Shown piece by piece: positions 1 through 64,000 of a DNA stretch of 64,000 nucleotides; the stretch's first letter is position 1, and the number at the start of each line of letters is the position of its first letter. The DNA comes from Acidimicrobium ferrooxidans (GTDB taxonomy: Bacteria > Actinomycetota > Geothermincolia > Fen-727 > Anoxymicrobiaceae). The notes under the pieces are model-generated. The model had not been told where the DNA came from. It saw only the letters and a program-made list of their open reading frames with translations, and ran no database searches. The stretch is from contig DYIU01000001.1 in NCBI GenBank assembly GCA_020723485.1, positions 757,850 through 821,849 on the forward strand, given 5' to 3'. The translations under genes were made by a program, and so were the position numbers.

Positions 1-224
1 GAAGATGGGTATCTCATGTAAGGCCTCACCCGCCGCGCCCGTCTTTGAACGCATCAATATTATCAGAGATGGTGAAGCCCCCCACAGGGGCCGTTCACCC
101 CGACCCGGGTGCTTCCGGCGGTTCGCGCGTAAGACTGACCGCGGAGCGGGAATGGTGTAAAATTGAGTTCTAGAGCTATCTATGATGAAAAGAGCCCCCA
201 CGTTCACTGGGGGATATATTTGTT

Positions 225-1631
225 ATGAGACACCCCAAGGACACTGACGAGCCGCACCTGCACCTCGACGGCGACCAACCACATCTATATCGGAAACGCC
301 TCAGGCGGCGCGAGCTGAAAGGGCACGTGGAAGCCCCCGGCGAGCCACATATGTACCTGGACGGCGACCAGCCCCACATCTACCGGCGGAAACGCAGGCG
401 GTGGACGTCGGTACTCAAGTGGGGAGCGCTTGCCCTCGTGATACTCCTGCTAGCGGGCTTCGCCTGGGGGTACGTATGGCTCAAGTCCAAGGAGTCCAGG
501 ATGCGCGTGGAGGGTATCGCGGACTCTCTCGATCCCAAGCAGAAGGGTCAGCCCGTGACGACGCTCGTGATGGGGGTGGACAAGGGGAGTGTCCCCGGCG
601 AAGAGGAGAGCCGCACCGACATCATGATGCTGGTGAGCGTCGACCCGGCCACCGACAAGGCGGCCGTTATCTCCATCCCCCGCGACACGAGGGTCGAGAT
701 CCCGGGGAAGAGCGGCTATAACAAGATAAACGCGGCTAACGCGTTCGGCGGCCCCGAGCTCGCGATCGAGACGGTCAAGGATTTCACCGGCCTCGACATC
801 AACCATTTCGTGGTGCTCGACTTCGAGGGTTTCAAGCATATCGTGGACGCGGTCGGCGGGGTCAGGATGAACATAGAGGTCGCGATCAACGACAAGTACG
901 CGGGCAAGGTCCCGGCGGGAGACCAGGTCCTCAACGGGGACCAGGCGCTGGCTCTGGTCCGGGCGCGCCACGACGTGAAGTCCGTCCCGGCGGGCGACCT
1001 GGACCGCATAAAGAACCAGCGGAAGTTCCTGCAGGCGATGCTCTCCACGGTGGCGCACACCCGCAACCCGTTCAAGATAATCAAGCTCATCGACGTGACG
1101 TCCCAGAACGTCAAGACCGACCTCACCTTCACCGAGATCCTCTCGCTGGGGCGCAGGCTCCAGGGGGCCGGCGGCAACCTCACCATGACCACCGTCCCCG
1201 GCAGGACAAGGGTGATGAACGGAGTATGGTATTACATTGCAGACATGCAGCAGTTCCAGTCGATGCTCGATACGTTCAAGACGAAGCAGGAGGTGGACGC
1301 GAGCGTCGAGGAGCAGGCGAGCTCAGAGGGCTCGTCGAGGTCCGGCATGAAGGTGGCCGTGCTGAACGGGGCCGGGACGCCCGGGCTGGCAGCGGCGGTG
1401 GCCGAGGCGCTGGCCAAGGAGGGATACACCGGCGTGAAGACGGGCAACGCCGAGAGCCGCTACAGCACGACTACGATATACTACTCGGACGATGAGAGCG
1501 AAAAGGCAGGGCTGGTTGCGGCGGACCTTGCCGGCGCCGAGGAGCCCGCTATCCAGAGCAGCGACGAGCTGACCTCCAGGTACGGCGTTGAGGTGCTGGT
1601 CGTCCTGGGAGCGGATTACCAGAGCCCGTGA
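225..1631 (+). CDS. LytR-CpsA-Psr (LCP) family cell-envelope protein with N-terminal membrane anchor
   Basis: ATG at 225; single TM helix (WGALALVILLLAGFAWGYVWL); LCP core reads MMLVSVDP...ISIPRDTRVEIPG...NKINAANAFGGPELAIETVKDFTGLDINHFVVLDFEGF; C-terminal LytR_C-like region (VAVLNGAGTPGLAA...TTTIYY). Cytoplasmic tail holds a tandem-duplicated ~30-aa motif. Confidence 0.8.
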   Translation: MRHPKDTDEPHLHLDGDQPHLYRKRLRRRELKGHVEAPGEPHMYLDGDQPHIYRRKRRRWTSVLKWGALALVILLLAGFAWGYVWLKSKESRMRVEGIADSLDPKQKGQPVTTLVMGVDKGSVPGEEESRTDIMMLVSVDPATDKAAVISIPRDTRVEIPGKSGYNKINAANAFGGPELAIETVKDFTGLDINHFVVLDFEGFKHIVDAVGGVRMNIEVAINDKYAGKVPAGDQVLNGDQALALVRARHDVKSVPAGDLDRIKNQRKFLQAMLSTVAHTRNPFKIIKLIDVTSQNVKTDLTFTEILSLGRRLQGAGGNLTMTTVPGRTRVMNGVWYYIADMQQFQSMLDTFKTKQEVDASVEEQASSEGSSRSGMKVAVLNGAGTPGLAAAVAEALAKEGYTGVKTGNAESRYSTTTIYYSDDESEKAGLVAADLAGAEEPAIQSSDELTSRYGVEVLVVLGADYQSP

Positions 1632-1686
1632 CCCCCAGGCCTTGCGCCGGAACCAGAAGCCCGGCGGATGGAAAGGCGGCGGCGAG

Positions 1687-2133
1687 ATGCACATCGAGGA
1701 GAAGCTCGAATTGGCCGGCCCGGAAGACATCCAGAGGGAGATGGAGAGGTTCTTCGAGCACGTGGGCCGCTGGAAGCGCCCGGTGTTCTTCTTCGAGAAG
1801 GCGTGGAAGCCGCTCTGCGACGTCTCAGAGTCCGACAGCGAGGTCATCGTGGTCGCCGACCTCGCGGGCGTGACCGTCGACAACATAGACATCCAGGTGC
1901 AGAACAACGTACTGCTCATCCGCGGCATCAGGGGCGAGCCCCCGGGGGCGCCGCGCACCAACTACCACCTCATGGAGATAAGCTACGGGACGTTCGAGCG
2001 GGAGATACCGCTTCCCGTCAGGGTCGATGCCGAGGCCGCCAAGGCCACATACGACGAGGGTTTCCTCGAGATAAGGCTCCCCAAAGCTGCCAAGGAACCG
2101 CCGAAGGGGGTGGACGTCGATGTGTCCACCTGA
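1687..2133 (+). CDS. Hsp20/alpha-crystallin family small heat-shock protein
   Basis: ATG at 1687 (MHIEEKLEL...) chosen inside the longer ORF 1588..2133; alpha-crystallin domain-like sequence (VIVVADLAGVTVDNIDIQVQNNVLLIRGIRG...GTFEREIPLP...EGFLEIRLPK); stop overlaps the lon start. Confidence 0.8.
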   Translation: MHIEEKLELAGPEDIQREMERFFEHVGRWKRPVFFFEKAWKPLCDVSESDSEVIVVADLAGVTVDNIDIQVQNNVLLIRGIRGEPPGAPRTNYHLMEISYGTFEREIPLPVRVDAEAAKATYDEGFLEIRLPKAAKEPPKGVDVDVST

Positions 2134-4579
2134 GAGTGACGGCCTCGGAGAGGAAGTGCAGTCGAACGCGCAGGGAGGCGAGTTCGACTCCGACGAGCGG
2201 GCCACGGTCATCAAGGCGATCGCGGAGAACCAGGAGCGGGAGCGCGAGGAAGGCACCCCCATCGAAAAGATCGAGATAGCCGAGGAGCTCCCGATCCTCC
2301 CTCTCAAGGACACGGTCATATACCCGCACATAGTGGCGCCGCTGCTCGTGACCGAGGAGCCCCTTATAAAGCTCATAGACGACGCGCTGGCGGGCGACCG
2401 CATTGTGGGCGTCCTCACCGCGATGGAGGAGGTCGAGGAGGACATCCCGGCCCCCGAGCAGCTGTACGATGTGGGTTCGGCCGTCGCCGTGGCACGGATG
2501 TTCAAGCTGCCCGACGGCAAGATGCAGCTCCTGGTGCAGGGCATAGCCAGGATAAAGGTGGAGGAGTTCACCCAGACGCAGCCGTACCTGAGGGCGAAGG
2601 TCGAGCGCCTCCGTGACACCGTGGAGGACGGGGTCGAGGTCGAGGGGCTGGCCCGCAACGCCCTCAACCTGTTCCGAAACATCGTGAACCTGGCGCCCTA
2701 CCTCCCCGAGGAGATATTCATCGCCGCCATGAACGTGAGCGAGCCGAACGACCTCGCCGACTTCCTCGCCGCCAACATCAACCTCGACACGAAACAGAAG
2801 CAGGAGCTCCTCGAGGAGCTGGACGTAAAGGAGCGCCTCCGCAAGCTCACCGTGTTCCTCAACCACGAGGTCGAGGTGCTGGAGATAGGCTCCCGCATCC
2901 AGGACCAGGTCCAGTCGGAGCTGGGCAAGGGCCAGCGCGAGTTCTTCCTGCGCGAGCAGATGAAGGCCATCCAGAAGGAGCTGGGGGAGCTCGACGAGAA
3001 GACCGTCGAGGTTAACGAGCTTCGCGAGGCCATCGAGGCGTCCGGAATGACGGAGGAGGCGCGCAAGGAGGCCGAGCGCGAGCTGGACCGACTGGCAAAC
3101 ATGCCGGCGGCCGCCGCCGAGTACACCGTCGCGCGCACGTACCTGGACTGGATGATAAACCTGCCCTGGGAAAAGAGCACCGAGGACAACCTCGACGTCA
3201 AGCGCGCCGCGCGCATACTCGACGAGGACCACTACGACCTCGAGAGGGTAAAGGAGCGGATAGTCGAGTACCTGGCGGTGCGGAACATCAAGGAGGACAC
3301 GAAGGGGCCCATCCTGTGCTTCGTCGGTCCCCCGGGCGTGGGCAAGACGTCGCTCGGCCACTCCATCGCGCGCGCCCTCGGGCGCACGTTCCACCGAATC
3401 TCCCTCGGCGGTGTGCGCGACGAGGCAGAGATTCGCGGGCACCGCCGCACGTACGTGGGCGCGCTGCCGGGCAGGATAATCCAGGGCCTCCGCAAGGCGG
3501 GCACCAACAACCCCGTGTTCATGCTCGACGAGGTGGACAAGCTGGGCGTTGACTTCCGGGGCGACCCGGCGGCGGCCCTCCTGGAGGTGCTCGATCCCGA
3601 GCAGAACGATTCGTTCTCGGACCACTACCTCGACGTGGCGTTCGACCTCTCGAAGGTGATGTTCATAACGACCGCGAACATCCTGTTCACTATCCCCCCG
3701 GCCCTGCTCGACCGCATGGAGGTCCTCGAGCTCCCGGGATATACCGAGCCCGAGAAGATAAACATCGCGAAGCAGTTCCTGGTGCCCCGGCAGCTGGAGG
3801 AGCACGGCCTGAAGGACGCCGACCTCGATATCCAGGAGAGCGCGCTGCACGGGATAATTCGCAACTACACCCGCGAGGCGGGGGTCCGCAACCTCGAGAG
3901 GGAGATAGCCGGCGTCTGCCGCAAGATAGCAAGAAAGGTCGCCGAGGGGGAGAAAGGCCCGTTCGAGGTCACCGGCGACGACCTGCACGATATGCTCGGC
4001 CCCATCAAGTTCCGGCAGGATGTCATAGGGCAGGAGGACGAGGTCGGTGTTGCCACCGGGCTGGCGTGGACCGAGACCGGCGGCGACGTGCTGTTCGTCG
4101 AGGCGGAATCGTTCGGCGGCAAGGGCAACCTGAGCCTCACCGGCAAGCTCGGCGAGGTCATGCAGGAATCGGCCCGGGCGGCCGTCACCTACGCGAGAGC
4201 CAACTCCGACAGGCTGGGTATTTCAGACGATTTCTTCGAGAAGAACGACGTCCACATACACGTGCCGGCGGGTGCCATCCCGAAGGACGGCCCCTCGGCG
4301 GGGGTGACGATGGCGGCCGCACTCGTCTCTGCGGCGACCGACAGGCCGCTCATCAAGGACACCGCCATGACCGGCGAGATAACCCTGCGGGGCAAGGTGC
4401 TCCCGGTCGGCGGCATCAAGGAGAAGGTCATCGCGGCTCACCGCGCGGGCGTCAAGAAGGTCATCCTGCCGGAAGACAACGAAAAGGACCTCGAGGAGGT
4501 CCCCGACTTCGTCAAGAAGGACATGGAGTTCTCGTTCGTAAAGGACGTGAACGACCTCATGTCCCAGGTCCTGAAATAA
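2120..4579 (+). CDS. lon: ATP-dependent Lon protease
   Basis: 819 aa; Lon N-terminal substrate domain; AAA+ Walker [10 protein letters not shown]; C-terminal protease domain with PKDGPSAGV...[19 protein letters not shown]; start overlaps the Hsp20 stop by 14 bp. Confidence 0.92.
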
Positions 4580-4712
4580 TGTGTGGCCCCGCAGGTTTGA
4601 ATCCCAACGGTTAACTGTATTTGTCACCTGTTGTTCAGGACAACAGGAGTATCGCCCGCAGCGGCTTTCTTGCCCGAGCCTGATTGATTTCCGTGGTCAG
4701 TGACAGCGTTTG

Positions 4713-5831
4713 TCAACAACTGTTGTCAGAGTTATTCAAACCTGCGGCGCCCGCTTGCAGGTTGGCTAGGCGCTCGGCGACGAGCGCTTCGCCGTATTCG
4801 GCCAACTCGTCCATGACCGCCTGGACACCCTCGGTCTGCCTATCGGCCAGGGCATCTGTGGTCTTCCACTCAAGCTCGCGCTTCCTGCGGGCGAAGAACG
4901 CGGCGGCGGTCTCGCTGAACCGGTAAGGGCAGACGAAGAAGTACTTGAGCCCGAGCTCGTTGTCAGGGAACTGTCCACGGGCCTTCCCATTGACCAGGCT
5001 GTCGAGTTTCCTGATCGCTTCGGCGAGCGCCTCGGGTTTCCCGGTGACACCGGCGGCGACGGAATCGGCGAGCAGGTAATCCTGAGAGTCCGGCCGCCGC
5101 AGCCTCCGAACGACGAGCCCTCCAAGGAAGAGGACAGCCGCGGCCCCTGCCAGGAAAGCCACGCCCAGGCCGGTCCTGCCCCCCGCCCCGACCATGGGCG
5201 CCGCGGCGAGTCCGAGCAGGGAGAAGAGCCCCAGGAGACCGTAGGCTGCGAGCTCGAAGCCGAACGTCCCCGGCTTCCTCAGGTAATCCGAGGCGATGAT
5301 GCCCGCGAGCTGGTGCGCCATCACGGCCTCGGCCTCCTTGTAGGAGAGGTCTGACTCGAGCAGGCCGCGGGTCACGCCCACTACGGCCTTCCCTCCGTGT
5401 CCCTCGAAGGTGAGAGCGTTCGGGCTGGAAGAAGCAAGCACGGCGACAGGCGGCTCGTCCACCCCGGCTTTCAACCTCGCCCCGTCGAGCGCGTTCATGA
5501 ACATCGCCAGCCGCCGGGCGTCGTACTCCCCCGCCCTGGACGTGAGCTTCGCGTAGTAGCGCCTGTCGCGCACCACGCCCGGGATATAGAGGAGCGCGAA
5601 GACGACGTCCAGCACAAGCGCCACGGCGGCAAGCGCGGCGACCCGCCCGGCCCCACCGGCAGCGGTCACCAGGGGGCTGAGCTCGGTGCTCCCGGCCGCG
5701 TACGGCACGATGACCAGGACGATGACGGCAATACAGAGCGCCCCCAGCACCGCGAAAAAGGCGCCCCTGGCGGCGCGGGAGCGCCGCCGGTCACGGCTTA
5801 TGCGCGCGGCTAGCTCGCGTTCCAGTTCCAT
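4713..5831 (-). CDS. Hypothetical polytopic membrane protein (HtpX/M48-like layout but HExxH replaced by HQLAG)
   Basis: ATG at 5831 (reverse strand); several hydrophobic helices; segment EAEAVMAHQLAGIIASDYLRK resembles the M48 active-site helix but lacks the HExxH motif. Confidence 0.5.
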   Translation of the reverse strand: MELERELAARISRDRRRSRAARGAFFAVLGALCIAVIVLVIVPYAAGSTELSPLVTAAGGAGRVAALAAVALVLDVVFALLYIPGVVRDRRYYAKLTSRAGEYDARRLAMFMNALDGARLKAGVDEPPVAVLASSSPNALTFEGHGGKAVVGVTRGLLESDLSYKEAEAVMAHQLAGIIASDYLRKPGTFGFELAAYGLLGLFSLLGLAAAPMVGAGGRTGLGVAFLAGAAAVLFLGGLVVRRLRRPDSQDYLLADSVAAGVTGKPEALAEAIRKLDSLVNGKARGQFPDNELGLKYFFVCPYRFSETAAAFFARRKRELEWKTTDALADRQTEGVQAVMDELAEYGEALVAERLANLQAGAAGLNNSDNSC

Positions 5832-6010
5832 GCCGGTAGTCTAGCAGAACGCCGCTTGCCTGAAGGTACTGCCCCCCGTCCCCGGAACCAGGAGCGCGCA
5901 GCGAAGGAACGCGCGGCTCGCGCGAGGCCGAGCAGGAGGTACCGAGCGTTGCCATGCAGGGCGCGCCTTTGCGATATGATACCGGGAGTCGCGTAGCAAC
6001 AAGGAGAGCG

Positions 6011-6751
6011 ATGGGTGACGGCGACCGGTACTCGATAGAGACCCGCGGGCTCACTAAGCGATACGGTAAGTTCACGGCAGTGGACGGGTTCGACCTGCGC
6101 GTCGAGCCGGGCGAGGTATACGGCCTCCTCGGACCCAACGGCGCAGGCAAGACCACCACTATCAAAATGCTCTGCGGCCTCCTGAGGATGACCAACGGGG
6201 AGGCCCGCCTCCTGGGAGAGAGCGTCCCTGACAAGAAGATATCCTCCCGGCTCGGCTATATGCCCCAGGAGACAGCGCTCTACGAGGGGCTTACGGCTCA
6301 CCAGAACATCGCGTTCTACGGACGGGTCTTCGGGCTGACGCGCACACAGATAAACGACCGCGAGCGCCAGCTGCTCGAGTTCGTAGACCTCACCAGGTGG
6401 CGCGACGAGCTGGTACAGAACCTGTCCGGCGGGATGAAGCACCGCGTGTCGCTCGCGTGCGCACTCATCCACCAGCCCCCGCTGCTCTTTCTGGACGAGC
6501 CCACCGTGGGGGTGGACCCCGAGCTTCGCGCGTCGTTCTGGGAGTACTTCGATGAGCTGAAGGCCGGCGGGGTCACGATACTCATTACTACGCACTACAT
6601 GGACGAGGCAAGCCACTGCGACAGGGTGGGATTCATGCGGAGCGGAAGGCTGATAGCCGAGGGGACCCCCCAGGAGATACTGCGGGAAGCGGGGGCGTCG
6701 TCGCTGGAGGACGCGTTCCTCGCCCTGTCGAGGGAGGCGGACCGGCGATGA
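6011..6751 (+). CDS. ABC transporter ATP-binding protein (ABC-2 exporter type)
   Basis: ATG at 6011 preceded by AAGGAGAG; Walker A GPNGAGKTT; ABC signature LSGGMKHRVSLA; Walker B LLFLDEPTVGVD. Confidence 0.88.
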   Translation: MGDGDRYSIETRGLTKRYGKFTAVDGFDLRVEPGEVYGLLGPNGAGKTTTIKMLCGLLRMTNGEARLLGESVPDKKISSRLGYMPQETALYEGLTAHQNIAFYGRVFGLTRTQINDRERQLLEFVDLTRWRDELVQNLSGGMKHRVSLACALIHQPPLLFLDEPTVGVDPELRASFWEYFDELKAGGVTILITTHYMDEASHCDRVGFMRSGRLIAEGTPQEILREAGASSLEDAFLALSREADRR

Positions 6752-7890
6752 AAGCCCCACGCTTCCTGGCGGTGACCAGACGGATATTCCTGGACCTCAA
6801 GAACGACAAGCGCACACTCGCGCTCATCTTCATAGCCCCGATATTCGCGATGTTCGTGTTCGGCCTCGCTTTCAGCGGCGAGGTGAAGGACGTAAGGGTG
6901 GAGGTCGTGAACCTCGACAAGGGCGCTCCGGGCCCGGTGCCCGGCACCACGGTCTCGATACCGGAGAAGGTGCTCTCGAACATCGACGACGAGACCCTGG
7001 ACCTGCACGACGAAGCTGACCTGGACGCTGCCATCCAGCGTGTGAAAGACGGCGACGCCTACGCGGCCATAGAGTTCCCGGAAGGGCTTACCGCCGGCGT
7101 GATGGCACAGATGCAGGGCCAGCCGGGGGCCGGCCAGGCCGAGGTGAAGCTCTATCTCGACCAGAGCAACGTGAACGTCGCAAACGCCGTCGTGCAGGAG
7201 TTGAACCAGGCGCTCCTCGAGACATCGAAGGAAGCCGGCATCGAGCCGCCGGTCACAGTCGACAGCATCGCCATTTACGGCAAAGGGGCCAAGTTCATCG
7301 ACTTCTTCGTGCCCGGCATCATGTCGTTCGTGGTGTTCATGCTCACCACCCTGCTGACGCTGATGTCCTTTGTGGGCGAGCGCACCTCTGGGACACTCGT
7401 CAGGATGCTCGCGACCCCCCTCAGGGAGAGGGACATCGTGATGGGGTATGCCGTCACGTTCAGCATCATCGGGATCGTCCAGTCGTCGATACTTCTCGCG
7501 ATAGGCATCCTGGTCTTCGACATAATCATCGTCGGGAACGTGCTGCTCGCCCTCCTCGTGATCGCCCTGCTCGCGGTGGTCTCCCAGGCCCTGGGCATCC
7601 TGCTGTCGAGCATGGCCAGGCGCGAATCACAGGTGATCCAGTTCTTCCCGTTCATCATCCTGCCCGTCTTCCTCCTCGCAGGCATCTTCTGGCCCCTGGA
7701 AGCGATTCCGTCCTGGCTGAGACCTTTCTCCTACCTGGTTCCACCCACGTACTCGGTTCAGGCGTGCCGCGCGGTCATGCTGAAGGGCTGGGGCATCTCC
7801 CAGATATGGGTGGACATAGTAGCCCTGCTGGCCTTCGCCGCGGTGTTCCTCTCTCTGGCGACGGCCTCCCTCAAGGTCCGCAAAGGCTGA
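6748..7890 (+). CDS. ABC-2 family transporter permease
   Basis: ATG overlaps the stop of the ATPase gene; N-terminal TM helix, large extracytoplasmic loop, then multiple C-terminal TM helices, typical of ABC-2 permeases. Confidence 0.8.
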   Translation: MKAPRFLAVTRRIFLDLKNDKRTLALIFIAPIFAMFVFGLAFSGEVKDVRVEVVNLDKGAPGPVPGTTVSIPEKVLSNIDDETLDLHDEADLDAAIQRVKDGDAYAAIEFPEGLTAGVMAQMQGQPGAGQAEVKLYLDQSNVNVANAVVQELNQALLETSKEAGIEPPVTVDSIAIYGKGAKFIDFFVPGIMSFVVFMLTTLLTLMSFVGERTSGTLVRMLATPLRERDIVMGYAVTFSIIGIVQSSILLAIGILVFDIIIVGNVLLALLVIALLAVVSQALGILLSSMARRESQVIQFFPFIILPVFLLAGIFWPLEAIPSWLRPFSYLVPPTYSVQACRAVMLKGWGISQIWVDIVALLAFAAVFLSLATASLKVRKG

Positions 7891-8019
7891 CCCCCGGTTT
7901 AGGCGCGTTTCAGGTCGCGCGGCATTTCGCCGATGAAAATCAAGGGTGGTCAAACCGCTGCTCCCGTTTACTGTGCCGGCACCAGCCCGATTGCGGCTGC
8001 AGGACCTGAGGGGTATTCG

Positions 8020-11000
8020 ATGGATGTCTTCGCTCGTCACAAGATGCTTTTTGTCGTTCCAGTGATAGCCGCAGCCGTCTGTATTGTGCTTACGGCAACC
8101 GGGCTGATAGTCCCGCCGGTGACAAAGGCGGCCGACCTCAACCAGGGCGACGTCGCCCGACTCCTCCAGAAGACCTGGTACATGGCGGAAGGCTACACCG
8201 GCGGCTCGTTCCAGACCTGGGTCGCGGTGCAGAACCCGGGGGCCCAAAAGGCCAACGTCTCGATGGAGTTCCAGGTGCCCGCGGGACGTCCGGCCCCCGC
8301 CCCTTACGCGTTCGAGCTGCCTGCGAAGACCAGGAAGAGCGTCAGGCTCGACGACATACCGGGACTCGAGAACACCGAGGTGTCCACCAGGGTCAGCGCC
8401 GACGTGAATATCTATGCCCAGCGCTCGATGTACTTCGACGAGAACGGCAGGCAGGGCGGAAGCAGCACCATGGCGGCGGCCATACCCGACTTCGAGTGGT
8501 ACCTCGCGGAGGGCTACACCGGCGGCACGTTCGAGACTTTCGTCTGCATCCAGAATCCCGGACCTGACACCTGCAAGGTAACGATGAGCTTCAACCTGCT
8601 GGCCGGCGGCGCCGCCGACCCGTACGCCTTTGACCTGCCCGGCCGCACCCGGCGGACGGTCAAGCTCGATGACCTGCCGGGGCTCATGGGCACGGACGTC
8701 TCCACCAGGGTCTCCGCCACCCAGCCCGTGGTGGTGGAGAGGGCGATGTACTACGACTATTTCGGGAAAGACGGCGGGGACTGCTCGCTCGGCCAGACCA
8801 GCACCGATACGGAATGGTACATCCCCGAGGGTTACACGGGCGATTCCTTCGACACGTACGTGCTGGTGCAGAACCCGGGAACCGAGGAGGCCGCCGTAAG
8901 GCTCAACTTCCAGCTCTCCGGAGGGGAGGACGGTGAAACGCGCGCGTTCAAGATGGCGCCGGGAACGCGCCGGACGGTGAAGCTCGACGAACTCCCCGGG
9001 TTGGACTCCGCCGAGGTCGCGACGGTCATATCCTCGGATAAGCCCGTTGTCGCGGAGCGGGCGATGTACTTCGACCGCGCCGGAAGCGACGACGGCCATT
9101 CCTCGCCGGCCAGCGATTCCATAAGCGACGTGTGGCAGGTCCCGGAGGGATGTACGAGCGACGGCTTCGAGACCTACTTGAGCGTGCAGAACCCCGGCGA
9201 CTCCCAAGTCGAGGTGACGCTCGAGTTCCAGCCGGCGCCTGGTTACGAGATAGAACCCTACAAGTTCGAGGTTCAGGCGGACGGGCGCGAGAGCGTGTCC
9301 CTCAACCGGATTGACGGTTTCCCCGAGACGGACGTCTCGACGACCGTGCGGGCCACCGCTCCCGTGATAGTCGAGTCCTCGATGTACTACGACCGAGTGG
9401 GAATGAACGGCGGACACAGTTGCCTGGGGGTCATCCCCAACACCCTGATGCCGAACGGGGTCATGCTGGACCAGGCGAGCGAGGCGCTCGTGACCTCGGC
9501 CCCGGACGGCCAGGTCGTTTTCAGCTCTTCCAACGACCTCATCGACTCCATCGAGGTGGACGACGTGGTCTGCGGCATGCCCTGTGAGGGCGCGCCGAGC
9601 GGGTTCATGAGGAAGGTGAAGGAGGTCCAGCACGCGGGCAGCGTGGTGACGCTCATCACCGAGCAGGCGGCCCTCCAGGAGTTCGTCAGGTACGGTTTCT
9701 TCTACGGCACCCACGACCCGGCCGGGGGCGCCCGGCAGGGCGGCTTCGACGTCACGGTCCCGTTCAACGTCGACCTTTCCTCTTACGGGAACATAAAGGG
9801 CGAGGTCTCCGTCGGCGTCAGCGTCGACATCTCGATACACATCAAGTGGAAGGGCTGGTGGATATTCAAGGTACCCGTCGGGTTCACGTTCAGGATGGCG
9901 GCGGGGTTCCAGCAGTCGGCGAACTTCACACTGACCGCCGGGGACAACTTCACGCTCGACAAAGAGGTGAAGATCAAGACGTTCTACCTGTCTCCGATAG
10001 ACGCGGGGCCGCTGGTGTTCTTCCCGAGGGTGAGCATCTACGTGGGCTTCACCGGCAACTTAGCCAGGGGAACGGTCTTGTCGTGCGGTGAATCCCTGTC
10101 CGCGCAGGCGGGCTTCGGGTACGACGACGGCTGGTACACCATATCCAACTTCGACCCGGGTGCCTCGGCGGACGCGAGCCTGCCGTACGCCTCCATGGAC
10201 GCCAAGCCCTACATCAGGGAGGCGCTCGAGTGTCTGCTCTACGACATCGTGGGGCCGTACATCGACGTGATGCAGTACATCAGGCTCCACTCGGACCCGG
10301 CCGCCGACCCGTGGTGGGTGGTGTACGCCGGTGTGCAGGCCGACGGCGGGATAGACATAGACCTGCTCATCTGGACCCTGAAGTGGCACGGGAAGATATA
10401 CGGGTACGAATGGCAGATCAAGAGCGCCCCCCCGAAGCCGAAGATTACCGGGATAAACCCCAACCCGAGCGCGACCGGGACGCAGGTGACGCTGAGCGGT
10501 TCGAGCTTCGGGGGCGCCAAGAGCCCGAGCTGGTACGTGACGTTCGGGGGGACACGTGCGTCCGAATACGGGCCCTGGTCCGACGGTTCAATAACGTGTA
10601 CGGTGCCGGGCGGCCTGTCCGGCCGGGTGACGGTGCAGGTGTTCAATGACGGAGGGTTATCAGCGGGGGCGGATTTCGGAGTGCAGCCCCACATAGGCGG
10701 CGTCTCGCCGCCATCCGGTAAAACCGGCTCCAACGTGACGGTCACCGGCACGTCCTTCGGCGCCTCGCGAGGCAGCTCGTACGTCTGCTTCAACGGGGTC
10801 GGCTCCCCGGGGTACTCCAGCTGGTCGGACTCCAGCGTGACCTGCGAGGTCCCTGCCGGCATCTCGGGCGTGGCGAACGTCACAGTGACAACCTCCGGCG
10901 GGGAGTCCAACTGGTTCCAGTTCAACGTGATACCCGACCTCGATGCTGTCACCCCTGCTTCCGGAACGATAGGGAGCGAGGTCAAGCTGACGGGCAATGC

Positions 11001-13977
11001 CTTCGGGGCGACTCGGGGCGGCTCTTACGTGACGTTCGGCGGGGTACAGGCGACCCAGTACACCGGCTGGGCGGACGGCGAGATACGCTGCCTGGTGCCC
11101 GCCGGAGTGTCGGGGACGGTCGACGTGACGGTGACAACGCCGGGAGGCACTTCGAACGCGGTCAAGTTCGGCGTGGCCCCGCACATCGACGGGCTCTCGC
11201 CCGGGTCCGGGACCGTCAACACCACCGTTACCATCGTCGGCAGCGGGTTCGGCCCGGCGCAGGGTGACTCCTACGTCAAGTTCGACGGAGTGAAGGCCGT
11301 GGCGTATGCATCCTGGTCTGACGGTCAGGTGGTCTGCAACGTGCCGTTCGGGGCATGGGGGATAACAAACGTCACCCTGGTCACCGGCGGAGGCACCTCC
11401 AACGGGCAGCGGTTCGTTGTGGTGCCGCACCTGGACATCATGGACCCGCAGTCGGGGATCGTAGGCAGCACCGTTACGCTGACCGGCAGCGCATTCGGGC
11501 CGACCAGGGGAAGCTCATACGTGATGTTCGGCGACACAAAGGTGACCACCTACACCAGTTGGAACGACGTCAAGATAGTCTGCAAGGTGCCCCTCGGGGC
11601 GGCCGGGCCGGTCCAGGTCGGCGTAACGACTGAAGGAGGTGCCTCCAACACGATGGGCTTCAGCGTCGTTCCCGACGTGGACGACGTGGACCCGAACGCC
11701 GGGGTCGTCGGCTCGCAGGTGACGCTGACCGGCACCGGTTTCGGCGGCTCCAGGGGGGACTCCTCCGTGACGTTCGGCAGCGTCCCGGTTACCGACTACG
11801 ACAGCTGGACCGACACGAAGGTGGTCTGCCACGTCCCGGTCGGCGCTTCGGGGAACGTGCCAGTGGTCCTGACGACCGCCGGCGGCTCTTCCGCGCCGCT
11901 CTACTTCAACGTCATACCACGTGTCGACGGGGTCGACCCGGGGTCGGGAGTGGTCGGGACCGCGGTCACGATGGCCGGCGCCGGCTTCGGTGACACCCAG
12001 GGCGACTCATTCGTGGCGTTCGGCGGGGTGAAGGTGGTGGACTACCAGTCCTGGGCGGACAACCAGGTAGTGTGCCTGGTCCCGCTGGGGGCGCACGGGG
12101 ACACAAGCCTGACGGTCACGACCGGGGGCGGCACCTCCGCCGGAGCCGACTTCAAGGTGATACCGAAGATAGACGGCATCGACCCGGCGGCAAGCCAGGC
12201 CGGGACCCAGGTCACGATAAGCGGCAGCGCGTTCGGCGACGACCAGGGGACCTCGTTCGTCACGTTCGGCCCGTTCACCGTCACGGACTACGTGTCATGG
12301 TCCGATACGCAGGTCGTCATCGAAGTCCCGAACGACGCGTTCGGGCAGGTGCAGGTCAGCCTGACCACGGACGGCGGCGAGTCGAACCAGGTCGGCTTCA
12401 ACGTGCTCCCCTACATCAACGACGTCCTGCCGCCCTCCGGAGGCATGAGCACCACGGTGAGCGTGGAAGGAAGCGGCTTCGGCACCTCCAGGGGGGACTC
12501 GATGGTCCTGTTCGGCACCACCGAGGCGGCCAGGTACACCTCCTGGTCCGACAGGGTCATAAAGTGCGTCGTCCCCGTAGGGCCGACCGCCGGGACCGTC
12601 CGGGTGGTGACCTCGGGAGGCACGAGCAACGGCGAGGACTTCACAGTATTCACGCCGACCTGGTACCTGTCAGAAGGAACGTGCGCCTGGGGTTTCAGCA
12701 CTTACATAACGATAATGAACCCCAACCCCGAGGCGCTTACCGCTTCGGTCACGTACATGATCCCCGAGGGCGCGGGCAAGGCCGGCGGCGGGGTCCCGCC
12801 GATGAAGGTGGACCTCCCGCCGAACAGCCAGACCACGATAAACCCGATGGACTACCTGAAGTTCGAGACCGACTTTTCCACGCGCGTGGATTGTCTTGAG
12901 GGGAAGATGATCGCCGTCGACAGGACGATGCAGTGGACCGGCGCGGGAGCCCCATCGTTCGAGAAGCAGTGCTCGGTAGGGACGGTGGCACCGGCCACCC
13001 ACTGGATGCTGCCCGAGGGCTCGGCGCTCTGGGGCTTCGAGACGTGGCTCACCCTGCAGAACCCGGGTGACGCACAGGCGAACTGCGAGGTCACCTACAT
13101 GATTGAGGGCGGCGAGCCCCGCAAGGTGACGCACAAGCTCGCGCCGAGGTCGCGGACGACATACGGACTGGTCGAGGAGGTCGGCCGGGTGGACGCCTCC
13201 GTCGAGGTAGACTCCGACCTGCCCGTCATCGCCGAGGGGGTCATATACAGGAACTCCCGCCGCGAGGGCAGCTCCTCTGTCGGCACCACGCTCCCGGCCC
13301 ACGGCTATTACGTCGCCGTGAAGGGCAGGGGCCTCTCGCACGACCAGTTCCTGGCGGAGGGCACCACCAGGGAAGGGTTCACCACCTTCCTGGAGCTGCA
13401 GAACCCCAACGCCGAGGCCGGCTGGGTCCGTGTCCAGTACATGACCGAGGACGGCGTCGTGACCCAGCCGGAGTTCACCATGCCGCCCATGTCACGCAAG
13501 ACGATCAGGGTGAACGACGTGCTCCCCGGCAGGGATTTCGGGATACACGTGCACGGCCAGCACCCGGTCGCCGCGCAGAGGACCATGTACTGGGGCGCCG
13601 GGACGCCGGCGGGCGAGGCGACGCACGGGACCATCGCGATGACCGACCTGCACAACGCGTTCTACTTCCCCGACGGGCAGACCTCCAACGGGTGCGAGAC
13701 GTACACCGTCCTCCAGAACCCGAACAAGGGAGCGGTCTGGGTGGAGGTCAGCTACCTCTCCGCCGAAGGCGATGTGCTGTCCCGGTTCAAGGTGGAAGTG
13801 CCGCCGGGCTCGCGGCGCACTCTCAACATGGCGGACAAGGTCAAGGACCGCAGGGCCTCGGTGCTCGCGCGCGTCGTCTGGAGCGAGCAGCGCATCATGG
13901 CCGAGCGTGTCATGTACTGGAACAACCGCGGCGCCGGAGCGTGCTCCATCGGAGGTTTCGAGGACAGCCTCCCGTAG
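8020..13977 (+). CDS. Giant secreted repeat protein (~1985 aa): 4 type-A repeat modules, a unique middle region, 9 tandem IPT/TIG domains, 4 type-B repeat modules
   Basis: ATG at 8020 preceded by GAGGGG, giving a signal-peptide-like N-terminus (MDVFARHKMLFVVPVIAAAVCIVLTATG); the ORF is open from 7933. Type-A modules begin WY[ML][AP]EGYTGGxFxTxVxxQNPG and end ERAMY[YF]D; nine 82-aa repeats match the IPT/TIG pattern (P.I.G..P..G..G..VT..G..FG...G.S.V.FG........W.D..I.C.VP.G..G.V.V.V.T.GG.SN); type-B modules begin W[YM]L.EG[TS]..WGF.T[WY][IL]...NP. Confidence 0.8.
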   Translation: MDVFARHKMLFVVPVIAAAVCIVLTATGLIVPPVTKAADLNQGDVARLLQKTWYMAEGYTGGSFQTWVAVQNPGAQKANVSMEFQVPAGRPAPAPYAFELPAKTRKSVRLDDIPGLENTEVSTRVSADVNIYAQRSMYFDENGRQGGSSTMAAAIPDFEWYLAEGYTGGTFETFVCIQNPGPDTCKVTMSFNLLAGGAADPYAFDLPGRTRRTVKLDDLPGLMGTDVSTRVSATQPVVVERAMYYDYFGKDGGDCSLGQTSTDTEWYIPEGYTGDSFDTYVLVQNPGTEEAAVRLNFQLSGGEDGETRAFKMAPGTRRTVKLDELPGLDSAEVATVISSDKPVVAERAMYFDRAGSDDGHSSPASDSISDVWQVPEGCTSDGFETYLSVQNPGDSQVEVTLEFQPAPGYEIEPYKFEVQADGRESVSLNRIDGFPETDVSTTVRATAPVIVESSMYYDRVGMNGGHSCLGVIPNTLMPNGVMLDQASEALVTSAPDGQVVFSSSNDLIDSIEVDDVVCGMPCEGAPSGFMRKVKEVQHAGSVVTLITEQAALQEFVRYGFFYGTHDPAGGARQGGFDVTVPFNVDLSSYGNIKGEVSVGVSVDISIHIKWKGWWIFKVPVGFTFRMAAGFQQSANFTLTAGDNFTLDKEVKIKTFYLSPIDAGPLVFFPRVSIYVGFTGNLARGTVLSCGESLSAQAGFGYDDGWYTISNFDPGASADASLPYASMDAKPYIREALECLLYDIVGPYIDVMQYIRLHSDPAADPWWVVYAGVQADGGIDIDLLIWTLKWHGKIYGYEWQIKSAPPKPKITGINPNPSATGTQVTLSGSSFGGAKSPSWYVTFGGTRASEYGPWSDGSITCTVPGGLSGRVTVQVFNDGGLSAGADFGVQPHIGGVSPPSGKTGSNVTVTGTSFGASRGSSYVCFNGVGSPGYSSWSDSSVTCEVPAGISGVANVTVTTSGGESNWFQFNVIPDLDAVTPASGTIGSEVKLTGNAFGATRGGSYVTFGGVQATQYTGWADGEIRCLVPAGVSGTVDVTVTTPGGTSNAVKFGVAPHIDGLSPGSGTVNTTVTIVGSGFGPAQGDSYVKFDGVKAVAYASWSDGQVVCNVPFGAWGITNVTLVTGGGTSNGQRFVVVPHLDIMDPQSGIVGSTVTLTGSAFGPTRGSSYVMFGDTKVTTYTSWNDVKIVCKVPLGAAGPVQVGVTTEGGASNTMGFSVVPDVDDVDPNAGVVGSQVTLTGTGFGGSRGDSSVTFGSVPVTDYDSWTDTKVVCHVPVGASGNVPVVLTTAGGSSAPLYFNVIPRVDGVDPGSGVVGTAVTMAGAGFGDTQGDSFVAFGGVKVVDYQSWADNQVVCLVPLGAHGDTSLTVTTGGGTSAGADFKVIPKIDGIDPAASQAGTQVTISGSAFGDDQGTSFVTFGPFTVTDYVSWSDTQVVIEVPNDAFGQVQVSLTTDGGESNQVGFNVLPYINDVLPPSGGMSTTVSVEGSGFGTSRGDSMVLFGTTEAARYTSWSDRVIKCVVPVGPTAGTVRVVTSGGTSNGEDFTVFTPTWYLSEGTCAWGFSTYITIMNPNPEALTASVTYMIPEGAGKAGGGVPPMKVDLPPNSQTTINPMDYLKFETDFSTRVDCLEGKMIAVDRTMQWTGAGAPSFEKQCSVGTVAPATHWMLPEGSALWGFETWLTLQNPGDAQANCEVTYMIEGGEPRKVTHKLAPRSRTTYGLVEEVGRVDASVEVDSDLPVIAEGVIYRNSRREGSSSVGTTLPAHGYYVAVKGRGLSHDQFLAEGTTREGFTTFLELQNPNAEAGWVRVQYMTEDGVVTQPEFTMPPMSRKTIRVNDVLPGRDFGIHVHGQHPVAAQRTMYWGAGTPAGEATHGTIAMTDLHNAFYFPDGQTSNGCETYTVLQNPNKGAVWVEVSYLSAEGDVLSRFKVEVPPGSRRTLNMADKVKDRRASVLARVVWSEQRIMAERVMYWNNRGAGACSIGGFEDSLP

Positions 13978-14162
13978 GAGCTGCGCCGAGGCGGGCCGTA
14001 CTCTGAGAGCGGCGCGTGGAACTCCTTTCCGCGCGCCGCCTTCGCTTCTCCGCCAATTTGCCCTTGACTTCCCGTACAAATATAATCTTCCCTGACCGAT
14101 TCGGGAGGGTTGCCGGCGCTGGGACGCGTCCAGATTCCGGCCCCACTGAGGAAGGGGGCAGC

Positions 14163-14951
14163 ATGAGAGGGAAGAGGCTTATGACTGCGGCGCTGGGGCT
14201 CGTCCTCGTGGCGCTGCTGGCCGTGCCGTTCGTGGCCGGCTGCGGGTCGTCCAGCTTCACCATCAAGGAGGGCAAGCTCCTGATGGGCAGCGACACCGCC
14301 TACCCACCGTTCGAGAACATGGAGAACAACAAGGCCGTGGGCTTCGACGTCGACATCGCCGAGGCCATCGCCAAGAAGCTCGACCTCGAGCTCGAGGTCA
14401 TCTCCACGGCGTGGGACGGGATCATCCCGGGTCTCAAGTCGAACAAGTACGACATCATCATGTCGGCGATGACCATCACCGAGGACCGCAAGAAGCAGAT
14501 AAACTTCTCCGACCCTTACATCGACAGCGACCAGTCCATCGCGGTGGTCACCGGTTCCCCGATAAAGGATGAGGCCGGCCTTAAGGACAAGGTGGTCGGC
14601 GTCCAGCTTGACACCACAGGCCAGTTCAAGGCCGAGGAGATACAGAAGGCCGGGGGCCTCAAGGAGATACAGAAGTTCGACACCATCCTGCTCGCCTTCC
14701 AGGCGCTCGAGCAGGGCAAGGTCGACGCCATCATAAACGACTACCCCGTCAGCCAGTACATCTGCATGACCCGCGGCAACAAGACCACTGTTGTCGCCAA
14801 CATCAAGACCGACGAGCAGTACGGCATCGGCGTGAACAAGGACAACACCGACCTGCTCGACAAGGTGAACGACGCCCTCCAGGAGGTCAAGGACGACGGC
14901 ACCTACAACGAGGTCTACATGAAGTGGTTCGGCGTGGAACCCGCCGAATAG
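14163..14951 (+). CDS. Polar amino-acid ABC transporter substrate-binding lipoprotein (SBP family 3)
   Basis: ATG at 14163 inside the longer ORF from 14016; lipoprotein signal with lipobox VAGC; family-3 SBP sequence (DTAYPPFENMEN...GFDVDIAEAIAKKL...YDIIMSAMTITEDRKKQINFSDPY). Confidence 0.85.
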   Translation: MRGKRLMTAALGLVLVALLAVPFVAGCGSSSFTIKEGKLLMGSDTAYPPFENMENNKAVGFDVDIAEAIAKKLDLELEVISTAWDGIIPGLKSNKYDIIMSAMTITEDRKKQINFSDPYIDSDQSIAVVTGSPIKDEAGLKDKVVGVQLDTTGQFKAEEIQKAGGLKEIQKFDTILLAFQALEQGKVDAIINDYPVSQYICMTRGNKTTVVANIKTDEQYGIGVNKDNTDLLDKVNDALQEVKDDGTYNEVYMKWFGVEPAE

Positions 14952-14980
14952 CACAGTCCTTGTAGCATCACAGTTGTCGT

Positions 14981-15009
14981 GGGCCTGCGTTCATTTCGAG
15001 CGCAGGCCC
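14981..15009 (+). terminator. Intra-operon hairpin between the SBP and permease genes (candidate partial terminator)
   Basis: GGGCCTGCG-TTCATTTCGAG-CGCAGGCCC followed by ATGTTTCTCT; 30 bp after the SBP stop. Confidence 0.4.
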
Positions 15010-15136
15010 ATGTTTCTCTAAAGGAGAAGGTCAGATCCCGGAGCACAGGGAAGGGTACGAGTTCAACCAGGAGGGCCAGCCGGTCTCTCTCTTCGAGAGG
15101 CAGGATGTAAGCGGGTGGGCCAAGGCCTCGCTCCTC

Positions 15137-16003
15137 ATGGGCATTGCAGGCCTCACGTTCCTCCCCGTCATCGGGGCCATCCTTGCGATAGTCTTCGCGG
15201 CCAGGGCCAAGAAGCAGATACTCACCTCGGACCTGGAGGGCATGGGACTGGCAAAGGCCGGCCGGACCCTGGGCATAATCGGGATAGTGATCCCGGCGCT
15301 CGCGCTCATCCTCTTCCTCCTGCGCGACAACGTGAGGGCGTTCATCGACGAGTTCTTCGACCTGGAGATAATGAAGGAGTCCTGGAGCTTCCTGCTCAGG
15401 GGCCTGGTCGTCACCCTCGAGCTCGCGCTGGTATCGGAGGCCTGCATCCTGGTGCTCGGTCTGATAGTCGCGCTCATAAGGATATCGAGGATAAAGGTAT
15501 TCCGCTTCATCGCCGCGGTGTACATCGACGTCATCAGGGGCATGCCCCTCCTCCTGCAGATAATAATCATCTACTTCGGGCTTTCGTACCTCGGATTGAA
15601 CCTCAGCCGGTTCACAGCGGGCGTCCTTGCGCTCACCATATGTTACGCCGCGTACGAGGCGGAGATATTCAGGGCCGGCATCGAATCGATCCACAAGGGC
15701 CAGATGGAGGCAGCCCGCTCGCTGGGCATGACCTACCTGCAGTCCATGCGCTTCGTAGTGCTGCCCCAGGCGGTGCGTAGGGTCATCCCGCCGCTTTCCA
15801 ACGAGTTCATAGCGCTCTTGAAGGATACCGCCCTGGTGTCTGTCATCGGGCTGGGCGAGATGATGCTCAGGGCGAGGGAGCTCATGGGGACCAAGGCGAG
15901 CGTCACGCCGCTGGTCGTGGCGGCTTTCTTCTACCTCATGATAACCATCCCGCTCATGAGGCTTGTCCAGGTCATGGAAAAGAGGCTTTCGAAGGGTGAT
16001 TGA
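15137..16003 (+). CDS. Polar amino-acid ABC transporter permease
   Basis: His/Glu/Gln/Arg-type permease; multiple TM helices; conserved EAA-like loop region ([27 protein letters not shown]). Confidence 0.85.
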
Positions 16004-16790
16004 GACGGAAGACGAGAACACGGAAAAGAAGACGCAGGCAGAACAGTCCGACGGACCGATGATACGCGTCCTGGGCCTGCACAAGAAGTTCGAGGACTTC
16101 GAGGCCCTCCGGGGCATCGACCTCGACGTGCTGCCGCAGCAGGTGGTGGTCGTGGTCGGGCCGAGCGGCTCGGGCAAGAGCACCATGCTAAGGTGCATCA
16201 ACGGGCTCGAGCAGGCGACCCGCGGGCAGATATTCATCGAGGGCATCGACATCACTCACCATGCGACGGATATCAACGAGGTGCGTCAGAAGGTCGGGAT
16301 GGTGTTCCAGAGCTTCAACCTGTTCCCTCACCTGACCGCCCTGAAGAACGTGACCCTCGCCCCCATCAAGGTCAGGGGGATGGACCAGGACGAGGCGAGC
16401 GAGAAGGCCTTGAAGCTGCTCGAGAAGGTCGGCCTGAGCGACAAGGCCGACGCTTACCCCGCGCACCTCTCGGGAGGCCAGCAGCAGCGCGTCGCGATCG
16501 CCAGGTCGCTCGCGATGGATCCCGACGTCATGCTGTTCGACGAGGTCACCAGTGCCCTGGACCCCGAGCTGGTCAAGGAGGTCCTCGACACAATGCAGGA
16601 CCTTGCCCGCGAGGGCATGACCATGGTGGTGGTCACTCACGAGATGGGCTTCGCGAAGGAAGTCGGATCCCGGCTCATCTTCATGGACGAGGGGATAGTG
16701 GTGGAGGACGGCGACCCGGAGCAGGTGTTCACCAACCCGCAGCACCCGCGGACGCAGGAGTTCTTCTCCAAGATCCTCTCACATATATAG
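15996..16790 (+). CDS. Polar amino-acid ABC transporter ATP-binding protein (GlnQ-like)
   Basis: Walker [10 protein letters not shown]; signature [16 protein letters not shown]; Walker [13 protein letters not shown]. Start placed at GTG 15996 (GAAGG upstream); the ATG at 16059 ([11 protein letters not shown]) is an equally plausible start. Confidence 0.85.
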
Positions 16791-16807
16791 AGGGGCCAGG
16801 CCCGCGA

Positions 16808-17770
16808 GTGCAGAGCAACAATCCACGAACAGAGGGCGCAGATTCGCCCGGTGCGCGGCCGGGACGCCGGCCCCTGCTCAGTGACAGGCGCCGCGCCGAG
16901 TTCCTGCTCATCAGCATAACCGTCGTCTGGGGGCTGACCTTCGCGCTCATCAAGAAGAGCCTGAAGGACATACAGCCGTTCGTCTTCATGTCCTGGCGGT
17001 TCTGGATAGCGGCCTTTCTCATGGGGGCCCTGAGTGTCCCGAAGCTCCGCGAGCTCGACTGGAAGATAGTGCGGGCCGGGGTCCTGCTGGGCCTCCTGCT
17101 CTACGCCTCATACTCGTTCCAGACGTTCGGGCTCCAGTACACCACGGCGAGCAACGCCGGGTTCATAACCGGGCTGTTCATAGTCTTCACGCCCATCCTG
17201 GCCACCGTCTTTCTCGGGCACCGCCCCGACGCCAAGTCGGTCGCGGCGGTCGCGATCGCCCTGGTCGGCCTGGGCTTCCTTTCCATTCAGTCGGGCTTCA
17301 CGGTGAACGCCGGGGACGCGCTGGTGCTGGCGTGCGCGTTCTGCTACTCGGTGCACATAATCCTCCTGGACGGGTACGTGAAGAAGCACGACCTGGTGCT
17401 TCTCACGTTCCTGCAGATGCTGGTGCTCGCGGTCGCGTTCACCGCTTCGGGGCTCATCTTCGAGGATTTCATCGCGCCGCCGAACGGGTTCGTATGGATG
17501 ACCATCCTGGTATGCGGGGTGCTCGCCTCCGCGGCGGCGTTCTACGTGCAGGCCTATGCCCAGCGGATCCTGACCCCGGTGCGCACCTCGATGGTGCTCA
17601 TAATGGAGCCGGTCTTCTCGGTCATCTTCGGGATACTTATCCTCGGCGAGGTGCTCACCTTGCGCAGCTGGGTGGGTTGCGGGCTCATCTTCGCCGGCAT
17701 GCTGCTCACCGAGCTGCCGATAGGCCGCAGCGCGGAGCCATCACCGCCCGGGCCGGGGGCCCAGGCCTGA
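16808..17770 (+). CDS. EamA/DMT-superfamily transporter
   Basis: About ten predicted TM helices in two EamA-like halves; start set at GTG 16808 because the upstream part of the ORF (from 16193) overlaps the preceding ATPase gene in another frame. Confidence 0.7.
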   Translation: MQSNNPRTEGADSPGARPGRRPLLSDRRRAEFLLISITVVWGLTFALIKKSLKDIQPFVFMSWRFWIAAFLMGALSVPKLRELDWKIVRAGVLLGLLLYASYSFQTFGLQYTTASNAGFITGLFIVFTPILATVFLGHRPDAKSVAAVAIALVGLGFLSIQSGFTVNAGDALVLACAFCYSVHIILLDGYVKKHDLVLLTFLQMLVLAVAFTASGLIFEDFIAPPNGFVWMTILVCGVLASAAAFYVQAYAQRILTPVRTSMVLIMEPVFSVIFGILILGEVLTLRSWVGCGLIFAGMLLTELPIGRSAEPSPPGPGAQA

Positions 17771-17815
17771 GGGACCCCGGCCTCCGGCCCCGGAACGCTG
17801 CCGCTCCCTCCCCGG

Positions 17816-18034
17816 CTAACCCTGCACGTTCCATCGCTGCAGGACCATCTCCGCCTCCTCGGGGGTGTTGTATGTGCCCTCGGGCAGGTTCTCGATGAAC
17901 CAGCGCCTCTCCTCCTCCGGGATATCGGAGACGTTGTTGCAGGCCTGGATAATGTCCTCTTTCGTGGCAGGCCAGGTCTTGATGTGCTCCCGCAGGTGAG
18001 TGGTCACCTCTTCTGACATCATGTGCATCTCCAT
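17816..18034 (-). CDS. Small DUF2795-like protein (hypothetical)
   Basis: 72-aa ORF; the pattern WPATKEDIIQ...LPEGTYNTPEEA resembles the short DUF2795 family as I remember it; assignment not verified. Confidence 0.45.
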   Translation of the reverse strand: MEMHMMSEEVTTHLREHIKTWPATKEDIIQACNNVSDIPEEERRWFIENLPEGTYNTPEEAEMVLQRWNVQG

Positions 18035-18204
18035 TCGAGCTCACCTCCTCGGCGCGTGCTGACGGACGGCCCTCCGCCGGCTCCGCCCCGCCTCCACCCG
18101 GGAGCAGCTTGTGAGAAATACCATTCGGGCGGGCCCCGACGATTCCTGCATCCCCGAACAATCCAGGCGTTACGCTCTGGAAAGACCACGCCAGGCGAAG
18201 GCTG

Positions 18205-18233
18205 GTTGAATATCACATAAATATGTGTTATAC
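18205..18233 (+). promoter_or_regulatory. Candidate sigma70-like promoter of vapBC with a palindrome in the spacer
   Basis: TTGAAT (18205-18210), 17-nt spacer, TATACA (18228-18233); the spacer contains the palindrome CACATAAATATGTG (18213-18226); the region is locally AT-rich. Confidence 0.4.
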
Positions 18234-18272
18234 ATGATTTTGTGTATCCATGAGATCTGGGAGTAAGCTGAA

Positions 18273-18515
18273 ATGGCTAAGAGGAACATAACCCTCGCCC
18301 TTCCCGAGGAGCTAATCAAAAAGGTAAAGGTACAGGCCGCGAGGGAGGGAAAGTCGATAAACATGTACGCGCGGCAGGCCCTGGAGGAACGCCTGAGGGA
18401 GCGGTCGGGTTACGCCGCAGCGATGAGGCGACAACTGTCAGCCATGGAATCGGGCGCTTACATGGGAACAGGGGGGAAGGTGGAGCTCACAAGGGACGAA
18501 GTGCATGAGCGGTAA
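18273..18515 (+). CDS. vapB: Ribbon-helix-helix (CopG/VapB-like) antitoxin
   Basis: 80 aa; N-terminal RHH-like segment (NITLALPEELIKKVKVQAAREGKSINMYARQALEERL); overlaps the downstream PIN gene by 11 bp. Confidence 0.7.
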   Translation: MAKRNITLALPEELIKKVKVQAAREGKSINMYARQALEERLRERSGYAAAMRRQLSAMESGAYMGTGGKVELTRDEVHER

Positions 18516-18939
18516 GACTTTCGTGGACACGAATGTGCTGGTCTACGCCTACGACCGCTCACACGCCGGAAAGAACGAGACCGCGAGGTCGCTGGTGGCC
18601 GACCTGTGGGCCTCGGGCCTGGGAGTGTTGAGCACGCAGGTGCTCCAGGAGTTCTTCGTCACCGTCACGGCGAAGGTGCCGCGACCCCTCAAGATCGAGA
18701 AAGCACGCGAGATAGTGCGCGACCTCCTCAGATGGGAGGTTGTGGTCAATGACGCGGAGTCACTGGTCGGCGCGGCCGACCTGCAGAAGAGGTACGGGTA
18801 CTCGTTCTGGGACTCGCTCATCATCCGCGCAGCGGTAGAAGCGGGCGCGGACATACTCGTCACGGAGGACCTCGCAGCGGGACAGACCATCGGAGGAGTG
18901 ACCATCAGGAATCCGTTCTCTGGAGGGACAGGTGGCTGA
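18505..18939 (+). CDS. vapC: PIN-domain toxin (VapC-like)
   Basis: 144 aa; PIN acidic residues in the expected order (FVDTNVLVYAYD...E...D..I...A......LVTEDL). Confidence 0.8.
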   Translation: MSGKTFVDTNVLVYAYDRSHAGKNETARSLVADLWASGLGVLSTQVLQEFFVTVTAKVPRPLKIEKAREIVRDLLRWEVVVNDAESLVGAADLQKRYGYSFWDSLIIRAAVEAGADILVTEDLAAGQTIGGVTIRNPFSGGTGG

Positions 18940-19600
18940 CGGCTGGACAGACATATCGGTACCGATAATGCCGGGGATTCCCGTGTGGCCCGGTGACCCG
19001 GAGGTCGAGGTATCGAGGCGCCTTTCGATCGACGGGGGCGACGATTTCAACATATCCGTGGTCACGATGAGCTCGCACACGGGCACGCACATGGACTCCC
19101 CTCTCCACTTCATCGCCGGCGGCGCAGGGCTGGAGAGCATGCCGCTCGATGCCACGATGGGACCGGCGAGGGTCATCGAGATATCCAGCCGCGTCTGCAT
19201 CGACCCCGACGAGCTTGTTTCCCACAACATAGGCCCCGGACAGCGCCTGCTCTTCAAGACCGCGAACAGCCTCAGGCGCTGGTGGGAGGAGCCGTTCACG
19301 GAGGACTACGTGTTCCTGTCGCTCGCCGGGGCGCGGTTCCTGGCCGAGCGCGCCGTTGCGTGCGTCGGCAGCGACTACCTCTCGATAGCCGGCGTGGGCA
19401 CGGACGCGGCCGAGACCCACGTGACCCTGCTCGAGGCGGGCGTCTGGATAATCGAGGGACTCTTCCTGGGCGGAGTCGAGCCCGGGGATCACGAGCTGGC
19501 TTGCCTTCCCCTGCCCCTGCAGGACGCGGACGGGGCTCCCGTCCGCGCCGCGCTACGAATGGGGTCATACCACTTTCGTTCCACTGGCAACACTGGTTGA
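18932..19600 (+). CDS. Cyclase-family protein (kynurenine formamidase-like metal hydrolase)
   Basis: GTG start at 18932 overlapping the vapC stop; motif HTGTHMDSPLHF matches the HxGTHxDxPxH signature of the cyclase/arylformamidase family. Confidence 0.7.
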   Translation: MADGWTDISVPIMPGIPVWPGDPEVEVSRRLSIDGGDDFNISVVTMSSHTGTHMDSPLHFIAGGAGLESMPLDATMGPARVIEISSRVCIDPDELVSHNIGPGQRLLFKTANSLRRWWEEPFTEDYVFLSLAGARFLAERAVACVGSDYLSIAGVGTDAAETHVTLLEAGVWIIEGLFLGGVEPGDHELACLPLPLQDADGAPVRAALRMGSYHFRSTGNTG

Positions 19601-19679
19601 CTTTAAGAACAGACATAGCGTAACTCCGGTCAACCGTCTATATGGTGCCGACGGCATGACGAAAGTGGTCTGACCCCGG

Positions 19680-22600
19680 GTGTACAATGGCCCAGTGAGT
19701 TACTCGATCAACAGACTGGTTCAGAACCTCAGAGACCTGTGCGCCGACAGGGTCCTCAACGAGAAATGGCTCATCGCCCCTTCGCGCCGCGTCGGCATGC
19801 AGTGGCTCGACGCCGTCGCGCGCTCCGGGCAGCCGGTCCTGAACTTCCGGGTAAAGACTCTGCCAGCGCTGGCGCTGGAGCTTGCGTCGCAGGCGATGGT
19901 TGATCGCGGTCTCGAGCTGATAAGCGGCATTCGCCATCGCGTGCTCACGGCCCGTCTCTACGCAGGCCTGTCCGGCGGCAGCCGGGAATACCTCTCCGGT
20001 CTCGAGGCGAGCCGGGGCCTGGCCGACACCCTTGCCCGGGTGCTGGGAGAGCTCCGGCGGGCCGGCCTCGGCTCTTCCGATCTCGAGCCGCGGCGATTCG
20101 AGGTGCCTGCCAAAGGGAGGGCGGTCAAGGCATTACTGGCGGCTTACGAGCGCGAGCTCGAGTCAGCCGGACTCGTCGATTATCCCGGGTCGCTGAGGCT
20201 GGCCATCGCGAGGCTCGAGAGCGGAGCCGGGGTCACGGGCGGCCAGGCACTGATGATGATTCCGGATTTCTTAGAGGTCGAGCTCCGGGGCCTGGAGTCG
20301 CGCCTCTGGCAGGCGTTGCCCGAAGGCGAGAGGCTCGTTCTCGCTTCCGACGCCGCCGGGGACGTGGACCGCACAGGCACCAACGCTTCACTCCTCGCCT
20401 GCATAAGAAGCCCTGCCGACGCCCCCGAGCCGACCGGAATCGACGGCACCCTGCAGATATTCCGCGCGGTCGGCGAGGTCAACGAGGTGCGAGAGGTCCT
20501 GCGCCGCTGCGTGGAGCGCGGTATCCCTTTCGACGACGTCGAGATACTGCACACCGACAGCGCCACATACGTGCCGCTTATATTCGAGCTCTGTTGCCGG
20601 TTGAAGCCCGAAGACCCGGCATCGATTCCGGTCACGTTCTACGAGGGAGTCGCGTCAACATACTCCAGGCCGGCCCGCGCCCTTCTCGGCTGGCTCAACT
20701 GGATCTCGGAGGGCTACCCGCAGTCCGCGCTCGTGGACATGGTAACCGACGGGCTCCTTCGGTTCGGCATCGATGATTCGCTGTCAATGAGTTTCGCGCG
20801 CCTCGGCGCGATCCTGCGAGCGGTGCCGATCGGTGGCGGCCGTGACCGGTACCTGCCGGCCATCGACCGCGCGCTCGGGGCCCTCAACATGCAGATCGTG
20901 GACGAAGAGGAGCCGGTCGGGGCTGAAGACGAGACCTGTTCACCAGAGGAGAGATCGGCAAGGATTTCCAGCCTGCGCGAGAGGGCTGCCGGGCTCGAAG
21001 CGCTACGAGAGACGGCGGCCGGGCTCCTTTCGCTGTCCCCGGACAAGCGGGCGACCCAGGAGTCTATTCTCCTTGGCGCCCGTTCATTCATCGACCGTTT
21101 CGCACGCCGGGTCAACGAGTTCGACCAGTACTGTTACCGGCGCCTCTCCGACGAGATCGAGGCCGCCGCAGGCTGCTTCGAAGGAGGTGACGTGCAGGGT
21201 TTTGACCCGGCTGCATGGCTGGAGGCCCTTCCCGCGGACACCGCCGTCGAAGGCAAGGGGCCAAGGCCCGGCTGCCTGTATGTCTCGAACGTCCGCGGTG
21301 GTGGGCACTCCGGGCGCGGGCACACATTTATCATCGGGCTCGACGACACGCGCTTTCCCGGCACGGGCCGGCAGGACCCGCTGCTCCTCGACGCCGAGCG
21401 CTCACGCATCTCAGACGAGCTCCCCACAGGCGCCGGGCGTCTCTCCCGAGAGGTCGACGACCTTGCGCGGACGATGGCCGGGCTCCGGGGAAACGTCACC
21501 CTGGGCTACTCCTGCCGCAGCCTGGAGGACGACCGCGAGCTTTTCCCCAGCCCGGTGGTAGTCTCCGCCTTCCGTCTGATCGGCAGGCGAGACGGCGACC
21601 AGAAAGACCTGGCCCGCTGGGCGGGCCATCCCGCTTCTTTCGCTCCTTCAGATCCCGACCGCTGCATCGACTCGACCGAATGGTGGCTCTCGAGGACCTG
21701 CGGGGACGTGCTCGCCGAGGGCCTCGAGCTCGCGACGTCGGTGTCGTTCCCAAACCTGGGTCGCGGTTTCGTTGCCAGGGCGGCGCGCTCCGGCGACGAC
21801 TTCACAGAGTACGACGGGTATGTTCCCGAGGCGGGCGCCGAGTGTGATCCAGCCAGTCCCGGCGGCCCGACGCTTTCCGCCTCCAGGCTGGAGACGCTCG
21901 CGAAGTGCCCTCTGGAATACTTCTTCCGTTACGTGTTGAAGGTCGAGCCTCCGGAGGAGTTCGAGATCGATCCGGCGGTCTGGCTCGACCGGGCGCGCAG
22001 GGGCGAGCTGCTTCACTCAGCCTTTCGCGAGTTCATGACACACCTCACCGAGAAGGGGCTCAAGCCCGATTTCAACCGGGACCTTCCGCTCATCATGCGG
22101 GTGCTCGACGAGGAGGTGGCCCGCTGGGAGGCCAGGCTCCCAGCCCCCAGCACCGTGGTCTTCGAGAGCGAGAAGCGTGAGCTGTGCCGAATATCCCGCA
22201 TCTTTCTCCAGGAGGAACACGAGCACTGCATGGGGAACAGGCCGGTCTACTTCGAGGCGTCTATCGGCCTCGAGCCCGAAGGGGAGGGGTGCCCGCTCGA
22301 CTGCGAAAGCGGCGTCGAGATCGAGCTGCCGGGCGGACGGAGCATCAGGGTCCGCGGGCGCATCGATCGTATTGACGAGCTGCCCTCCGAGGGAGCGCCC
22401 CGGTTCGCTGTGTGGGATTACAAGACCGGGAGCATGTACGGCTATTCACGGGAAGACCCGTTCAGGCAGGGCCGGCACCTGCAGAACGCCTTGTACCTCG
22501 AGCTGGCGGCGGCGCGCCTTGCCGAGCTCCACCCGGGTGCCCGCGTGGTAAGCTTCGGCTACTTCTTCCCGGGCACACGCGCCCACGGGGCGCGGATCGT

Positions 22601-22856
22601 GTGGGACGAGGTCGAGCTCGCCGGAGCCAGGTCCCTGCTCGACAGGCTCTGCCGGATGGTCGCCTCCGGATGCTTTCCATTCACCGACGACCCCGAGAAC
22701 GACCTGAAGTTCAGCGACTTCACGCCCGCTTTCGGCGACGTCGAAGCCGCCGCCGCCGATATCACCCGCAAGCTCGCCAACCCGGCGAACGAGATGCTCC
22801 GGCCCTACCGCGAGCTGAGAGCTCTCGAGGACGCTTTCGAGGGGGCGGACAAATGA
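19680..22856 (+). CDS. AddB-like PD-(D/E)XK nuclease-family protein (helicase-nuclease partner subunit)
   Basis: 1058 aa, GTG start; no Walker A seen; C-terminal RecB-type nuclease motifs (CPLEYFFRYVLKV, GRIDRIDEL, AVWDYKTGS, QNALYLEL); stop overlaps the start of the downstream UvrD-like gene. Confidence 0.65.
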   Translation: MYNGPVSYSINRLVQNLRDLCADRVLNEKWLIAPSRRVGMQWLDAVARSGQPVLNFRVKTLPALALELASQAMVDRGLELISGIRHRVLTARLYAGLSGGSREYLSGLEASRGLADTLARVLGELRRAGLGSSDLEPRRFEVPAKGRAVKALLAAYERELESAGLVDYPGSLRLAIARLESGAGVTGGQALMMIPDFLEVELRGLESRLWQALPEGERLVLASDAAGDVDRTGTNASLLACIRSPADAPEPTGIDGTLQIFRAVGEVNEVREVLRRCVERGIPFDDVEILHTDSATYVPLIFELCCRLKPEDPASIPVTFYEGVASTYSRPARALLGWLNWISEGYPQSALVDMVTDGLLRFGIDDSLSMSFARLGAILRAVPIGGGRDRYLPAIDRALGALNMQIVDEEEPVGAEDETCSPEERSARISSLRERAAGLEALRETAAGLLSLSPDKRATQESILLGARSFIDRFARRVNEFDQYCYRRLSDEIEAAAGCFEGGDVQGFDPAAWLEALPADTAVEGKGPRPGCLYVSNVRGGGHSGRGHTFIIGLDDTRFPGTGRQDPLLLDAERSRISDELPTGAGRLSREVDDLARTMAGLRGNVTLGYSCRSLEDDRELFPSPVVVSAFRLIGRRDGDQKDLARWAGHPASFAPSDPDRCIDSTEWWLSRTCGDVLAEGLELATSVSFPNLGRGFVARAARSGDDFTEYDGYVPEAGAECDPASPGGPTLSASRLETLAKCPLEYFFRYVLKVEPPEEFEIDPAVWLDRARRGELLHSAFREFMTHLTEKGLKPDFNRDLPLIMRVLDEEVARWEARLPAPSTVVFESEKRELCRISRIFLQEEHEHCMGNRPVYFEASIGLEPEGEGCPLDCESGVEIELPGGRSIRVRGRIDRIDELPSEGAPRFAVWDYKTGSMYGYSREDPFRQGRHLQNALYLELAAARLAELHPGARVVSFGYFFPGTRAHGARIVWDEVELAGARSLLDRLCRMVASGCFPFTDDPENDLKFSDFTPAFGDVEAAAADITRKLANPANEMLRPYRELRALEDAFEGADK

Positions 22857-25800
22857 CGACAGGTCCGAATCCCCCGCCCGACCAGCACGAGAGGGACCGC
22901 ATCCAGAACGGGCTCCACGCCTGCATGCTGGTGGAAGCAGCTGCGGGAACGGGAAAGACCACCAGCATGGTCGGGCGCATGGTCGAGCTTCTGAAGAGCG
23001 GCACCTGTGCCGACATAAGGACTCTGGCCGCGGTCACTTTCACCCGCAAGGCCGCCGCCGAACTGCGGGCCCGCTTCCAGGTCACGCTCGAGAAGGCGGC
23101 CCACGAGTCTTCCGGAGAAGAGCGCGCCAGGCTCGAGAGGGCCCTGGCCAACGTCGAGCAGTGTTTCGTCGGAACGATTCACTCCTTCTGCGCGCGGCTG
23201 CTTCGCGAGCGCCCGGTGGAGGCCGGTGTCGACGTCGAGTTCGAGGAGATAGACGAGGACGCCGACGCGCTGCTCCGCACAGAGGCGTGGAGCGAGCACT
23301 GCGCGCGGCTGATCGCCGATGACGGCGAAGGGATCGTGTCAGAGCTGAGCCGTCTCGGCATACAGCTGTCCGACCTCGAGCAGGCGTTCAAGACGTTCGT
23401 GCTCTACCCCGACGTCGTGCGCTGGCCGATGCCGGCGGAGAGCCGGGACCTCGAAGGTCTCGAGGAGGCCGCGGCGGCTCTCGACGATTACATCGAGCAC
23501 ATGCGAGCTCTGGCCCCTGGTCTTCCTGAAGACTGCGGTCGGGACACCCTGATCCCCGCTTTTCGCAGCCTGCCGCGCGTGGTCTCCCACTACGAGGACC
23601 TGGGTGATCCCGCGCAGCTGATGGAGGTTCTCGAGCAGCACTTCAACAGGGGCGTCAGGGTGATACAGAAGGTCTGGGCACAGGCCGGCTACGCTCCCGA
23701 AGACGCCAAGGCCGAGGGCACGCGGTGGGCCGATTTCCAGGCGCAGGTCGTGAGCCCGCTCGTCCGCGCGTGGCGCGAGGCCCGGTACAGGCCGGTGATG
23801 AGGGTGCTGTTCCAGGCGCGTGAGCTGTACGACCTCAAGCGCTCAGAGCGCGGCCAGCTCAACTTCCAGGACCTGCTCATGAAGGCGGCGGGCCTCCTCC
23901 GGGGCAATCCGCACGTCAGGCGGTACTTCAGCCAGCGCTTCACCCACCTGCTGGTGGACGAGTTCCAGGACACAGACCCGATCCAGGCCGAGGTCATGGT
24001 CCTGCTCGCTTCCGCGAGCTTCGACGAGACTGACTGGAGAAAATGCCGGCCGAGGCCGGGCTCGCTGTTCGTAGTGGGTGATCCCAAGCAGTCGATCTAC
24101 CGCTTCCGCAGGGCTGACATTGTCACCTACAACGAGGTGAAAAACCTCATCCTCTCACCGGGCTCGGAGGGCGAGCCCGGCGAGCTGGTGCGGCTCTCCG
24201 CCAACTTCCGGACGGTCAGCCCCCTCGTCGAATGGGTGAACTCCACTTTTCAGCCCGTGGACGACACGGATGCCGCCGACGGGGGCGTAATGACCCGCTT
24301 CTGCTTGGAAGAGTCCGCCGAGTCGCCGTCATACGTTCCCCTCGGGGTCGGCCGCCGGGAAGGCAGCGCCGGCGAACTGGTGGGGGTCTGCACGCTTCTC
24401 ATAGATGAAGAGGCGGGCAACCGCGACGAGGCAACCGCATTCGAGGCCGACTTTATAGCCCGGTTCATACGCGCCGCCATTGACGACGGTGTCGCGGTGC
24501 CGCGGACCGTCGAACAGCTGGAGGCGGGGCAGGAGGCAGCTGCCGGCCCCTCCGATTTCATGATAGTCACCCGGTACCGCTCCGGCCTGAGCGTCTACGC
24601 CGCGGCCCTTCAACGGTACCGCATCCCACACCAGGTCACCGGCGGCACGGCGCTGAACGAGGTCTCCGAGCTCAAGCTCCTGCAGGCGTGCCTGCGCGCG
24701 GTCGCCCGTCCGGACGACCCCGTTGCGCTCCTGTCTGCGCTGCGGGGCGAGGCGTTCGGAGTGAGCGATGCCTCGCTATACAGGTTCAAGGCGGCGGGCG
24801 GCAGGTTCAACTACAACTCTCCCTTGCCCGAAGAGCTCCCGCCAGGCGATCTCGAAGCGTTCACCGACAGCTTCGCGAGACTCCAGAAATACCACCGTTG
24901 GCTCTCGAGCCTCCCGGCGGTCTCGGCCATCGAGAACGTAGTCTCTGACCTCGGGCTCGCGGTACTGGCGAGCGCGCGCGAGGGCGGTGACGTCGAGGCG
25001 GGCAGCCTGGGGAAGGCCGTCGAGCTGGTCAGGTCCGTTGCCCGGAGCGAGTGGTCGACCGTCAAGCTCGTTCAGTTCCTCGGCCAGATAGTGGACATGG
25101 AGCAGAAGTACGACGGCGTCTCCGCGAGCTCGCGGGAGGTCCCGGCCGTCAGGCTCATGAACCTGCACAAGGTGAAAGGCCTGGAAGCCCCGGTCGTCTT
25201 CCTTGCCAATGCGTTCGGGGAAGGGGCGCACGACGTAGGTCTGTTCGTGGACCGTTCGGGCGAGGAGGTCCACGGGTACATGGCGGTCCGCGGGGCGAGA
25301 AGAGGACGGGCCGCAGGGCCGCTCCTGGCTCACCCGGAAGGTTGGGACGAGCTGGCCGCGAAGGAGTCGGCTTTCACGACCGCCGAGGAGCTGAGGCTCA
25401 GGTACGTGGCCGCGACCAGGTCGGGCTCGATGCTCGTCGTCACCGAGAGGCCGAAGTCCAACAGGTGGAACGCCTGGCGGCATTTCCTGCCGGTGCTGCC
25501 TGGCGACCGTTTCCTCGAGGACGCCGGCGAGCGAGCCGCGCCGGCACGGCGGAGAACCGCCCTCTCCGCCGCTGACGCTTCCGCCGCGGTCGAGGCCCTG
25601 GCTTCGCGACTCGCCACGGCGGAAGCACCGACTCACGCGGTGAGCCCGGCAAAGGAGCTGGCCCTCTCGACCCCCGGGAAGACGGCGGCACCGCCGTCCC
25701 CGGACACCGGGGACGTGCCGCCGTTCGCGGACGGCGAGCACGGTGTCGAGTGGGGACAGGCGGTCCACCAGCTCCTCGAGCTGGCCATGCGCGAGCCCGG

Positions 25801-26212
25801 GGCTGATCTTAATGCCGCGGCGCGTGCCCTGCTCGAAGAGAACGGCATTGACCCGTCACATGTCCCGGTCGCGGTCGAGACCGCATTATCAGTGGTAGCG
25901 TCGGACACCTGGAAAAGAGCAGAGAACTCGACCCGAAGACTCTCCGAGGTCCCGTTCGAGATGGTGCTGGAGGACAGGGAACCGCCTACTCTGGTAAGGG
26001 GGGCGATAGACCTCGTCTTCGCCGAGAACGGGGGGTGGGTGCTGGTCGATTTCAAGACGGACCTGGTGTCGGATGCCGGCACTGCCGCGCTCGCGGAGAG
26101 GTACAGGCCCCAGCTCGCGCTGTACAGGCAGGCATGGGAGCGGTGCACCGGCGAGGAGGTCAACGAGTGCGGTATCTTTCTGACCCGTACTGGCCGGTAC
26201 GTCACGACTTGA
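22853..26212 (+). CDS. UvrD/AddA-like helicase-nuclease
   Basis: ATG at 22853 (MTTGPNPP) inside the longer ORF from 22412; Walker A AAAGTGKTT; UvrD motif Ia-like AAVTFTRKAAAELR; C-terminal PD-(D/E)XK nuclease (GAIDLVFAENGGWVLVDFKTD...QLALYRQAW). Confidence 0.8.
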   Translation: MTTGPNPPPDQHERDRIQNGLHACMLVEAAAGTGKTTSMVGRMVELLKSGTCADIRTLAAVTFTRKAAAELRARFQVTLEKAAHESSGEERARLERALANVEQCFVGTIHSFCARLLRERPVEAGVDVEFEEIDEDADALLRTEAWSEHCARLIADDGEGIVSELSRLGIQLSDLEQAFKTFVLYPDVVRWPMPAESRDLEGLEEAAAALDDYIEHMRALAPGLPEDCGRDTLIPAFRSLPRVVSHYEDLGDPAQLMEVLEQHFNRGVRVIQKVWAQAGYAPEDAKAEGTRWADFQAQVVSPLVRAWREARYRPVMRVLFQARELYDLKRSERGQLNFQDLLMKAAGLLRGNPHVRRYFSQRFTHLLVDEFQDTDPIQAEVMVLLASASFDETDWRKCRPRPGSLFVVGDPKQSIYRFRRADIVTYNEVKNLILSPGSEGEPGELVRLSANFRTVSPLVEWVNSTFQPVDDTDAADGGVMTRFCLEESAESPSYVPLGVGRREGSAGELVGVCTLLIDEEAGNRDEATAFEADFIARFIRAAIDDGVAVPRTVEQLEAGQEAAAGPSDFMIVTRYRSGLSVYAAALQRYRIPHQVTGGTALNEVSELKLLQACLRAVARPDDPVALLSALRGEAFGVSDASLYRFKAAGGRFNYNSPLPEELPPGDLEAFTDSFARLQKYHRWLSSLPAVSAIENVVSDLGLAVLASAREGGDVEAGSLGKAVELVRSVARSEWSTVKLVQFLGQIVDMEQKYDGVSASSREVPAVRLMNLHKVKGLEAPVVFLANAFGEGAHDVGLFVDRSGEEVHGYMAVRGARRGRAAGPLLAHPEGWDELAAKESAFTTAEELRLRYVAATRSGSMLVVTERPKSNRWNAWRHFLPVLPGDRFLEDAGERAAPARRRTALSAADASAAVEALASRLATAEAPTHAVSPAKELALSTPGKTAAPPSPDTGDVPPFADGEHGVEWGQAVHQLLELAMREPGADLNAAARALLEENGIDPSHVPVAVETALSVVASDTWKRAENSTRRLSEVPFEMVLEDREPPTLVRGAIDLVFAENGGWVLVDFKTDLVSDAGTAALAERYRPQLALYRQAWERCTGEEVNECGIFLTRTGRYVTT

Positions 26213-26326
26213 CGGTAGCGCGGACCGACACCCGGGTCCACTTGATTTACGCCACCGCCGCTTATATTGTGAACCCGGAGTTCGATGCCGGGGCGGCAGC
26301 ACCCGGTGGATATGGGGGATGAGGAG

Positions 26327-27394
26327 ATGTCCGAGATAAAGCTGTGTAGAGAGTGCGGCGTGCCGCTGATGGTCTCGAGGGAGCACACCTGGCACGACAA
26401 CGGGATAATCACCCAGACCGCGGACCCCGACCATCGGATGATATTCTACGAGTCCGCGAACCTCGACGGCCTCTTCAGCGGCGTGGAGGAGATCCTCGGC
26501 CTCTCCATAGAGAAGATAGTGCTCGAGAGCAAGCGCAGGGAGGTCAAGGAGTACGTCGAGAAAATGATGTCACCCCTGACCCTCAAAGCCGCCAAGTACT
26601 TAGGTATCGGAAAGGTCATCGACAAGCTCTCGAAGAACGGCCGGGCCTTCGGCTACGGTGAGATCGGGCTGGTCGACCGCCGCAGGAAGGGCGACGAGGG
26701 CGACTTCGTGACCATGTCGGTGAGGAACCCGCATTCGGTGCTCTTCTTCGCCGGCGAGGTGCTGGGGGCCTGGGAGGCCATCGACGGCCGCGAGCACTAC
26801 GTCGAGCGCGAGCAGGTGGACGACGACACCTTCCATATCACCTGCAGGCCCGGCCCGCATCCTATCGAGCTGCAGGAGCGGCTCAAGGTGAGGCATTTCA
26901 AGTACAAGCCCGGCGACATAACCTACGAGCGCTGCTCGACCTGCGACGTCCCGTCCGGAGTCGGCAAGTACAACTGGAACCTGGGGGCCGGCACCATCAC
27001 CCACCCCGAGAACAACCGCCGGATGGCCATATTCAGCCCCATGGGCCTGGAGGCGATCCTGGACGACCTCGAGGCGGAGCTCGGGGAAGCGATACCCGAG
27101 GTGGTCATCGAGGCGCAGAGGCGGCACGTGAGAGCGACGATGGACGACCTTTCCTGGCTGGGCGACCAGGAGCGCTACCGCCGCATGATGGGCTTCAGGG
27201 GCCTGTGCAACATAACCTACTTCCAGAGGGAGGAGGGCAGGGTCTCCATCACCATGGAGAACCCCTGCGTCCCTCTCCTCGCGGTAGGCCAGACCCAGGG
27301 GATGGTCGAGCTCGCCGCCGGCGCCGACGCCTCGGACTACAAGTTCGAACGGGCCCCTGACGGAGACCTCTCTATCGAGATAACCCTGGGATAG
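26327..27394 (+). CDS. Hypothetical protein with internally duplicated CxxC-containing domain
   Basis: Two halves each begin with a CxxC motif (CRECGVP and CSTCDVP) and share similar downstream layout; no family recognised. Start could also be 26285 or 26312. Confidence 0.5.
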   Translation: MSEIKLCRECGVPLMVSREHTWHDNGIITQTADPDHRMIFYESANLDGLFSGVEEILGLSIEKIVLESKRREVKEYVEKMMSPLTLKAAKYLGIGKVIDKLSKNGRAFGYGEIGLVDRRRKGDEGDFVTMSVRNPHSVLFFAGEVLGAWEAIDGREHYVEREQVDDDTFHITCRPGPHPIELQERLKVRHFKYKPGDITYERCSTCDVPSGVGKYNWNLGAGTITHPENNRRMAIFSPMGLEAILDDLEAELGEAIPEVVIEAQRRHVRATMDDLSWLGDQERYRRMMGFRGLCNITYFQREEGRVSITMENPCVPLLAVGQTQGMVELAAGADASDYKFERAPDGDLSIEITLG

Positions 27395-27412
27395 GAGCGA
27401 CCCGGCCGGGCG

Positions 27413-28360
27413 CTACTCCCACCCGTAGAGCATCGCCGCCGCGCCCCCGGTGACCATGTCGATCTCTTCGGTCGTGAAGCTTATCCCCGACGGACTCTTC
27501 GGCTCGAGCCACGCCTGCATCCAGTCCCTCGGCCACAGCATCACGTTCGTCATCGAGCCGTCTGTCCCGAACATCACCCGCGAGGCGCCCAGCACGTTGA
27601 TGGCCGCCCGCAGCACGAAATAGAAGTAGTCCGGGTCGCCGTTGTACTCGGCCTGCCACCCGGAGAAGTCGACATACAGGTTCGGCTTGGACATCGCCAT
27701 GTCGAGGGCCTCGATCCACCAGCCGTGGCCGCAGTGCGCGATGATGAACGTGACCTCGGGAAAATCCGCCGCGGCCGCGTCGATGTACTTCGGCTGCGAG
27801 AACATGGGCTTGAGCGGCGCGGGCTCGGTCCCGGAGTGTATGAGCACCGGGACGCCCATCTCGCGCGCCGCCTCGTAGAACGGGTAGCAGACCGGGTCGT
27901 GCGGGTAGAATCCGGCGGTGGGGTGCAGCTTGAGCCCCAGCATCCCCCACTCCTCGATGCCCCTGCGGAACAGCTCGAGCGCGCCCTTCCTCCGGGGGTC
28001 TACCCCCAGGTAGGAGTAGAGCCTCCCCGGGTACTTGCGCGTGAACTCGGCGTAGAGCTCGTTCCTCTCGAGGATGGTGAGCCTCTCGAGCTTGCCGATC
28101 GCAGGCTCGTCGCAGCCCATACCGAAATCGAGGGGGAGCAGCACCGAGCGGTCGATGCCCGCCTCGTCCATCCACCCTACGAGCTTCGAGGCGTCGGGGT
28201 CCCCGAGCTCGCCCATCGCCGACTCCCTCAGGACCTCCGGCGCGACGGCCACCCCGCTCTTCTGCTCTACGATCTTCGCCCCCACGCGGGCGCAGCCTAA
28301 GATGAACTCCTCTGGGTCACTGCCCTCGAAAAAGACGTGAACGTGCGAATCGACTCTCAT
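27413..28360 (-). CDS. Amidohydrolase-2 family metal-dependent hydrolase
   Basis: ATG at 28360 with AGGAGG upstream; N-terminal metal-binding MRVDSHVHVF; TIM-barrel hydrolase-like length and composition. Confidence 0.75.
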   Translation of the reverse strand: MRVDSHVHVFFEGSDPEEFILGCARVGAKIVEQKSGVAVAPEVLRESAMGELGDPDASKLVGWMDEAGIDRSVLLPLDFGMGCDEPAIGKLERLTILERNELYAEFTRKYPGRLYSYLGVDPRRKGALELFRRGIEEWGMLGLKLHPTAGFYPHDPVCYPFYEAAREMGVPVLIHSGTEPAPLKPMFSQPKYIDAAAADFPEVTFIIAHCGHGWWIEALDMAMSKPNLYVDFSGWQAEYNGDPDYFYFVLRAAINVLGASRVMFGTDGSMTNVMLWPRDWMQAWLEPKSPSGISFTTEEIDMVTGGAAAMLYGWE

Positions 28361-28397
28361 CTCGTGCCTCCTCTATGGTCACCGTACGGTCTTACTT

Positions 28398-29315
28398 CTA
28401 CCTGTGCCGTCGGTAGTACCAGCCGCCGTGGATGTTCTGGTAATGCCACACCAGCCTGATTAGTCCCGGCAGCGCCGGTGTCCAGAACCCGGCGGGCGGC
28501 TCCTCTGAGGCAGACGTCCGTCCCGGCTCCACCTCGGCGACGGCGATGCCCTCACCGTCCTCGCGGCGGAGCCGGGCAAGCACCCTTCCTCCCGCGTCCA
28601 CGACCTGCGCCTCGCCGAGGAACCCCGACCGGTAGGGAAACCCGGGCATGAGCGGCATGCCCGCCTTGAACTCTCCAGCGTGGGCCGCGTGGATGAGCGG
28701 CGCCCCGACCAGGCGGGCCAGCCGGGCGGGGGTGTCGATCATTATCTGCATGTTGCGCTCCGCCGCGCGGCGCTTCCCGGGGATCGGGATGGCCCTGTCC
28801 GGGACGTCCCACCAGCACGACCCTCCTATCAGGAGGTCGACGCGACCCCGCAGGCGGCGCACGGTCCTGGTGCGGACCATCTCCCAGCACATGGCGACCC
28901 CGACGCTGCCGGGCGCCCCGCCGGTCTCCAGCACGCCTTCGTCCGACCCGGCGACGTACCAGCAGTTCTCCCACATCGTCGGCTGGTCCTTGTCGTGCGT
29001 CCAGCGCTCGCCCGTAGGGCCGACGAGCACCCAGGTGTTGTAGTCGTCGCCGTCCCGCGAGCATATGAAGGAGCCCGCCACCCAGCCGCCGTGCCGCCGT
29101 GCCGCCGATTCCATCATCTCCAGAGCCGGGCCCTCGAGCGGCATCGCGACGCTCCCCATGTCGGGGTGGAATGCCACCGCGGACGTGAAGAACTCCGGCA
29201 GGACGACCATCTCGCAGCCCTGTGCGAAAGCCCTGTCCGCGAGCGCCCCGGCGCGCTCCAGGTTGTAATCGACGTCCGCAAGCCGGGCTTTCATCTGCAC
29301 AGCCGCTACCTTCAA
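28398..29315 (-). CDS. Carbon-nitrogen hydrolase family protein (nitrilase/amidase superfamily)
   Basis: TTG start at 29315 with AGGAGG upstream; CN-hydrolase N-terminus (KVAAVQMKARLADVDYNLERA...EMVVLPEFF) with a later catalytic Cys context (GIAMCWE). Confidence 0.75.
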   Translation of the reverse strand: MKVAAVQMKARLADVDYNLERAGALADRAFAQGCEMVVLPEFFTSAVAFHPDMGSVAMPLEGPALEMMESAARRHGGWVAGSFICSRDGDDYNTWVLVGPTGERWTHDKDQPTMWENCWYVAGSDEGVLETGGAPGSVGVAMCWEMVRTRTVRRLRGRVDLLIGGSCWWDVPDRAIPIPGKRRAAERNMQIMIDTPARLARLVGAPLIHAAHAGEFKAGMPLMPGFPYRSGFLGEAQVVDAGGRVLARLRREDGEGIAVAEVEPGRTSASEEPPAGFWTPALPGLIRLVWHYQNIHGGWYYRRHR

Positions 29316-29330
29316 GGTCTGCCTCCTGTT

Positions 29331-30560
29331 TCACATGCGTGCACGGAGCTCAGACAGGATACCGCGACCGACGCCGCGAAGCGCCGTCAATCCGTAGATG
29401 GACCTGGGTTCCTGAACTCCTGAAAACACCCTGCAGTAGTGCCCGAGCCAGGTGTTCTCGCCGGCCCGCGCATCAGTTATCACCTTGAGGGACAGGTCGA
29501 AGCGCCAGTCCACCTGCGTATAGGTGAACAGCTTGCCCGCCGTCCACAGCCAGAAAGAGCCGGTGTCCATCATCCTCCTGCGGTATCCCGAGAACGAGAA
29601 ATCACCGCAATCGAAGGCCCGAAGTATCTCCTCCGCTGCCAGTACGGCTGAATCCGCGCTGACCCCGATGCCCTCGCCTGTCAGGGGGTCCACCCCCAGC
29701 TGCTCCCCGACGAGCAGCACCCGCTCGGCGGAGAACTCCTGCCTGAAGGAGAGGACGCGCTCGGGGTACGGTTTCAACTTAAGGGCGTCGGGGCCCGCCG
29801 CCGTCATCTCCGGGTGCCGCTCGATCGTGGAGGCGAAGTGGTCCTGGAGGCGGCCGGCGCCCCCCCGCGCGAGCTCACCGCCGGTGACTCCCGTGTTTAT
29901 CACCAGTCCGCCGTCCTCGCCCACGGAAGGGAAGAACCAGACGTAGCCCTTCAGCCCGTGTTTGATGGGGGTGAAGTCTATCAGGAGCGAGCCGCCAGTC
30001 GGGTCTGTTCCGGGGGCCGTGGGCAGCCATCCCTGCAGGAGGAGCTGCCTGTCGTTAGCGGGGGGGAGCCCGAACCATACCCGGCTTGAGCCGTTCACCC
30101 CGTCGGCGCCGACGAAGACGTCGCACCGGTAGGCCTCGCCGCCGCCGCCGACAACGACGACGCCCGAGCGCTCCCGGTATGCCCCGGCGGCCGGTGTCCC
30201 CTCCCTGACCTCGACGCCCAGCTCCCTGGCCCTGTCGAGGAGGTACTGGTCCAGTACGCTCCGCCGGAGGACGTAGCCGTCCTGGCCCCCGAACGGGGTA
30301 TAGCTCTCGAAATCTCCGTAGTTGACGGTGAGACCGCTGACACTGGTGTGGGGCAGGCCGTCGAGGGGCGCGCCGATGGAATCGAGCCAGCTCACCACCC
30401 TGCCCGCGACCCCGCCTCCGCATATCTTCTCCCTGGGGAAGCGCCTGCGCTCGAGTAGCAGTATACGGGGGGCGAGGTCCGGCCTCGACCTGGCCAGGCA
30501 CACGGCTGTCAGGGCCCCTGCCGGCCCCCCGCCGACTATCGCCACCCTGTACCTGTCCAA
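29331..30560 (-). CDS. FAD-dependent oxidoreductase (geranylgeranyl-reductase-like family)
   Basis: Dinucleotide-binding motif VAIVGGGPAGA near the N-terminus; start set at TTG 30560 with GAGGGGG upstream; the ORF is open to 30707 but the extension is low-complexity. Confidence 0.7.
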   Translation of the reverse strand: MDRYRVAIVGGGPAGALTAVCLARSRPDLAPRILLLERRRFPREKICGGGVAGRVVSWLDSIGAPLDGLPHTSVSGLTVNYGDFESYTPFGGQDGYVLRRSVLDQYLLDRARELGVEVREGTPAAGAYRERSGVVVVGGGGEAYRCDVFVGADGVNGSSRVWFGLPPANDRQLLLQGWLPTAPGTDPTGGSLLIDFTPIKHGLKGYVWFFPSVGEDGGLVINTGVTGGELARGGAGRLQDHFASTIERHPEMTAAGPDALKLKPYPERVLSFRQEFSAERVLLVGEQLGVDPLTGEGIGVSADSAVLAAEEILRAFDCGDFSFSGYRRRMMDTGSFWLWTAGKLFTYTQVDWRFDLSLKVITDARAGENTWLGHYCRVFSGVQEPRSIYGLTALRGVGRGILSELRARM

Positions 30561-30802
30561 GCCACCCCCTCTCGAGCCTCTGGAACCGCGCGGAGACCGC
30601 TGTTCCGGGTTCCTATCCGAGGCCGCTTTATGGTAGCATATCAATCCCCGAGGGGGTCTTCTGATGCGGGTGCATGCTCTCTTTCCCGCGAATGAACTTG
30701 GGCGCAAGGCCGTAGATGAGTACGGCTGTGATGAGCTTCAGGATCGGAGGTCCGAAAGCAGGCGACAATCCTCGCGAAAGCAGGGAACAAGGAGGGAAAG
30801 TT

Positions 30803-31363
30803 ATGGCGCTTACGTACGGCACAGACGAGTGGGAGCAGGCATACGTAGCCGAGGTCGCGGAGAGGCAGAAGGCACCGCGGCCCTACATCGCTTTCAGCCC
30901 GGAGTGGATAGGGCTCTACGAGAAGGCTGTGCAGGAAGACGCCCTTTACAAGGAAGCCGCCGCGACCTGGGAGGGCTCGGTCGTGCTCCACGTGCTGGCG
31001 GCCCCCGAGGTCGGTATCGACGAGGACCTGTACCTGTTCATGGACCTGTGGCACGGCGACTGCCGTTCGATGCGGCTCGTTCCCAAGGAGGCCGGCGAGG
31101 CGGGCGACTTCGTCATCACCGGCTCGATGGAGCGCTGGCTTCAGGTGTCCAGGAAGCAGCTCGATACCGTCAAAGGGATGATGCAGGGCAAGCTCAAGCT
31201 CAAGGGCGACCTGCCGACCATCGTCCGCGCGGTGAAGGCGGCGTCGCGGCTCGTCGACATCGTCGCCGACATGGATTCCATCTATCCCGACGAACTGACC
31301 CCGGAGCAGATAGAGGAGCTCAGGGGCTGGATAGTGCCCCTCCGCGAGAAGTTCGGCGTCTGA
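30803..31363 (+). CDS. SCP2 (sterol-carrier-protein-2) domain protein
   Basis: ATG at 30803 with AAGGAGGG upstream; C-terminal SCP2-like motif (MMQGKLKLKGDLPTIVRAV). Confidence 0.65.
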   Translation: MALTYGTDEWEQAYVAEVAERQKAPRPYIAFSPEWIGLYEKAVQEDALYKEAAATWEGSVVLHVLAAPEVGIDEDLYLFMDLWHGDCRSMRLVPKEAGEAGDFVITGSMERWLQVSRKQLDTVKGMMQGKLKLKGDLPTIVRAVKAASRLVDIVADMDSIYPDELTPEQIEELRGWIVPLREKFGV

Positions 31364-31536
31364 ACACGACTTTTCAGACAGGCGGGGCATCCTCCAGGTG
31401 TCCCGCCTGTACAGCATCAGCGACCACACGGAGGCGCCCGGGGAAGGCCCCTCCGGCTGAGAACACGTGAGCCCCGTGCCGGCGTCCACGGGACGGGGGC
31501 CTCATAACGTCCCCGGCCAACAACGGGAGGTATGAG

Positions 31537-32700
31537 ATGGCTTACGACAGAGACCTTTCATTCGTCTACCGCAATCCCACCAAGCTGGTATTCGGTGAGA
31601 ACAGCGCGAAGGACGTCGGCATCGAGGTGGGCGAACTCGGGTGCAGCAAGGCGTTCCTGGTCACGGACCCCGGCCTCGTCGAGACCGGGCTGCCCGAGAT
31701 CATCGTAAAGGCGCTCGGCAATAAGTACGCCGGAACGTTCGACCAGTGCATACAGGACTGCGGGCTTCACATCATAAACGAGGCCGCGGAGGTGGCGAAG
31801 GCCGCCGGCGCGGACTGCCTCGTGAGCCTCGGTGGGGGCAGCACGATAGACACTGCCAAAGGGATGGCGATCCTCATCAAGGAGGGCGGCAGGATAGAGG
31901 ATTACGCGGGGCTACAGATGCTGACCCGCCCGCAGACGCCGCACATCGCCATTCCGACCACGGCGGGGACCGGCAGCGAGGTCACCTACGCCTTCGTGGT
32001 CAAGGACTGGGAAAAGAACCAGAAGCTCATCTTCGCCGACACGTTCGTCATACCGAACATCGGCATCCTCGACCCGACGCTCACGGAGGGCCTGCCGCCC
32101 GGCCTCACGGCCACCACCGGCATGGACGCCATGACCCACGCTGTGGAGGCCATCCACGCGCTGCAGGCCATGCCCATGTCCGATGCCATGGCGATGCATG
32201 CGATCAGGCTCATCATGGAGTACCTCCCCACCTGTGTCGAGAACGGCACCGACTTGTTCGCGCGCGGCCAGCAGCAGATAGCCGCGACGATGGCGGGCAT
32301 CGCCTTCGGCAATGCGCAGATCGGCATGGTGCACGCGATGGCGCACAGCGTAGGCGGCCTGTTCAAGGTGCCGCACGGGCTGGGGAACAGCATCCTGCTC
32401 CCGCACGTGATGCTCTACAACATGGACGAGTGCGCGGACCGCTACGCGATGGTGGCGGACGCCATGGGCCTGGACACCAAGGGCATGAGCGACCTTGAGG
32501 CCAGCGAGGCAGCGGCGAACGCGATATGGGACCTGACCAGGAAGATGGGCGTTCCCCAGAAGCTGAGCGAGGTAGGCGTGCCCGAGGACGGGCTCGACGC
32601 GGCGGCCGACCTGGCGCTCTCGGACGGCTCCATAGTGTACAACCCGAAGCTCATCTACGAGACGGACCAGATACTCGAGGTCTACAAGAAGGCCTACTAG
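31537..32700 (+). CDS. Iron-containing (group III) alcohol dehydrogenase
   Basis: GGGAGG RBS; Fe-ADH sequence (GGGSTIDTAKGMAI...; metal-ligand His in HAMAHSVGG and GLGNSILLPHV). Confidence 0.85.
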   Translation: MAYDRDLSFVYRNPTKLVFGENSAKDVGIEVGELGCSKAFLVTDPGLVETGLPEIIVKALGNKYAGTFDQCIQDCGLHIINEAAEVAKAAGADCLVSLGGGSTIDTAKGMAILIKEGGRIEDYAGLQMLTRPQTPHIAIPTTAGTGSEVTYAFVVKDWEKNQKLIFADTFVIPNIGILDPTLTEGLPPGLTATTGMDAMTHAVEAIHALQAMPMSDAMAMHAIRLIMEYLPTCVENGTDLFARGQQQIAATMAGIAFGNAQIGMVHAMAHSVGGLFKVPHGLGNSILLPHVMLYNMDECADRYAMVADAMGLDTKGMSDLEASEAAANAIWDLTRKMGVPQKLSEVGVPEDGLDAAADLALSDGSIVYNPKLIYETDQILEVYKKAY

Positions 32701-32744
32701 AGTCATTTCATCGACCACGCAGTAGATAGTTGGGAGGGTAAGAG

Positions 32745-33269
32745 ATGGTAACGTACCTGGTGGGCGCGCTGCTCGTAGCCCTGGGCGGAATCGCAATCGT
32801 CCTGATAATCGCGAGTTCCAAGGCGGAGGTGGGCTCAGGCGGAACGGGCGAGCTCGACGTCACGATGGCGGAGGGCGTAGAGGATAACGGCATGGCGGTG
32901 ATGCTGGCCGAGATGATAAAGACCAACCTCACCAACAAGCCCGAGAGGGTCAAGGACTTCAACAAGCTCAAGGGCACCGTCTGGATCACGGCCGAGGACG
33001 CCGACGTCGAGATGACGATGGATTTCAACAAGGGGAGCCTGACAGTGCGCGACGGGAAAGTCGGTAAGCCGATCCTCGCTATCTCGACAGACTCCGCGAC
33101 CCTCATGGACCTCGCCAACATAGACATAAAGTTCGGCATGCCCTATTACTTCGACGAGACGGGGATGATGGTCATCAAGAAGCTGCTCAAGAGGGAGCTC
33201 AAGATCAAGGGCCTGCTCACGCATACCATCGCCCTGACCTACATGACCAAGATAATGTCGGTGAAATAG
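32745..33269 (+). CDS. Membrane-anchored SCP2-like domain protein
   Basis: N-terminal TM helix (LVGALLVALGGIAIVLIIA) then SCP2-like region ending KRELKIKGLLTHTIAL. Confidence 0.6.
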   Translation: MVTYLVGALLVALGGIAIVLIIASSKAEVGSGGTGELDVTMAEGVEDNGMAVMLAEMIKTNLTNKPERVKDFNKLKGTVWITAEDADVEMTMDFNKGSLTVRDGKVGKPILAISTDSATLMDLANIDIKFGMPYYFDETGMMVIKKLLKRELKIKGLLTHTIALTYMTKIMSVK

Positions 33270-33339
33270 CAGCGGGCCGTCCCGCGTATGCGCGCGGGGA
33301 ACGGACCCGGCCGTAAGCCGAGAACGAGGGGGGACTCGA

Positions 33340-35196
33340 ATGTACGGCAATACCGGAAAGGTGCTCGACGTCGATCTGACGTCCGGGGAGATCAACGTTA
33401 TCGAGCTCGACGAGGATACTTACCGCCAGTACGTGGGGGGCACGGGCCTCGCCGCCAGGCTGCTTTACGACCACGGCGACCTCGAGGCGGGCCCTCTCGA
33501 CCCCGGGAACCTCTTCATCGTGGCCATCGGACCGATGCAGGACACCGGGATGTACGGCACCAGCCGGTTCTCGGTTGGCGCCCGCTCTCCTCTGACCGGT
33601 GTCTGGGGCCAGGCCAGCTGCGGCGGCGACTTCGGCCCGGAACTCAGGCGCTGCGGCTACGACGCGGTTATCTTCAGGGGCAAAGCCTCCGAGCCGGTCT
33701 ACCTTCTCATCGAAGAATCAGAGGCTTCACTCCAACCCGCCGGCGACCTCTGGGGCAAGGACACCTACGTGGTCGACGACGAGCTCAAGGCAAAGCACAG
33801 CAAGCAGCACAGGATAATGGTCATCGGCCCCGCCGGCGAGAACGGCGTGCTCTTCGGCAGCATCGCCAACAGCAAGGGCCACCATGCCGGCCGCTCGGGA
33901 ATGGGCACGGTCATGGGCTCGAAGAACCTCAAGGCGGTCTGCGCGAAGGGCAGCATGAAGCAGGAGTACGCCGACCCCGAGGGCCTCAAGTCTTTCTGGC
34001 AGGACACGGTCCGGCCGCAGATGGACGAGAGCATCTACTGCCAGACTGTCGGAGCTTTCGGAACGGCTGCCAACATGGAGATGAAGATGATCGAGGGCGA
34101 CGTGCCCACCAAGAACTTCCTGGTCGGCTCCTGGGAAGAGGGCCCCGAGACCCTGAGCGGCATCGCGATGGCGGACACTATCCTGACAGGCCGGGAGACC
34201 TGCCGCGGCTGCGGAATCCGCTGCAAGCGGGTGGTGAAGATAGAGGAAGGCCCGTACGCGATAGGCGAAGGCCCGGGGCCGGAGTACGAGACCATCGGCA
34301 CGTTCGGCACGATGCTCATGAACCCCAACCTCGAGGCCGTGGCGAAGGCCAACGACCTGTGCAACCGCCTGGGGATGGACACCATGACCTGCGGGTCGAC
34401 GATCGCCTGGGCCATGGACTGCTTCGACCGAGGCATGTTGAAGCCGGAGGACTGGGACGGCATAAAGCTGGAGTGGGGCGAGATAGATCCTGTCATCGAC
34501 CTCGTCCAGAAGATCGCCGTGCGCGAGGGCAAGCTCGGCGAGCTGCTCTCCAGGGGCTCCGCGAAAGCCGCCGCGGAGGTCGGCAACGGGAGCGAGGAGC
34601 TGCTGACGACCAGCAAAGGCCTCGAGTCTCCCATGCACGACCCGCGCTGCAACTGGGGCGACGGCCTGGCTTACGCTACCTCAGTCCGAGGCGCGTGCCA
34701 CGTCTCCAACCTCATGTTCCTGCTCGAGTGGGGGGCCCTGGACTTCCCGGAGATAGGGGTAGACCACATACTCGACCCGATGGGAACCGAGTACAAGGCG
34801 GACGGGGCCGCGAAGATGCACGATATCGGGTGCATCACGAACTCTGCGTGCTGGTGCCAGTTCCCCTCGCAGGCTCTCAGTCTCCCCCAGTGGGTCGAGG
34901 CGTTCAACCTGGTCACCGGCTGGGGTTGGGACATCGACGAGTTCATGAAGACCGGCGGCCGCATATGGTTCCTGCAGCGCTGCCTCGGTCACATCTGGGG
35001 CGCGACCGCTGAAGACGACGTCATGGGCGCCAGGAGCATGTACCCGACCGAGGACGGCATGATCGCGGGCTCGGTGCCCGACATGGACACCATGCTCAAG
35101 GAGTTCTACGAGCTGCGGGGCCTGGACTCCGACGGCAAGCCGACGGAAGAGACCCTGAAGGACTACGGCCTCGACTTCCTCATCGGCAAGATCTGA
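33340..35196 (+). CDS. aor: Aldehyde:ferredoxin oxidoreductase (tungsten-pterin AOR family)
   Basis: 618 aa; AOR N-terminal domain (MYGNTGKVLDVDLTSGEINVIELDEDTYRQYVGGTGLAARLLY) and conserved Cys-containing Fe-S/pterin region (CRGCGIRCKR). Confidence 0.85.
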   Translation: MYGNTGKVLDVDLTSGEINVIELDEDTYRQYVGGTGLAARLLYDHGDLEAGPLDPGNLFIVAIGPMQDTGMYGTSRFSVGARSPLTGVWGQASCGGDFGPELRRCGYDAVIFRGKASEPVYLLIEESEASLQPAGDLWGKDTYVVDDELKAKHSKQHRIMVIGPAGENGVLFGSIANSKGHHAGRSGMGTVMGSKNLKAVCAKGSMKQEYADPEGLKSFWQDTVRPQMDESIYCQTVGAFGTAANMEMKMIEGDVPTKNFLVGSWEEGPETLSGIAMADTILTGRETCRGCGIRCKRVVKIEEGPYAIGEGPGPEYETIGTFGTMLMNPNLEAVAKANDLCNRLGMDTMTCGSTIAWAMDCFDRGMLKPEDWDGIKLEWGEIDPVIDLVQKIAVREGKLGELLSRGSAKAAAEVGNGSEELLTTSKGLESPMHDPRCNWGDGLAYATSVRGACHVSNLMFLLEWGALDFPEIGVDHILDPMGTEYKADGAAKMHDIGCITNSACWCQFPSQALSLPQWVEAFNLVTGWGWDIDEFMKTGGRIWFLQRCLGHIWGATAEDDVMGARSMYPTEDGMIAGSVPDMDTMLKEFYELRGLDSDGKPTEETLKDYGLDFLIGKI

Positions 35197-35206
35197 GTAA
35201 TAACCT

Positions 35207-35286
35207 GGGGTCACGTCATATTTTATTACCGGCGGTCACGCGTGCCTCGATAATCGGCACCAGGTAATAAAATTAGACGTGACCCC
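35207..35286. repeat. 80-bp palindromic element (24-bp arms GGGGTCACGTCATATTTTATTACC, 32-nt loop) between convergent genes
   Basis: Left arm 35207-35230 and right arm 35263-35286 are reverse complements with one or two mismatches; shares the GGGGTCA-GTCA 5-prime core with the element family found further downstream. Confidence 0.7.
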
Positions 35287-35289
35287 ATC

Positions 35290-36282
35290 TTATGACACGC
35301 TGTAGTAAGCGGTCTCACCGCGGAGCTCGCTTCCCACCCTGCGTTCGCTCTCGAGTATGACCAGGTGGCCGAAGACCTCCCGCATGCCCAGGAAGATGTT
35401 CTCCACGGTGTTCTCGGCCTCGATGTCCGCAAGCATGTCGAAGGTGAGCTCGATGACCGTCTTCTCCCCGTCCCCGAGCGCGCCCTCGATGAAACGCAGT
35501 CGCTCATCGTGGTGTGCGAGCACCTCCTCGACCCGCCTGCTGAAGTCCTCGATGCAGTCACCGTGACCCGGGAGCGCCAGGCGGACGTCCAGGCCCCTCA
35601 GCTTCTCGAGGGACCTGATGTAGTCGGGAAGGCCGCTCCGCTGTTCGCTCTGCCATGGGGGGTACATGTCGGGGTTCGGCGTGATGGTGTTGAGCAGCAT
35701 GTCGCCGGTGAAAAGGAGCTTCTGCGCCCTAAGGTAGAGGCAGATGTGGTCTATCGAGTGGCCGGGCGTGTGGATTACCTCGAGGTCGAACGGTTCGCCC
35801 TCCAGTATGTCTCCTTCCTCTACAGGCCTGTCGACGGCCACCCCTTCCGCTACCACGTCCCACTGGGAACTGGTCAGCGCCGTTGTTTTCACCAGCTCGC
35901 GGTCCAGCCCCATCAGCGGCGACATCCCTATCAGGTACTCGCGCAGGCGGACGGCCTCCTCCCTGTAGCTTCCGACCGGCCCGAGCCCGAGACGGTGACA
36001 GACCACCTCCGCGCCGCCCTCGGCCTTGAACCGTGCGGCTAGGCCCATGTGGTCGGGGTGGTGATGCGTGACGATTATCCTCTGGATGGAGGCCGGCGGG
36101 TGACCAAGCTCCGATAGCGTGCGCGGGATGGTCTCGGTGACTTCTTCCATGATGGGGCCGGTGTCGATGAGCGTCACCGGCTCGCCCTCGATGAGGTACA
36201 GGTTGACGGGCTGGACCGTGTAAGGTATCTCGAAGTGGAGCTTCCGGATGCCACCAGTGATATCGACTATCTCACGCTTCAA
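35290..36282 (-). CDS. MBL-fold metallo-hydrolase
   Basis: TTG start at 36282 with GGAGG upstream; metallo-beta-lactamase motif IIVTHHHPDHMG. Confidence 0.8.
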   Translation of the reverse strand: MKREIVDITGGIRKLHFEIPYTVQPVNLYLIEGEPVTLIDTGPIMEEVTETIPRTLSELGHPPASIQRIIVTHHHPDHMGLAARFKAEGGAEVVCHRLGLGPVGSYREEAVRLREYLIGMSPLMGLDRELVKTTALTSSQWDVVAEGVAVDRPVEEGDILEGEPFDLEVIHTPGHSIDHICLYLRAQKLLFTGDMLLNTITPNPDMYPPWQSEQRSGLPDYIRSLEKLRGLDVRLALPGHGDCIEDFSRRVEEVLAHHDERLRFIEGALGDGEKTVIELTFDMLADIEAENTVENIFLGMREVFGHLVILESERRVGSELRGETAYYSVS

Positions 36283-36379
36283 ACCCGGCCTCCGTTTCCT
36301 CCTGCCCCGCTCGCCATAGCGTATCAGAGTGGGCGGGTCGCCGCGCCGCGGGGTACGATCCTAAAACCTCGAAATCGTA

Positions 36380-36433
36380 TTGACACCATTGTCACATGCG
36401 GATAGAATCCCTGGCAAGTGAGTGCTCACTCAC
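36380..36433 (+). promoter_or_regulatory. Canonical sigma70-type promoter plus palindromic operator upstream of a TetR gene
   Basis: TTGACA (36380-36385), 17-nt spacer, TAGAAT (36403-36408); palindrome GTGAGTG-CT-CACTCAC (36418-36433) sits at the predicted transcription start. Confidence 0.6.
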
Positions 36434-36458
36434 CTGGGATGTGGAGGCGCAGGTGCCC

Positions 36459-37064
36459 ATGAAAGCGGAGCCGGAAACGGCACAGGAAACAGAATCGGCA
36501 AGGGGTCCCCGTTACAACGAAATCCTGACGGCCTCGATAGAGGTCTTCTCGAGGACGAACTACGAGAAGGCCACCACGGCACTGCTCGCTAAGGAAGCCG
36601 GGATCGCAGAGGGAACCCTGTACAGGTACTTCCCCACCAAGAAGGACCTCTTCCTCGAGTGCTTCCGCTACATAACGAACCAGATGGTCGAACGGTACAT
36701 CGATGTCTACAGGAGGGTCGGCCAGGACCCGCGCTCGTACCTGATAGAGGTCGCGAAGAGCTACTTCGAGTTCCTCCAGGAGAACCCGAGCATGCGGCTC
36801 TTCATGGCGTTCGTCCTCAACAACTCCTTCGACCAGGATTTCCGCGACGAGCTCGACAGGTTCGTGATGTTCAACGTCAACGCGACGGAGCGCATGCTCA
36901 GGCTCGCCATCGAGAAGGGGGAGATCCGCGATGACATCAACCCCAGGGTCGGGGCGTGGTTCTTCGTCGGCGGTTATTTCACCCTGATACTCATGTCCGA
37001 GCTGGACGCCGACGACTTCAAGCACCCCGACTTCATGGATGACCTCTTGAAGCTGTTCCTGTGA
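36459..37064 (+). CDS. TetR-family transcriptional regulator
   Basis: ATG at 36459 inside the longer ORF from 36396; helix-turn-helix region TTALLAKEAGIAEGTLYRYFPTKKDLF. Confidence 0.8.
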   Translation: MKAEPETAQETESARGPRYNEILTASIEVFSRTNYEKATTALLAKEAGIAEGTLYRYFPTKKDLFLECFRYITNQMVERYIDVYRRVGQDPRSYLIEVAKSYFEFLQENPSMRLFMAFVLNNSFDQDFRDELDRFVMFNVNATERMLRLAIEKGEIRDDINPRVGAWFFVGGYFTLILMSELDADDFKHPDFMDDLLKLFL

Positions 37065-37109
37065 GGTCCCACGGCCTGACGGGCGACCGGTCCGCATAGG
37101 GAGGATTGT

Positions 37110-38840
37110 ATGACGAGTGACGAGTTGACCATCCTCAAGAACAAGGTCCTGCTTGGGGCGAGGCTCGCCAGGTCGCTGCTGCTCTTCTTCATCGATGAGT
37201 ACAGGCGTGGGACGCTCCTCGAGAACCTCAAGAGCATCAGGCAGGCCAGGGGCATATCGGTGGCCGTGGACATGTCACACGCCGACCTGCTGGAGGAGAA
37301 GTCCGCCAGGCCGCGGCTCGCCGGCAAGGTGTTCCTCCGGTTCAAGGACGAGTCGTTCACCTACAGGCAGATGGACGAGAACGCGAACCGGCTGGCGAAC
37401 TACCTCGCGGGCATGGGCGGAGGGTGGGGCGTCGGGCTCGCCATAATGATGAAGAACTCCCCCCGCTGGCTCGACGTGTTCTTCGGGCTGGAGAAGCTCG
37501 GCATGTACCTCGTCCCGGTGAACATCGCGCTGCGGCAGGACCAGCTCGCTTACATCCTCGACAACTCCGAGGCCTCGATACTCGTGATAGACCACGACCT
37601 CCTGGACCATTACCGTGCTGTCGCGGACAGGGTGCCGGGCATCAGGCAGGTGATAGTGAACACCGAGCGTGCCCCGGAGGACTACCGTGTCCCGGACGGC
37701 ATGGAAAGCCTGCAGGCCGCGTACGGCCCCGGTTCGAGCACGGAAAGGCCGCCCACCCGCGCCAACCCGGACGACCTGTGTATCATCATGTACACATCCG
37801 GCACGACGGGCCTCCCCAAGGGAGTCGTCTACCGCTACAATTCCACCAGCGTGAAGCCGCTCGCCATCATGACCCGGCTGCTGATGTCGTCGGACGACGT
37901 CGCGTATACTTGCTATCCTCTCTTCCACGCCAACGCCCTCTTCCTGACGGTCACCACCGGCCTCCACGCCGAGGCGAGCATGGCGCTGGCCGAGAGGTTC
38001 AGCGCGAGCCGCTTCTGGGACGACATGAGGCGATATCACGTGACGACCTTCAACGGGCTGGGCGCGGTGATGCCGATACTGATGAAACAGCCGCGGAAAC
38101 CCGATGACGCGCGCAACGACGTCAGGGTGGTCCTCGCAGCAGGCTGCCCCGCGGAGATCTGGCGCGGCTTCGAGGAGCGCTTCGGTTTGACCATTTTCGA
38201 GGGCTACGGCGCGGTCGACGGCGGCAGCACCGTCATCATGAACGTCGGGACCGCGCCGGTCGGCTCGATGGGAAGGCCGATAGGGTCCAGGGTGCGCATC
38301 ATCGATTCAGAGGGCCGAGACTGCCCGCCGGGCACGCCCGGGGAGCTCATCTGCGAGGTGGGAAGGAAGAAGAGCTCCGTCGAGTACTTCAAGAACAGGG
38401 ACGCCACCAGCGACAAGGTCCGCGACGGCTGGCTGTACACCGGCGACCTGGTCTACGCGGACGAGGACGGCTACATCTACTTTGTGGGCAGGAACACGGA
38501 ATCGATGCGCTGCAAGGGAGAGAACGTCTCCGCCTACGAGGTCGAGCACGCCATCATGCAGCACCCGGACGTGCTTGAGTGCGCCGTGTACGCGGTACCC
38601 TCCCAGCTCGCCGAGGACGAGATAATGACGACGCTCGTGCCCGTCGAGGGCAGGAGCATAGACCCCTACACGATGCCGGCGTTCCTGTCCGAGAGGCTCG
38701 CGAAGTTCGCGGTCCCGAGGTACTACAGGGTCGTGGAGAGCCTGCCGAAGACCGAGACCCACCGCGTGATCAAGAAAGAGCTGGAAAAGCTCGGAGTCAC
38801 CGGGGACACATACGACGCGGACGCCGTGTCCGCGAAATAG
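37110..38840 (+). CDS. AMP-forming acyl-CoA synthetase / fatty-acid-CoA ligase
   Basis: AMP-binding motif YTSGTTGLPKGV; C-terminal adenylate-forming domain (TGDLVYADEDGYIYFVGR); GGGAGGA RBS. Confidence 0.85.
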   Translation: MTSDELTILKNKVLLGARLARSLLLFFIDEYRRGTLLENLKSIRQARGISVAVDMSHADLLEEKSARPRLAGKVFLRFKDESFTYRQMDENANRLANYLAGMGGGWGVGLAIMMKNSPRWLDVFFGLEKLGMYLVPVNIALRQDQLAYILDNSEASILVIDHDLLDHYRAVADRVPGIRQVIVNTERAPEDYRVPDGMESLQAAYGPGSSTERPPTRANPDDLCIIMYTSGTTGLPKGVVYRYNSTSVKPLAIMTRLLMSSDDVAYTCYPLFHANALFLTVTTGLHAEASMALAERFSASRFWDDMRRYHVTTFNGLGAVMPILMKQPRKPDDARNDVRVVLAAGCPAEIWRGFEERFGLTIFEGYGAVDGGSTVIMNVGTAPVGSMGRPIGSRVRIIDSEGRDCPPGTPGELICEVGRKKSSVEYFKNRDATSDKVRDGWLYTGDLVYADEDGYIYFVGRNTESMRCKGENVSAYEVEHAIMQHPDVLECAVYAVPSQLAEDEIMTTLVPVEGRSIDPYTMPAFLSERLAKFAVPRYYRVVESLPKTETHRVIKKELEKLGVTGDTYDADAVSAK

Positions 38841-38856
38841 AGCTGGAGACACATAG

Positions 38857-40101
38857 ATGAGCGACAACGTGTACGTGGCGGACGTGGTGATGACGCGTTT
38901 CGACAAGCACCCGGACAAGAGCATAAAGCAGTTGACCGCCGAGGCGGTGAACGCGCTGCTGCAGTCGTCCGGCGTGGACGTTAAGGACCTCGAGGCGGCC
39001 TGGTTCTCGAACTCCGGGTGGGGCCTGAGCCAGACACAGCACTGCATACGGGGCCAGGTCGCGCTCGCGCCGATAGGGATACAGGGGCTCCCCATAACGA
39101 ACGTCGAGAACGCCTGCGCCGGGGGCTCGACCGCGATACATTCGGCCTGGACCGCAGTGAAGGCCGGGCTCTACGACCTTGTGCTCGCGGTAGGGGCTGA
39201 AAAAGTCTACTTCCCCCAGGACCGGAAGAAGATGTTCGAGGGTTTCATGTCAGGCACCGACGTCGAGTTCGCCCAGTCGATGATCGAGATGATGAAGGCG
39301 GACGCGAAGAAAAAGGCCGAGGAGGCCGGGGCGTCGGGCGAGGAGAAGAAGGGCGGGCACTCCGCGTTCATGGACATCTACGCCATGGGCGCCAGAATGC
39401 ACATGAAGGCGTACGGCACCACCCAGCGCCAGCTCGCCGTCATCGCCGCCAAGAACAGGGCCAACGGGGCGCTGAACCCGCTCGCGCAGTTCCAGCACGA
39501 GATGAGCGTCGAGGAGGTCCTCGCCGACGTGCAGGTCGCCTACCCGCTGACCAGGGCCATGTGCGCGCCCATCGGTGACGGCGCGGCCGCGGCGCTCATC
39601 GCGAGCGAGAGGGGCCTTAAGAAGCTCGACGGCGCCAGGCCGGCTCTCGTCAGGGCGTCCATGCTGGCGTCCGGGTCGCTGCCCGGAAGCGGGCTCGAAG
39701 GCATCAGCCGCAGGCTCAGCCAGGCCGCGTACGAGAAGTCGGGGCTCGGCCCGGAGGACATCGACGCGGTGGAGGTACACGACGCCACCGCGTTCGGCGA
39801 GCTCCTGCAGTGCGAGGACCTGGGCCTCTGCCCGGTCGGTGAGGGAGGGCCCTACGCGGAGTCCGGCGCAACCAGCCTGGGCGGAAAGCAGCCGGTGAAT
39901 CCTTCCGGCGGCCTGGAATGCCGCGGGCACCCAATAGGGGCTTCAGGCATCGCCCAGGTCTACGAGCTCGTGACCCAGCTCCGCGGCGAGGCCGGGCGGC
40001 GGCAGGTGGAGGGCGCCCGCGTGGCGATGGCCGAGAACGGCGGCGGCTTCATCGGGGTGGGCGAAGCCGCCATGTGCATACACATACTGGAAAAGGTCTG
40101 A
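38857..40101 (+). CDS. Thiolase-like protein, SCPx/lipid-transfer-protein type
   Basis: Thiolase active-site Cys context (ITNVENACAGGSTAI); C-terminal thiolase region (GGLECRGHPIGASGIAQV); overall layout like non-specific lipid-transfer-protein thiolases. Confidence 0.8.
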   Translation: MSDNVYVADVVMTRFDKHPDKSIKQLTAEAVNALLQSSGVDVKDLEAAWFSNSGWGLSQTQHCIRGQVALAPIGIQGLPITNVENACAGGSTAIHSAWTAVKAGLYDLVLAVGAEKVYFPQDRKKMFEGFMSGTDVEFAQSMIEMMKADAKKKAEEAGASGEEKKGGHSAFMDIYAMGARMHMKAYGTTQRQLAVIAAKNRANGALNPLAQFQHEMSVEEVLADVQVAYPLTRAMCAPIGDGAAAALIASERGLKKLDGARPALVRASMLASGSLPGSGLEGISRRLSQAAYEKSGLGPEDIDAVEVHDATAFGELLQCEDLGLCPVGEGGPYAESGATSLGGKQPVNPSGGLECRGHPIGASGIAQVYELVTQLRGEAGRRQVEGARVAMAENGGGFIGVGEAAMCIHILEKV

Positions 40102-40161
40102 GCAGGGCAGTTAAATCGGGGTCAGGCCTGGATTCAAGGCCCCTCGAGTCAGGAGTCCGGA

Positions 40162-41415
40162 TTGAAGAAGTGGCCCCTACTGGTTGCGCTGGCCGCCGGC
40201 GAGGCGGCGAGGCGGTTGCTGCGCACCGCCCCGGGTCCCGTGTCGCCGAAGTACCCCGACTTCGTGCCGGACGACTACCCCCCGCTGCTGTTCGAGGTGC
40301 CGACGGGTGACGGCCTGGTACTGCGGGGCAAGAGGTACGAGAACCCGGGAGCGACGCCGCTCATACTGATGGCCGGGTTCAGCGGAAACGGGTTCAACTA
40401 CGACATCGCCTTCGAAGAGACCAATTTCGCCCTTCACATGGCCCGCCGGGGCTACGACGTGTGGGTGGCCAATTTCCGCGCGACGGGCAGGAACCCGTAC
40501 AGGAGCGATTCCGGGGATTACTCGCACCACATCCAGGACCTGTGCGTCTACGACGCCCCCGCGCTCGTGGCCGCGGTAACAGAGAGGACCGGGATGAAGC
40601 CGGTCATATTCGGGCACAGCATGGGTGGGGTCGTGTGCTACGGGTACCTGCAGGGAGCGGACTACGAGGTGGACGGCGCAGTGCGCCGCCTTGTCTCGGA
40701 TCCCGACCTCGCGCGTGAGCGGAACGAGGCGGTGGCCGGCGTGGTCTCCCTGGCCGGCCCGGCGAGCTTCTACTGGCCGAAGGACTCCAGGTACTACTGG
40801 CTGGTCGCGAGCCCGGTGTCGAGGCTGTTCCTGAGGGCTTTCAGGGCACTGCTCCTGCGCTTCTCGACCAACCCGCGGCCGGTGCCGGTCGAGGACTCGG
40901 TAGTCGGGCTCATCCGGCGCGCGCCGAGGCTCGCCTACCTGGTCCTGAGGGCGGGCTACTCCTTCTTCGCCAATCTCGAGAACATGGACCCGGAGATGCT
41001 CATGGAGTCGGCGGCGTCCGGGATGAGCGACGTATCCGCGAGCGAGCAGTGCCAGCTGGTGGAAGCGCTCCTGACCGGGGACCTCGTCTCGCGACGGGTC
41101 GACGGCGCCGACGGCGGAGAGCCCCACAACCTGACAAGGCACATGCACATGATAACCGCGCCCATACTCTTCGTCGCCGCCGAGCTCGATGCGGTGAACC
41201 CGGCGGTGCTCTACCGCGACGGCTTCGAGCAGGTGGGAAGCCGGACGAAGTATTTCAAGTGCTTCACCGGGTACGGCCACGTCGACCTGATCCAGGGATA
41301 CGGGATAGGAGACACCGTCATTCCATACGTGGCGCGCTGGCTGGAGAAGGTGCTCGGAGACCAGCCGGATTCAAAGGGAGCTGTCGATGGCGCTTATGAA
41401 AAGGTCGGGGAATAA
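40162..41415 (+). CDS. Alpha/beta-hydrolase fold protein
   Basis: TTG start with AGGAG RBS; nucleophile elbow GHSMGG; length and layout typical of alpha/beta hydrolases. Confidence 0.7.
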   Translation: MKKWPLLVALAAGEAARRLLRTAPGPVSPKYPDFVPDDYPPLLFEVPTGDGLVLRGKRYENPGATPLILMAGFSGNGFNYDIAFEETNFALHMARRGYDVWVANFRATGRNPYRSDSGDYSHHIQDLCVYDAPALVAAVTERTGMKPVIFGHSMGGVVCYGYLQGADYEVDGAVRRLVSDPDLARERNEAVAGVVSLAGPASFYWPKDSRYYWLVASPVSRLFLRAFRALLLRFSTNPRPVPVEDSVVGLIRRAPRLAYLVLRAGYSFFANLENMDPEMLMESAASGMSDVSASEQCQLVEALLTGDLVSRRVDGADGGEPHNLTRHMHMITAPILFVAAELDAVNPAVLYRDGFEQVGSRTKYFKCFTGYGHVDLIQGYGIGDTVIPYVARWLEKVLGDQPDSKGAVDGAYEKVGE

Positions 41416-42238
41416 GGAGGTCTCGGGGGCCTCGGTAGTGGTCACAGGGGCCGCGTCGGGCCTCGGCAGGGGGCTCGCCCTCGAGTTCGCACGCGCGGGG
41501 GCCGCGCGCGTCGCGCTGGTCGACGTCGACGAGGAAGGCCTCGCCGGGACGAAGGGGATGGTCGAGGCTATCGGCGCCCGGGCGGTCTCGCACCGGGTGG
41601 ACGTCGCGGACTGGGACCAGATGGCCGGGTTCGCATCGGAGCTGCTGGCGGATTGGGGCGCCGTGGACATCCTGGTGAACAATGCCGGCGTCGGCGTGGG
41701 AGGCGAGCTGAAGGACGTCGACATACGCGACTTCGACTGGATAGTCGGCATCAACCTGATGGGAGAGATATACGGGACCAGGCTCTTCCTCCCGCACATG
41801 ATCGAAAGGGGCTCCGGCCACATAGTGAACATCGCATCGCTCTCCGGGCTGGTGCTCCTGCCTTTCCACCTGCCTTACACCACCACCAAGTACGGCCTGA
41901 CCGGATTCTCGGAAGCGCTCTGGGCGGAGGCAAGGCGCTTCGGCGTCGGGGTGACCCTGGTGTGCCCCGGGGCTGTAAAGACGTCCATAATGCAGAACAC
42001 CCGCGTGCCGGACGTGACCGGCAGGCAGCAGCAGTTCGTCGAGAGGTTCCAGGCCCGGCTCGAGGAGAAGGGCATGGAGCCGGAAGACGTGGCGCGCAGG
42101 GTCGTTGGGGCCGTGGAGCGCAACAGGTTCCTGCTCCTCACCGGCCCGGAGTCGTTCATCATGTACTACTTCAAGCGACTGGCTCCCGGAGCATGGCGGA
42201 GGCTGATCGCCTCCTTGACCGATATAGCCTCGAGATAG
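41387..42238 (+). CDS. Short-chain dehydrogenase/reductase (SDR)
   Basis: Cofactor motif VVVTGAASGLGRGLA; NNAG motif (LVNNAGVGVGG); catalytic YxxxK region present. Confidence 0.8.
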   Translation: MALMKRSGNKEVSGASVVVTGAASGLGRGLALEFARAGAARVALVDVDEEGLAGTKGMVEAIGARAVSHRVDVADWDQMAGFASELLADWGAVDILVNNAGVGVGGELKDVDIRDFDWIVGINLMGEIYGTRLFLPHMIERGSGHIVNIASLSGLVLLPFHLPYTTTKYGLTGFSEALWAEARRFGVGVTLVCPGAVKTSIMQNTRVPDVTGRQQQFVERFQARLEEKGMEPEDVARRVVGAVERNRFLLLTGPESFIMYYFKRLAPGAWRRLIASLTDIASR

Positions 42239-42330
42239 ACCACCGGCGGGCCGTGTCGGACGGTCCGCCGCGATCGACGGAGCGGTACACGCGGGGCCCG
42301 GGTGCGGGGCCCGGCAGCAAGGGAGGGACC

Positions 42331-43833
42331 ATGGTACCTCGAGGAGCCAACCTGGCCGTGCTCGAGCGGGAGCCGACGCCGAAGGACATCATGTGCGGGC
42401 TCGACGCGTCGGGCGGAATGCCGCGGGCCATTCGCAAGGAGACCCTGGAAGTCCTTGCGCTTGCGAGGCGGTTCAACGAGCTGGTAGTGAGGCCCGGCGC
42501 GCTCGAGCTCGACCGCAGAAAACACGAGGAGCCCGACTACCTGCCCTGGGATTTCGTGCACGAGGCCAACAGCTGGGGCCTCTACACCATGTTCATCCCG
42601 AAGCTCTTCGGGGGACAGGGTTACAACCTGCCCGCGCTATCTTACATGGTGGAGGAGCTCGGCTCGGCGTGCACCGGCATGGCCAACCTGGTGGGAGTCC
42701 ACTACCTCGGCGTGGCGACGCTCTGTTCCAGCTGGAACATGCGCCTGATGAACAAGGTGATGCGCGACACCGTGGAGGGCGAGAAGACCGGCGAGCCCTG
42801 CCTTATCTCACTCGCGATAACGGAGCCGGGCGCCGGCACCGACGTAGAGGAGGTGGAGCTGGTCTCCAAGGCGACCGTGACCTGCCAGGCGAAGAAGGTA
42901 CCCGGCGGCTACGTGGTCAACGGCCGCAAGATATTCATCTCGAACGGCCATCTCTCCACCTGGCATATGCTCATCGCCTACGAGGACCTCGCCAGCCCGG
43001 AGACCAGCACGGTCATGCTCGCGGTGCGAAACGGCATGGAGGGATTCTCCTTCGGGCGCCAGGAGCGCAAGATGGGGCAGAAGGGCTGCCCTGCGAGCGA
43101 GCTCATCTTCGAGGACTGCTTCGTCCCCGACGAGAACGTCTGTTTCAGCGCCTCCGAGGCAGGGAGCATGAAGGGCTCGGCCGAGCGCGTCACGATGCAG
43201 GTCATCGATTCAGTGGTATCCACCTCGCGCGCCGGGGTGGCCGGCTTCGGGACAGGTGTCGCGCGAGGGGCCTACGAGGAGGCGCTGCGCTTCGCGAGCG
43301 AGACCGAGGTGGGCGGCAAGCTCCTCATCAACCACGAATGGGCGCAGTGCATACTCGCCGAGATGTACAAGAACGTAGCCGTTTCCCGGCTCACGTACGT
43401 GGAGACGAACAACGCCAACGGGATGTACGGGATGTTCAAGATCATGCAGTGGAAACCGGTCTACTACTACCTGAAGTTCGTGCCCCGGGCTGTAATCGAC
43501 AGGGTCGTCCAGCCGCTGTTGGACCTGCCCGCTATGACGTGGCTGTTCCGGAAGGTGATGTTCGAGTGGCAGAAGGACTCCGACTGGCAGTGCACCTCGG
43601 GCTGGGGCTCGCTCGCGAAGTTCACCGCGACGGACGCCGGGGTCAGGAACTGCCAGCTCGCCCTCGAGCTGATGGGGCGTGCCGGCCTGCGGCACGACCG
43701 GGGGGCGGAGAAGCACCTGCGCGACTCCAAGCTCCTGCAGATATACGAGGGAACCAACCAGCTCAACCGGCTGAACGTCTTCAAGTGCTTCATCGGGCGC
43801 CAGGTGCCCGAAGCGCAGGTCTTCGAGGATTAG
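42331..43833 (+). CDS. Acyl-CoA dehydrogenase family protein
   Basis: ATG at 42331 with GGGAGGG RBS, inside the longer ORF from 41653; ACAD middle and C-terminal regions (FISNGHLSTW..., LLQIYEGTNQLNRL). Confidence 0.8.
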   Translation: MVPRGANLAVLEREPTPKDIMCGLDASGGMPRAIRKETLEVLALARRFNELVVRPGALELDRRKHEEPDYLPWDFVHEANSWGLYTMFIPKLFGGQGYNLPALSYMVEELGSACTGMANLVGVHYLGVATLCSSWNMRLMNKVMRDTVEGEKTGEPCLISLAITEPGAGTDVEEVELVSKATVTCQAKKVPGGYVVNGRKIFISNGHLSTWHMLIAYEDLASPETSTVMLAVRNGMEGFSFGRQERKMGQKGCPASELIFEDCFVPDENVCFSASEAGSMKGSAERVTMQVIDSVVSTSRAGVAGFGTGVARGAYEEALRFASETEVGGKLLINHEWAQCILAEMYKNVAVSRLTYVETNNANGMYGMFKIMQWKPVYYYLKFVPRAVIDRVVQPLLDLPAMTWLFRKVMFEWQKDSDWQCTSGWGSLAKFTATDAGVRNCQLALELMGRAGLRHDRGAEKHLRDSKLLQIYEGTNQLNRLNVFKCFIGRQVPEAQVFED

Positions 43834-43845
43834 GGAGGGATAAAG

Positions 43846-44976
43846 ATGGGGTCCCGGATAGACGAGGAGCTCCGCATGCTCGAGGAGATGGCGCTCGACT
43901 TCGCGGAGCGTGAGCTGAAGGACAGGCGCGAGGAGTGCGACCACTACCCCTACGCGCCGCTCGAGGAGAACGTGCTCGAGAAGGCCTGCGACGTGGGGTT
44001 TTTCTGCATGACCGTACCCGAGGAGCTCGAGGGCGGGGCCATGGGCGTCGAGGCGCTGTCGCTCGTGCTGAAGGACATATCGCGAACCGACGCGAGCCTC
44101 GCGGGAGTGATCTTCACTACCGCGCTCGCCCAGGAGCTCGTGCTGGCCGCCGGGGCCGGGTCGGTGCTTGCGGGCGCGCCGGGCAACGGCAGCTGGCGCG
44201 AATCTCTCATCGCGTTCCCCTCCTTCGACGACGCCGCCGAGAACCTCGGACTGAGTGCCGAACGGGCCGGCGGGGCGGGTTACACCCTGACGGGGAAGGT
44301 GGAATACGTTGTCCTGGGCGGTCTCGCCTCCAGGGCCCTGCTGCCGGCGGCGGTTCCCGGCGTGGACGGCTACTCCTTCTTCCTGCTCGACCTCGACGCC
44401 GAGGGTGTCAGGAAGAGCGAGCCTGTGCTGAGCCTCGGCCTGCACTCGTGCCCGGCCGTGGACCTGGAGCTCGACGGCGCGAGGGCCGCGCTCGTCGGAG
44501 AGGAGGGGCTGGGCGCCAGCTATTTCACCGACTGCGCCGACAGGCTGAGCATACCCGCCGCGGCCATCTCAACCGGCATCATGAAGGGGTGCCTCGACGA
44601 GGCGCTGGAGTACTCGCGGCAGAGGTTCCAGGGGGGCAGGGAGATAGTCAACTGGTCGGAGCTCAGGCGCATTCTCGCGGACATGGCGACCGTCCAGGCG
44701 ACGGCCGACGCGCTGGTCGCATGCGCCTGCGTGCGGGCCGAGGCAGACGAGCCCGGGTGGCGCCTGCTGGCCAGGGCGACGGCCCTCCAGGTGCAGGCCG
44801 CCGCCTGCGACGTCACGACCGACGGCATACAGGTCCTCGGCGGGAACGGCTACATGGAGGACTACGGGCAGGAGAAGCGGTTCCGCGACGCCAAGCAGGT
44901 CCAGGCGCTGCTCGGCCTGGTGCCGATGAGAAAGCTCGAGTACATAACCCGTGTCATCGAAGGCGAACCCACTTGA
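43846..44976 (+). CDS. Acyl-CoA dehydrogenase-like protein (second paralogue)
   Basis: Follows the first ACAD by 12 bp; N-terminal ACAD-like helical domain; C-terminal region ends with a GGNGY-type motif (LGGNGYMEDYGQEKRFRDAK). Confidence 0.7.
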   Translation: MGSRIDEELRMLEEMALDFAERELKDRREECDHYPYAPLEENVLEKACDVGFFCMTVPEELEGGAMGVEALSLVLKDISRTDASLAGVIFTTALAQELVLAAGAGSVLAGAPGNGSWRESLIAFPSFDDAAENLGLSAERAGGAGYTLTGKVEYVVLGGLASRALLPAAVPGVDGYSFFLLDLDAEGVRKSEPVLSLGLHSCPAVDLELDGARAALVGEEGLGASYFTDCADRLSIPAAAISTGIMKGCLDEALEYSRQRFQGGREIVNWSELRRILADMATVQATADALVACACVRAEADEPGWRLLARATALQVQAAACDVTTDGIQVLGGNGYMEDYGQEKRFRDAKQVQALLGLVPMRKLEYITRVIEGEPT

Positions 44977-44986
44977 ACGCAAAATC

Positions 44987-45008
44987 GGGGTCAGGTCACT
45001 TTGTTGCG
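44987..45008. repeat. Solo 22-bp arm of the GGGGTCAGGTCA element family
   Basis: GGGGTCAGGTCACTTTGTTGCG, 11 bp after the ACAD stop; no partner arm within 100 bp. Confidence 0.7.
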
Positions 45009-45047
45009 TTTCCTGGACAGGATCGAAAGGACGGGCGGGAGGACACA

Positions 45048-45821
45048 ATGGATGACGAGCTGTCGACCGAGCTGAGAGAGATGGACGACGAGCTGGACGA
45101 GATGCTCGAGGGCGAGGACCTCGCGCCGCCGCAGGGGGACGACTGGAACCCGGTGGAGAAGGTGATACTCGAGCGGCGCAGCGTGCGTAAATACAAGGAC
45201 AAACAGGTCCCGGAGAGCGTGGTGCGCCGCATACTGGAAGCCGGCCGGTTCGCGCCGTCGGCCGGCAACTGCCAGCCCTGGAAGTTCATAGTCGTCAGAG
45301 ACCCGGAGTTGATAGACGAGATGGAGCGGGACGCCCGCCGCATGTGCAGGCTGTTCCGGTTCTTCATGGACTGGCGGACGAGTCCCCTCGGTTACTGGAT
45401 CCCCTGGCTGCTCGCGCAGACGTACATAAGGCTGCTGCACCACGAGCTGCACCCGATACCGATGGGCGCCGTGTTCGCCATCTCGGAGGGCAACCTGTCC
45501 CTCTTCCACGGAGCGCCGACCGTCGTCTTCATCCTCGAGGACTTCCGCGGTGTCAGCAAGCCGAAAGTGGACATAGGCTGCTGCGGCCAGAACATGGTCC
45601 TTGCGGCACACAGCATGGGCCTGGGGACCTGCTGGGTGGGCACCATCAAGCTGCTCACCTTCACCCCGAAGTGGAGAAGGCGCCTGGGAGTAAAGTTTCC
45701 TTACAAGTTCTGCGAGGCCGTCACCATAGGGTACCCGGTGGGGCACCCGGACGGGATGATACCCAGGGAGACCGTGGAGACAGACTGGTACGAGGACGGA
45801 CGCAAGCGGACCACCTTCTGA
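45048..45821 (+). CDS. Nitroreductase-family flavoprotein with acidic N-terminal extension
   Basis: ATG at 45048 with GGGAGG RBS; nitroreductase motif RRSVRKYKDKQVPESVVRRILEAGRFAPSAGNCQPWKFIVV; N-terminal ~30 aa very acidic. Confidence 0.75.
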   Translation: MDDELSTELREMDDELDEMLEGEDLAPPQGDDWNPVEKVILERRSVRKYKDKQVPESVVRRILEAGRFAPSAGNCQPWKFIVVRDPELIDEMERDARRMCRLFRFFMDWRTSPLGYWIPWLLAQTYIRLLHHELHPIPMGAVFAISEGNLSLFHGAPTVVFILEDFRGVSKPKVDIGCCGQNMVLAAHSMGLGTCWVGTIKLLTFTPKWRRRLGVKFPYKFCEAVTIGYPVGHPDGMIPRETVETDWYEDGRKRTTF

Positions 45822-45837
45822 GCCTTGGAGGCTGTAA

Positions 45838-46167
45838 ATGGGCGAATTCACCCTCTTCGAGATGCTGCGGATACCCACGTACGACAACGAGGACTACGCG
45901 ACCACCGGGCGGGTCACGATCGACCTCGAGAAGTGCAACGGCTGCGGGTTGTGCGCTAAGGTGTGCCCGGGCAAGGCGCTCTATGTCGCAGGCGAGGGGA
46001 AGGACCGGAAGGCGCACATGCACGCTGATTTCCCGCAGTGCATGTCCTGCAACGACTGCGCCGCGATATGCGAGCGCGACGCCATATTCGTGAGCGTCCC
46101 CTACTTCTTCCCGTTCTTCTTCAAGACGCAGGGCAAGGGCGAGTTCTCGCCCCCCCGCAAGTTCTAA
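45838..46167 (+). CDS. 4Fe-4S dicluster ferredoxin-domain protein
   Basis: Two cysteine clusters: CNGCGLCAKVCP and CMSCNDCAAICE. Confidence 0.7.
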   Translation: MGEFTLFEMLRIPTYDNEDYATTGRVTIDLEKCNGCGLCAKVCPGKALYVAGEGKDRKAHMHADFPQCMSCNDCAAICERDAIFVSVPYFFPFFFKTQGKGEFSPPRKF

Positions 46168-46176
46168 CGAAACACA

Positions 46177-46249
46177 GGGTCAGGTCACTTGTTGCATTTC
46201 TTACTCTGAACTTGGCGGAGGATACAAGTGCAACAAGTGACCTGACCCC
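46177..46249. repeat. Full palindromic element of the GGGGTCAGGTCA family (20/21-bp arms, 32-nt loop)
   Basis: Arms GGGTCAGGTCACTTGTTGCA (46177-46196) and TGCAACAAGTGACCTGACCCC (46229-46249) are reverse complements; lies in the 85-bp gap between the ferredoxin and SDR genes. Confidence 0.8.
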
Positions 46250-46267
46250 GATGTGCAGGGAGGTGCA

Positions 46268-47119
46268 ATGGGTTACAGCGACATCCCGCGCACGGCGGTC
46301 ATAACCGGGGCCGGCTCGGGCCTGGGGAGGGCGATGGCGCTTACCCTGGCCCGGGAGGGCTTCAGGGTCGGAGCGGCCGACATCGACCTCGAGAGCGCCC
46401 GGGAGACCGTGGAGATAGTGCGCCGCGCCGGCTCTACAGGTGAGGCGGTCTCCTGCGACGTACGGTCCCACGACGCAGTCCACGCGCTGGCCGACCATTT
46501 CTTCGACGAATGGGGAGAGGTAGGCATAGTGGCGAACAACGCGGGCGTAGCCGACGTCGGCCACGTCGGTGACATCCCCATGCACTGCTGGCAGCGGACT
46601 ATCGAGACCAGCCTCTGGGGAGTCATCTACGGGTGCCACGCGTTCCTCCCCCGCATGAAGGCCAGCGGCGCCGGCCACATCATCAACACTGCTTCGGCCG
46701 CCGGCTTCATGAACATGCCCGAGATGGCGCCCTACAATATCGTCAAGGCGGGGGTCATCTCGCTGTCCGAGACGCTCAGGGTCGAGCTGACCCCGTTCGG
46801 CGTCGGCGTGACCGTCCTGTGCCCCAGCTTCATCGCGACTAACCTCGACAGGACCGCGACTGTCACCGACCCGTGGCAGGGCGAGCTGGTGACCGCCCTC
46901 TTCCAGAACGCGAAGGTCACCCCCGGCCAGGTCGCGGAGGCCACGCTGAAGGCGGTCAAGCGCAACCGCCTCTACGTGGTCCCCCAGTTCACCCCCAGGT
47001 GGGGCTGGAGGTTGAAGAGGTTGAATCCCGGAGCTTTCACCGCCGGCTTCGCCGCGGCCTACAACGCCCCCTTCGGCAAGCGCGTTGCCATGTTCTTCGC
47101 CCGCCGGGGGATGATATAG
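46268..47119 (+). CDS. Short-chain dehydrogenase/reductase (SDR)
   Basis: ATG at 46268; cofactor motif AVITGAGSGLGRAMA; NNAG motif (VANNAGVADVG). Confidence 0.8.
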   Translation: MGYSDIPRTAVITGAGSGLGRAMALTLAREGFRVGAADIDLESARETVEIVRRAGSTGEAVSCDVRSHDAVHALADHFFDEWGEVGIVANNAGVADVGHVGDIPMHCWQRTIETSLWGVIYGCHAFLPRMKASGAGHIINTASAAGFMNMPEMAPYNIVKAGVISLSETLRVELTPFGVGVTVLCPSFIATNLDRTATVTDPWQGELVTALFQNAKVTPGQVAEATLKAVKRNRLYVVPQFTPRWGWRLKRLNPGAFTAGFAAAYNAPFGKRVAMFFARRGMI

Positions 47120-47242
47120 GCCGGGACCTATTGCATTCCCCGGGCGAACTGGGATAAAAAAGACCCGTCCCTTCACAAAGGGATTTCACCCTGACTGGAA
47201 GAAGTTAGGGGTGTCTGACGAGGTCTGCTTGAGGGTGACGCG

Positions 47243-47461
47243 ATGGTGGCGGAAAAGCGCGCTACACGCATGCTCATACTCATCCCGGTTTTTGCGGTGC
47301 TGCTCGCTCTTCTCTTCTCTATGACAGGTCTCAACATGGGCATGACGGTCGCCGAGAGGCCGACGGCTCCCAGGGCCCTGATCCACGCCGCCGTCCTTTT
47401 CTCTGACGCCCTCTACATTACCGCCACCGGCGCCCAGGCGCTCGTGGCCCGTCGACAGTAA
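47243..47461 (+). CDS. Small hypothetical membrane protein (72 aa)
   Basis: ATG preceded by GAGGGTGA; one predicted TM helix (MLILIPVFAVLLALLFSMTGL); no homology recognised. Confidence 0.3.
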   Translation: MVAEKRATRMLILIPVFAVLLALLFSMTGLNMGMTVAERPTAPRALIHAAVLFSDALYITATGAQALVARRQ

Positions 47462-47568
47462 TCGCGGCGGCCCCCCTCAAAACGTGCCGGAACCCATTAC
47501 CTCGCACCGTGTGCGCCCGCGCCGCGACGGCTATTATATAGGCGACCGCAAAGAACAAGGGGGCTGCC

Positions 47569-48348
47569 ATGGACGAGGTGCTGGTCGAGAAGAGCGGGAA
47601 GGTCTGCACGGTCATCATCAACCGGCCCGAGGTGCGCAACTGCGTGAACCGGCCGACCGCCGAGCGGCTCTTCGAGGCGTTCAAGGAGTTCGACTCCGAC
47701 GATTCACTGTGCGCCGCGGTGCTCTGGGGCCAGGGCGGGTACTTCTGTGCCGGGGCTGACCTCAAGGCGCTGGCGAGCGGTGACCTCAACCTGATTAATC
47801 CCCTGAACGAGGACATGAGCCTCTGCGCCCCGATGGGCCCGACGCGGCTGCTCCTCTCAAAGCCGGTCATAGCGGCCGTCGCCGGCTACGCCGTAGCCGG
47901 TGGGATCGAGCTCGCCTGCTGGTGCGACCTCCGAATCGTTGAGGAGGACGCGGTGTTCGGGGTCTTCGACCGCAGGTTCGGCGTCCCCCTCATCGACGGG
48001 GGCACCCAGCGGCTCCCGCGGCTGGTCGGCCTGAGCCGCGCGCTCGACATGATACTGACAGGCCGGGCGGTGGGAGCCCGTGAGGCGCTCGAATTCGGGC
48101 TTGCGAACAGGGTGGTCGGCAAAGGGGAAGCCAGGCTGGAGGCGGAGAAGCTGGCCGCCGAGCTCGCGGAGTTTCCACAGTCGGGGCTGCGGGGCGACCG
48201 GAAAGCGGCCTATCTCGGGTTCGGGCTCGAGCTCGACAGGGCGATGGAACTCGAGTACAGGGTCGGCATCGAGGCTATCACCAGCGGCGAGGCGGTCACG
48301 GGAGCCACCGAGTTCACCGGCGGCAAGGGAAAGCACGGGCAGTTCTGA
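47569..48348 (+). CDS. Enoyl-CoA hydratase/isomerase (crotonase family)
   Basis: Crotonase oxyanion-hole region (FCAGADLKAL) and conserved catalytic stretch (VAGYAVAGGIELACWCDLRI). Confidence 0.85.
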   Translation: MDEVLVEKSGKVCTVIINRPEVRNCVNRPTAERLFEAFKEFDSDDSLCAAVLWGQGGYFCAGADLKALASGDLNLINPLNEDMSLCAPMGPTRLLLSKPVIAAVAGYAVAGGIELACWCDLRIVEEDAVFGVFDRRFGVPLIDGGTQRLPRLVGLSRALDMILTGRAVGAREALEFGLANRVVGKGEARLEAEKLAAELAEFPQSGLRGDRKAAYLGFGLELDRAMELEYRVGIEAITSGEAVTGATEFTGGKGKHGQF

Positions 48349-48457
48349 CTCCCGGCGCGCTGCGTGACAGCACGAAGGAGGCGCGGTGCCCGGGCGTTGC
48401 CTCTGTGGCAAGAGGTCGCTGGCTGGCTTTCCGCCCGGGCCCCACCGCCGAACTTCG

Positions 48458-51211
48458 CTAGTCGGTTCCGCTCACCCCGAGTGACGCGTGCGCAGCCTGC
48501 CGGTACGTCCCGTCCGCGCCGTGCCAGTACATCGCTCTCTCGGCTATTACCGGCGCATCGGAGGTTACCAGGGTGGAGACGCTCCACTCACCGGGCAGCG
48601 TGTCGGCCACGCTGAGGGTCTGCCTGCCTCCCGGCTCGAGGGGCGGCAGAGGCGGGCCGGGCACACTCCCCTCGAGCGTCATGTACGTTATCAGCGGGTT
48701 GGCAACTTCGGTCCCGGCGTTGAAGATTGTGATCCAGGTCTCGAAAGAGCCGAAGGTGCCCGAGCCCGTTGAACCTTCGGCGAAGCACCACTCCACCGCA
48801 CCGGCCGTGGCGCCGATCGACCCGTGCGCCGCCTGCCGGTAGGTCCCGTCAGAACTGTGCCAGTACACTGAGCGCTCCGCGACTATCGGTACGTCTGATG
48901 CCACATGCGTGGAGAAGCTCCACTCACCGGCAATGCCGACGTTGTACGTCTGCCTCGTACCCGGCTCCAGCGGGGGAACTATGTGCCGGGTCGCGGATTC
49001 AATGTTGACGTTTGCCGTCTCGGTCCCCGGGTTCTGAACGGTGATCCAGGTCTCGAACGAGCCGTGGCCGTCCGAGCCCGCGGAGCCCTCCGCGAAGTAC
49101 CAATCCGTCGCCCCGGCTGTGACCCCGATGGAATCGTGCGCCGCCTGCCGGTAAGCCCCGCCGGAACCGTGCCAGTAAACCGCCCTCTCCGCGACGATCG
49201 GTACGGTGGAGCTGACCCGGGTTGAGACGCTCCATTCGCCGGGAACCGTGTCCCCAACGCTGAACGTCTGCCTGGTCCCGGGCTCCAGAGGCGGCACGGC
49301 CGGTCCCGCTACCTCGCCCTCCGGAGTCATGTAAGTCATCACCGGGAGGGCGGTTACGGCTCCCGGATTCTGCAGTGTGATCCAGGTCTCGAACGAGCCA
49401 CGCGAGTCAGAGCCGGTGGAGCCTTCAGCGAAGTACCAGTCGGACGCACCCGCGTTGACCCCGATGGAATCGTGAGCCGCCTCGCGGTAGCCGCCGTCAG
49501 CGCCGTGCCAGTACTGCGCCCTTTCGGCAGCTATCGGCACGTCCGAGGTGACATGGGTGGACACGCTCCACTCATCCGGGACCGTGTCACCCACCGAGTA
49601 CGTTTGCCTGGTCCCCGGCTCCAGGGGCGGGACGGGCGGTCCGGCCACCTCGCCGCCCGGCGTCATGTAGGTGATCACCGCCTGCGCCGACTGGTTCCCC
49701 GGGTTCTGAAGGACAATCCATGTCTCGAAAGACCCACGGGCGTCAGCGCCGGTGGAGCCCTCGGCGAAGTACCAGTTCTGTGCCGTATCCGGGAGCTCGG
49801 GGTTGTTTACGACCGTCTGTGTATCGCTCGCGGTCTTGTAGTAACCGGTCTGCTCGTCCTTTATCTCGGCGATGTTTATCAATAGGACGTCCCCGAAACG
49901 CGGGAACTGGTCCTGCGCCTTGAGGGTCAGCCTGTAGCTGAACTCGCTGGTGGCCGAACCGCCCTCGAGCCGCCCGACCTGCCATCGGACCTTCCCGCCG
50001 TCGATTACGCTCCCCCCGTCCGTGATGCCGGTCACGCTCTCCACGAGGCTCTCGTCGTAGTCGTCCATGACCGCTACCTGGTTCGCGGCGGTCTGGCCGC
50101 GGTTCTCGAAGCTCACGGTGTACTCCAGGGTGTCCCCGGGCGAGATGAGCCCGTCGCCGTCGCGGTCGACGGCCAGCCGCCCGCTTTTCTCGATATTGAA
50201 GTCGACCATCGCGGCGAACCAGAACCAGTCGAAGTAGAAATCGGCGTAATACCCGTCGTCGTCCGTGTTGACGAGGTCGACCGAGTACCTGGCTGTGTCC
50301 GTGGCGACGTGCCCGGCCAGAGGGTAGGTCCTGTCGTCCCAGCTGTTCCCGTCCGTATCCTCGCAGACGTCGTCCTGGTGGAAGTCCGGAGCGTTGCGGT
50401 TGCCCCACTCGTCATAGGAGCGGAAGTCGTAGGACATTGTGTCCGGGGCGTGGCCTTCGGATGTCAGGATGCCCTTGTAGGCGGAGGGGAGTGTCGGCCT
50501 GGTGGTGAAGTCCATGGCGGAACAACTCGCCTGGTGATGCGAGTCCATGATGTTACAGCCGTCGGCGATGCACACCTCGCCCATGGTGATCGACTGGTGA
50601 GTGAAGACTATTACGAGGCTTGCCCCCCACCACGCCTTCAGGGGAAGGAGGCTGAGCGGCCCGGTCTCGACGTGGTACATCCGGTTGGGCTCGTCCCCGA
50701 TGAGGTCGGTGACCTCCGCGCGGTACAGGCGGCGGTGGTTGACGCCGTTCATCATCTCGTAGCCGACCTGGTCGACGTCGCCCCCCTCGTCCCTCCAGCC
50801 GGTCAGGGGCGTGCCCTCGAACGTTATCTCGCCGGACCCGGCCGGCGCCTGGTCCCTTCCCGGTATGGAACGCCCGTCGGTCCCGAAGTTCCCTCCCCAG
50901 TAGAGGAAGGCTCTCTTTATCTCAGCACCTTCCGGCACATGGTTTATCGTGGCGTTACCGGGGGACATGTCGATGTACATCTGGCTCCTGTCCGGGGCCT
51001 CGTGCATCCCGATACCCTCGGAAGTTATCCCCACGTTACCGGCAGCCCTGAGGAAGACGGTGGTGGAGCCGTCCTTACCGACCGACCAGTCAATGGTCTC
51101 GTCGTATGACAGGGCCGACTTGTCCGCCGCAGCCGCCGGCCCGTACGCGCCGATGATGAGACAGGCCAGTATGAAAACCGCCGGCAGGACGATAAGGCGT
51201 CTTCTCAACAT
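48458..51211 (-). CDS. Secreted repeat protein (917 aa), paralogue of the giant protein: unique N-terminal half plus 4 type-A repeat modules
   Basis: ATG at 51211 with AAAGGA RBS; signal peptide (MLRRRLIVLPAVFILACLIIGAYGPAAAA); C-terminal half holds four ~110-aa modules beginning [WC][YF]FAEGS.G....GSFETWI.[VLI].N.G and ending AER[AS].YWH. Confidence 0.8.
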   Translation of the reverse strand: MLRRRLIVLPAVFILACLIIGAYGPAAAADKSALSYDETIDWSVGKDGSTTVFLRAAGNVGITSEGIGMHEAPDRSQMYIDMSPGNATINHVPEGAEIKRAFLYWGGNFGTDGRSIPGRDQAPAGSGEITFEGTPLTGWRDEGGDVDQVGYEMMNGVNHRRLYRAEVTDLIGDEPNRMYHVETGPLSLLPLKAWWGASLVIVFTHQSITMGEVCIADGCNIMDSHHQASCSAMDFTTRPTLPSAYKGILTSEGHAPDTMSYDFRSYDEWGNRNAPDFHQDDVCEDTDGNSWDDRTYPLAGHVATDTARYSVDLVNTDDDGYYADFYFDWFWFAAMVDFNIEKSGRLAVDRDGDGLISPGDTLEYTVSFENRGQTAANQVAVMDDYDESLVESVTGITDGGSVIDGGKVRWQVGRLEGGSATSEFSYRLTLKAQDQFPRFGDVLLINIAEIKDEQTGYYKTASDTQTVVNNPELPDTAQNWYFAEGSTGADARGSFETWIVLQNPGNQSAQAVITYMTPGGEVAGPPVPPLEPGTRQTYSVGDTVPDEWSVSTHVTSDVPIAAERAQYWHGADGGYREAAHDSIGVNAGASDWYFAEGSTGSDSRGSFETWITLQNPGAVTALPVMTYMTPEGEVAGPAVPPLEPGTRQTFSVGDTVPGEWSVSTRVSSTVPIVAERAVYWHGSGGAYRQAAHDSIGVTAGATDWYFAEGSAGSDGHGSFETWITVQNPGTETANVNIESATRHIVPPLEPGTRQTYNVGIAGEWSFSTHVASDVPIVAERSVYWHSSDGTYRQAAHGSIGATAGAVEWCFAEGSTGSGTFGSFETWITIFNAGTEVANPLITYMTLEGSVPGPPLPPLEPGGRQTLSVADTLPGEWSVSTLVTSDAPVIAERAMYWHGADGTYRQAAHASLGVSGTD

Positions 51212-51429
51212 GACAGGTTCCTTTCTCTCCAGCCTTCGCTCATCAGGGCGCTCAGGCCGACCTTTACCACGCGGGGATGTTCTTCACCAGCGCGGGAGCA
51301 CCCGCCGCCATCGCACTCGTCATCATCCGCCAGCGGGTAGCGCGGGAGGGAGCATTCCCCCGACCACGGCCCGGAGTACGCCCTGAGGTACTGCGCTATC
51401 CAGTTCCGCGGGAGTGGTTCGTACTTCAT
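51205..51429 (-). CDS. Small hypothetical Cys-containing protein (74 aa)
   Basis: ATG at 51429 preceded by GAGGAG-type RBS; four cysteines; stop region overlaps the start of the downstream secreted-protein gene. Confidence 0.35.
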   Translation of the reverse strand: MKYEPLPRNWIAQYLRAYSGPWSGECSLPRYPLADDDECDGGGCSRAGEEHPRVVKVGLSALMSEGWRERNLSC

Positions 51430-51645
51430 CGCTTCTCCTCGTGGTTGGCAGGGGTTTCGCGCATTTGCCCTCCTGTGACTCGCCGCCGCCGTAAGAGTGC
51501 ACCTTCCCGTTTCAGGTTATGTAGTGAGTCAATAATGCGTACTAGCAATATAGGTTGGACAGTGGGTTAATTTCAATAGCCGCAGCGGGAATTGTTGATA
51601 AAATACCCTGAATAGGGGATTATCTGACGTTCACTTAATGCAGTA

Positions 51646-51693
51646 TTGACAAAAAACCATCTGAAATATATTATTAATTATCCAATTAATTAA
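51646..51693 (+). promoter_or_regulatory. Canonical sigma70-type promoter with ATTAATTA operator-like motifs upstream of the second TetR gene
   Basis: TTGACA (51646-51651), 17-nt spacer, TATTAT (51669-51674); two ATTAATTA motifs (around 51673-51680 and 51685-51692) overlap the -10 and predicted start; embedded in a ~160-bp AT-rich divergent region. Confidence 0.55.
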
Positions 51694-51702
51694 GGAGTTC
51701 AA

Positions 51703-52326
51703 ATGGCGAGGACGCCGGCAGGCCCGGGACCGGAAGAGAGGAAGAAGCAAATACTGGAGGCCGCAATCGAGGTGTTCGGCCAGAAGGGATACGGCAACGC
51801 GACCGCCGTGGAGATAGGTGAGAAGGCGGGTGTATCATCAGGGACGGTATTCCACTATTTCGGGAACAAGAAGGAGCTGTTCCGCGAGGCTCTGAGGAAC
51901 TGCGCCGTCGATCTTCGGGCGGCGATGGAAAGGGGCAGCCCACCCACCGACGACATAAAGACGTTTCTCAAGATGACGTCGAGGAACTTCTTCGCGTATC
52001 TTCTCGAGAACCCCATGAAGGTGAAGATCCTCTTTCACAGCCCCGAGACCCTCGCGGACCAGGACATCAAGTACGAGTACCGGCGCGTGATGGAAGACCT
52101 CTACCAGTTCGTGTACTCGATGCTCGAAGGTGCCCGGAACAGGGGAGAACTGCCGGAGGACCTCTATATCCAGGGAATCGCCGAGTACATGCTGGGTTTT
52201 AGCTTCTTCACGTCATATCTCTCATTCCTGGGGATAGAGTGGTTCCAGGGCGGCGGGGTATTCCGGTTTACCGACGGCGACTACCTCATCGACTACCTGA
52301 CCAGGCCGCAGGCCGGCCGGGCGTGA
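51703..52326 (+). CDS. TetR-family transcriptional regulator
   Basis: AAGGAG RBS; helix-turn-helix region (KKQILEAAIEVFGQKGYGNATAVEIGEKAGVSSGTVFHYFGNKKELF). Confidence 0.8.
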   Translation: MARTPAGPGPEERKKQILEAAIEVFGQKGYGNATAVEIGEKAGVSSGTVFHYFGNKKELFREALRNCAVDLRAAMERGSPPTDDIKTFLKMTSRNFFAYLLENPMKVKILFHSPETLADQDIKYEYRRVMEDLYQFVYSMLEGARNRGELPEDLYIQGIAEYMLGFSFFTSYLSFLGIEWFQGGGVFRFTDGDYLIDYLTRPQAGRA

Positions 52327-52346
52327 CGCCGTCACCCGAGAAGGAC

Positions 52347-52377
52347 GAAACCCCCGGTACAGATGACCGGGGGTTTC
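52347..52377. terminator. Hairpin with 10-bp GC-rich stem between convergent genes (candidate bidirectional terminator)
   Basis: GAAACCCCCGG-TACAGATGA-CCGGGGGTTTC, immediately after the TetR stop and before the stop of the minus-strand membrane-protein gene. Confidence 0.55.
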
Positions 52378-52398
52378 GAATGAAGGTTCCGGATCGCG

Positions 52399-53094
52399 CT
52401 ACTGCTGGGGTGTCCCCGGCTCCGCCGGCTGCGGCGGCAGCTGCGGGGGCGCCTGCGTCTCCACCGGCGTCGCCGCAAGCAGGGTGCGGTACACGTAAGC
52501 GTTAGTCACCAGTATCACCGGGACCGCGAACAGCATTCCTACGCAGCAGGCGAGGAACCCGAGGATGTTGATCCCCAGGATCGTCCACCAGAGCCCGAAC
52601 ATGTGCCACCACACGCCGCGGGTCAGCTGACCGCTCCGCTTGATGGCGTCCACCGGGCCCAGGTCCTGGTCGATGATGAGGTAGGTGAAGAACTGGTACC
52701 GGATGGCCCAGTAGATGCCCGGGATGATAAGCAGTATGAACCCGGCCAGGACGATCAGGCCGTAGAGTATCATTCCGACCAGCACATCCAGGAACTTCGG
52801 GTACTTGTCGACCAGGTCGGGGAAGTCGGCCGTCTCGCCGCTCACGAACTTCAGGCCGACGTTGGCCTGGGCGATGTTGATGAACACGCTGACGACGAAG
52901 CTCGCGATGCCGAAGATTATCGACCATATCGCGGCAGCGGTACTGGACATGTACGCGCTCATCGACTGGATGCCGCCGGGAATCGCACCGGCCACCCAGA
53001 AGATGAGCACCGTCGGGATGAAGAACCCCAGGTTCGTCTTCATCGCGTTCCAACCGAACGAAACGGCGTCCCCGATAGAGAAGTTCTTCTCCAT
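52399..53094 (-). CDS. Hypothetical integral membrane protein with Pro/Gln-rich C-terminal tail
   Basis: ATG at 53094; about six predicted TM helices; C-terminus ATPVETQAPPQLPPQPAEPGTPQQ. Confidence 0.6.
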   Translation of the reverse strand: MEKNFSIGDAVSFGWNAMKTNLGFFIPTVLIFWVAGAIPGGIQSMSAYMSSTAAAIWSIIFGIASFVVSVFINIAQANVGLKFVSGETADFPDLVDKYPKFLDVLVGMILYGLIVLAGFILLIIPGIYWAIRYQFFTYLIIDQDLGPVDAIKRSGQLTRGVWWHMFGLWWTILGINILGFLACCVGMLFAVPVILVTNAYVYRTLLAATPVETQAPPQLPPQPAEPGTPQQ

Positions 53095-53344
53095 TTAAAG
53101 CCCCCTTCCGCCGGGGCGACCTCGCCCTCCGGCACCAGCTGAGCAGGCAAACACCTGCCACAATGATATCGTGCATCTCCAAAGATAACTTTACACGCGG
53201 GCCGCCGCGTTCCTCCACGGGGCCTGGAGCGCGTTCTTACCGAAGGTAAAATCCTGCGTGCGACAGCGGCGGATATGCACGGGGCGAGCCCACTCTTATA
53301 TAATTTGACACTGGCCTGATTGTATTTAGTGGAGGGAGTTGTCA

Positions 53345-54391
53345 ATGAAGACCAAGATCACCGAACTCCTGGGCATCGAACACCCGATAATCCTCTCGGG
53401 TATGAGCTGGATAAGCACGCCGGAGATGGTGGCCGCCGTGAGCAACGCGGGGGGCCTGGGCATACTGGCGACGGGCGTCCTGGACGCGGACGAGACGAGG
53501 AAGGCCATCAAGCGCATAAGGGAGCTGACCGACAAGCCTTTCGGGGCGAACGCTTCCCTGCTCTTCCCGGGAGCCGCCGCGAACGCCGCTGTGTGCCTCG
53601 AGGAGAAGATACCGGTTGTCAACTTCTCGCTGGGAAAGGGCGACTGGATAGTGCAGATGGCTAACGAGTACGGCGGCAAGGTCCTGGCGACCGTCACCAA
53701 CGCCCGCCACGCGAAACGCGCCCAGGACTACGGCTGCCACGGGGTCATCGCGACCGGGAACGAGGCGGCCGCGCACGGCGAGCCACCGACGACCTTCTGC
53801 CTTGTGCCGAGCATGGCCGATGTCATCGACATCCCCATTATTGCGGCGGGCGGAGTGGGCGACGGGCGCGGGCTGGCGGCGGCCATGGCACTGGGCGCCG
53901 AGGGGGTCGCCATGGGGACCCGGCTGATGACGACAGTCGAAAGCCCCCTCCACGAGAATTACAAGAAGCTCTCGATCGAGAAGGACGTCTACGACACGCT
54001 CTACAGCAAGCGCTTCGATGGCCTGTGGTGCCGCGTCCTGGACACTCCGGGCGCCAGGAAGTCCATCAAGGCGGGCATCTTCCCGTGGGGTTACCTCAAG
54101 GCGATACCCAACTCGAAGTTCCTCGCCGACATGCTGAACCTCCCATACTGGAAGATGTTCATCGGGGTGCTGGCCTCCGGGTGGAGCAACGCCCGGCAGC
54201 TCGCCTACATGGCGAACGCTTTCAACAAGATAAAGGAAGCGACCGAGGAAGGCGACGTTGTAAAGGGCGTTCTGCCGGTCGGCCAGGTGACCGGTCTCCT
54301 GCACGATATCCCGACCGTCGCAGAGGTGATCGAGCGCACCGTCCGGGAAGCCGAGGAGATAATAAAGGCCCGGCTGGCCCAGATGGCGTAG
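53345..54391 (+). CDS. Nitronate monooxygenase / FMN-dependent enoyl-reductase-like (NMO family) protein
   Basis: ATG at 53345 with GGAGGGAG RBS; NMO sequence (ITELLGIEHPIILSGMSWISTPEMVAAVSNAGGLGILA...; IPIIAAGGVGDGRGLAAAMALGAEGVAMGTR). Confidence 0.8.
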   Translation: MKTKITELLGIEHPIILSGMSWISTPEMVAAVSNAGGLGILATGVLDADETRKAIKRIRELTDKPFGANASLLFPGAAANAAVCLEEKIPVVNFSLGKGDWIVQMANEYGGKVLATVTNARHAKRAQDYGCHGVIATGNEAAAHGEPPTTFCLVPSMADVIDIPIIAAGGVGDGRGLAAAMALGAEGVAMGTRLMTTVESPLHENYKKLSIEKDVYDTLYSKRFDGLWCRVLDTPGARKSIKAGIFPWGYLKAIPNSKFLADMLNLPYWKMFIGVLASGWSNARQLAYMANAFNKIKEATEEGDVVKGVLPVGQVTGLLHDIPTVAEVIERTVREAEEIIKARLAQMA

Positions 54392-54395
54392 GGAA

Positions 54396-55526
54396 TTGGC
54401 CTCAGAAACGCGCTTCGCCCCGCCGGAACGGGAGGAAAGACAGCAGGCGCTGGCCGAGTCGCGCAGGCTCGGAAAGGACAGCGACCTGCAGCTGCTGCTG
54501 AGAGCAGTGCCTGACTGCGCGGCCATCCTGAACGACAAGAGGCAGGTGCTGCTGGCGAACGGCGAGCTCCTGGGGCTGCTCGGGGCGGAGGACCTCGAGA
54601 ACGCGGTAGGGAGCAGGCCCGGGGAGGCGGTGGGCTGCATCCACGCATGGGATTCCCCCGCAGGATGCGGCACCTCGGAAAGCTGCAGATACTGCGGCGC
54701 GGCCCAGGCGCTGGTGGCGGCAGTCGAGACCGGTAGGAAAACGACCCACGAGTGTCGTATCACAGCGAGCTGCGAGACCGAGACGGAGTGGCTCGACCTC
54801 CTGGTGACCGCGCTTCCCATCGAACACGAGGGAAGCACGCTGGTCCTTCTCACTCTCTCGGACATAAGCGACCTCAAGCGCAGGAGAGCCCTCGAGAGGA
54901 TATTCTTCCACGACGTGCTGAACTCGGCCTCTGCGCTCTACGGGTTACTGCAGATGGCGCACGACTTCGAGGAGGGTGACGTCCGCGAAGAGCTCGGGCG
55001 GCTCGTCGACCTCGGCGGGCGGCTGATAGACGAGATAACCTCGCAGAGGGACCTGCTCGCGGCCGAGAGCGGCGAGCTCAACGTGCAGCCCAGGCCGGTG
55101 GATATCCAGGAGCTGCTCCTGGAGGCGGCCTCGCAGTTCAGGAGCATGACACTGGACGAGGGCAAGGAGCTTGTGGTCGAGGAAGGGGCGGCCCTGGAGA
55201 TAATCACCGACCAGCGGCTGCTGTTCCGCATCATCACGAACATGCTCAAGAACGCGCTCGAGGCATCGGGCGAGGGCTCGACCGTGACCGCGGGTGCCGA
55301 GGCCGTGGGCGAAGGTGCCCGCGTATGGGTGCGGAACCCCGGATGGATGCCCAGGGAGGTCCAGCTGCAGGTGTTCCAGCGCTCTTTCTCCACGAAGGGT
55401 GCCGGCCGGGGCATCGGCACTTACAGCATGAAGCTCATCGGCGAGCGCTATCTCAAGGGTGAGGTCTCGTTCGAATCCGACGAAGTGAGAGGTACGGAGT
55501 TCAGCATCACGCTGCCCCCGGCGTAG
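54396..55526 (+). CDS. Cytoplasmic sensor histidine kinase (no adjacent response regulator)
   Basis: TTG start; no TM helix; N-terminal sensor-like region with a four-Cys stretch (CIHAWDSPAGCGTSESCRYC); H-box-like IFFHDVLNSASAL; ATPase N-box (ITNMLKNALEAS) and G-boxes (GAGRGIGTYSMK). Confidence 0.7.
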   Translation: MASETRFAPPEREERQQALAESRRLGKDSDLQLLLRAVPDCAAILNDKRQVLLANGELLGLLGAEDLENAVGSRPGEAVGCIHAWDSPAGCGTSESCRYCGAAQALVAAVETGRKTTHECRITASCETETEWLDLLVTALPIEHEGSTLVLLTLSDISDLKRRRALERIFFHDVLNSASALYGLLQMAHDFEEGDVREELGRLVDLGGRLIDEITSQRDLLAAESGELNVQPRPVDIQELLLEAASQFRSMTLDEGKELVVEEGAALEIITDQRLLFRIITNMLKNALEASGEGSTVTAGAEAVGEGARVWVRNPGWMPREVQLQVFQRSFSTKGAGRGIGTYSMKLIGERYLKGEVSFESDEVRGTEFSITLPPA

Positions 55527-55590
55527 AGATACGGGTGAGGGCGGCCGTCGGGCTGACCATGGGGTACAATATCCAGAGCGGCCCAGTGAG

Positions 55591-55998
55591 ATGAAGACGC
55601 GTGAGGAGCGTGCCATGCCGGATGACAAAGCCTTGCTCGAGACCCTGGTAGCGCGCGAGAAGGTTCGCCGCGAGGCCTGGCTCAACCATGACGCGGAGGC
55701 GCTCCGCGGCCTGCTGACGGACGACTACGTCGAGGTCAACCTGCTGGGTCGCCTGTCGCGCGAACAGGTGCTCGAGGAGATATTCCCCTACCTCGAGATG
55801 AAAGAGTACGAGATGAGCGACTTCCGCCTGGCCCGCGCGGGAACCGGGGCGGCTGCCATCACCTACCACTGCCGGGAGAGGGTGAGCTTCAAGGGCGAGC
55901 CCGACATCACCGGCGACTTCCACGTCTCCGCCGTATACACGCAGGAAGACAGCGAGTGGCGCCTGCTGCTCTGGTCGATCACCCCCTACGAGAAGTAA
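55591..55998 (+). CDS. NTF2-like/SnoaL-like fold protein (DUF4440-like)
   Basis: 135 aa; composition and motif spacing (W..HD.EAL..LL.DDY...N..G......V.........) typical of small NTF2-like proteins; not verified. Confidence 0.55.
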   Translation: MKTREERAMPDDKALLETLVAREKVRREAWLNHDAEALRGLLTDDYVEVNLLGRLSREQVLEEIFPYLEMKEYEMSDFRLARAGTGAAAITYHCRERVSFKGEPDITGDFHVSAVYTQEDSEWRLLLWSITPYEK

Positions 55999-56163
55999 GA
56001 GCAAGGGGTCAGACCACTAACGTCACGTCCCCAGCAGCAGTACTAGCCGCTGACGCCCGTTTTCGGAGTAATGCCGTTGAATTCGCCGGTGCGCAATATG
56101 ACGAAACCGGCCTGACCCCATCTGGTATACTGACGCGAGTGTCACCAAACACGGGAGGGCCCA

Positions 56164-58032
56164 ATGAGAGGCGACTCGATCACGGGCTGCGAGCTCATCT
56201 CGCGGTGCCTCGAGGCGGAGGGCATCCGCTACGTCTTCACGGCACATACCGAGCGCCTGCACCCCCTGCTCGACGCTCTCGAGCAAAAGGGAGACATCAG
56301 GGTGGTGGCGGCCAGAAGCGAGACCGCGGCCACGGTGATGGCCGACGGGTACGTCCGGCGCTCGAGGCGCGTCGCGGCGGTCCTGACCGACGACAACGGC
56401 GCCGCGTTGTCGCAGGTGAGCGGGGTGACCAACGCGTGGGCGGACAAGATCCCCCTGCTGTCGCTGTCACTCAGCGCGGACAGTGAGCCAGACTTCAGCA
56501 AAGGGTATGACCGTTACCGCTTCGACCAGGGTGAGGTCTTCCAGCCGGTCACCCAGTACAGGAGTAAGCTCGAGTCGCTTTCCGAGGCGCAGTCGGTCTT
56601 TGCCGAGGCCGTTGCGCGTTCCACCAGCAACAAGATGGGGCCGTGCCACGTAGACATCCCGGCGCGCCTGCTTGGCGAGACTATCGACGGCAGGTCGGCG
56701 CCTGACCCGGGCGGTTTCGAGGAGCGGAGGATAGAGTCCGTCAGGATGTGCGGTGACGGGGACGCCGTGGAGCGCGCCGCGGCCCTGATCGCCGGTGCCG
56801 AAAGGCCCCTGCTGTTCCTCGGCGGCGGTGTCCATGCCTCGGGCGCCCATGCCGAGGCCGCCGGGCTTGCCAGGGGGCTTGGCATTCCCGTGGCGACCTC
56901 GATGGCCGGCGTCGGGGCGTTCCCGCTGGACGACCCGCTCTGCCTGGGGGGCCCGAGCTATACCTCGGGTGAGGTCTTCCATGCGGCGATCAAGGAAGCG
57001 GACACGGTCGTAGCCGTGGGTGTCAGTTTCGGCGGCCTCGAGGGCTTCGGACTTCCACCGCTGTGGTCGGACGCGATACGGTTCATACACATCGACGTCG
57101 CCCCCCTGCAGATGGGCTTGAACGTACACCCGGAGGTAGCGGTGCTGGGTGACGCGCGGACCGTCCTGACCCAGCTGGCGGAAACGCTCGCGGGTCGTGG
57201 CTTCACGGGCCGGCCGGAGTGGGGCCGCTGGAGCGCCAGACTGGCGGAGCTCAAATCCGGGCGGGCCAGGCGGCTGGAGCGCAACGCCATGAGGCGTTGG
57301 CCCTCCATGCACCAGGGAAGGGCAGCGATGGAGCTCGGCAGGCTCGTGGACCGGGACGACCTGCTGATAGTCATCGACGGCGGCAACACTCCGCTCTACG
57401 CCACCATGTACGCCCCCACCATAAAGCCCGGACAGGCGTTCTTCCCGTTCGGGATGGCCGCCCTCGGCGGGGGAATCCCATACGCGATAGGGGTGCAGCT
57501 CGCGTCGCCCGACAGGCGGGTGCTGCTGGTCACCGGTGACGGTTCTTTCATGTACAACGTCCAGGAGCTGGAGACGATCAAGAGGCTCGGGCTCCCGATA
57601 ATGATCGCCGTGAACAACGACTCCGCCTGGAACATGATAAAGGCCATGCAGGACTCCCTGTTCGCGCGCAACTTCGTGGGCACGTGCCTGCCGGATGTCG
57701 ATTACTCGAAGATAGCCTCCGGGTTCGGCCTCCACGCTGAGAGGGTCTCGCGGCCCGAGGAGATAGCCCCTGCTTACGAGCGGGCGGTGGCTTCGGGCGG
57801 CCCGGCGCTCATCGACGCGGTCACTGACTCCACGAACATCCCGGACAGCCTGCTCAGCTTCTTCCTTGTCGAGTTCGAGGGAGCGTTCGCGGGCATCAGC
57901 CCCACCAAGCTCGCCAGGAGCCTCTGGATGATGAGAGACGTGGGAATCCACAGGATGATGTACATGTCGACTTACATCAGGAAAGCGCTCTTGAAGGTGT
58001 TCATCCCTTCGGGGTGGGGGAGGTCGTCATGA
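56164..58032 (+). CDS. Thiamine-pyrophosphate-dependent enzyme (acetolactate-synthase/2-hydroxyacyl-CoA-lyase superfamily)
   Basis: TPP N-terminal domain with catalytic Glu context (ARSETAATVMADGY); central domain; intact TPP-binding motif GDGSFMYN...NNDSAWN. Confidence 0.8.
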   Translation: MRGDSITGCELISRCLEAEGIRYVFTAHTERLHPLLDALEQKGDIRVVAARSETAATVMADGYVRRSRRVAAVLTDDNGAALSQVSGVTNAWADKIPLLSLSLSADSEPDFSKGYDRYRFDQGEVFQPVTQYRSKLESLSEAQSVFAEAVARSTSNKMGPCHVDIPARLLGETIDGRSAPDPGGFEERRIESVRMCGDGDAVERAAALIAGAERPLLFLGGGVHASGAHAEAAGLARGLGIPVATSMAGVGAFPLDDPLCLGGPSYTSGEVFHAAIKEADTVVAVGVSFGGLEGFGLPPLWSDAIRFIHIDVAPLQMGLNVHPEVAVLGDARTVLTQLAETLAGRGFTGRPEWGRWSARLAELKSGRARRLERNAMRRWPSMHQGRAAMELGRLVDRDDLLIVIDGGNTPLYATMYAPTIKPGQAFFPFGMAALGGGIPYAIGVQLASPDRRVLLVTGDGSFMYNVQELETIKRLGLPIMIAVNNDSAWNMIKAMQDSLFARNFVGTCLPDVDYSKIASGFGLHAERVSRPEEIAPAYERAVASGGPALIDAVTDSTNIPDSLLSFFLVEFEGAFAGISPTKLARSLWMMRDVGIHRMMYMSTYIRKALLKVFIPSGWGRSS

Positions 58033-59570
58033 GGTACCCGAGCGGAGGCGAACTGCTGGTCGAGTGCCTGGTCCGGCAGGGGGTATCCCATGTCTTCTCC
58101 ATCATCGGGGGCCAGATGGGCACCATCTACGACGCTATCGGCAGGTCGGGGGACATAGACGTTGTGACGCCCCGGAGCGAGACGGCGGCCGCGCTCATGG
58201 CGTGCGGCTACACCGCCGCGAGCGGCCGCCCGTGCGTGTCGATGGCGACGGTCGGCGCCGGGGTGGTCTACGAGGTCGCGGGCCTCTCCAAGGCGTGGTT
58301 CGATTACCTGCCGGTGATATCGATCGCGCCGCAGGTCCAGAGCTACCGGGTCAAGCCTCACCAGGAGAGCCTGCAGGCGTGCGAGCAGGACGAGCTCTTC
58401 TACCCGATAACGAAATGGAACTCCATTGTCTTCCACTGGGCGAGGATACCCCAGATGGTGGACAGGGCATTCAGGGAGGCGCTCACTGGAGTGCCCGGGC
58501 CGGTTCACCTCGACATCCCGGTGGACGTCCTGTTCAAGCGAAGCCCGCTCACGGCCGCGCGGGAGCAGAGGTTGATGGTGGAACCGGGCCGGTCGCGCTA
58601 CGAGGGCTCCATCATGGGAGAAGCCGACGCGGCCGGGAGGGTTTTCCGGGCACTGAGCGCGGCGAGAAGGCCGCTTGCCGTCATCGGACAGGGATTCGGC
58701 CGGCCCGGCAGGTTCCCTGCGGCCGCCGCGTCATTGGAGGAGATGGGCGTTCCTGTCGTCACTACCGTGCACAGTGCCGGGGTGATGCCGGATGGGAGCG
58801 CCTGTTACGCGGGCGACCTCGAGTCCTGCGAGGGGCTCGAAGTGGTCGGACAGACCGATCTCGTCCTGCTGGTGGGCATAGACCACGGCTCCCGGGGGTT
58901 CATTGAGCGAATAGGCGCCGCGGTTCCCGTCGTGCAGGTCGAGACGGACCCCACGGCGTTTCTTTCCGGGCGTGATGTGCGCGTCGCCGTCTACGCGGAC
59001 CCCGAGAACGCGCTCGCCGGGATGAAGGAGGCCACGGTGAAGGCCGACGTCAGCTCCTGGCGCGAAGAGTTCGTTGCGGCCGCAAGGGACGCAGCCGACT
59101 CGGCTGCGGCGGAACACCAGGTCGTGGGCACGATTGTCGACATGCTCCGTGAGGCCGGCACCGGGAGGAACGTCATAGTCGCCGATGGAGAGGTCCCTGC
59201 GCTTGCGGCACGGCGGGTACTTACGCGGGTAGAGCACAAGGCCGTCTTCATCATGGACGAGCGTGAGATCCGCGGAGCCGGCCTCCCGTTCGCAATCGGC
59301 GCGCACCTGTCCGAACCGGGCGACAATGTCATCCTCGTGTGCGACAAGAACTCGCTCTTCTACCACGTAAGGGAGCTTCAGCCGGCGGTCTGTGGCGGAA
59401 TGGACATAACTGTGATCTGCGTCGATGACGTCGATGCGGAGACCAACGTCGCGGACACGGGCAGCGTCCTCTCCGGGCTCGGATGCGACGTCAGAAGATG
59501 CGCTGGGGGCCGGAGGGGGGACCTCGCTTCCTGCCTGGCCGGCGTACCCTCCGCGGTCATCCTCCAGTGA
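58029..59570 (+). CDS. TPP-enzyme homologue with degenerate TPP-binding motif
   Basis: ATG at 58029 with GGGGGAGG RBS, overlapping the upstream stop; TPP N-terminal-like domain present (PRSETAAALMACGY) but the position of the GDG...NN motif reads CDKNSLFYHV...VCVDDVD. Confidence 0.7.
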   Translation: MRYPSGGELLVECLVRQGVSHVFSIIGGQMGTIYDAIGRSGDIDVVTPRSETAAALMACGYTAASGRPCVSMATVGAGVVYEVAGLSKAWFDYLPVISIAPQVQSYRVKPHQESLQACEQDELFYPITKWNSIVFHWARIPQMVDRAFREALTGVPGPVHLDIPVDVLFKRSPLTAAREQRLMVEPGRSRYEGSIMGEADAAGRVFRALSAARRPLAVIGQGFGRPGRFPAAAASLEEMGVPVVTTVHSAGVMPDGSACYAGDLESCEGLEVVGQTDLVLLVGIDHGSRGFIERIGAAVPVVQVETDPTAFLSGRDVRVAVYADPENALAGMKEATVKADVSSWREEFVAAARDAADSAAAEHQVVGTIVDMLREAGTGRNVIVADGEVPALAARRVLTRVEHKAVFIMDEREIRGAGLPFAIGAHLSEPGDNVILVCDKNSLFYHVRELQPAVCGGMDITVICVDDVDAETNVADTGSVLSGLGCDVRRCAGGRRGDLASCLAGVPSAVILQ

Positions 59571-59584
59571 CGTGATGCAACACT

Positions 59585-59606
59585 GGGGTCAGGTCATTTT
59601 GTTGCG
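59585..59606. repeat. Solo 22-bp arm of the GGGGTCAGGTCA element family
   Basis: GGGGTCAGGTCATTTTGTTGCG, 15 bp after the stop of the second TPP-enzyme gene. Confidence 0.7.
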
Positions 59607-59686
59607 TTTTCAACTGGCAGGGGGGTGGAAGCGGGCCTTCGTAGGGCGTAATCTGTATCCCACAGCAGCAGATCGAGGAGGTCTTC

Positions 59687-60238
59687 ATGGGGGACGAGAT
59701 GAACGGGACTGCCGGCGAAGCCGGAGCGTCCGGGTGGAGTGACCCCAAGGTCGCTGGCTATCTGATGACGCTGACATATGCGTGCGGCGCCGCCGGAGTG
59801 GCACTCGGTGTCTACGGGTATGGGACGGACGGAGCCGTGAAAGGGCTGCACTACGCCTGCATCCTGATGGTCGGCGTCGTCGGGATCATCTCCGGGATAC
59901 GGCACACCGTCTTCTATCGAAGCGACCTTGCGCGGATGGGCATAAGCGAGGGGAAACCGTTCTTCCAGTGGGAGACCGGCTTCGCCAACCTTGCGCTGGG
60001 CGTCATCGCGGTCATCGCCTTCTTCGCCGGCTGGGGCGGCGGCGCCGAGGTGGCCCTCATACTGGCATATGCGCTCTACCTCGCCCTCGCCCTCTCGCTC
60101 GTGATCTACAGGCGCGTCAGCTCGAAGAGCCTGGACGCGGGCGTGATATTCGCTATGGTCATGTGGGCGGTAACGGTGGGCTTCATGCTCTTCTTCGGTA
60201 TCGCGGCGGCCGTTTCTTCCGAGCTGTCGCTGTTCTGA
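59687..60238 (+). CDS. Hypothetical membrane protein (183 aa)
   Basis: GAGGAGG RBS; four to five predicted TM helices; no family recognised. Confidence 0.6.
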   Translation: MGDEMNGTAGEAGASGWSDPKVAGYLMTLTYACGAAGVALGVYGYGTDGAVKGLHYACILMVGVVGIISGIRHTVFYRSDLARMGISEGKPFFQWETGFANLALGVIAVIAFFAGWGGGAEVALILAYALYLALALSLVIYRRVSSKSLDAGVIFAMVMWAVTVGFMLFFGIAAAVSSELSLF

Positions 60239-60247
60239 CGCAAACAA

Positions 60248-60326
60248 GGGGTCAGGTCACTTTGTTGCATTTTCACGTGTTCGATCCAGTGAAGTGCAGT
60301 AAAACGCAACAAAGTGACCTGACCCC
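60248..60326. repeat. Full palindromic element of the GGGGTCAGGTCA family (22-bp arms, 35-nt loop) between convergent genes
   Basis: Arms GGGGTCAGGTCACTTTGTTGCA (60248-60269) and CGCAACAAAGTGACCTGACCCC (60305-60326); starts 10 bp after the membrane-protein stop and ends 10 bp before the stop of the minus-strand aldo/keto reductase gene. Confidence 0.8.
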
Positions 60327-60335
60327 GATGTTGCG

Positions 60336-61337
60336 CTACTTGCCGATGGGGAGGTAGTGGCGGAACCTGCGCGAGAGCTGGTCGATGCGGTCCATCTCCC
60401 TGTCCGAGAGCTTGAGCTGCATCGAGGCCACGTTCTGCTCGGCCTGGCTGACCTTGGTCGCGCCCGGGATGGCGACGACGGTATCCCCGTAGTAGTTGGT
60501 GAGCCAGCTCAGGGCGACCACAGCCGCGCTCACCCCGTTCGCGTCCGCGATCTCCTCGAGGCCCTCTACGAGCTTCCGGCTGCGCTCCAGCTGGATGCGC
60601 ATCACCTGCCGGCGCCCGAACGGCCTCGTCTTAAGCAGGGACGGGTCCTTGTGGAACTTGCCCGTCAGTATGCCCATCTCAAGGGGCGACCAGGCGATGA
60701 GGGTGATTCCCAGCTCCTTCGCGGCCTTGAGCGTCCCCAGCGTCTCGATGCGCCGGTTGAGGAGGCTTATCTTCACCTGGTTTGACGCGAGCGGAACCCC
60801 GCGCATGGCGAGCGCCGCGTGCGCTTTTCTCATCATGAACCAGGGGAAGTTGCTGACCCCGGGGGCGCGTATCTTGCCCGTTTCCACCAGGTCCGCCATC
60901 GCGTCCATCTGGGCCCGGACAGAGGAGAGCGCGATGGGCTGGTGTATCTGGAACAGGCCGACCGGGTAAGGGGCAAGGCACTCTATGCGCGTGTCGATAT
61001 TCACCCGCAGCGAGTCGGCCGTCCTCATGAACGGGAACCACTTGGTGGCGACCAAGACGTCCGTTTCTGCATATTCCGCGGCCTCCAGCGCGCAGGCGAG
61101 CCTGCGCTCGGAGCGCCCCATGCCGTATGCCTCGGCGGTATCGAACCAGTTCACGCCCCCCGCCTTCGCCGTCTTGACGATTTGGATGGTCTCGTCGTCG
61201 CAGACCTCCTGCCAGACGAGGCCGTCGAAACCCTGCCCCCCGGCGAACTGCCAGGTCCCGAGGCCGATGGGGGATATCTCGATCCCGGTGCGGCCGAGCT
61301 GCCGCCTCGGGGCTCCGTCAGTAGCTACAGCGCTCAT
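60336..61337 (-). CDS. Aldo/keto reductase
   Basis: ATG at 61337; AKR N-terminus (LGRTGIEISPIGLGTWQFAGG...VNWFDTAEAYG) and C-terminal region (QLSRRFRHYLP). Confidence 0.85.
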   Translation of the reverse strand: MSAVATDGAPRRQLGRTGIEISPIGLGTWQFAGGQGFDGLVWQEVCDDETIQIVKTAKAGGVNWFDTAEAYGMGRSERRLACALEAAEYAETDVLVATKWFPFMRTADSLRVNIDTRIECLAPYPVGLFQIHQPIALSSVRAQMDAMADLVETGKIRAPGVSNFPWFMMRKAHAALAMRGVPLASNQVKISLLNRRIETLGTLKAAKELGITLIAWSPLEMGILTGKFHKDPSLLKTRPFGRRQVMRIQLERSRKLVEGLEEIADANGVSAAVVALSWLTNYYGDTVVAIPGATKVSQAEQNVASMQLKLSDREMDRIDQLSRRFRHYLPIGK

Positions 61338-61413
61338 CTAGAACCACCCTTCTTTCGTGCGGGTATTGCCGGACGGATGCAGTTGGGCAGGGGCCCGGTG
61401 CTCCCGCAAGCGG

Positions 61414-61866
61414 TCACCTGATAATGGCGATCACTATGAACCCGATGAGCGGGTTCAACGCTATGCTCGCGGCGCCGAGAGCGATGCCCCAACCCGCCAG
61501 CCTGCTCTCCCCTTCGACGTTGACGAAAGAGCCGATGCGTTCCCTTCGCGGCTCCGGCAGCCCGTTGATGAACCGCCTGGTCCGCACGCCTGTCTGCATC
61601 GCCATGACCGCCAGGAATAGTGCGGCTATCCCCCCGATGGGCAGGAACATGAACCTGCCGCTGTGCAGGGGGTCCGAGGGATTCAGGAGCAGGGGCACCA
61701 TGAATCCCACGAGGTACCCGCCCACCGCGACCGCGAGTGCCGCCAGGCCCCGGTTGAAGCTCGCCCTGCCCGGCCTCCGCGGACCAGGCCTCTCGGAAGT
61801 GCCGCCCTTCTCGTTCAAATCCGCTCCAGGATACTCTCGTGCCACCGATACGTCTCCAGGGGCCAA
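61414..61866 (-). CDS. Hypothetical membrane protein
   Basis: Three predicted TM helices; true start uncertain; no family recognised. Confidence 0.4.
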   Translation of the reverse strand: MAPGDVSVAREYPGADLNEKGGTSERPGPRRPGRASFNRGLAALAVAVGGYLVGFMVPLLLNPSDPLHSGRFMFLPIGGIAALFLAVMAMQTGVRTRRFINGLPEPRRERIGSFVNVEGESRLAGWGIALGAASIALNPLIGFIVIAIIR

Positions 61867-61961
61867 TATCGTAGCACTGTTGATGTCCCCCTGCGCAGAA
61901 AAGGCGAAGGCCGCGCCCCGGCGCTCGTGGCGCGGCCTTCACTGACGCGTTGTCGGAACGC

Positions 61962-63359
61962 CTAGTCGTCCCAGGCGCCGATGGTCTCCTCCCCCGAGGT
62001 GCGGGCGGAAAGAGACCCCGCCTCGGTCCATATGTAAGTGGCGCGCTCGCAGATTATGTTCTGTCCGGGGGTGAGGCTCCTCACCCTGATCGCATACCTG
62101 CCCGGCGTGGTCATGGTGTCCGCCAGGTTGTAGGTGGCTCGCGTGTTGGCAAGGACAGTCCTGTTGATGGTCGCGTCCGGAAGCACGCCCTCACCGTAGT
62201 ACTTCATCTCGATGTTGACGTCCACCGGATTTGGATTCTGCACGCAGGTCCAGGTCTCGTACAGCAGTCCGCAGTTGCCTCCGGGGAGGTACCAGTAGGC
62301 GTGAGACCCGTCAACCCCTATGGAGTCGTGGCCCACCTCGCGCCAGATGCTTCCGGAGCCCCAGTACATCGGTCGCTCGGCGAGGAGCGGGAGGGTGCCC
62401 GACACCTTGATGGACAGGTCGGTGTTGGGCGCCTGCTCGTTGACCTTGATGGTCTCGCGTGTCTGGGGGGCCATCGGGAATGGAGCCATTACGATCTGGC
62501 CGCTCGGCTTCATGTAGGTGATGGTCACCTGGTTCACAGCCGCGTTGGGATTCTGGATGCACAGGAATGTCGTGAACCCCCAGGCCGTCGTTCCCTCGGC
62601 GAGGAAGAAGTCGTTGGCCGGGGTAGTGGCGCCGACCGACTCGTGACCCATCCTGCGGGAGTCCCTGTACATGGACCTTTCGCAGATTATCGGCTGGTTT
62701 CCCAGCACCTGGATGGAGGCGTCCGCCGAGCCTATGTCGTTCGTCATGTTGTAGGACGCGCGAGAATTAGAGGGGACCGTCTTGTTGACGGCGAACGGCC
62801 CGAAACCCTCGATCATGTAAGTGATGATGATGTCTGTAGCTGCCACGTTCGGGTTCTGCACCGTTAGCCAGGTCTCGAAGCCCCATGCGCTGGAGCCCTC
62901 CGGGAGATACCAGATGTTGTTCGGGGCGGTGACGCCTACAGATGAGTGGGTCTCCAGGTTCTGCTCCACTTCGGAGCCCGGCCCACCCATCCAGAACATA
63001 GTCCGATCGACGGCAATAGTCCTGGTCGGGTCGAGGCACTCCACCAGGGTGCTGAAATCCCGCTGGCCAACTGCAGTCAGGGGATTTACGGTCACTCGGC
63101 TCTCGGAAGGCATCGTGAACGGGGGCTGGACGAGCGGGCCCAGGTCCGCGGTCATGTAGGTTATGCGGATCTGGACGTCAACGGTGTTCGGGTTCTCTAT
63201 GTTGATGTAGGTGCCGAAGCCCCAGGCGGTAGTGCCTTCTGCGAGGTACCAGGTCGGGAGCGGGCCCGCCACGGCCGCCCCTCCGCCGAGGAGCATTAGC
63301 GATGCCGCGCCGGCGCACATCATAAGGGCTACCAGAATCGAGATCATCTTCCGTGCCAT
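61962..63359 (-). CDS. Secreted repeat protein (~465 aa) made of signal peptide plus 4 type-B repeat modules
   Basis: ATG at 63359 (MARKMISILVALMMCAGAASLMLLGGGAAVAG); the upstream part of the ORF (to 63470) is translated palindromic element; four ~110-aa modules beginning WYL[AP]EG[TS].AWGF.T[YW][IL]...NPN. Confidence 0.75.
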   Translation of the reverse strand: MARKMISILVALMMCAGAASLMLLGGGAAVAGPLPTWYLAEGTTAWGFGTYINIENPNTVDVQIRITYMTADLGPLVQPPFTMPSESRVTVNPLTAVGQRDFSTLVECLDPTRTIAVDRTMFWMGGPGSEVEQNLETHSSVGVTAPNNIWYLPEGSSAWGFETWLTVQNPNVAATDIIITYMIEGFGPFAVNKTVPSNSRASYNMTNDIGSADASIQVLGNQPIICERSMYRDSRRMGHESVGATTPANDFFLAEGTTAWGFTTFLCIQNPNAAVNQVTITYMKPSGQIVMAPFPMAPQTRETIKVNEQAPNTDLSIKVSGTLPLLAERPMYWGSGSIWREVGHDSIGVDGSHAYWYLPGGNCGLLYETWTCVQNPNPVDVNIEMKYYGEGVLPDATINRTVLANTRATYNLADTMTTPGRYAIRVRSLTPGQNIICERATYIWTEAGSLSARTSGEETIGAWDD

Positions 63360-63440
63360 CACACCCACCTCCGTAAGGTTGCCTGCTTCAAGAGTACTCC
63401 TGCGGGCAATGACGGTCGAGAGCGCAGTTCCCTTACATGC

Positions 63441-63529
63441 GCACAATGGGGTCAGGTCATTTTGTTGCATTCAAGGAGTCTGGGATGAGTATGGTCAAAA
63501 TGCAACAAAATGACCTGACCCCATTGTGC
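63441..63529. repeat. Full palindromic element of the GGGGTCAGGTCA family with extended arms (~28 bp, 31-nt loop)
   Basis: Core arms GGGGTCAGGTCATTTTGTTGCA (63448-63469) and TGCAACAAAATGACCTGACCCC (63501-63522); the palindrome extends outward to GCACAATGGGG...CCCCATTGTGC; lies between two minus-strand genes. Confidence 0.8.
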
Positions 63530-63533
63530 ACCG

Positions 63534-63995
63534 CTACTCTTCGTCCCACCAGAACGGCGGCTTGGAGCAGTCGAAATAGGGCTCGCCGCTGCGCTTGATG
63601 ATGTAGACCGGCATACCTACGAAGCACTGCTCGAACAGCGCCTCGACGTCAGCCATGCGCATGCGGATGCAGCCGTGGGAGACGGAGTAACCGATGGAGC
63701 CCGTGTCGCTGGTCCCGTGGATGAGCACGCCGCCCCCGTTGATGTGCATCGCCCTCGTGCCGAGAGGGTTGTTGGGGCCGGGAGGTATCATGTCCGGCAT
63801 GTTCTCCATCCAGGTCGACCCGCGGTTGTACCAGGTGGGGTTCTTCTCCATCCTGACTATCTTCCACTGGCCGATGACCGTGGGGTACTTGGCCGAGCCG
63901 ACTGCGACCGGGTACTTTGCCAGGAGCTTGTCGCGGTCGTAGAGCGAGATGGTATGCGCCTCCTGGTTCACCAGAAGCAGCTTGCCGACGGTCAC
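63534..63995 (-). CDS. L,D-transpeptidase (YkuD domain), probably truncated at the window edge
   Basis: Catalytic motif HGTSDTGSIGYSVSHGCIRM; no signal peptide within the window, so the N-terminus likely lies beyond position 64000. Confidence 0.7.
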   Translation of the reverse strand: MTVGKLLLVNQEAHTISLYDRDKLLAKYPVAVGSAKYPTVIGQWKIVRMEKNPTWYNRGSTWMENMPDMIPPGPNNPLGTRAMHINGGGVLIHGTSDTGSIGYSVSHGCIRMRMADVEALFEQCFVGMPVYIIKRSGEPYFDCSKPPFWWDEE

Positions 63996-64000
63996 CTCTT

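What the first reader, a model, noticed from the sequence alone, without database searches (positions are those of the whole stretch)
60248..60326. Full palindromic element exactly filling a convergent gene junction
The element begins 10 bp after the stop of the plus-strand membrane-protein gene and ends 10 bp before the stop of the minus-strand aldo/keto reductase gene. That placement would let one hairpin serve both convergent transcripts, for example as a bidirectional terminator or 3-prime protective structure. There is no U-tract on either side, so termination would have to be factor-dependent or the role is stabilisation.
Basis: partly seen in the sequence, partly recalled or inferred. 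Interest (0 to 1): 0.45.

Follow-up and report, generated by a model that had tools for sequence, protein, structure and literature searches.

The report
Dispersed palindromic repeat behind stop codons
The hairpin between the two convergent genes is real, but it is one copy of an undescribed, REPIN-like family of short repeats that sit directly behind stop codons in an uncultured actinobacterial lineage; it was gained here only recently, so any terminator or mRNA-protecting role is a side effect of a repeat family rather than a device built for this gene pair.

Summary
Observation confirmed and extended. The perfect 21-nt arms (60248-60268 / 60306-60326) belong to 35-nt arms (60239-60273 / 60301-60335) that fill the whole 97-nt gap between the TGA of a DUF6790 membrane-protein gene and the TAG of an aldo/keto reductase gene. 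The RNA hairpin is -53.5 / -57.7 kcal/mol (z about -9 / -10).

It is not unique. The unit YGCAACAnY-GGGGTCAGGTCACTTTGTTGC-RTTTY (~36 nt) occurs 8 times in the window: 3 inverted pairs and 2 solos. A second subfamily pair lies at 35197-35296. The unit also occurs in a Candidatus Geothermincolia MAG and in 20 metagenome contigs.

Across 43 arms:
- pairs always have the RTTT ends facing inward;
- spacers are 33-40 nt and unrelated in sequence;
- there are no target-site duplications;
- 25 arms have a gene reading into the outer end and stopping within 15 nt (15 of them within 0-2 nt), against 2 for the inner end.

Four related lineages have a repeat-free 33-35-nt spacer at the orthologous junction, so the element is a lineage-specific gain.

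Best reading: a REPIN-like doublet of a mobile or selfish intergenic repeat. By analogy with E. coli REPs it probably blocks 3' exonucleases and read-through on both transcripts. It fails the classical REP membership tests (no GT(A/G)G head, no compact palindrome) and no RAYT was seen. I rate it a new variant of a known kind, of moderate interest.

The parts
60239..60273 (+). Left repeat unit (arm) of the focal doublet: CGCAAACAA-GGGGTCAGGTCACTTTGTTGC-ATTTT. It starts 0 nt after the TGA of the DUF6790 gene.
   Evidence: nhmmer hit 60237-60276, E 3e-12; stop-to-unit distance 0.
60274..60300 (.). 27-nt unique spacer (loop). It is unrelated to the spacers of other copies and not significantly similar to the ancestral spacer of relatives.
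   Evidence: p 0.14-0.94.
60301..60335 (-). Right repeat unit (arm), inverted: CGCAACATC-GGGGTCAGGTCACTTTGTTGC-GTTTT on the minus strand. It starts 0 nt after the TAG of the aldo/keto reductase gene.
   Evidence: (nhmmer hit 60337-60300, E 1.4e-13).
59687..60238 (+). DUF6790 membrane-protein gene whose 3' end runs into the left arm.
   Evidence: (PF20589, 1.5e-10).
60336..61337 (-). Aldo/keto reductase gene whose 3' end runs into the right arm.
   Evidence: PF00248, 1.3e-59.
59576..59611 (+). Solo unit of the same family, 5 nt after the stop of the upstream ThDP-enzyme gene (58014-59570).
44978..45013 (+). Solo unit, 1 nt after the stop of the acyl-CoA dehydrogenase gene (43846-44976).
46168..46257 (.). 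Full doublet (variant: both arms lack one T/A). It directly follows the TAA of the ferredoxin gene (45838-46167) and lies upstream of a co-directional SDR gene. Fold -50.1 kcal/mol, z -9.7.
63439..63531 (.). Full doublet between co-directional minus-strand genes, 2 nt after the TAG of the YkuD gene. Fold -61.2 kcal/mol, z -11.5. It is absent at the orthologous L027 site.
35197..35296 (.). Doublet of a second subfamily (GTAATAA-cct-GGGGTCACGTCA-tat-TTTATTAC). It fills the convergent junction AFOR (33340-35196, +) / MBL-fold (35290-36282, -), and its right outer box GTCATAA contains the minus gene's TAA. Fold -49 kcal/mol, z -8.8.

Best explanation
The element is one copy of a dispersed, lineage-restricted intergenic repeat family. 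The lineage is probably Candidatus Geothermincolia-type Actinomycetota.

The basic unit is about 36 nt. It has an outer box (YGCAACA), two variable bases, an invariant core (GGGGTCAGGTC AC), an inner box complementary to the outer box (TGTTGC), and a tail (RTTTY). Units occur solo, in tandem, and most conspicuously as inverted doublets with the tails facing each other across a 23-30-nt non-conserved spacer. That is the architecture of a REPIN (a REP doublet that forms a hairpin).

Shown: the focal copy is such a doublet, and it was gained in this lineage in place of a 33-35-nt plain spacer. Units lie directly behind stop codons with the outer box towards the gene, so at a convergent junction the doublet abuts both stops. 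There are no target-site duplications.

Inferred: the family spreads, or has spread, as non-autonomous mobile DNA handled by an enzyme encoded elsewhere in the genome that recognises the box-core-box' unit. A single-strand (HUH/Y1-type) mechanism fits the lack of duplications, but it has not been shown.

Inferred by analogy with E. coli REPs: once in place, both convergent mRNAs carry a 35-bp hairpin (-53 to -58 kcal/mol) that starts at the stop codon. This should block 3'-to-5' exonucleases and impede read-through into the opposite gene without a U-tract, either factor-dependently or by RNA polymerase pausing or collision. Because the stem begins 0 nt after the stop, a terminating ribosome must melt its base, which could also lower translation or termination efficiency.

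These effects are consequences of the insertion and not the reason it exists.
For: Repeat family:
- The 21-mer occurs 6 times in the window against 0 expected, plus a variant pair.
- It occurs 5 times in genome contigs, 4 of them in one Ca. Geothermincolia MAG, in 20 metagenome contigs, and in no viral contig.
- The unit profile is sharply bounded from -9 to +26, with a 100 % conserved core.

Doublet rules:
- All 11 pairs are oriented + then -, with spacers of 33-40 nt (one of 23 nt) and unrelated spacer sequences.
- 91 % of stem cells are paired, and covariation exceeds all 500 shuffles, driven by the two variable positions.
- The arms of a pair share private variants.

Lineage-specific gain:
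- Four related lineages have repeat-free 33-35-nt spacers with the same stop codons.
- At the second site the whole doublet is extra relative to L027, while the flanks align.
- Those relatives carry the family at other positions.
- A short-read assembly breaks at both elements.

Stop-codon abutment and orientation:
- 25 arms have a gene reading into the outer end and 2 into the inner end; 15 of the 25 lie within 0-2 nt of the stop.
- A rough uniform-placement null gives 6e-7 for five sites.

Second subfamily: same architecture, with compensatory box changes.

Hairpin strength.

Literature:
- REPIN spacers also differ between all copies (PMC3337134).
- E. coli REPs are about 60 % convergent, 40 % tandem and 1 % divergent, and act as terminator-stabilisers (10.64898/2026.03.23.713779).
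Against: - No RAYT or other transposase was found in the 64-kb window or in roughly 150 kb of related loci. RAYT/REP systems are described only from Proteobacteria (PMC2817692).
- The unit lacks the GT(A/G)G head and the compact palindrome of classical REPs. Single arms do not fold better than shuffled sequence.
- No two copies share a spacer, so copy-and-paste of whole doublets is not directly shown.
- The two focal arms differ from each other as much as random arms do (6 of 36 positions against a mean of 5.1). That fits two separate solo insertions as well as it fits one doublet.
- Genome-wide copy number is unknown.
- Arms were collected with an exact 21-mer, which inflates apparent core conservation.
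- There are no transcript data, so every functional statement is by analogy.
Confidence: 0.7

Rival explanations
1. Two independent solo units, one inserted behind each stop codon, happen to face each other. The 'palindrome' would then be a by-product of two events, not a doublet that arrived as one piece.
For: - Solo units exist and sit behind stop codons in gene orientation.
- Each focal arm abuts its own stop at 0 nt.
- The focal arms differ at 6 of 36 positions, as much as unrelated arms, and unlike 9 of 11 pairs they disagree in the variable dinucleotide (AA against TC).
- The 97-nt gap equals 35 + 27 + 35, close to two units added to a short native spacer.
Against: - The inter-core spacing (37 nt) falls in the narrow 33-40-nt range of all doublets, including those where only one arm faces a gene.
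- At 63439-63531 the whole doublet, loop included, is the gain.
- The loop is not detectably derived from the relatives' spacer, although those spacers are too diverged for that test to be decisive.
Confidence: 0.25
2. A locally evolved bidirectional terminator or 3' stabiliser dedicated to this convergent gene pair.
For: - The hairpin is strong and symmetric and touches both stops.
- Other convergent junctions in the window carry native GC-rich hairpins, for example 52346-52378, so 3' hairpins are used in this genome.
Against: - The arms are copies of a dispersed repeat found behind many unrelated genes.
- The junction is hairpin-poor and only 33-35 nt long in four related lineages.
- There is no U-tract, and no terminator-like call.
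Confidence: 0.05
3. The unit is primarily a protein-binding site that the host maintains: a 3'-UTR RNA motif or a double-stranded DNA site. In this reading the invariant GGGGTCAsGTC core is presented between two complementary boxes, and the doublets and hairpins are secondary.
For: - The core is 100 % conserved, while the boxes change in a compensatory way between subfamilies A and B.
- There is a strict orientation relative to the upstream gene.
- An arm sits at the same position behind the YkuD stop in two lineages that are 86 % identical in protein sequence, with unrelated inner sequence.
Against: - Single arms are not thermodynamically significant hairpins.
- Presence/absence varies between relatives at every site examined.
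- The genes served are functionally unrelated.
- No candidate binding protein was identified.
Confidence: 0.12
4. Each arm is a small intrinsic terminator of its own: a box-core-box' hairpin followed by RUUUY. Each convergent transcript would then stop inside the palindrome before the long hairpin can form.
For: - In gene orientation only, the unit ends with a short U-run (consensus RTTTY).
- The orientation bias of 25 to 2 would be explained.
Against: - The stems are 6-9 bp with a 15-17-nt loop, at -8 to -14 kcal/mol, and z-scores are mostly non-significant. The B arm gives -3.9 kcal/mol, z +1.5.
- The U-runs are only 3-4 nt.
- The units are not picked up by the terminator scan.
Confidence: 0.08
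5. An integron-type attC recombination site or a classical DDE-transposase MITE.
For: - The four-box topology (box, box', box, box') and the variable centre resemble attC.
- The outer box ACGCAAC and its complement GTTGCGT match RYYYAAC and GTTRRRY at 6 of 7 positions (sequence; consensus from my own knowledge).
- The terminal inverted repeats resemble those of a MITE.
Against: - Boxes within an arm are 15-17 nt apart, not 5-8.
- Solo and tandem units occur.
- There is no cassette array, and no integrase or transposase in the window.
- No target-site duplication is present at any of the 11 doublets.
Confidence: 0.03

Closest known systems
REPINs (REP doublets forming hairpins) of Pseudomonas and Enterobacteria, mobilised by RAYTs
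   Same: - Two copies of a short extragenic unit in inverted orientation, separated by a short spacer whose length is constrained but whose sequence differs in every copy (PMC3337134; here).
- Singlets and tandem clusters also occur.
- No target-site duplications.
- Presence/absence varies between relatives.
- The arms of a doublet are kept complementary.
   Different: - The unit is not a GT(A/G)G head plus a compact palindrome. It is box-core-box' with a 15-17-nt invariant, asymmetric core.
- The spacer does not extend the hairpin.
- No RAYT was seen, and RAYTs are not reported outside Proteobacteria (PMC2817692).
- The host is an uncultured Actinomycetota lineage.
- Abutment to stop codons is much tighter.
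E. coli REP/BIME elements as 3'-UTR regulators
   Same: - Extragenic, at gene 3' ends between convergent or tandem genes and almost never between divergent genes.
- The palindrome can serve both convergent transcripts.
- No canonical U-tract; termination is partly Rho-dependent, with protection from decay (10.64898/2026.03.23.713779).
   Different: - The sequence is unrelated.
- The function here is untested.
- The stem here is far longer (35 bp) and starts at the stop codon itself.
Neisseria DUS / Haemophilus USS inverted pairs in terminators
   Same: A conserved short sequence occurs as inverted pairs with non-conserved loops downstream of genes (my own knowledge; PMC1852404 is listed but I did not read it).
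   Different: Uptake sequences are 10-12 nt (up to 29 nt extended), are very frequent and are common inside genes. Here the unit is 36 nt and 0 of 43 copies lie in coding sequence, apart from overlaps with the last codons.
Intrinsic bidirectional terminators at convergent genes
   Same: A single symmetric hairpin between two stops. Native examples exist in this window (52346-52378 and 61906-61940).
   Different: This element has a 27-nt loop, no flanking A/U tracts, and repeat-family arms.

Membership tests
Classical REP (Nunvar et al. 2010; Stern/Higgins) | Short (20-40 nt) extragenic unit present in many copies | tested here: met
   The unit is 36 nt. There are 10 arms in the 64-kb window (8 of subfamily A, 2 of B), and 43 A arms in all in the sequence reached. 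All are extragenic, apart from overlaps with stop and last codons. The genome-wide count is unknown.
Classical REP (Nunvar et al. 2010; Stern/Higgins) | GT(A/G)G head followed by a compact imperfect palindrome | tested here: not met
   The consensus YGCAACAnYGGGGTCAGGTCACTTTGTTGCRTTTY has no such head. Its only self-complementarity is 6-7-bp boxes 15-17 nt apart, and single arms fold no better than shuffles (definition from PMC2817692).
Classical REP (Nunvar et al. 2010; Stern/Higgins) | A rayt (Y1/IS200-like) gene flanked by two inverted REPs in the same genome | not testable with these tools
   No PF01797-type protein or HUH-like motif was found in the window or the loci.
Classical REP (Nunvar et al. 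2010; Stern/Higgins) | Located at 3' ends: between convergent or tandem genes, not divergent ones | tested here: met
   25 of 43 arms have a gene reading into them. The window copies comprise 2 convergent doublets, 2 tandem doublets and 2 solos behind stops, and none lies between divergent genes.
REPIN | Two units of the same type in inverted orientation at a characteristic spacing, forming a long hairpin | tested here: met
   11 A doublets and 1 B doublet. Spacers are 33-40 nt (one of 23 nt), 91 % of stem cells are paired, and folds are -49 to -61 kcal/mol.
REPIN | Spacer sequence not conserved but organised to continue the hairpin | tested here: inconclusive
   The spacers are unrelated, as in REPINs. 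They carry only weak internal structure (0 to -4.9 kcal/mol) and do not extend the stem.
REPIN | Doublet is the mobile unit (insertion/excision of whole doublets) | tested here: inconclusive
   The whole doublet is the difference at 63439-63531 against L027. At the focal site, one doublet and two solo insertions cannot be told apart. No excision data.
DDE-type MITE | Terminal inverted repeats flanked by a direct target-site duplication | tested here: not met
   The flanks of the 11 doublets and the filled/empty comparison show no direct duplication. Solo and tandem units also argue against it.
Rho-independent terminator | GC-rich stem, 3-8-nt loop, U-tract immediately 3' | tested here: not met
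   The loop is 27 nt, there is no U-tract outside the stem, and the scan makes no call.
Integron attC | R''/L''-L'/R' boxes 5-8 nt apart, GTTRRRY core site, cassette array next to intI | tested here: not met
   The boxes are 15-17 nt apart and match the core consensus at 6 of 7 positions only. Solo and tandem units occur, there is no integrase, and the neighbouring genes are ordinary and syntenic with relatives.
Rfam RNA families | Score at or above a family's gathering threshold | tested here: not met
   There were 0 hits at gathering thresholds in the whole window. In E-value mode only sub-threshold miRNA-precursor hairpin matches appeared.

The most novel reading that the evidence does not exclude
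The family may be a new class of miniature element, or host-maintained 3'-end module, in Actinomycetota. It is defined by a box-core-box' unit whose invariant GGGGTCAsGTC core is recognised by an as yet unknown enzyme or binding protein that is not a proteobacterial-type RAYT. In this reading the unit is placed, in gene orientation, within the first one or two nucleotides after stop codons. That would amount to targeting of gene 3' ends, not random insertion filtered by selection, and would directly affect translation termination and mRNA 3'-end formation.
Probability: 0.2. Interest if true: 0.65.

Novelty: new variant of a known kind. Interest (0 to 1): 0.35.

Why it matters
REP/REPIN-type repeats have been characterised almost entirely in Proteobacteria. 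If this reading is right, an analogous and structurally different family in an uncultured actinobacterial class would show three things:
- Hairpin-forming doublets behind genes arise repeatedly.
- There is a clean set of filled and empty sites for studying how such repeats are gained.
- There is a natural test of what a 35-bp hairpin placed exactly at a stop codon does to termination, decay and translation of convergent genes.

Practically, the family fragments short-read assemblies of these genomes and creates spurious ORFs, for example the 'MQQNDLTP...' N-terminal extension of ORF 61962-63470. For the specific finding, the message is sobering: the junction hairpin is ordinary repeat DNA and not a bespoke regulatory device.

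Tried and rejected
- **Loop as remnant of the ancestral 35-nt spacer.** Local alignments against four relatives were no better than shuffles (p 0.14-0.94). Dropped. The test is weak because the relatives' spacers are themselves diverged.
- **Spacers shared between copies (copy-paste signature).** None found. The only similar flanks were allelic versions of the same locus (L015/L020, L018/L021).
- **Single arm as hairpin or terminator.** Folds are weak and mostly non-significant.
- **Known RNA family.** Rfam at gathering thresholds gave 0 hits, and E-value mode gave only miRNA-like noise.
- **Plasmid or phage origin.** No blastn hit; no viral contig.
- **Mobilising enzyme.** Pfam on 48 window ORFs (49 queries) and 10 ORFs next to arms in other loci, plus a crude HUH-motif regex, found nothing.
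- **Gene cassettes bracketed by arms** (44978...46257 and 59576...60335). Explained more simply by each successive gene having a unit behind its stop.
- **attC, MITE and uptake-sequence readings.** Each failed on defining features.
- **Source record.** The look-up of encoding contigs did not hold P0001 and cluster look-up gave no name, so the taxon is inferred only from the MAG that shares the repeat.
- **Correction.** My first dinucleotide-concordance script compared only one variable base. The corrected figure of 9 of 11 comes from the alignment.

Full report
**1. Observation**

The inverted repeat is real. Arms 60248-60268 and 60306-60326 are perfectly complementary over 21 nt. The complementarity continues imperfectly to 60239-60273 / 60301-60335 (35 nt, 86 %), with 27 nt between the arms. 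As RNA, the 103-nt stretch that includes both stop codons folds at -53.5 kcal/mol (+ strand) and -57.7 kcal/mol (- strand). The z-scores are -9.0 and -10.0, and no shuffle folds as well.

- 59687-60238 (+) is a hydrophobic DUF6790 protein.
- 60336-61337 (-) is an aldo/keto reductase.

The stops are TGA at 60236-60238 and TAG (minus strand) at 60336-60338, so the 35-nt arms fill the 97-nt gap completely. There is no U-tract outside the stem and no terminator-like call.

**2. It is a repeat family, not a one-off**

The 21-mer occurs six times in the window against zero expected, and a variant pair lies at 46176-46249. The window holds:
- three doublets (46168-46257, 60239-60335, 63439-63531);
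- two solo units (44978-45013, 59576-59611).

The same 21-mer is found on four contigs of a Candidatus Geothermincolia MAG, with one doubtful hit in a Solibacter MAG. It is also on 20 metagenome contigs and on no viral contig. It gives no hit in plasmids or phages, reaches no Rfam threshold, and is not mentioned in the held literature. A short-read assembly of the same strain breaks at both neighbouring elements (L026), as expected for multi-copy DNA.

**3. Anatomy of the family**

Forty-one arms give a sharply bounded unit from -9 to +26 relative to GGGG: YGCAACA-nY-GGGGTCAGGTCACTTTGTTGC-RTTTY(Y). The GGGGTCAGGTC core is invariant and there is no conservation outside the unit. Note that the arms were collected with an exact 21-mer, which inflates core conservation. 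The partner arms and flanks were not so constrained.

Features of the doublets:
- All 11 have the RTTT ends facing inwards.
- Inter-core spacers are 33-40 nt, with one of 23 nt.
- Spacer sequences are unrelated.
- No direct target duplication is present.

Units also occur in direct tandem (L014 with period 37, L006 with period 40).

On an alignment of the 11 doublets, 91 % of the 35-bp stem cells pair. The covariation score (0.104) exceeds all 500 shuffles. The signal comes mainly from the two variable positions, which show CG, AU and UA types and agree between arms in 9 of 11 doublets. Arms of one doublet also share private variants. Both arms of 46168-46257 have the same 1-nt deletion, and both arms of 63439-63531 carry GCACAA and CATTTT. 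The two arms are therefore kept concordant, either by common origin, by palindrome-templated correction, or by selection for the stem.

The focal doublet is an exception. Its arms differ at 6 of 36 positions, as much as unrelated arms (mean 5.1).

**4. Position rule**

In 25 of 43 arms a coding-like ORF of at least 70 codons reads into the outer (GCAACA) end and stops within 15 nt. In 15 of those 25 the distance is 0-2 nt. Only two arms have a gene reading into the inner end. For five sites where both neighbours are known, uniform placement within the free intergenic space would give these offsets with a joint probability of about 6e-7 (a rough figure).

The genes concerned are unrelated. They include an aldehyde dehydrogenase, a histidine kinase, YkuD, ThDP enzymes, an acyl-CoA dehydrogenase and a ferredoxin.

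'Exact filling' of a convergent junction is thus what a doublet of this family does. A second example is 35197-35296, which starts 0 nt after the TGA of an aldehyde:ferredoxin oxidoreductase gene and contains the TAA of the opposing metallo-beta-lactamase-fold gene in its outer box.

**5. A second subfamily**

That 35197-35296 element reads GTAATAA-cct-GGGGTCACGTCA-tat-TTTATTAC. The core is kept, while the outer and inner boxes have changed together and are still complementary to each other (A: GCAACA/TGTTGC; B: GTAATAA/TTATTAC).

This argues that the box-core-box' arrangement is what is recognised. Yet single arms are not significantly stable as free RNA hairpins: A arms give -8 to -14 kcal/mol, mostly non-significant, and the B arm gives -3.9 kcal/mol with z +1.5. 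Recognition by a protein, on ssDNA or dsDNA, is the more likely reason. This is inference.

**6. Gain and loss**

The orthologous DUF6790/AKR junction was recovered from four related lineages whose DUF6790 proteins are 73-79 % identical to the window's. All four have the same stop codons and a repeat-free spacer of 33-35 nt. The window lineage therefore gained a net 62 nt.

At the second site the window and L027 share the YkuD stop and a conserved downstream leader. The whole 93-nt doublet, loop included, is extra in the window.

The relatives are not free of the family. L027/L028/L030 have a unit 1 nt after the stop of the DUF5719 gene, where the window has a plain 15-bp hairpin, and L032/L033 end in a unit.

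L025, whose YkuD C-terminus is 86 % identical to the window's, has a unit 2 nt after the same TAG with unrelated inner sequence. L027 (84 % identical) is empty at that site. This could be an old conserved arm with a drifting loop, or a recurrent hot spot.

**7. What it is and how it probably works**

The best-supported reading is a REPIN-like doublet of a non-autonomous intergenic repeat. The REPIN literature reports the same odd property that first puzzled me: conserved arms, with no two copies sharing a spacer (PMC3337134).

No mobilising enzyme is visible in the window or the loci. The absence of target duplications would fit a single-strand HUH/Y1-type mechanism, but that is inference.

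By analogy with E. coli REPs, I infer that the focal hairpin protects both 3' ends and hinders read-through without a U-tract. E. coli REPs are about 60 % convergent, 40 % tandem and 1 % divergent, act as partly Rho-dependent terminators and decay blocks, and are frequent within mapped bidirectional terminators (10.64898/2026.03.23.713779).

Because the stem starts at the stop codon, terminating ribosomes must open it. From my own knowledge, Liang, Rudd and Deutscher (Mol Cell 2015) reported that REPs within about 15 nt of a stop codon reduce translation through ribosome stalling. I could not retrieve that paper here.

Canonical hairpin-plus-U terminators are not enriched in this part of the window, while native GC-rich hairpins occupy other junctions. 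A repeat-borne hairpin could therefore plausibly substitute for them. The empty sites in relatives show that it is dispensable.

**8. Membership and novelty**

The family fails the defining features of classical REPs: there is no GT(A/G)G head and no compact palindrome. The RAYT criterion is untestable with the sequence available. It meets the architectural REPIN criteria. It fails the tests for a MITE (no target duplication), attC, an intrinsic terminator and any Rfam family.

I therefore call it a new variant of a known kind. It works like a REPIN/REP, but membership is not demonstrated.

The taxonomic assignment rests only on the shared repeat with one MAG. The source record could not be named.

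**9. Verdict**

- Interest is moderate at 0.35. The focal hairpin itself is ordinary repeat DNA. The family's tight, oriented abutment to stop codons and its box-core-box' unit in an uncultured actinobacterial lineage deserve a genome-wide follow-up.

Noticed in passing
window 35197-35296: A palindromic doublet of a second subfamily (GTAATAA-cct-GGGGTCACGTCA-tat-TTTATTAC) exactly fills another convergent junction (AFOR / MBL-fold genes). Its outer box supplies the TAA of the minus-strand gene. The boxes are changed in a compensatory way relative to the main family.
   Followed up: partly
window 44978-45013 and 59576-59611: Solo units sit 1 and 5 nt behind the stops of an acyl-CoA dehydrogenase gene and a ThDP-enzyme gene. 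Together with the next doublet they bracket the nitroreductase + ferredoxin genes and the DUF6790 gene, which gives a cassette-like look. This is better explained by one unit per gene end.
   Followed up: yes
window 1-35000 versus 35000-64000: All 10 arms of the family lie in the last 29 kb of the window, and none lies in the first 35 kb (Lon, ABC transporters, AdnAB-like genes). The reason for this clustering is unexplained.
   Followed up: no
window 61962-63470 (-): The longest ORF of the DUF5719-like gene starts inside the repeat (MQQNDLTP...). The true start is probably near 63359 (MARKMISILV...). The repeat generates spurious N-terminal extensions and small ORFs containing 'QQSDLTP'.
   Followed up: partly
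L014 27-100; L006 947-1024: Units also occur head-to-tail in tandem (periods 37 and 40 nt), reminiscent of BIME-like clusters.
   Followed up: no
L015 ~1081-1094 versus L020 ~34-55: Two versions of the same locus differ by about 9 nt (GATGCAATA) inserted between the stop region and the unit. The insert resembles a partial duplication of the outer box and may be a footprint of repeat activity.
   Followed up: no
L027 9361-9380 and 9410-9450: Behind the DUF5719 gene of a relative there is one good unit plus a degenerate second copy (AAAAGCGACCTGGCC) about 50 nt further on in the same orientation. The window has a plain 15-bp hairpin (61906-61940) at the orthologous place.
   Followed up: partly
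window 52346-52378; 61906-61940; 14978-15012: Native, non-repeat hairpins at gene ends: a perfect 13-bp palindrome (CGAAACCCCCGGT/ACCGGGGGTTTCG) at a convergent junction, a 15-bp stem, and one canonical 15-bp stem followed by TTTCTCT.
   Followed up: no
window 18273-18939: A ribbon-helix-helix antitoxin-like ORF overlaps a PIN-domain (VapC-like) ORF. This is a probable type II toxin-antitoxin pair.
   Followed up: no
window 7933-13977 and 61962-63359: A 2014-aa protein with nine IPT/TIG repeats plus DUF5719, and a second, smaller DUF5719 protein next to a YkuD L,D-transpeptidase. These are probable cell-envelope proteins.
   Followed up: no
window 56164-58032 and 58014-59570: Two tandem ThDP-dependent (acetolactate-synthase-like) genes overlap by 19 nt. 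The second has a weak C-terminal ThDP-binding domain match.
   Followed up: no

Follow-up and report, generated by a model that had tools for sequence, protein, structure and literature searches.

We found that the 465-aa protein encoded on the reverse strand of the window (the whole stretch of DNA that was analysed, 64,000 nucleotides) consists of a Sec-type signal peptide followed by four ASRAH domains, which possess a known non-enzymatic beta-sandwich fold, that of TM1070 and ASRT. In our reading, to which we give a probability of roughly 55%, this tetrad protein is a Sec-exported, non-catalytic and multivalent lectin for the cell's own peptidoglycan glycan strands or for a wall-attached polymer. 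The binding of sugar or wall by the tetrad and its retention in the wall are what we infer from the fusion partners of the related tetrads and from the synteny of the gene. An earlier note on this DNA had treated the module as something unassigned; this did not hold, since the module is an ASRAH domain and is represented in Pfam by DUF5719.

An open reading frame at the locus extends from 61962 to 63470 on the reverse strand and encodes 502 aa when counted from the first ATG. We replaced this start (ATG 63470) by ATG 63359, which follows from the coordinates of the earlier note and gives the 465-aa protein. ATG 63359 was taken as the true start because a Shine-Dalgarno sequence is present 6 nt upstream of it, because orthologues of 461-465 aa share this first residue (the equivalent Met), and because ATG 63470 falls within one arm of a palindromic repeat. 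A sigma-70-like promoter was looked for near the stand-alone gene and not found, and the NCBIfam scan of the 465-aa protein gave no match. The dN/dS ratio against the orthologues was 0.2-0.4, which reflects purifying selection on the stand-alone gene and indicates that it is functional. The features of the gene and of its product are as follows.

61962..63359, reverse strand: coding sequence of the stand-alone ASRAH tetrad, 465 aa (stop codon at 61962-61964; from the open reading frame and its translation)
63366..63372, reverse strand: Shine-Dalgarno sequence GGAGGTG, 6 nt upstream of ATG 63359, read directly
63267..63359, reverse strand: Sec-type signal peptide, residues 1-31 (MARK, hydrophobic core, cleavage between AVA and GP), shared by the orthologues
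62922..63260, reverse strand: ASRAH module 1 (HMM envelope; invariant W37, E41, G42 and N56)
62619..62927, reverse strand: ASRAH module 2 (HMM envelope; invariant W150, G155, N169 and P170; aligned to TM1070)
62304..62624, reverse strand: ASRAH module 3 (HMM envelope; source of the Pfam DUF5719 match; invariant E255, G256, N270 and P271)
61965..62303, reverse strand: ASRAH module 4 (HMM envelope; reaches the C-terminus, …ETIGAWDD)

The signal peptide contained a K/R n-region and a hydrophobic core, followed by the AVA-GP cleavage site. An n-region, an h-region and an AxA site directly before module 1 were common to all stand-alone orthologues, and N-terminal signal peptides were present in all relatives checked. 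The AF2 model shows residues 2-23 of the signal region as a helix, for which the pLDDT is lower. A lipoprotein reading was considered and rejected, as Cys15 of the signal peptide is missing in the orthologues P0005 and P0006 and a conserved lipobox is absent. The mature product is about 434 aa long, and module 1 begins about 5 residues past the cleavage site. The module HMM detected four modules of about 105 aa after the signal peptide and nothing else; together with the N-termini of the orthologues, this confirmed the claim of the earlier note that the protein comprises only a signal peptide and four type-B modules. Linkers of about 5 residues join the modules, and the final strand of module 4 forms the end of the protein. 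The C-terminal IG[GA][YFW]xD-COOH motif was conserved in the relatives, with IGG[YF]xD-COOH in nearly all type-B relatives. In module 4, LPGG replaces the usual LPDG, and the conserved acidic residue has been lost in this clade.

The window was found to hold four ASRAH tetrads, spread over three proteins. The tetrads outside the 465-aa protein are listed below.

12652..13965, forward strand: type-B tetrad at the C-terminus of a 2014-aa protein (7933..13977, forward strand), from the module HMM
8167..9438, forward strand: N-terminal type-A tetrad of this 2014-aa protein, residues 75-505, after the signal peptide
48464..49789, reverse strand: C-terminal ASRAH tetrad of a third kind, in a 917-aa protein (48458..51211), from the module HMM

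The 465-aa protein was collinear from end to end with residues 1539-2011 of the 2014-aa protein, at 38.7% identity over 486 alignment columns (297 bits), in agreement with the equivalence to the C-terminal block of this protein that had been proposed before. An alignment was likewise obtained with the four modules that end the 917-aa protein. The motifs WYLAEGTTAWGFGTYINIENPN, WYLPEGSSAWGFETWLTVQNPN, FFLAEGTTAWGFTTFLCIQNPN and WYLPGGNCGLLYETWTCVQNPN all occur in the 465-aa protein, and the same pattern had been claimed for both proteins; the motif family is indeed shared, but the literal strings differ in the 2014-aa protein (WYLSEGTCAWGFSTYITIMNPN and so on). The identity of the 465-aa protein to the tetrads of many unrelated proteins was 47-52%, and to its own orthologues it reached 80%. 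Since the identity to the block of the 2014-aa protein is only 39%, the stand-alone protein, judged by these values, is an old paralogue and not a recent excision of the C-terminus of the larger protein.

Across 50 proteins, the modules at the same position were 53-66% identical whereas those at different positions were 28-40% identical, so the four positions represent distinct lineages that are inherited as one block. Exactly four modules were found in 368 of the 379 collected relatives, and eight modules in two of the 379. The type-B tetrad was located at the extreme C-terminus in nearly all relatives. When 1.84 billion representatives were searched exhaustively with a profile, 7,590 clusters (50% identity) were obtained at E ≤1e-3 and 3,382 clusters at E ≤1e-30; the best 150 clusters were almost all proteins of 500-2,100 aa with a C-terminal tetrad. 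The stand-alone form is a minority architecture within this very large C-terminal-cassette family. Stand-alone orthologues of the same length and architecture were present in at least nine other assemblies, with 48-80% identity. The named sources of the relatives were metagenome-assembled genomes (MAGs) of Actinomycetota, class Candidatus Geothermincolia / family Anoxymicrobiaceae. Stand-alone copies were also found as a tandem pair (L010/L011). In the literature searched, the stand-alone secreted tetrad is undescribed, and the term ASRAH occurs only in PMC2739507. In this literature, searched by domain name, the tetrad as a general C-terminal cassette of Geothermincolia is likewise undescribed, and no paper mentioning the name DUF5719 was found.

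The AF2 model, for which a 50-sequence alignment was the input, had a pLDDT of 94 and a pTM of 0.89. Foldseek gave a probability of 1.00 for TM1070 (1NC7) and ASRT (2II7) only, and the predicted structure contained the eight-stranded beta-sandwich that can be superposed on TM1070/ASRT. A known enzyme fold would have refuted the earlier note; what structure prediction and Foldseek returned is a known fold that is non-enzymatic, so this objection does not apply. When a single-module profile (56 modules) was compared with 177,635 PDB sequences, 1nc7 was ranked first (E 0.0019), followed by 2ii7 (E 0.0026), which suggests a borderline but specific profile link of the module to ASRT/TM1070. The ASRAH superfamily is defined by TM1070 and ASRT; it is marked by a Trp that opens strand 1 and by a near-absolute Asn that terminates strand 2 (De Souza, Iyer and Aravind, 2009; PMC2739507). 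The signature strand-1 Trp was found as the invariant W37 and W150, and modules 3 and 4 contained an aromatic residue (F/Y/W) at the equivalent position. The strand-2 Asn (N56, N169, N270 and N375) was invariant in the 50 sequences and also across the 56 modules of three types. Further invariant residues are the ER pairs at 227-228, 328-329 and 438-439, H344 and those of GFxT[WY] in strand 2. The start of TM1070, WFFPDG, resembles the WYLPEG of the tetrad module. The Pfam ASRT family (PF07100) matched only the first type-A module of the 2014-aa protein (E 0.006; 17 bits against a cut-off of 25), and the per-module Pfam scans gave sub-threshold matches only (DUF5719, ASRT, CARDB and a phage FNIII-like domain).

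TM1070 is a homotetramer in which the walls of the pocket are partly formed from the subunit interface, and extracellular ASRAH domains are arranged in dyads or tetrads (PMC2739507). ASRT, which is also a tetramer, is the only experimentally studied member; it reportedly binds dsDNA as well as ASR in the cytoplasm (PMC8660804). The binding of small molecules or sugars in the ASRAH cleft, which is lined by strand 2, is a contextual prediction of 2009 (PMC2739507). TM1070 and ASRT are single-domain and cytoplasmic proteins, whereas the 465-aa protein is exported and contains four non-identical domains in a fixed order. The pocket residues of TM1070/ASRT (SHEshChhN, with His and Cys) are replaced by GF[ET]T[WY]…QNPN in the 465-aa protein. 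The pTM of 0.89 and the short linkers of about 5 residues suggest that the four modules would pack as a compact intramolecular pseudo-tetramer, reminiscent of the homotetramers that TM1070 and ASRT form.

The passengers of the type-B tetrads included IPT/TIG domains, propellers of the YNCE/NHL, RCC1, Vgb-lyase and BNR/Ycf48 types, a C39-like peptidase, a CE4 polysaccharide deacetylase, ice-binding-like domains and GH-like barrels. These passengers, mostly TIG and beta-propeller, do not by themselves point to peptidoglycan. The fusions to the peptidoglycan enzymes YkuD, SpoIID and Amidase_3 were found on type-A tetrads, which are also mostly C-terminal in the relatives. Among the best 120 homologues of the type-A tetrad, 42 contained YkuD, followed by CAP (30), SpoIID (12), Amidase_3 (9) and M28 (3). 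These counts indicate that ASRAH tetrads in this lineage are an appendage of peptidoglycan-remodelling enzymes.

The neighbours of the stand-alone gene in the window were the genes of YkuD, a small membrane protein, an aldo/keto reductase and DUF6790; the orthologous loci additionally carry SpoIID, DUF169 and TetR. The YkuD gene is only partly contained in the window.

63534..64000, reverse strand: 3' part of an L,D-transpeptidase (YkuD) gene, cut by the end of the window (Pfam YkuD, E 3.9e-26)

At the related loci, the orthologues of the YkuD gene encode proteins of 380-409 aa with PG_binding_4 and YkuD domains. The position of this gene at each stand-alone locus is given below, with the identity.

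Window, 100% identity: PG_binding_4+YkuD gene immediately upstream, on the same strand
L013, 80% identity: YkuD immediately upstream, with a beta-lactamase-family gene before YkuD
L002, 70% identity: YkuD immediately upstream; Candidatus Geothermincolia MAG, syntenic with the window
L007/L008, 66% identity: YkuD immediately upstream, with SpoIID before YkuD
L012, 62% identity: YkuD 2.1 kb downstream
L009, L014, L015 and L010, 48-57% identity: YkuD absent

The comparison of the neighbourhood in relatives, which the earlier note had proposed, placed a YkuD gene near the tetrad gene at ≥62% identity and none at 48-57%. The YkuD linkage of the stand-alone gene is therefore real and lineage-limited. 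Because YkuD is absent at four stand-alone loci of ≤57% identity, the synteny may be a matter of recent shared descent and not of functional coupling. In its own lineage, the stand-alone gene may be co-expressed with the L,D-transpeptidase gene and a SpoIID-like gene. The hint at a cell-wall context, which had been taken from the adjacent L,D-transpeptidase gene, was strengthened by the conservation of YkuD at ≥62% identity and by the type-A fusions to YkuD, SpoIID and amidase.

If the tetrad protein is a wall lectin, it would be exported via Sec and its signal peptide would be cleaved between AVA and GP. The compact four-domain lectin would then bind, multivalently, to a sugar moiety of peptidoglycan or of a wall polymer, and would stay in the wall. 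In the fusion proteins, the tetrad would target the passenger to the wall or retain it there. As a matter of speculation, the protein without a passenger may take up wall sites, or organise them, together with the transpeptidase encoded next to it. More tentatively, and at somewhat less than even odds, the fixed-order tetrad may be a general non-covalent system of cell-wall anchoring or targeting in the Geothermincolia-type Actinomycetota, a counterpart of SLH/CWB2. Type B would in that case serve the surface-display proteins and type A the L,D-transpeptidases, SpoIID and amidases, and the stand-alone protein would be the minimal, passenger-less form. The SLH and CWB2 triplets of Firmicutes are terminal repeats of fixed number, which form a compact pseudo-oligomer, occur with various passengers and are also found almost alone. 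They are built of three helical or Rossmann-like repeats whereas the tetrad has four beta-sandwich domains, and the proposed likeness is functional only; the 465-aa protein gave no Pfam or NCBIfam match to SLH or CWB2.

The tetrad might instead be a carbohydrate-binding module for external polysaccharides, which would direct proteins to substrates for the uptake of nutrients as the modules of glycoside hydrolases do, the stand-alone form being a secreted polysaccharide-binding or scavenging protein. We regard this as unlikely, because the tetrads remain 47-52% identical and share many invariant polar residues despite very different passengers, which suggests a common ligand; because the commonest type-A partners (YkuD, SpoIID and Amidase_3) act on the cell's own peptidoglycan; and because the gene is surrounded by wall enzymes and not by sugar-uptake genes. 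Equally improbable in our view is a protein-protein module, such as a unit of an S-layer-like lattice or a scaffold docking domain, with the stand-alone protein as the subunit itself. Such a role would suit the tetrameric state of TM1070 and ASRT, the strictly terminal position and great abundance of the cassette, the tandem stand-alone pair L010/L011, and the 2014-aa protein with tetrads at both ends. However, no partner or scaffold was identified, the peptidoglycan-enzyme fusions find a simpler explanation in the targeting of substrate or wall, and the four fused domains, judged from the pTM, would already satisfy the tetramer interface internally.

The strict C-terminal position and the conserved IGG[YF]xD-COOH end could also be those of a secretion or sorting domain, similar to the C-terminal domain of T9SS, which is removed after export and of which the stand-alone gene is a by-product. 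About 430 aa is very large for a sorting tag, Sec signal peptides are already present, and the 2014-aa protein carries an N-terminal tetrad. In addition, the passenger-less orthologues are under purifying selection and the tetrad must hence have a function of its own, so that sorting is a highly improbable role. The collinearity with the block that ends the 2014-aa protein would be expected if the gene were a fragmentary pseudogene or had arisen recently as a truncated copy of that C-terminus, and the earlier note had kept a pseudogene fragment in view. This origin has next to nothing in its favour otherwise, as the identity to the block is only 39%, the gene possesses its own Shine-Dalgarno sequence, ATG start and signal peptide, its orthologues in at least nine other assemblies (48-80% identity) have equal length and architecture, and the dN/dS is 0.2-0.4.

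Among the named families, Pfam DUF5719 (PF18986) matched the 465-aa protein with 29.5 bits against a gathering cut-off of 26.2 (E 5.5e-7), the match being limited to residues 245-320 and to profile positions 47-126 of 319 (about 80 positions). By our reading, DUF5719 corresponds to 'family 3' of PMC2739507, a lipoprotein of actinobacteria with two ASRAH domains. It shares the phylum and the domain type with the 465-aa protein. However, it contains an absolutely conserved lipobox Cys, whereas the 465-aa protein lacks it and has an AxA site instead. It has two ASRAH domains with N- and C-terminal extensions, in contrast to four domains without extensions, and its neighbours are WhiB, a glycosyltransferase and an inactive zincin, none of which is found beside the 465-aa gene. 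The secreted ASRAH tetrads of 'family 2', mainly from photosynthetic Chloroflexi, were described as always fused to an N-acetylmuramoyl-L-alanine amidase and were read as peptidoglycan binding (PMC2739507). They likewise contain four tandem ASRAH domains and are secreted, but they are amidase-fused whereas the 465-aa protein is devoid of any catalytic domain. Amidase_3 and tetrad fusions as in Chloroflexi were found here only among the type-A relatives. Unlike family 2, the tetrad of the Geothermincolia-type Actinomycetota serves as a general C-terminal cassette for dozens of kinds of passenger.

If wall binding by the tetrad is true, it would show how an uncultured, deep-branching class of Actinomycetota attaches its surface proteins and places its peptidoglycan enzymes. 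A role would be given to thousands of proteins that are currently annotated as 'hypothetical' or 'DUF5719', and there would be a first experimental handle on the ligand of the extracellular ASRAH domains, which has been predicted since 2009. The mature protein of 434 aa, which is passenger-free and has a high-confidence model, is a practical construct for binding assays and crystallography, in line with the proposal of the earlier note.

A repeat was found in the intergenic region between the YkuD and tetrad genes.

63441..63529, no strand assigned: 32-bp perfect hairpin, two inverted repeat copies (GGGGTCAGGTCATTTTGTTGCAT), between the YkuD and tetrad genes

The Rfam scan of the hairpin gave sub-threshold miRNA-hairpin matches only. 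The repeat is genome-specific, the GGGGTCAGGTCATTTTGTTGCAT motif being absent from the loci of 10 relatives, and the gap between the YkuD and tetrad genes at the orthologous loci is much shorter (about 45-85 nt). The upstream ATG is contained in this repeat, which explains the MQQNDLTP peptides of several spurious open reading frames.

Peptidoglycan-active or secreted enzyme domains were found to be the main fusion partners of the type-A tetrads, a tetrad being the four-module ASRAH block. This was observed among the 120 best homologues (P0260-P0379) of the type-A tetrad at window 8155-9447 (+). YkuD was the partner in about 42 of the 120 relatives, followed by a CAP/YkwD-like domain in about 30, SpoIID in about 12, Amidase_3 in about 9 and M28 in about 3. 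The architecture in which an L,D-transpeptidase carries an ASRAH tetrad at its C-terminus appears to be both common and not previously described. The window features considered here were as follows.

Features of the window
63534-64000 (-): YkuD ORF, continuing past the window end
44987-45009, 59585-59607, 60248-60326 and 63441-63529: sites of the GGGGTCAGGTCAYTTTGTTGCRT repeat
7933-13977 (+): 2014-aa protein with an ASRAH tetrad at each end
48458-51211 (-): 917-aa protein whose ASRAH tetrad is of a third sequence type

The GTG start listed for the YkuD ORF was rejected as a boundary artefact. The YkuD orthologues were 380-409 aa long and had a membrane or signal segment at the N-terminus as well as a PG_binding_4 domain.

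In the public gene call, the stand-alone type-B tetrad protein (P0001) was 502 aa long, and its start ATG lay within a hairpin arm, the extra stretch being 63360-63470 (-). The 37 additional N-terminal residues of this call are almost certainly not translated; the true start of the gene is ATG 63359. The hairpin was formed by one inverted pair (63441-63529) of a genome-specific repeat, GGGGTCAGGTCAYTTTGTTGCRT, and folding gave a perfect stem of 32 bp with a dG of -57 kcal/mol and a z of -12. Six copies of the repeat were found in the window at up to 3 mismatches, versus 0 expected, and by the predicted genes all six were apparently intergenic. Two of them were unpaired, each a single arm located upstream of a gene start; the remaining four formed two inverted pairs, with unrelated loops of about 30 nt. 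The element had no Rfam family, and its motif was not found in the loci of 10 relatives. It may represent a REP-like element, or act as a terminator or operator.

In module 4 (61965-62303, -), many proteins of the stand-alone clade had LPGG where LPDG is otherwise conserved, and the tail of the module (…IWTEAGSLSARTSGEETIGAWDD) was specific to this clade. The fourth predicted pocket may be altered or inactive in these proteins. Two stand-alone tetrad genes were present in tandem, 90 nt apart, at two loci (L010 6001-8913, L011 1490-4402). This pair belonged to a more distant lineage (48-50% identity), and no YkuD gene was present near it at either locus.

The tetrads of the 2014-aa protein were of type A (residues ~80-500) and type B (~1575-2010), separated by a ~330-aa region without family match and nine IPT/TIG domains. 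Should tetrads serve as anchors, both ends of this protein would be tethered, or the protein would form a bridge between two ligands. The 917-aa protein contained an N-terminal region of ~340 aa without family match and a DUF11/CARDB-like domain; its tetrad carried the pattern WYFAEGSTG…SFETWI.LQNPG, and the internal repeats of this tetrad were nearly identical.

Follow-up and report, generated by a model that had tools for sequence, protein, structure and literature searches.

[quoted passage not shown] In SBW25, the arms of the REPINs are conserved, while their spacers are not shared between copies (PMC3337134). The canonical REP has a conserved GT[AG]G 0-2 nt 5′ of the foot of its hairpin (PMC6006769). 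According to a passage of PMC12306157 that cites Liang et al. (2015), REPs located within 15 nt of a stop codon stall ribosomes in E. coli. The element described here is a long palindrome at 63.4 kb of a 64-kb stretch of DNA, which is referred to as the window throughout. The best explanation for it, and one that we regard as likely, is that it is an inverted doublet of a lineage-specific interspersed repeat family of Candidatus Geothermincolia (Actinomycetota), REPIN-like in its build.

Structure of the palindrome

An initial annotation of this DNA had reported an inverted repeat here, and it was recovered in the present analysis with its arms at 63441-63471 and 63499-63529. The extension of the arms had been correctly recognised, but their length, given as about 28 bp, measures 31 nt. 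The two arms form a perfect inverted repeat with 27 nt between them, and the whole palindrome (63441-63529) spans 89 bases. Its parts, and the two repeat units to which they belong, are as follows.

63441..63471, unstranded: left arm of the perfect palindrome (GCACAATGGGGTCAGGTCATTTTGTTGCATT), 31 nt, 100% complementary to 63499-63529
63472..63498, unstranded: spacer or loop of 27 nt, unrelated in sequence to the spacers of the other doublets
63499..63529, unstranded: right arm of the palindrome (inverted-repeat search)
63435..63475, plus strand: repeat unit 1 of the 63.4-kb doublet (covariance model of the 41-nt unit, 33.8 bits, E = 5e-9)
63495..63535, minus strand: repeat unit 2, inverted, of the 63.4-kb doublet (covariance model, 36.9 bits, E = 4e-10)

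The claim that this is the longest perfect stem in the 64-kb window was borne out, the next-best inverted repeats being 35 nt at 86% and 34 nt at only 85% pairing. When folded as minus-strand RNA, the palindrome reached -62.5 kcal/mol compared with -27.4 ± 3.4 kcal/mol for shuffled sequences (z = -10.3), and none of the 200 shuffles was as good. The 22-nt core had six matches in the window at three mismatches or fewer, where none was expected. The palindrome at 63.4 kb is real and not a chance occurrence.

The YkuD-DUF5719 locus

Both genes that flank the palindrome lie on the minus strand and are co-directional. The features of the locus are listed below.

63534..64000, minus strand: 3′ part of a YkuD L,D-transpeptidase gene that continues past the window end (PF03734, E = 3.9e-26)
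61962..63359, minus strand: gene for a secreted four-module DUF5719-family protein of 465 aa (ORF list, Pfam, signal peptide)
63362..63372, minus strand: ribosome-binding site GGAGGTGGGTG, upstream of the ATG at 63359 (sequence inspection, orthologue alignment)
63391..63422, minus strand: conserved block CTCTCGACCGTC...TACTCT, a candidate promoter (invariance in five orthologous loci)

The palindrome had been described as lying about 80 bp upstream of the gene for a secreted four-module protein, and both parts of this description are accurate: 81 nt separate 63441 from the ATG at 63359, and the protein carries a signal peptide and four WYLxEG..WGF..NPN modules. The further statement that the element sits in the 5′ region of that gene rather than at a 3′ end was mistaken, since the YkuD stop codon (TAG at 63534-63536, minus strand) is just 4 nt from the palindrome. 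The C-terminus of YkuD (...PPFWWDEE*) is kept in the orthologues.

The spacer between the two genes was compared across five orthologous loci, namely the window, L027, L032, L033 and L028. In all of them an invariant block, CTCTCGACCGTC...AGTAC(G/T)CT, stands approximately 37 nt upstream of the ATG, in a spacer that otherwise varies freely. Across the orthologues the promoter-like part of this block takes the form TCGACC-N17-TAC(T/G)CT, and in the window it would place a -35 element (TCGACC) at 63414-63419 and a -10 element (TACTCT) at 63391-63396, with a 17-nt spacer. A scan with the generic sigma-70 consensus did not call the block. From its conservation, we infer that the block at 63391-63419 is the putative promoter of the DUF5719 gene itself. 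If this is right, then the palindrome is located upstream of the promoter and outside the 5′ UTR. Being 4 nt past the YkuD stop and upstream of the promoter-like block, it takes the same post-stop position as all eight family sites of the window (see below).

The public gene call for the DUF5719 protein (P0001; L026 1-1509) has 502 aa and starts at an ATG at 63470, inside the palindrome (MQQNDLTPLCA...). Its orthologues have 464-465 aa. These lengths, together with the signal peptide and the ribosome-binding site, which reads GGAGGTGGG in front of the ATG at 63359, favour the 465-aa start at 63359, and the 502-aa model is probably an artefact of the repeat with a wrong start.

At the other end of the DUF5719 gene, the window (61896-61940, minus strand) has a canonical-looking terminator, GAAGGCCGCGCC...GGCGCGGCCTTC followed by a T-run, which is conserved in L027 (~3440-3495). 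At the same position past the DUF5719 stop, L028 (11393-11433) carries a singlet of the repeat family with a degenerate tandem copy. The presence of a unit in L028 where the window and L027 have a hairpin plus T-run terminator fits a role at 3′ ends. Local gene content also differs around the repeats: DUF169 and TetR genes lie between the DUF5719 and aldo/keto reductase genes in L027 (3565-5361) and L028 (11550-12994), and the window (61414-61866) has only a membrane-like ORF of 134-150 aa in their place. No tRNA or tmRNA was found near the 63.4-kb palindrome.

A repeat family dispersed through the window

An unfiltered search of the 64-kb window with the covariance model of the 41-nt unit returned 14 units at eight intergenic sites and nothing else. 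The sites comprise six doublets and two singlets.

19548..19690, unstranded: doublet of the GGGGTCAKACCA subtype, between cyclase and AddB-like genes (covariance model)
35194..35299, unstranded: doublet of the stem GTAATAA/TTATTAC subtype, between convergent AFOR and metallo-beta-lactamase genes (covariance model)
44974..45014, plus strand: singlet directly past the stop of an acyl-CoA dehydrogenase gene (core match, covariance model)
46163..46262, unstranded: doublet between ferredoxin and SDR genes, with a 1-nt deletion common to both arms (inverted-repeat search, covariance model)
55992..56132, unstranded: doublet of the GGGGTCAGACCA subtype, with a longer spacer (covariance model)
59572..59612, plus strand: singlet 4 nt past the stop of a TPP-enzyme gene (core match, covariance model)
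60235..60339, unstranded: doublet filling the whole gap between convergent DUF6790 and aldo/keto reductase genes (inverted-repeat search, covariance model)
63435..63535, unstranded: doublet, the 63.4-kb copy (covariance model)

These sites are spaced 3-15 kb apart among housekeeping genes of both orientations. The repeat unit is approximately 35-41 nt long and, in an alignment of 46 units, has the consensus nnAAyGCAACAyy-GGGGTCAGGTCAC-TTTGTTGCrTTT. Each unit is a small palindrome, with an AAAyGCAACA / TGTTGCrTTT stem of 6-10 bp and a loop of ~17 nt in which the conserved 13-nt core GGGGTCAGGTCAC lies. Nearly all copies, in the window as well as in other genomes, have the outer segment GCAACAyy. 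Several subtypes keep the GGGGTCA.. of the core and differ in their self-complementary flanks (GCAACA/TGTTGC, CACTAAT/ATTAGTG, GTAATAA/TTATTAC and ACGAA/TTCGT). Across the 46 units, the stem was paired in 70.7% of cells, compared with 61.1% after shuffling (a value as high as the observed one was reached in 0 of 500 shuffles) and 35-49% when the partners were slid against each other. On its own, a unit folds weakly (-4 to -13 kcal/mol; z mostly around -1).

Units occur alone, as direct tandems (periods 37-40 nt; L014, L006, L028) and as inverted doublets. Composite arrays were also seen at L018 1117-1199 and L021 1476-1541, where a CACTRAT/ATYAGTG unit abuts a GCAACA unit and the two share the GTG of the stem. 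All 13 of the doublets examined are inward-facing, 87-104 nt in length and built from two units of one subtype. Their spacers, mostly 24-32 nt, have no sequence in common between copies, while their arms match at 25-35 of 36 positions. For the long stem that a doublet can form, 30 consensus pairs were predicted, and compensatory double changes were seen at 19. A variable dinucleotide precedes GGGG: six doublets have UA and six have CG, and the two arms match in every case.

The 63.4-kb copy follows this pattern, as both of its arms share GCACAA for GCAACA and TCATTTT for TCACTTT. The latter departure is also present in the 59.6-kb singlet (59572-59612), which has the T variant (GGTCATTTT) common to both arms of the 63.4-kb copy. 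The extended arms, which would have weakened the case for a shared element if unique to this locus, belong to the family, their GCACAAT being a variant of the GCAACAyy segment. The matched dinucleotides and shared departures indicate that the arms of a doublet evolve in concert, and either selection for pairing or the copying of one arm from the other could bring this about. We also considered the idea that arms inserted on either side of pre-existing host DNA, which would make the spacer host sequence; the spacers resemble the empty sites too weakly to decide this. The 63.4-kb copy is a perfect inverted doublet and is probably young.

At the 19.5-kb doublet, the Pfam Cyclase ORF (18932-19600) runs ~40 nt into the left arm (19548-19588), and the element supplies its final 14 codons (RMGSYHFRSTGNTG*), apparently as a result of an insertion that took the place of the native C-terminus or stop codon of the cyclase. 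Immediately after this doublet (19680-26212) come a PD-(D/E)XK nuclease ORF (AddB-like, 1058 aa) and then a UvrD/AddA-like ORF, whose start is probably miscalled given that the listed ORFs overlap by ~445 nt (22412-22856). Hairpins that open with GGGGTCAGG were noted at 40108-40140 of the window and at L027 678-709 (GGGGTCAGGCCTGGATTCAAGGCCCC and GGGGTCAGGTCTTGTTCCAAAACCTGGCCCC), a few nucleotides past stop codons. These mini-hairpins could have arisen from family units by collapse, or they could be terminators of independent origin with the same stem. A further stretch at 51547-51674, between divergent genes at ~51.4 and ~51.7 kb, is AT-richer and has several strong sigma-70-like sites on both strands (e.g., TTGACA-17-TATTAT at 51646-51674).

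Presence and absence between relatives

The evidence for movement comes from comparison between lineages. Four orthologous loci lack the 63.4-kb element in their YkuD-DUF5719 spacer, namely L027 (80% protein identity), L032 (76%), L033 (72%) and L028 (66%). At these empty sites, the alignment with the window holds on both flanks, at the YkuD stop and at the TGTAAGG...promoter-like block. The 63.4-kb copy was inserted in the lineage of the window, between the YkuD stop and the conserved block upstream of the DUF5719 gene. The 60.3-kb doublet is absent in L028 as well, which has an unrelated 35-nt spacer there instead, and L028 in turn has family units at other sites, namely the singlet directly past the DUF5719 stop and a tandem pair after a Fer4/CCG gene. 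Sites that are occupied in one relative and empty in the other, in both directions, are the mark of an element that moves or otherwise propagates.

It is very likely that the locus reflects a dispersed repeat family and a lineage-specific insertion. The initial annotation had also concluded that the element was of mobile or recombination-related origin. That conclusion was right, although its reasoning from a 5′ context was not; the origin is borne out instead by the four empty orthologous sites, the differing sites of a relative and the unrelated neighbours of the copies in several genomes.

Beyond the window, the exact 21-mer was found in a Candidatus Geothermincolia MAG (four contigs) and in 20 contigs from metagenomes. 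A match in Solibacter (L005) was rejected as a family copy, being a chance match within coding sequence with no unit flanks. Plasmids and phages, searched with the element by blastn, and viral contigs, searched by pattern scan, gave no relevant match. The Logan contig L026 (3162 bp), which carries the locus, has its two ends exactly within the 63.4-kb and 60.3-kb copies. Many of the matches fall at the ends of contigs; short-read contigs that end in or beside units include L026 (at both ends), L003, L004, L008, L012, L014, L020, L021 and L025. Such contig ends fit the behaviour of high-copy repeats in assemblies, and the repeat family fragments metagenome assemblies of the Geothermincolia lineage.

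Location at the 3′ ends of genes

All eight window sites, and most of the others, start at -7 to +17 nt relative to a stop codon, the commonest distance being 1 nt or less, and several copies have the stop codon as the AA/TAA foot of their unit. Between co-directional genes that leave enough space, the element is found beside the upstream stop and away from the downstream start. At sites with singlets or tandem units, 12 of the 14 that could be scored are in sense orientation past the upstream stop and two are antisense; the fifteenth, a singlet between divergent genes (L016 674-714), is the only purely 5′ context seen. On the strength of the 63.4-kb copy, the element type had been said to occur in both 5′ and 3′ contexts; this premise was wrong, as the 63.4-kb copy is located past a stop codon like every other window site. 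No common function links the flanking genes (cyclase, AddB-like nuclease, AFOR, metallo-beta-lactamase, acyl-CoA dehydrogenase, ferredoxin, SDR and TPP enzymes), making a regulon operator unlikely. A promoter within the unit, serving genes downstream of singlets, was also considered and rejected, as inspection found no -10-like hexamer at the right spacing.

The 63.4-kb copy is thus a mobile hairpin of REPIN-like build that sits where a terminator would, and it is not an element that controls the downstream gene. Since the hairpin is not the leader of the secreted repeat-protein gene, an apparent regulatory oddity is removed. A mobile origin had been proposed in place of a dedicated terminator, and here the first half stands while the exclusion of a terminator-like role does not, given that both can hold. 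A terminator scan of 63200-63700 called no site and there is no U-tract past the hairpin, where the minus-strand sequence beyond the palindrome stem reads GCAUGUAAGG. Terminator-like sites across 44-64 kb numbered 12, which is not above the 9.4 ± 3.4 found in shuffled sequence.

If the YkuD transcript has the inserted element at its 3′ end, the hairpin of -62 kcal/mol would be expected to impede read-through into the DUF5719 gene, and it could also block 3′-5′ exonucleases and thereby protect the upstream RNA. With just 4 nt between the stop codon and its base, the hairpin may also get in the way of ribosomes during termination, an effect described for E. coli REPs. The chances that the 3′ hairpin affects termination, insulation or RNA stability appear to us about even.

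Proposed mobilisation and alternative explanations

In the mechanism that we propose, two units of the same subtype face each other across an unconserved spacer of ~27 nt and would form a long hairpin. The element would then spread non-autonomously via a folded, single-stranded hairpin intermediate on which a host-encoded enzyme acts. The best precedent for such an enzyme is a Y1/HUH transposase of the RAYT type (PMC3337134, PMC6006769), and by this analogy RAYT-type mobilisation is conceivable but doubtful. With canonical REPs, the genome has a single-copy RAYT gene that the repeats flank. A tblastn search with E. coli RayT across the 185 kb of DNA analysed gave no match, and Pfam scans of the ORFs beside repeats, in the window and on the metagenome contigs, turned up ordinary metabolic genes and neither a transposase nor an integrase. 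Furthermore, spacers that are unrelated between copies with near-identical arms are hard to explain by transposition of whole doublets.

A more speculative version, which we think unlikely, is a REPIN-like system of an undescribed kind. Here the module would be recognised via the 13-nt loop GGGGTCAGGTCAC, with the stem free to co-vary; insertion or retention at stops would be in one orientation; and doublets would pair locally around a ~27-nt spacer of arbitrary sequence. If true, such a system would imply a new mobilising enzyme, other than a GTAG-guided RAYT, or a host protein that uses the modules as portable 3′-end signals.

The core GGGGTCAGGTCAC might instead be the site that a host protein recognises (such as a nucleoid protein, an uptake-signal receptor or an RNA-binding protein), with the family kept by selection and the hairpin pairs secondary. 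Uptake sequences that are paired in terminators offer a parallel for such secondary pairs. The core is indeed the most invariant part of the unit and is common to subtypes with differing flanking stems; the orientation bias of the singlets and tandem units, with 12 of 14 in sense past the stop, and the GGGGTCAGG mini-hairpins that also lie past stop codons are both in keeping with this idea. However, exact 13-nt cores are confined to the 35-41-nt units, with none within genes in the 64 kb, and conservation reaches well beyond the core. Moreover, assemblies break at the units, as they do with long high-copy repeats. We know of no candidate binding protein for the core, and a host-protein site is rather improbable as the basis of the family.

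The element could also be a MITE, in the sense of a deletion derivative of a DDE-type insertion sequence that was moved in trans, its arms representing terminal inverted repeats. At 23-35 nt the arms are comparable to such terminal repeats, the element measures ~90-100 bp, and copies are dispersed, intergenic and present or absent between relatives. The motif beginning with GGGG recalls the inverted repeats of the Tn3 family. Against this, no target-site duplication was found at the borders of any doublet examined, the interiors are unrelated between copies, and units also occur alone or in direct tandem (periods 37-40 nt). In addition, each arm is itself a small palindrome with a stem that co-varies between subtypes, and no transposase gene borders any of the matches examined. 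We consider a MITE origin improbable.

A hairpin that evolved in place as a locus-specific cis-regulatory element, whether a terminator of YkuD or an attenuator, thermosensor or riboswitch in the DUF5719 5′ UTR, would account for the great stability of the structure and for its location between two co-directional cell-envelope genes, 81 nt upstream of an ATG. Its absence from four orthologous loci that keep both genes largely refutes this, and 13 more units of the same sequence stand beside unrelated genes, the conserved promoter-like block is downstream of the palindrome, and there is neither an Rfam family match nor a U-tract, which together leave this reading highly improbable. Lastly, a site-specific recombination site of the integron attC or Xer type can practically be dismissed: the element would fit as an imperfect palindrome of 57-141 bp with a variable centre at gene 3′ ends, and the outer boxes AYGCAAC / GTTGCRT match the consensus RYYYAAC / GTTRRRY at 6/7 positions, but the neighbours here are large housekeeping genes of both orientations that are syntenic with relatives lacking the element, so that it was inserted and is not a cassette, the window holds no array of co-oriented cassettes and no integrase, and singlets and tandem units do not fit.

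Comparison with known systems

At gathering thresholds, Rfam gave no matches in the window, and permissive searching returned only generic miRNA-precursor hairpins at 17-36 bits, compared with thresholds of 43-142. The element resembles Rho-independent terminators, including the hairpins without a U-tract that have been proposed for Actinobacteria, in forming a stable hairpin a few nucleotides past a stop codon between co-directional or convergent genes. It differs from an intrinsic terminator in its 27-nt loop, in having no U-tract, in a sequence common to many loci and in being an insertion that is absent from orthologues. MITEs such as the Correia elements of Neisseria are similar as non-autonomous intergenic repeats of ~100 bp with inverted-repeat ends that can act on neighbouring transcripts, whereas the present family is without target-site duplication or conserved interior and has units that are also single and in tandem.

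The closest likeness is to the REP, REPIN and BIME sequences of Proteobacteria, which RAYT (TnpA-REP) Y1 transposases mobilise and which are short extragenic palindromes present in many copies as singlets, tandem clusters and inverted doublets of ~90-100 bp. The GI REPIN of SBW25 is 89 bp long, as is the 63.4-kb copy. As in REPINs, doublets are formed only within a subtype, the arms are far better conserved than the unshared spacers, the elements are found near stop codons, and sites are present or absent between relatives. Unlike the canonical REP, the family has no conserved GT[AG]G at the foot of the hairpin, where the 46 units read nnAAy 5′ of the stem; GTAG is seen only at the 60.3-kb and 63.4-kb copies, as the stop context of the host gene, and is present at the empty orthologous sites as well. 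In the canonical REP, a long, G+C-rich basal stem of 7-20 fully paired nt closes a loop of 2-5 nt, the other form being a long hairpin with a bulge, whereas the unit here has a short, A/T-rich stem of 6-10 bp and a large conserved loop of ~17 nt. The doublets differ from REPINs in that their spacer is mostly unpaired and in their host, which belongs to an uncultured actinobacterial class. Since two defining features of the canonical, RAYT-associated REP are missing, we class the family with the interspersed extragenic palindromes and not as a member of REP/REPIN.

Repeats of the REP/REPIN type have been characterised mainly in Proteobacteria, and a family in Geothermincolia with the same doublet logic and another unit design would extend their range. 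Such a family would also be a test case for the origin of doublets with unique spacers, and for the co-option of mobile hairpins as 3′-end signals in bacteria with few canonical terminators.
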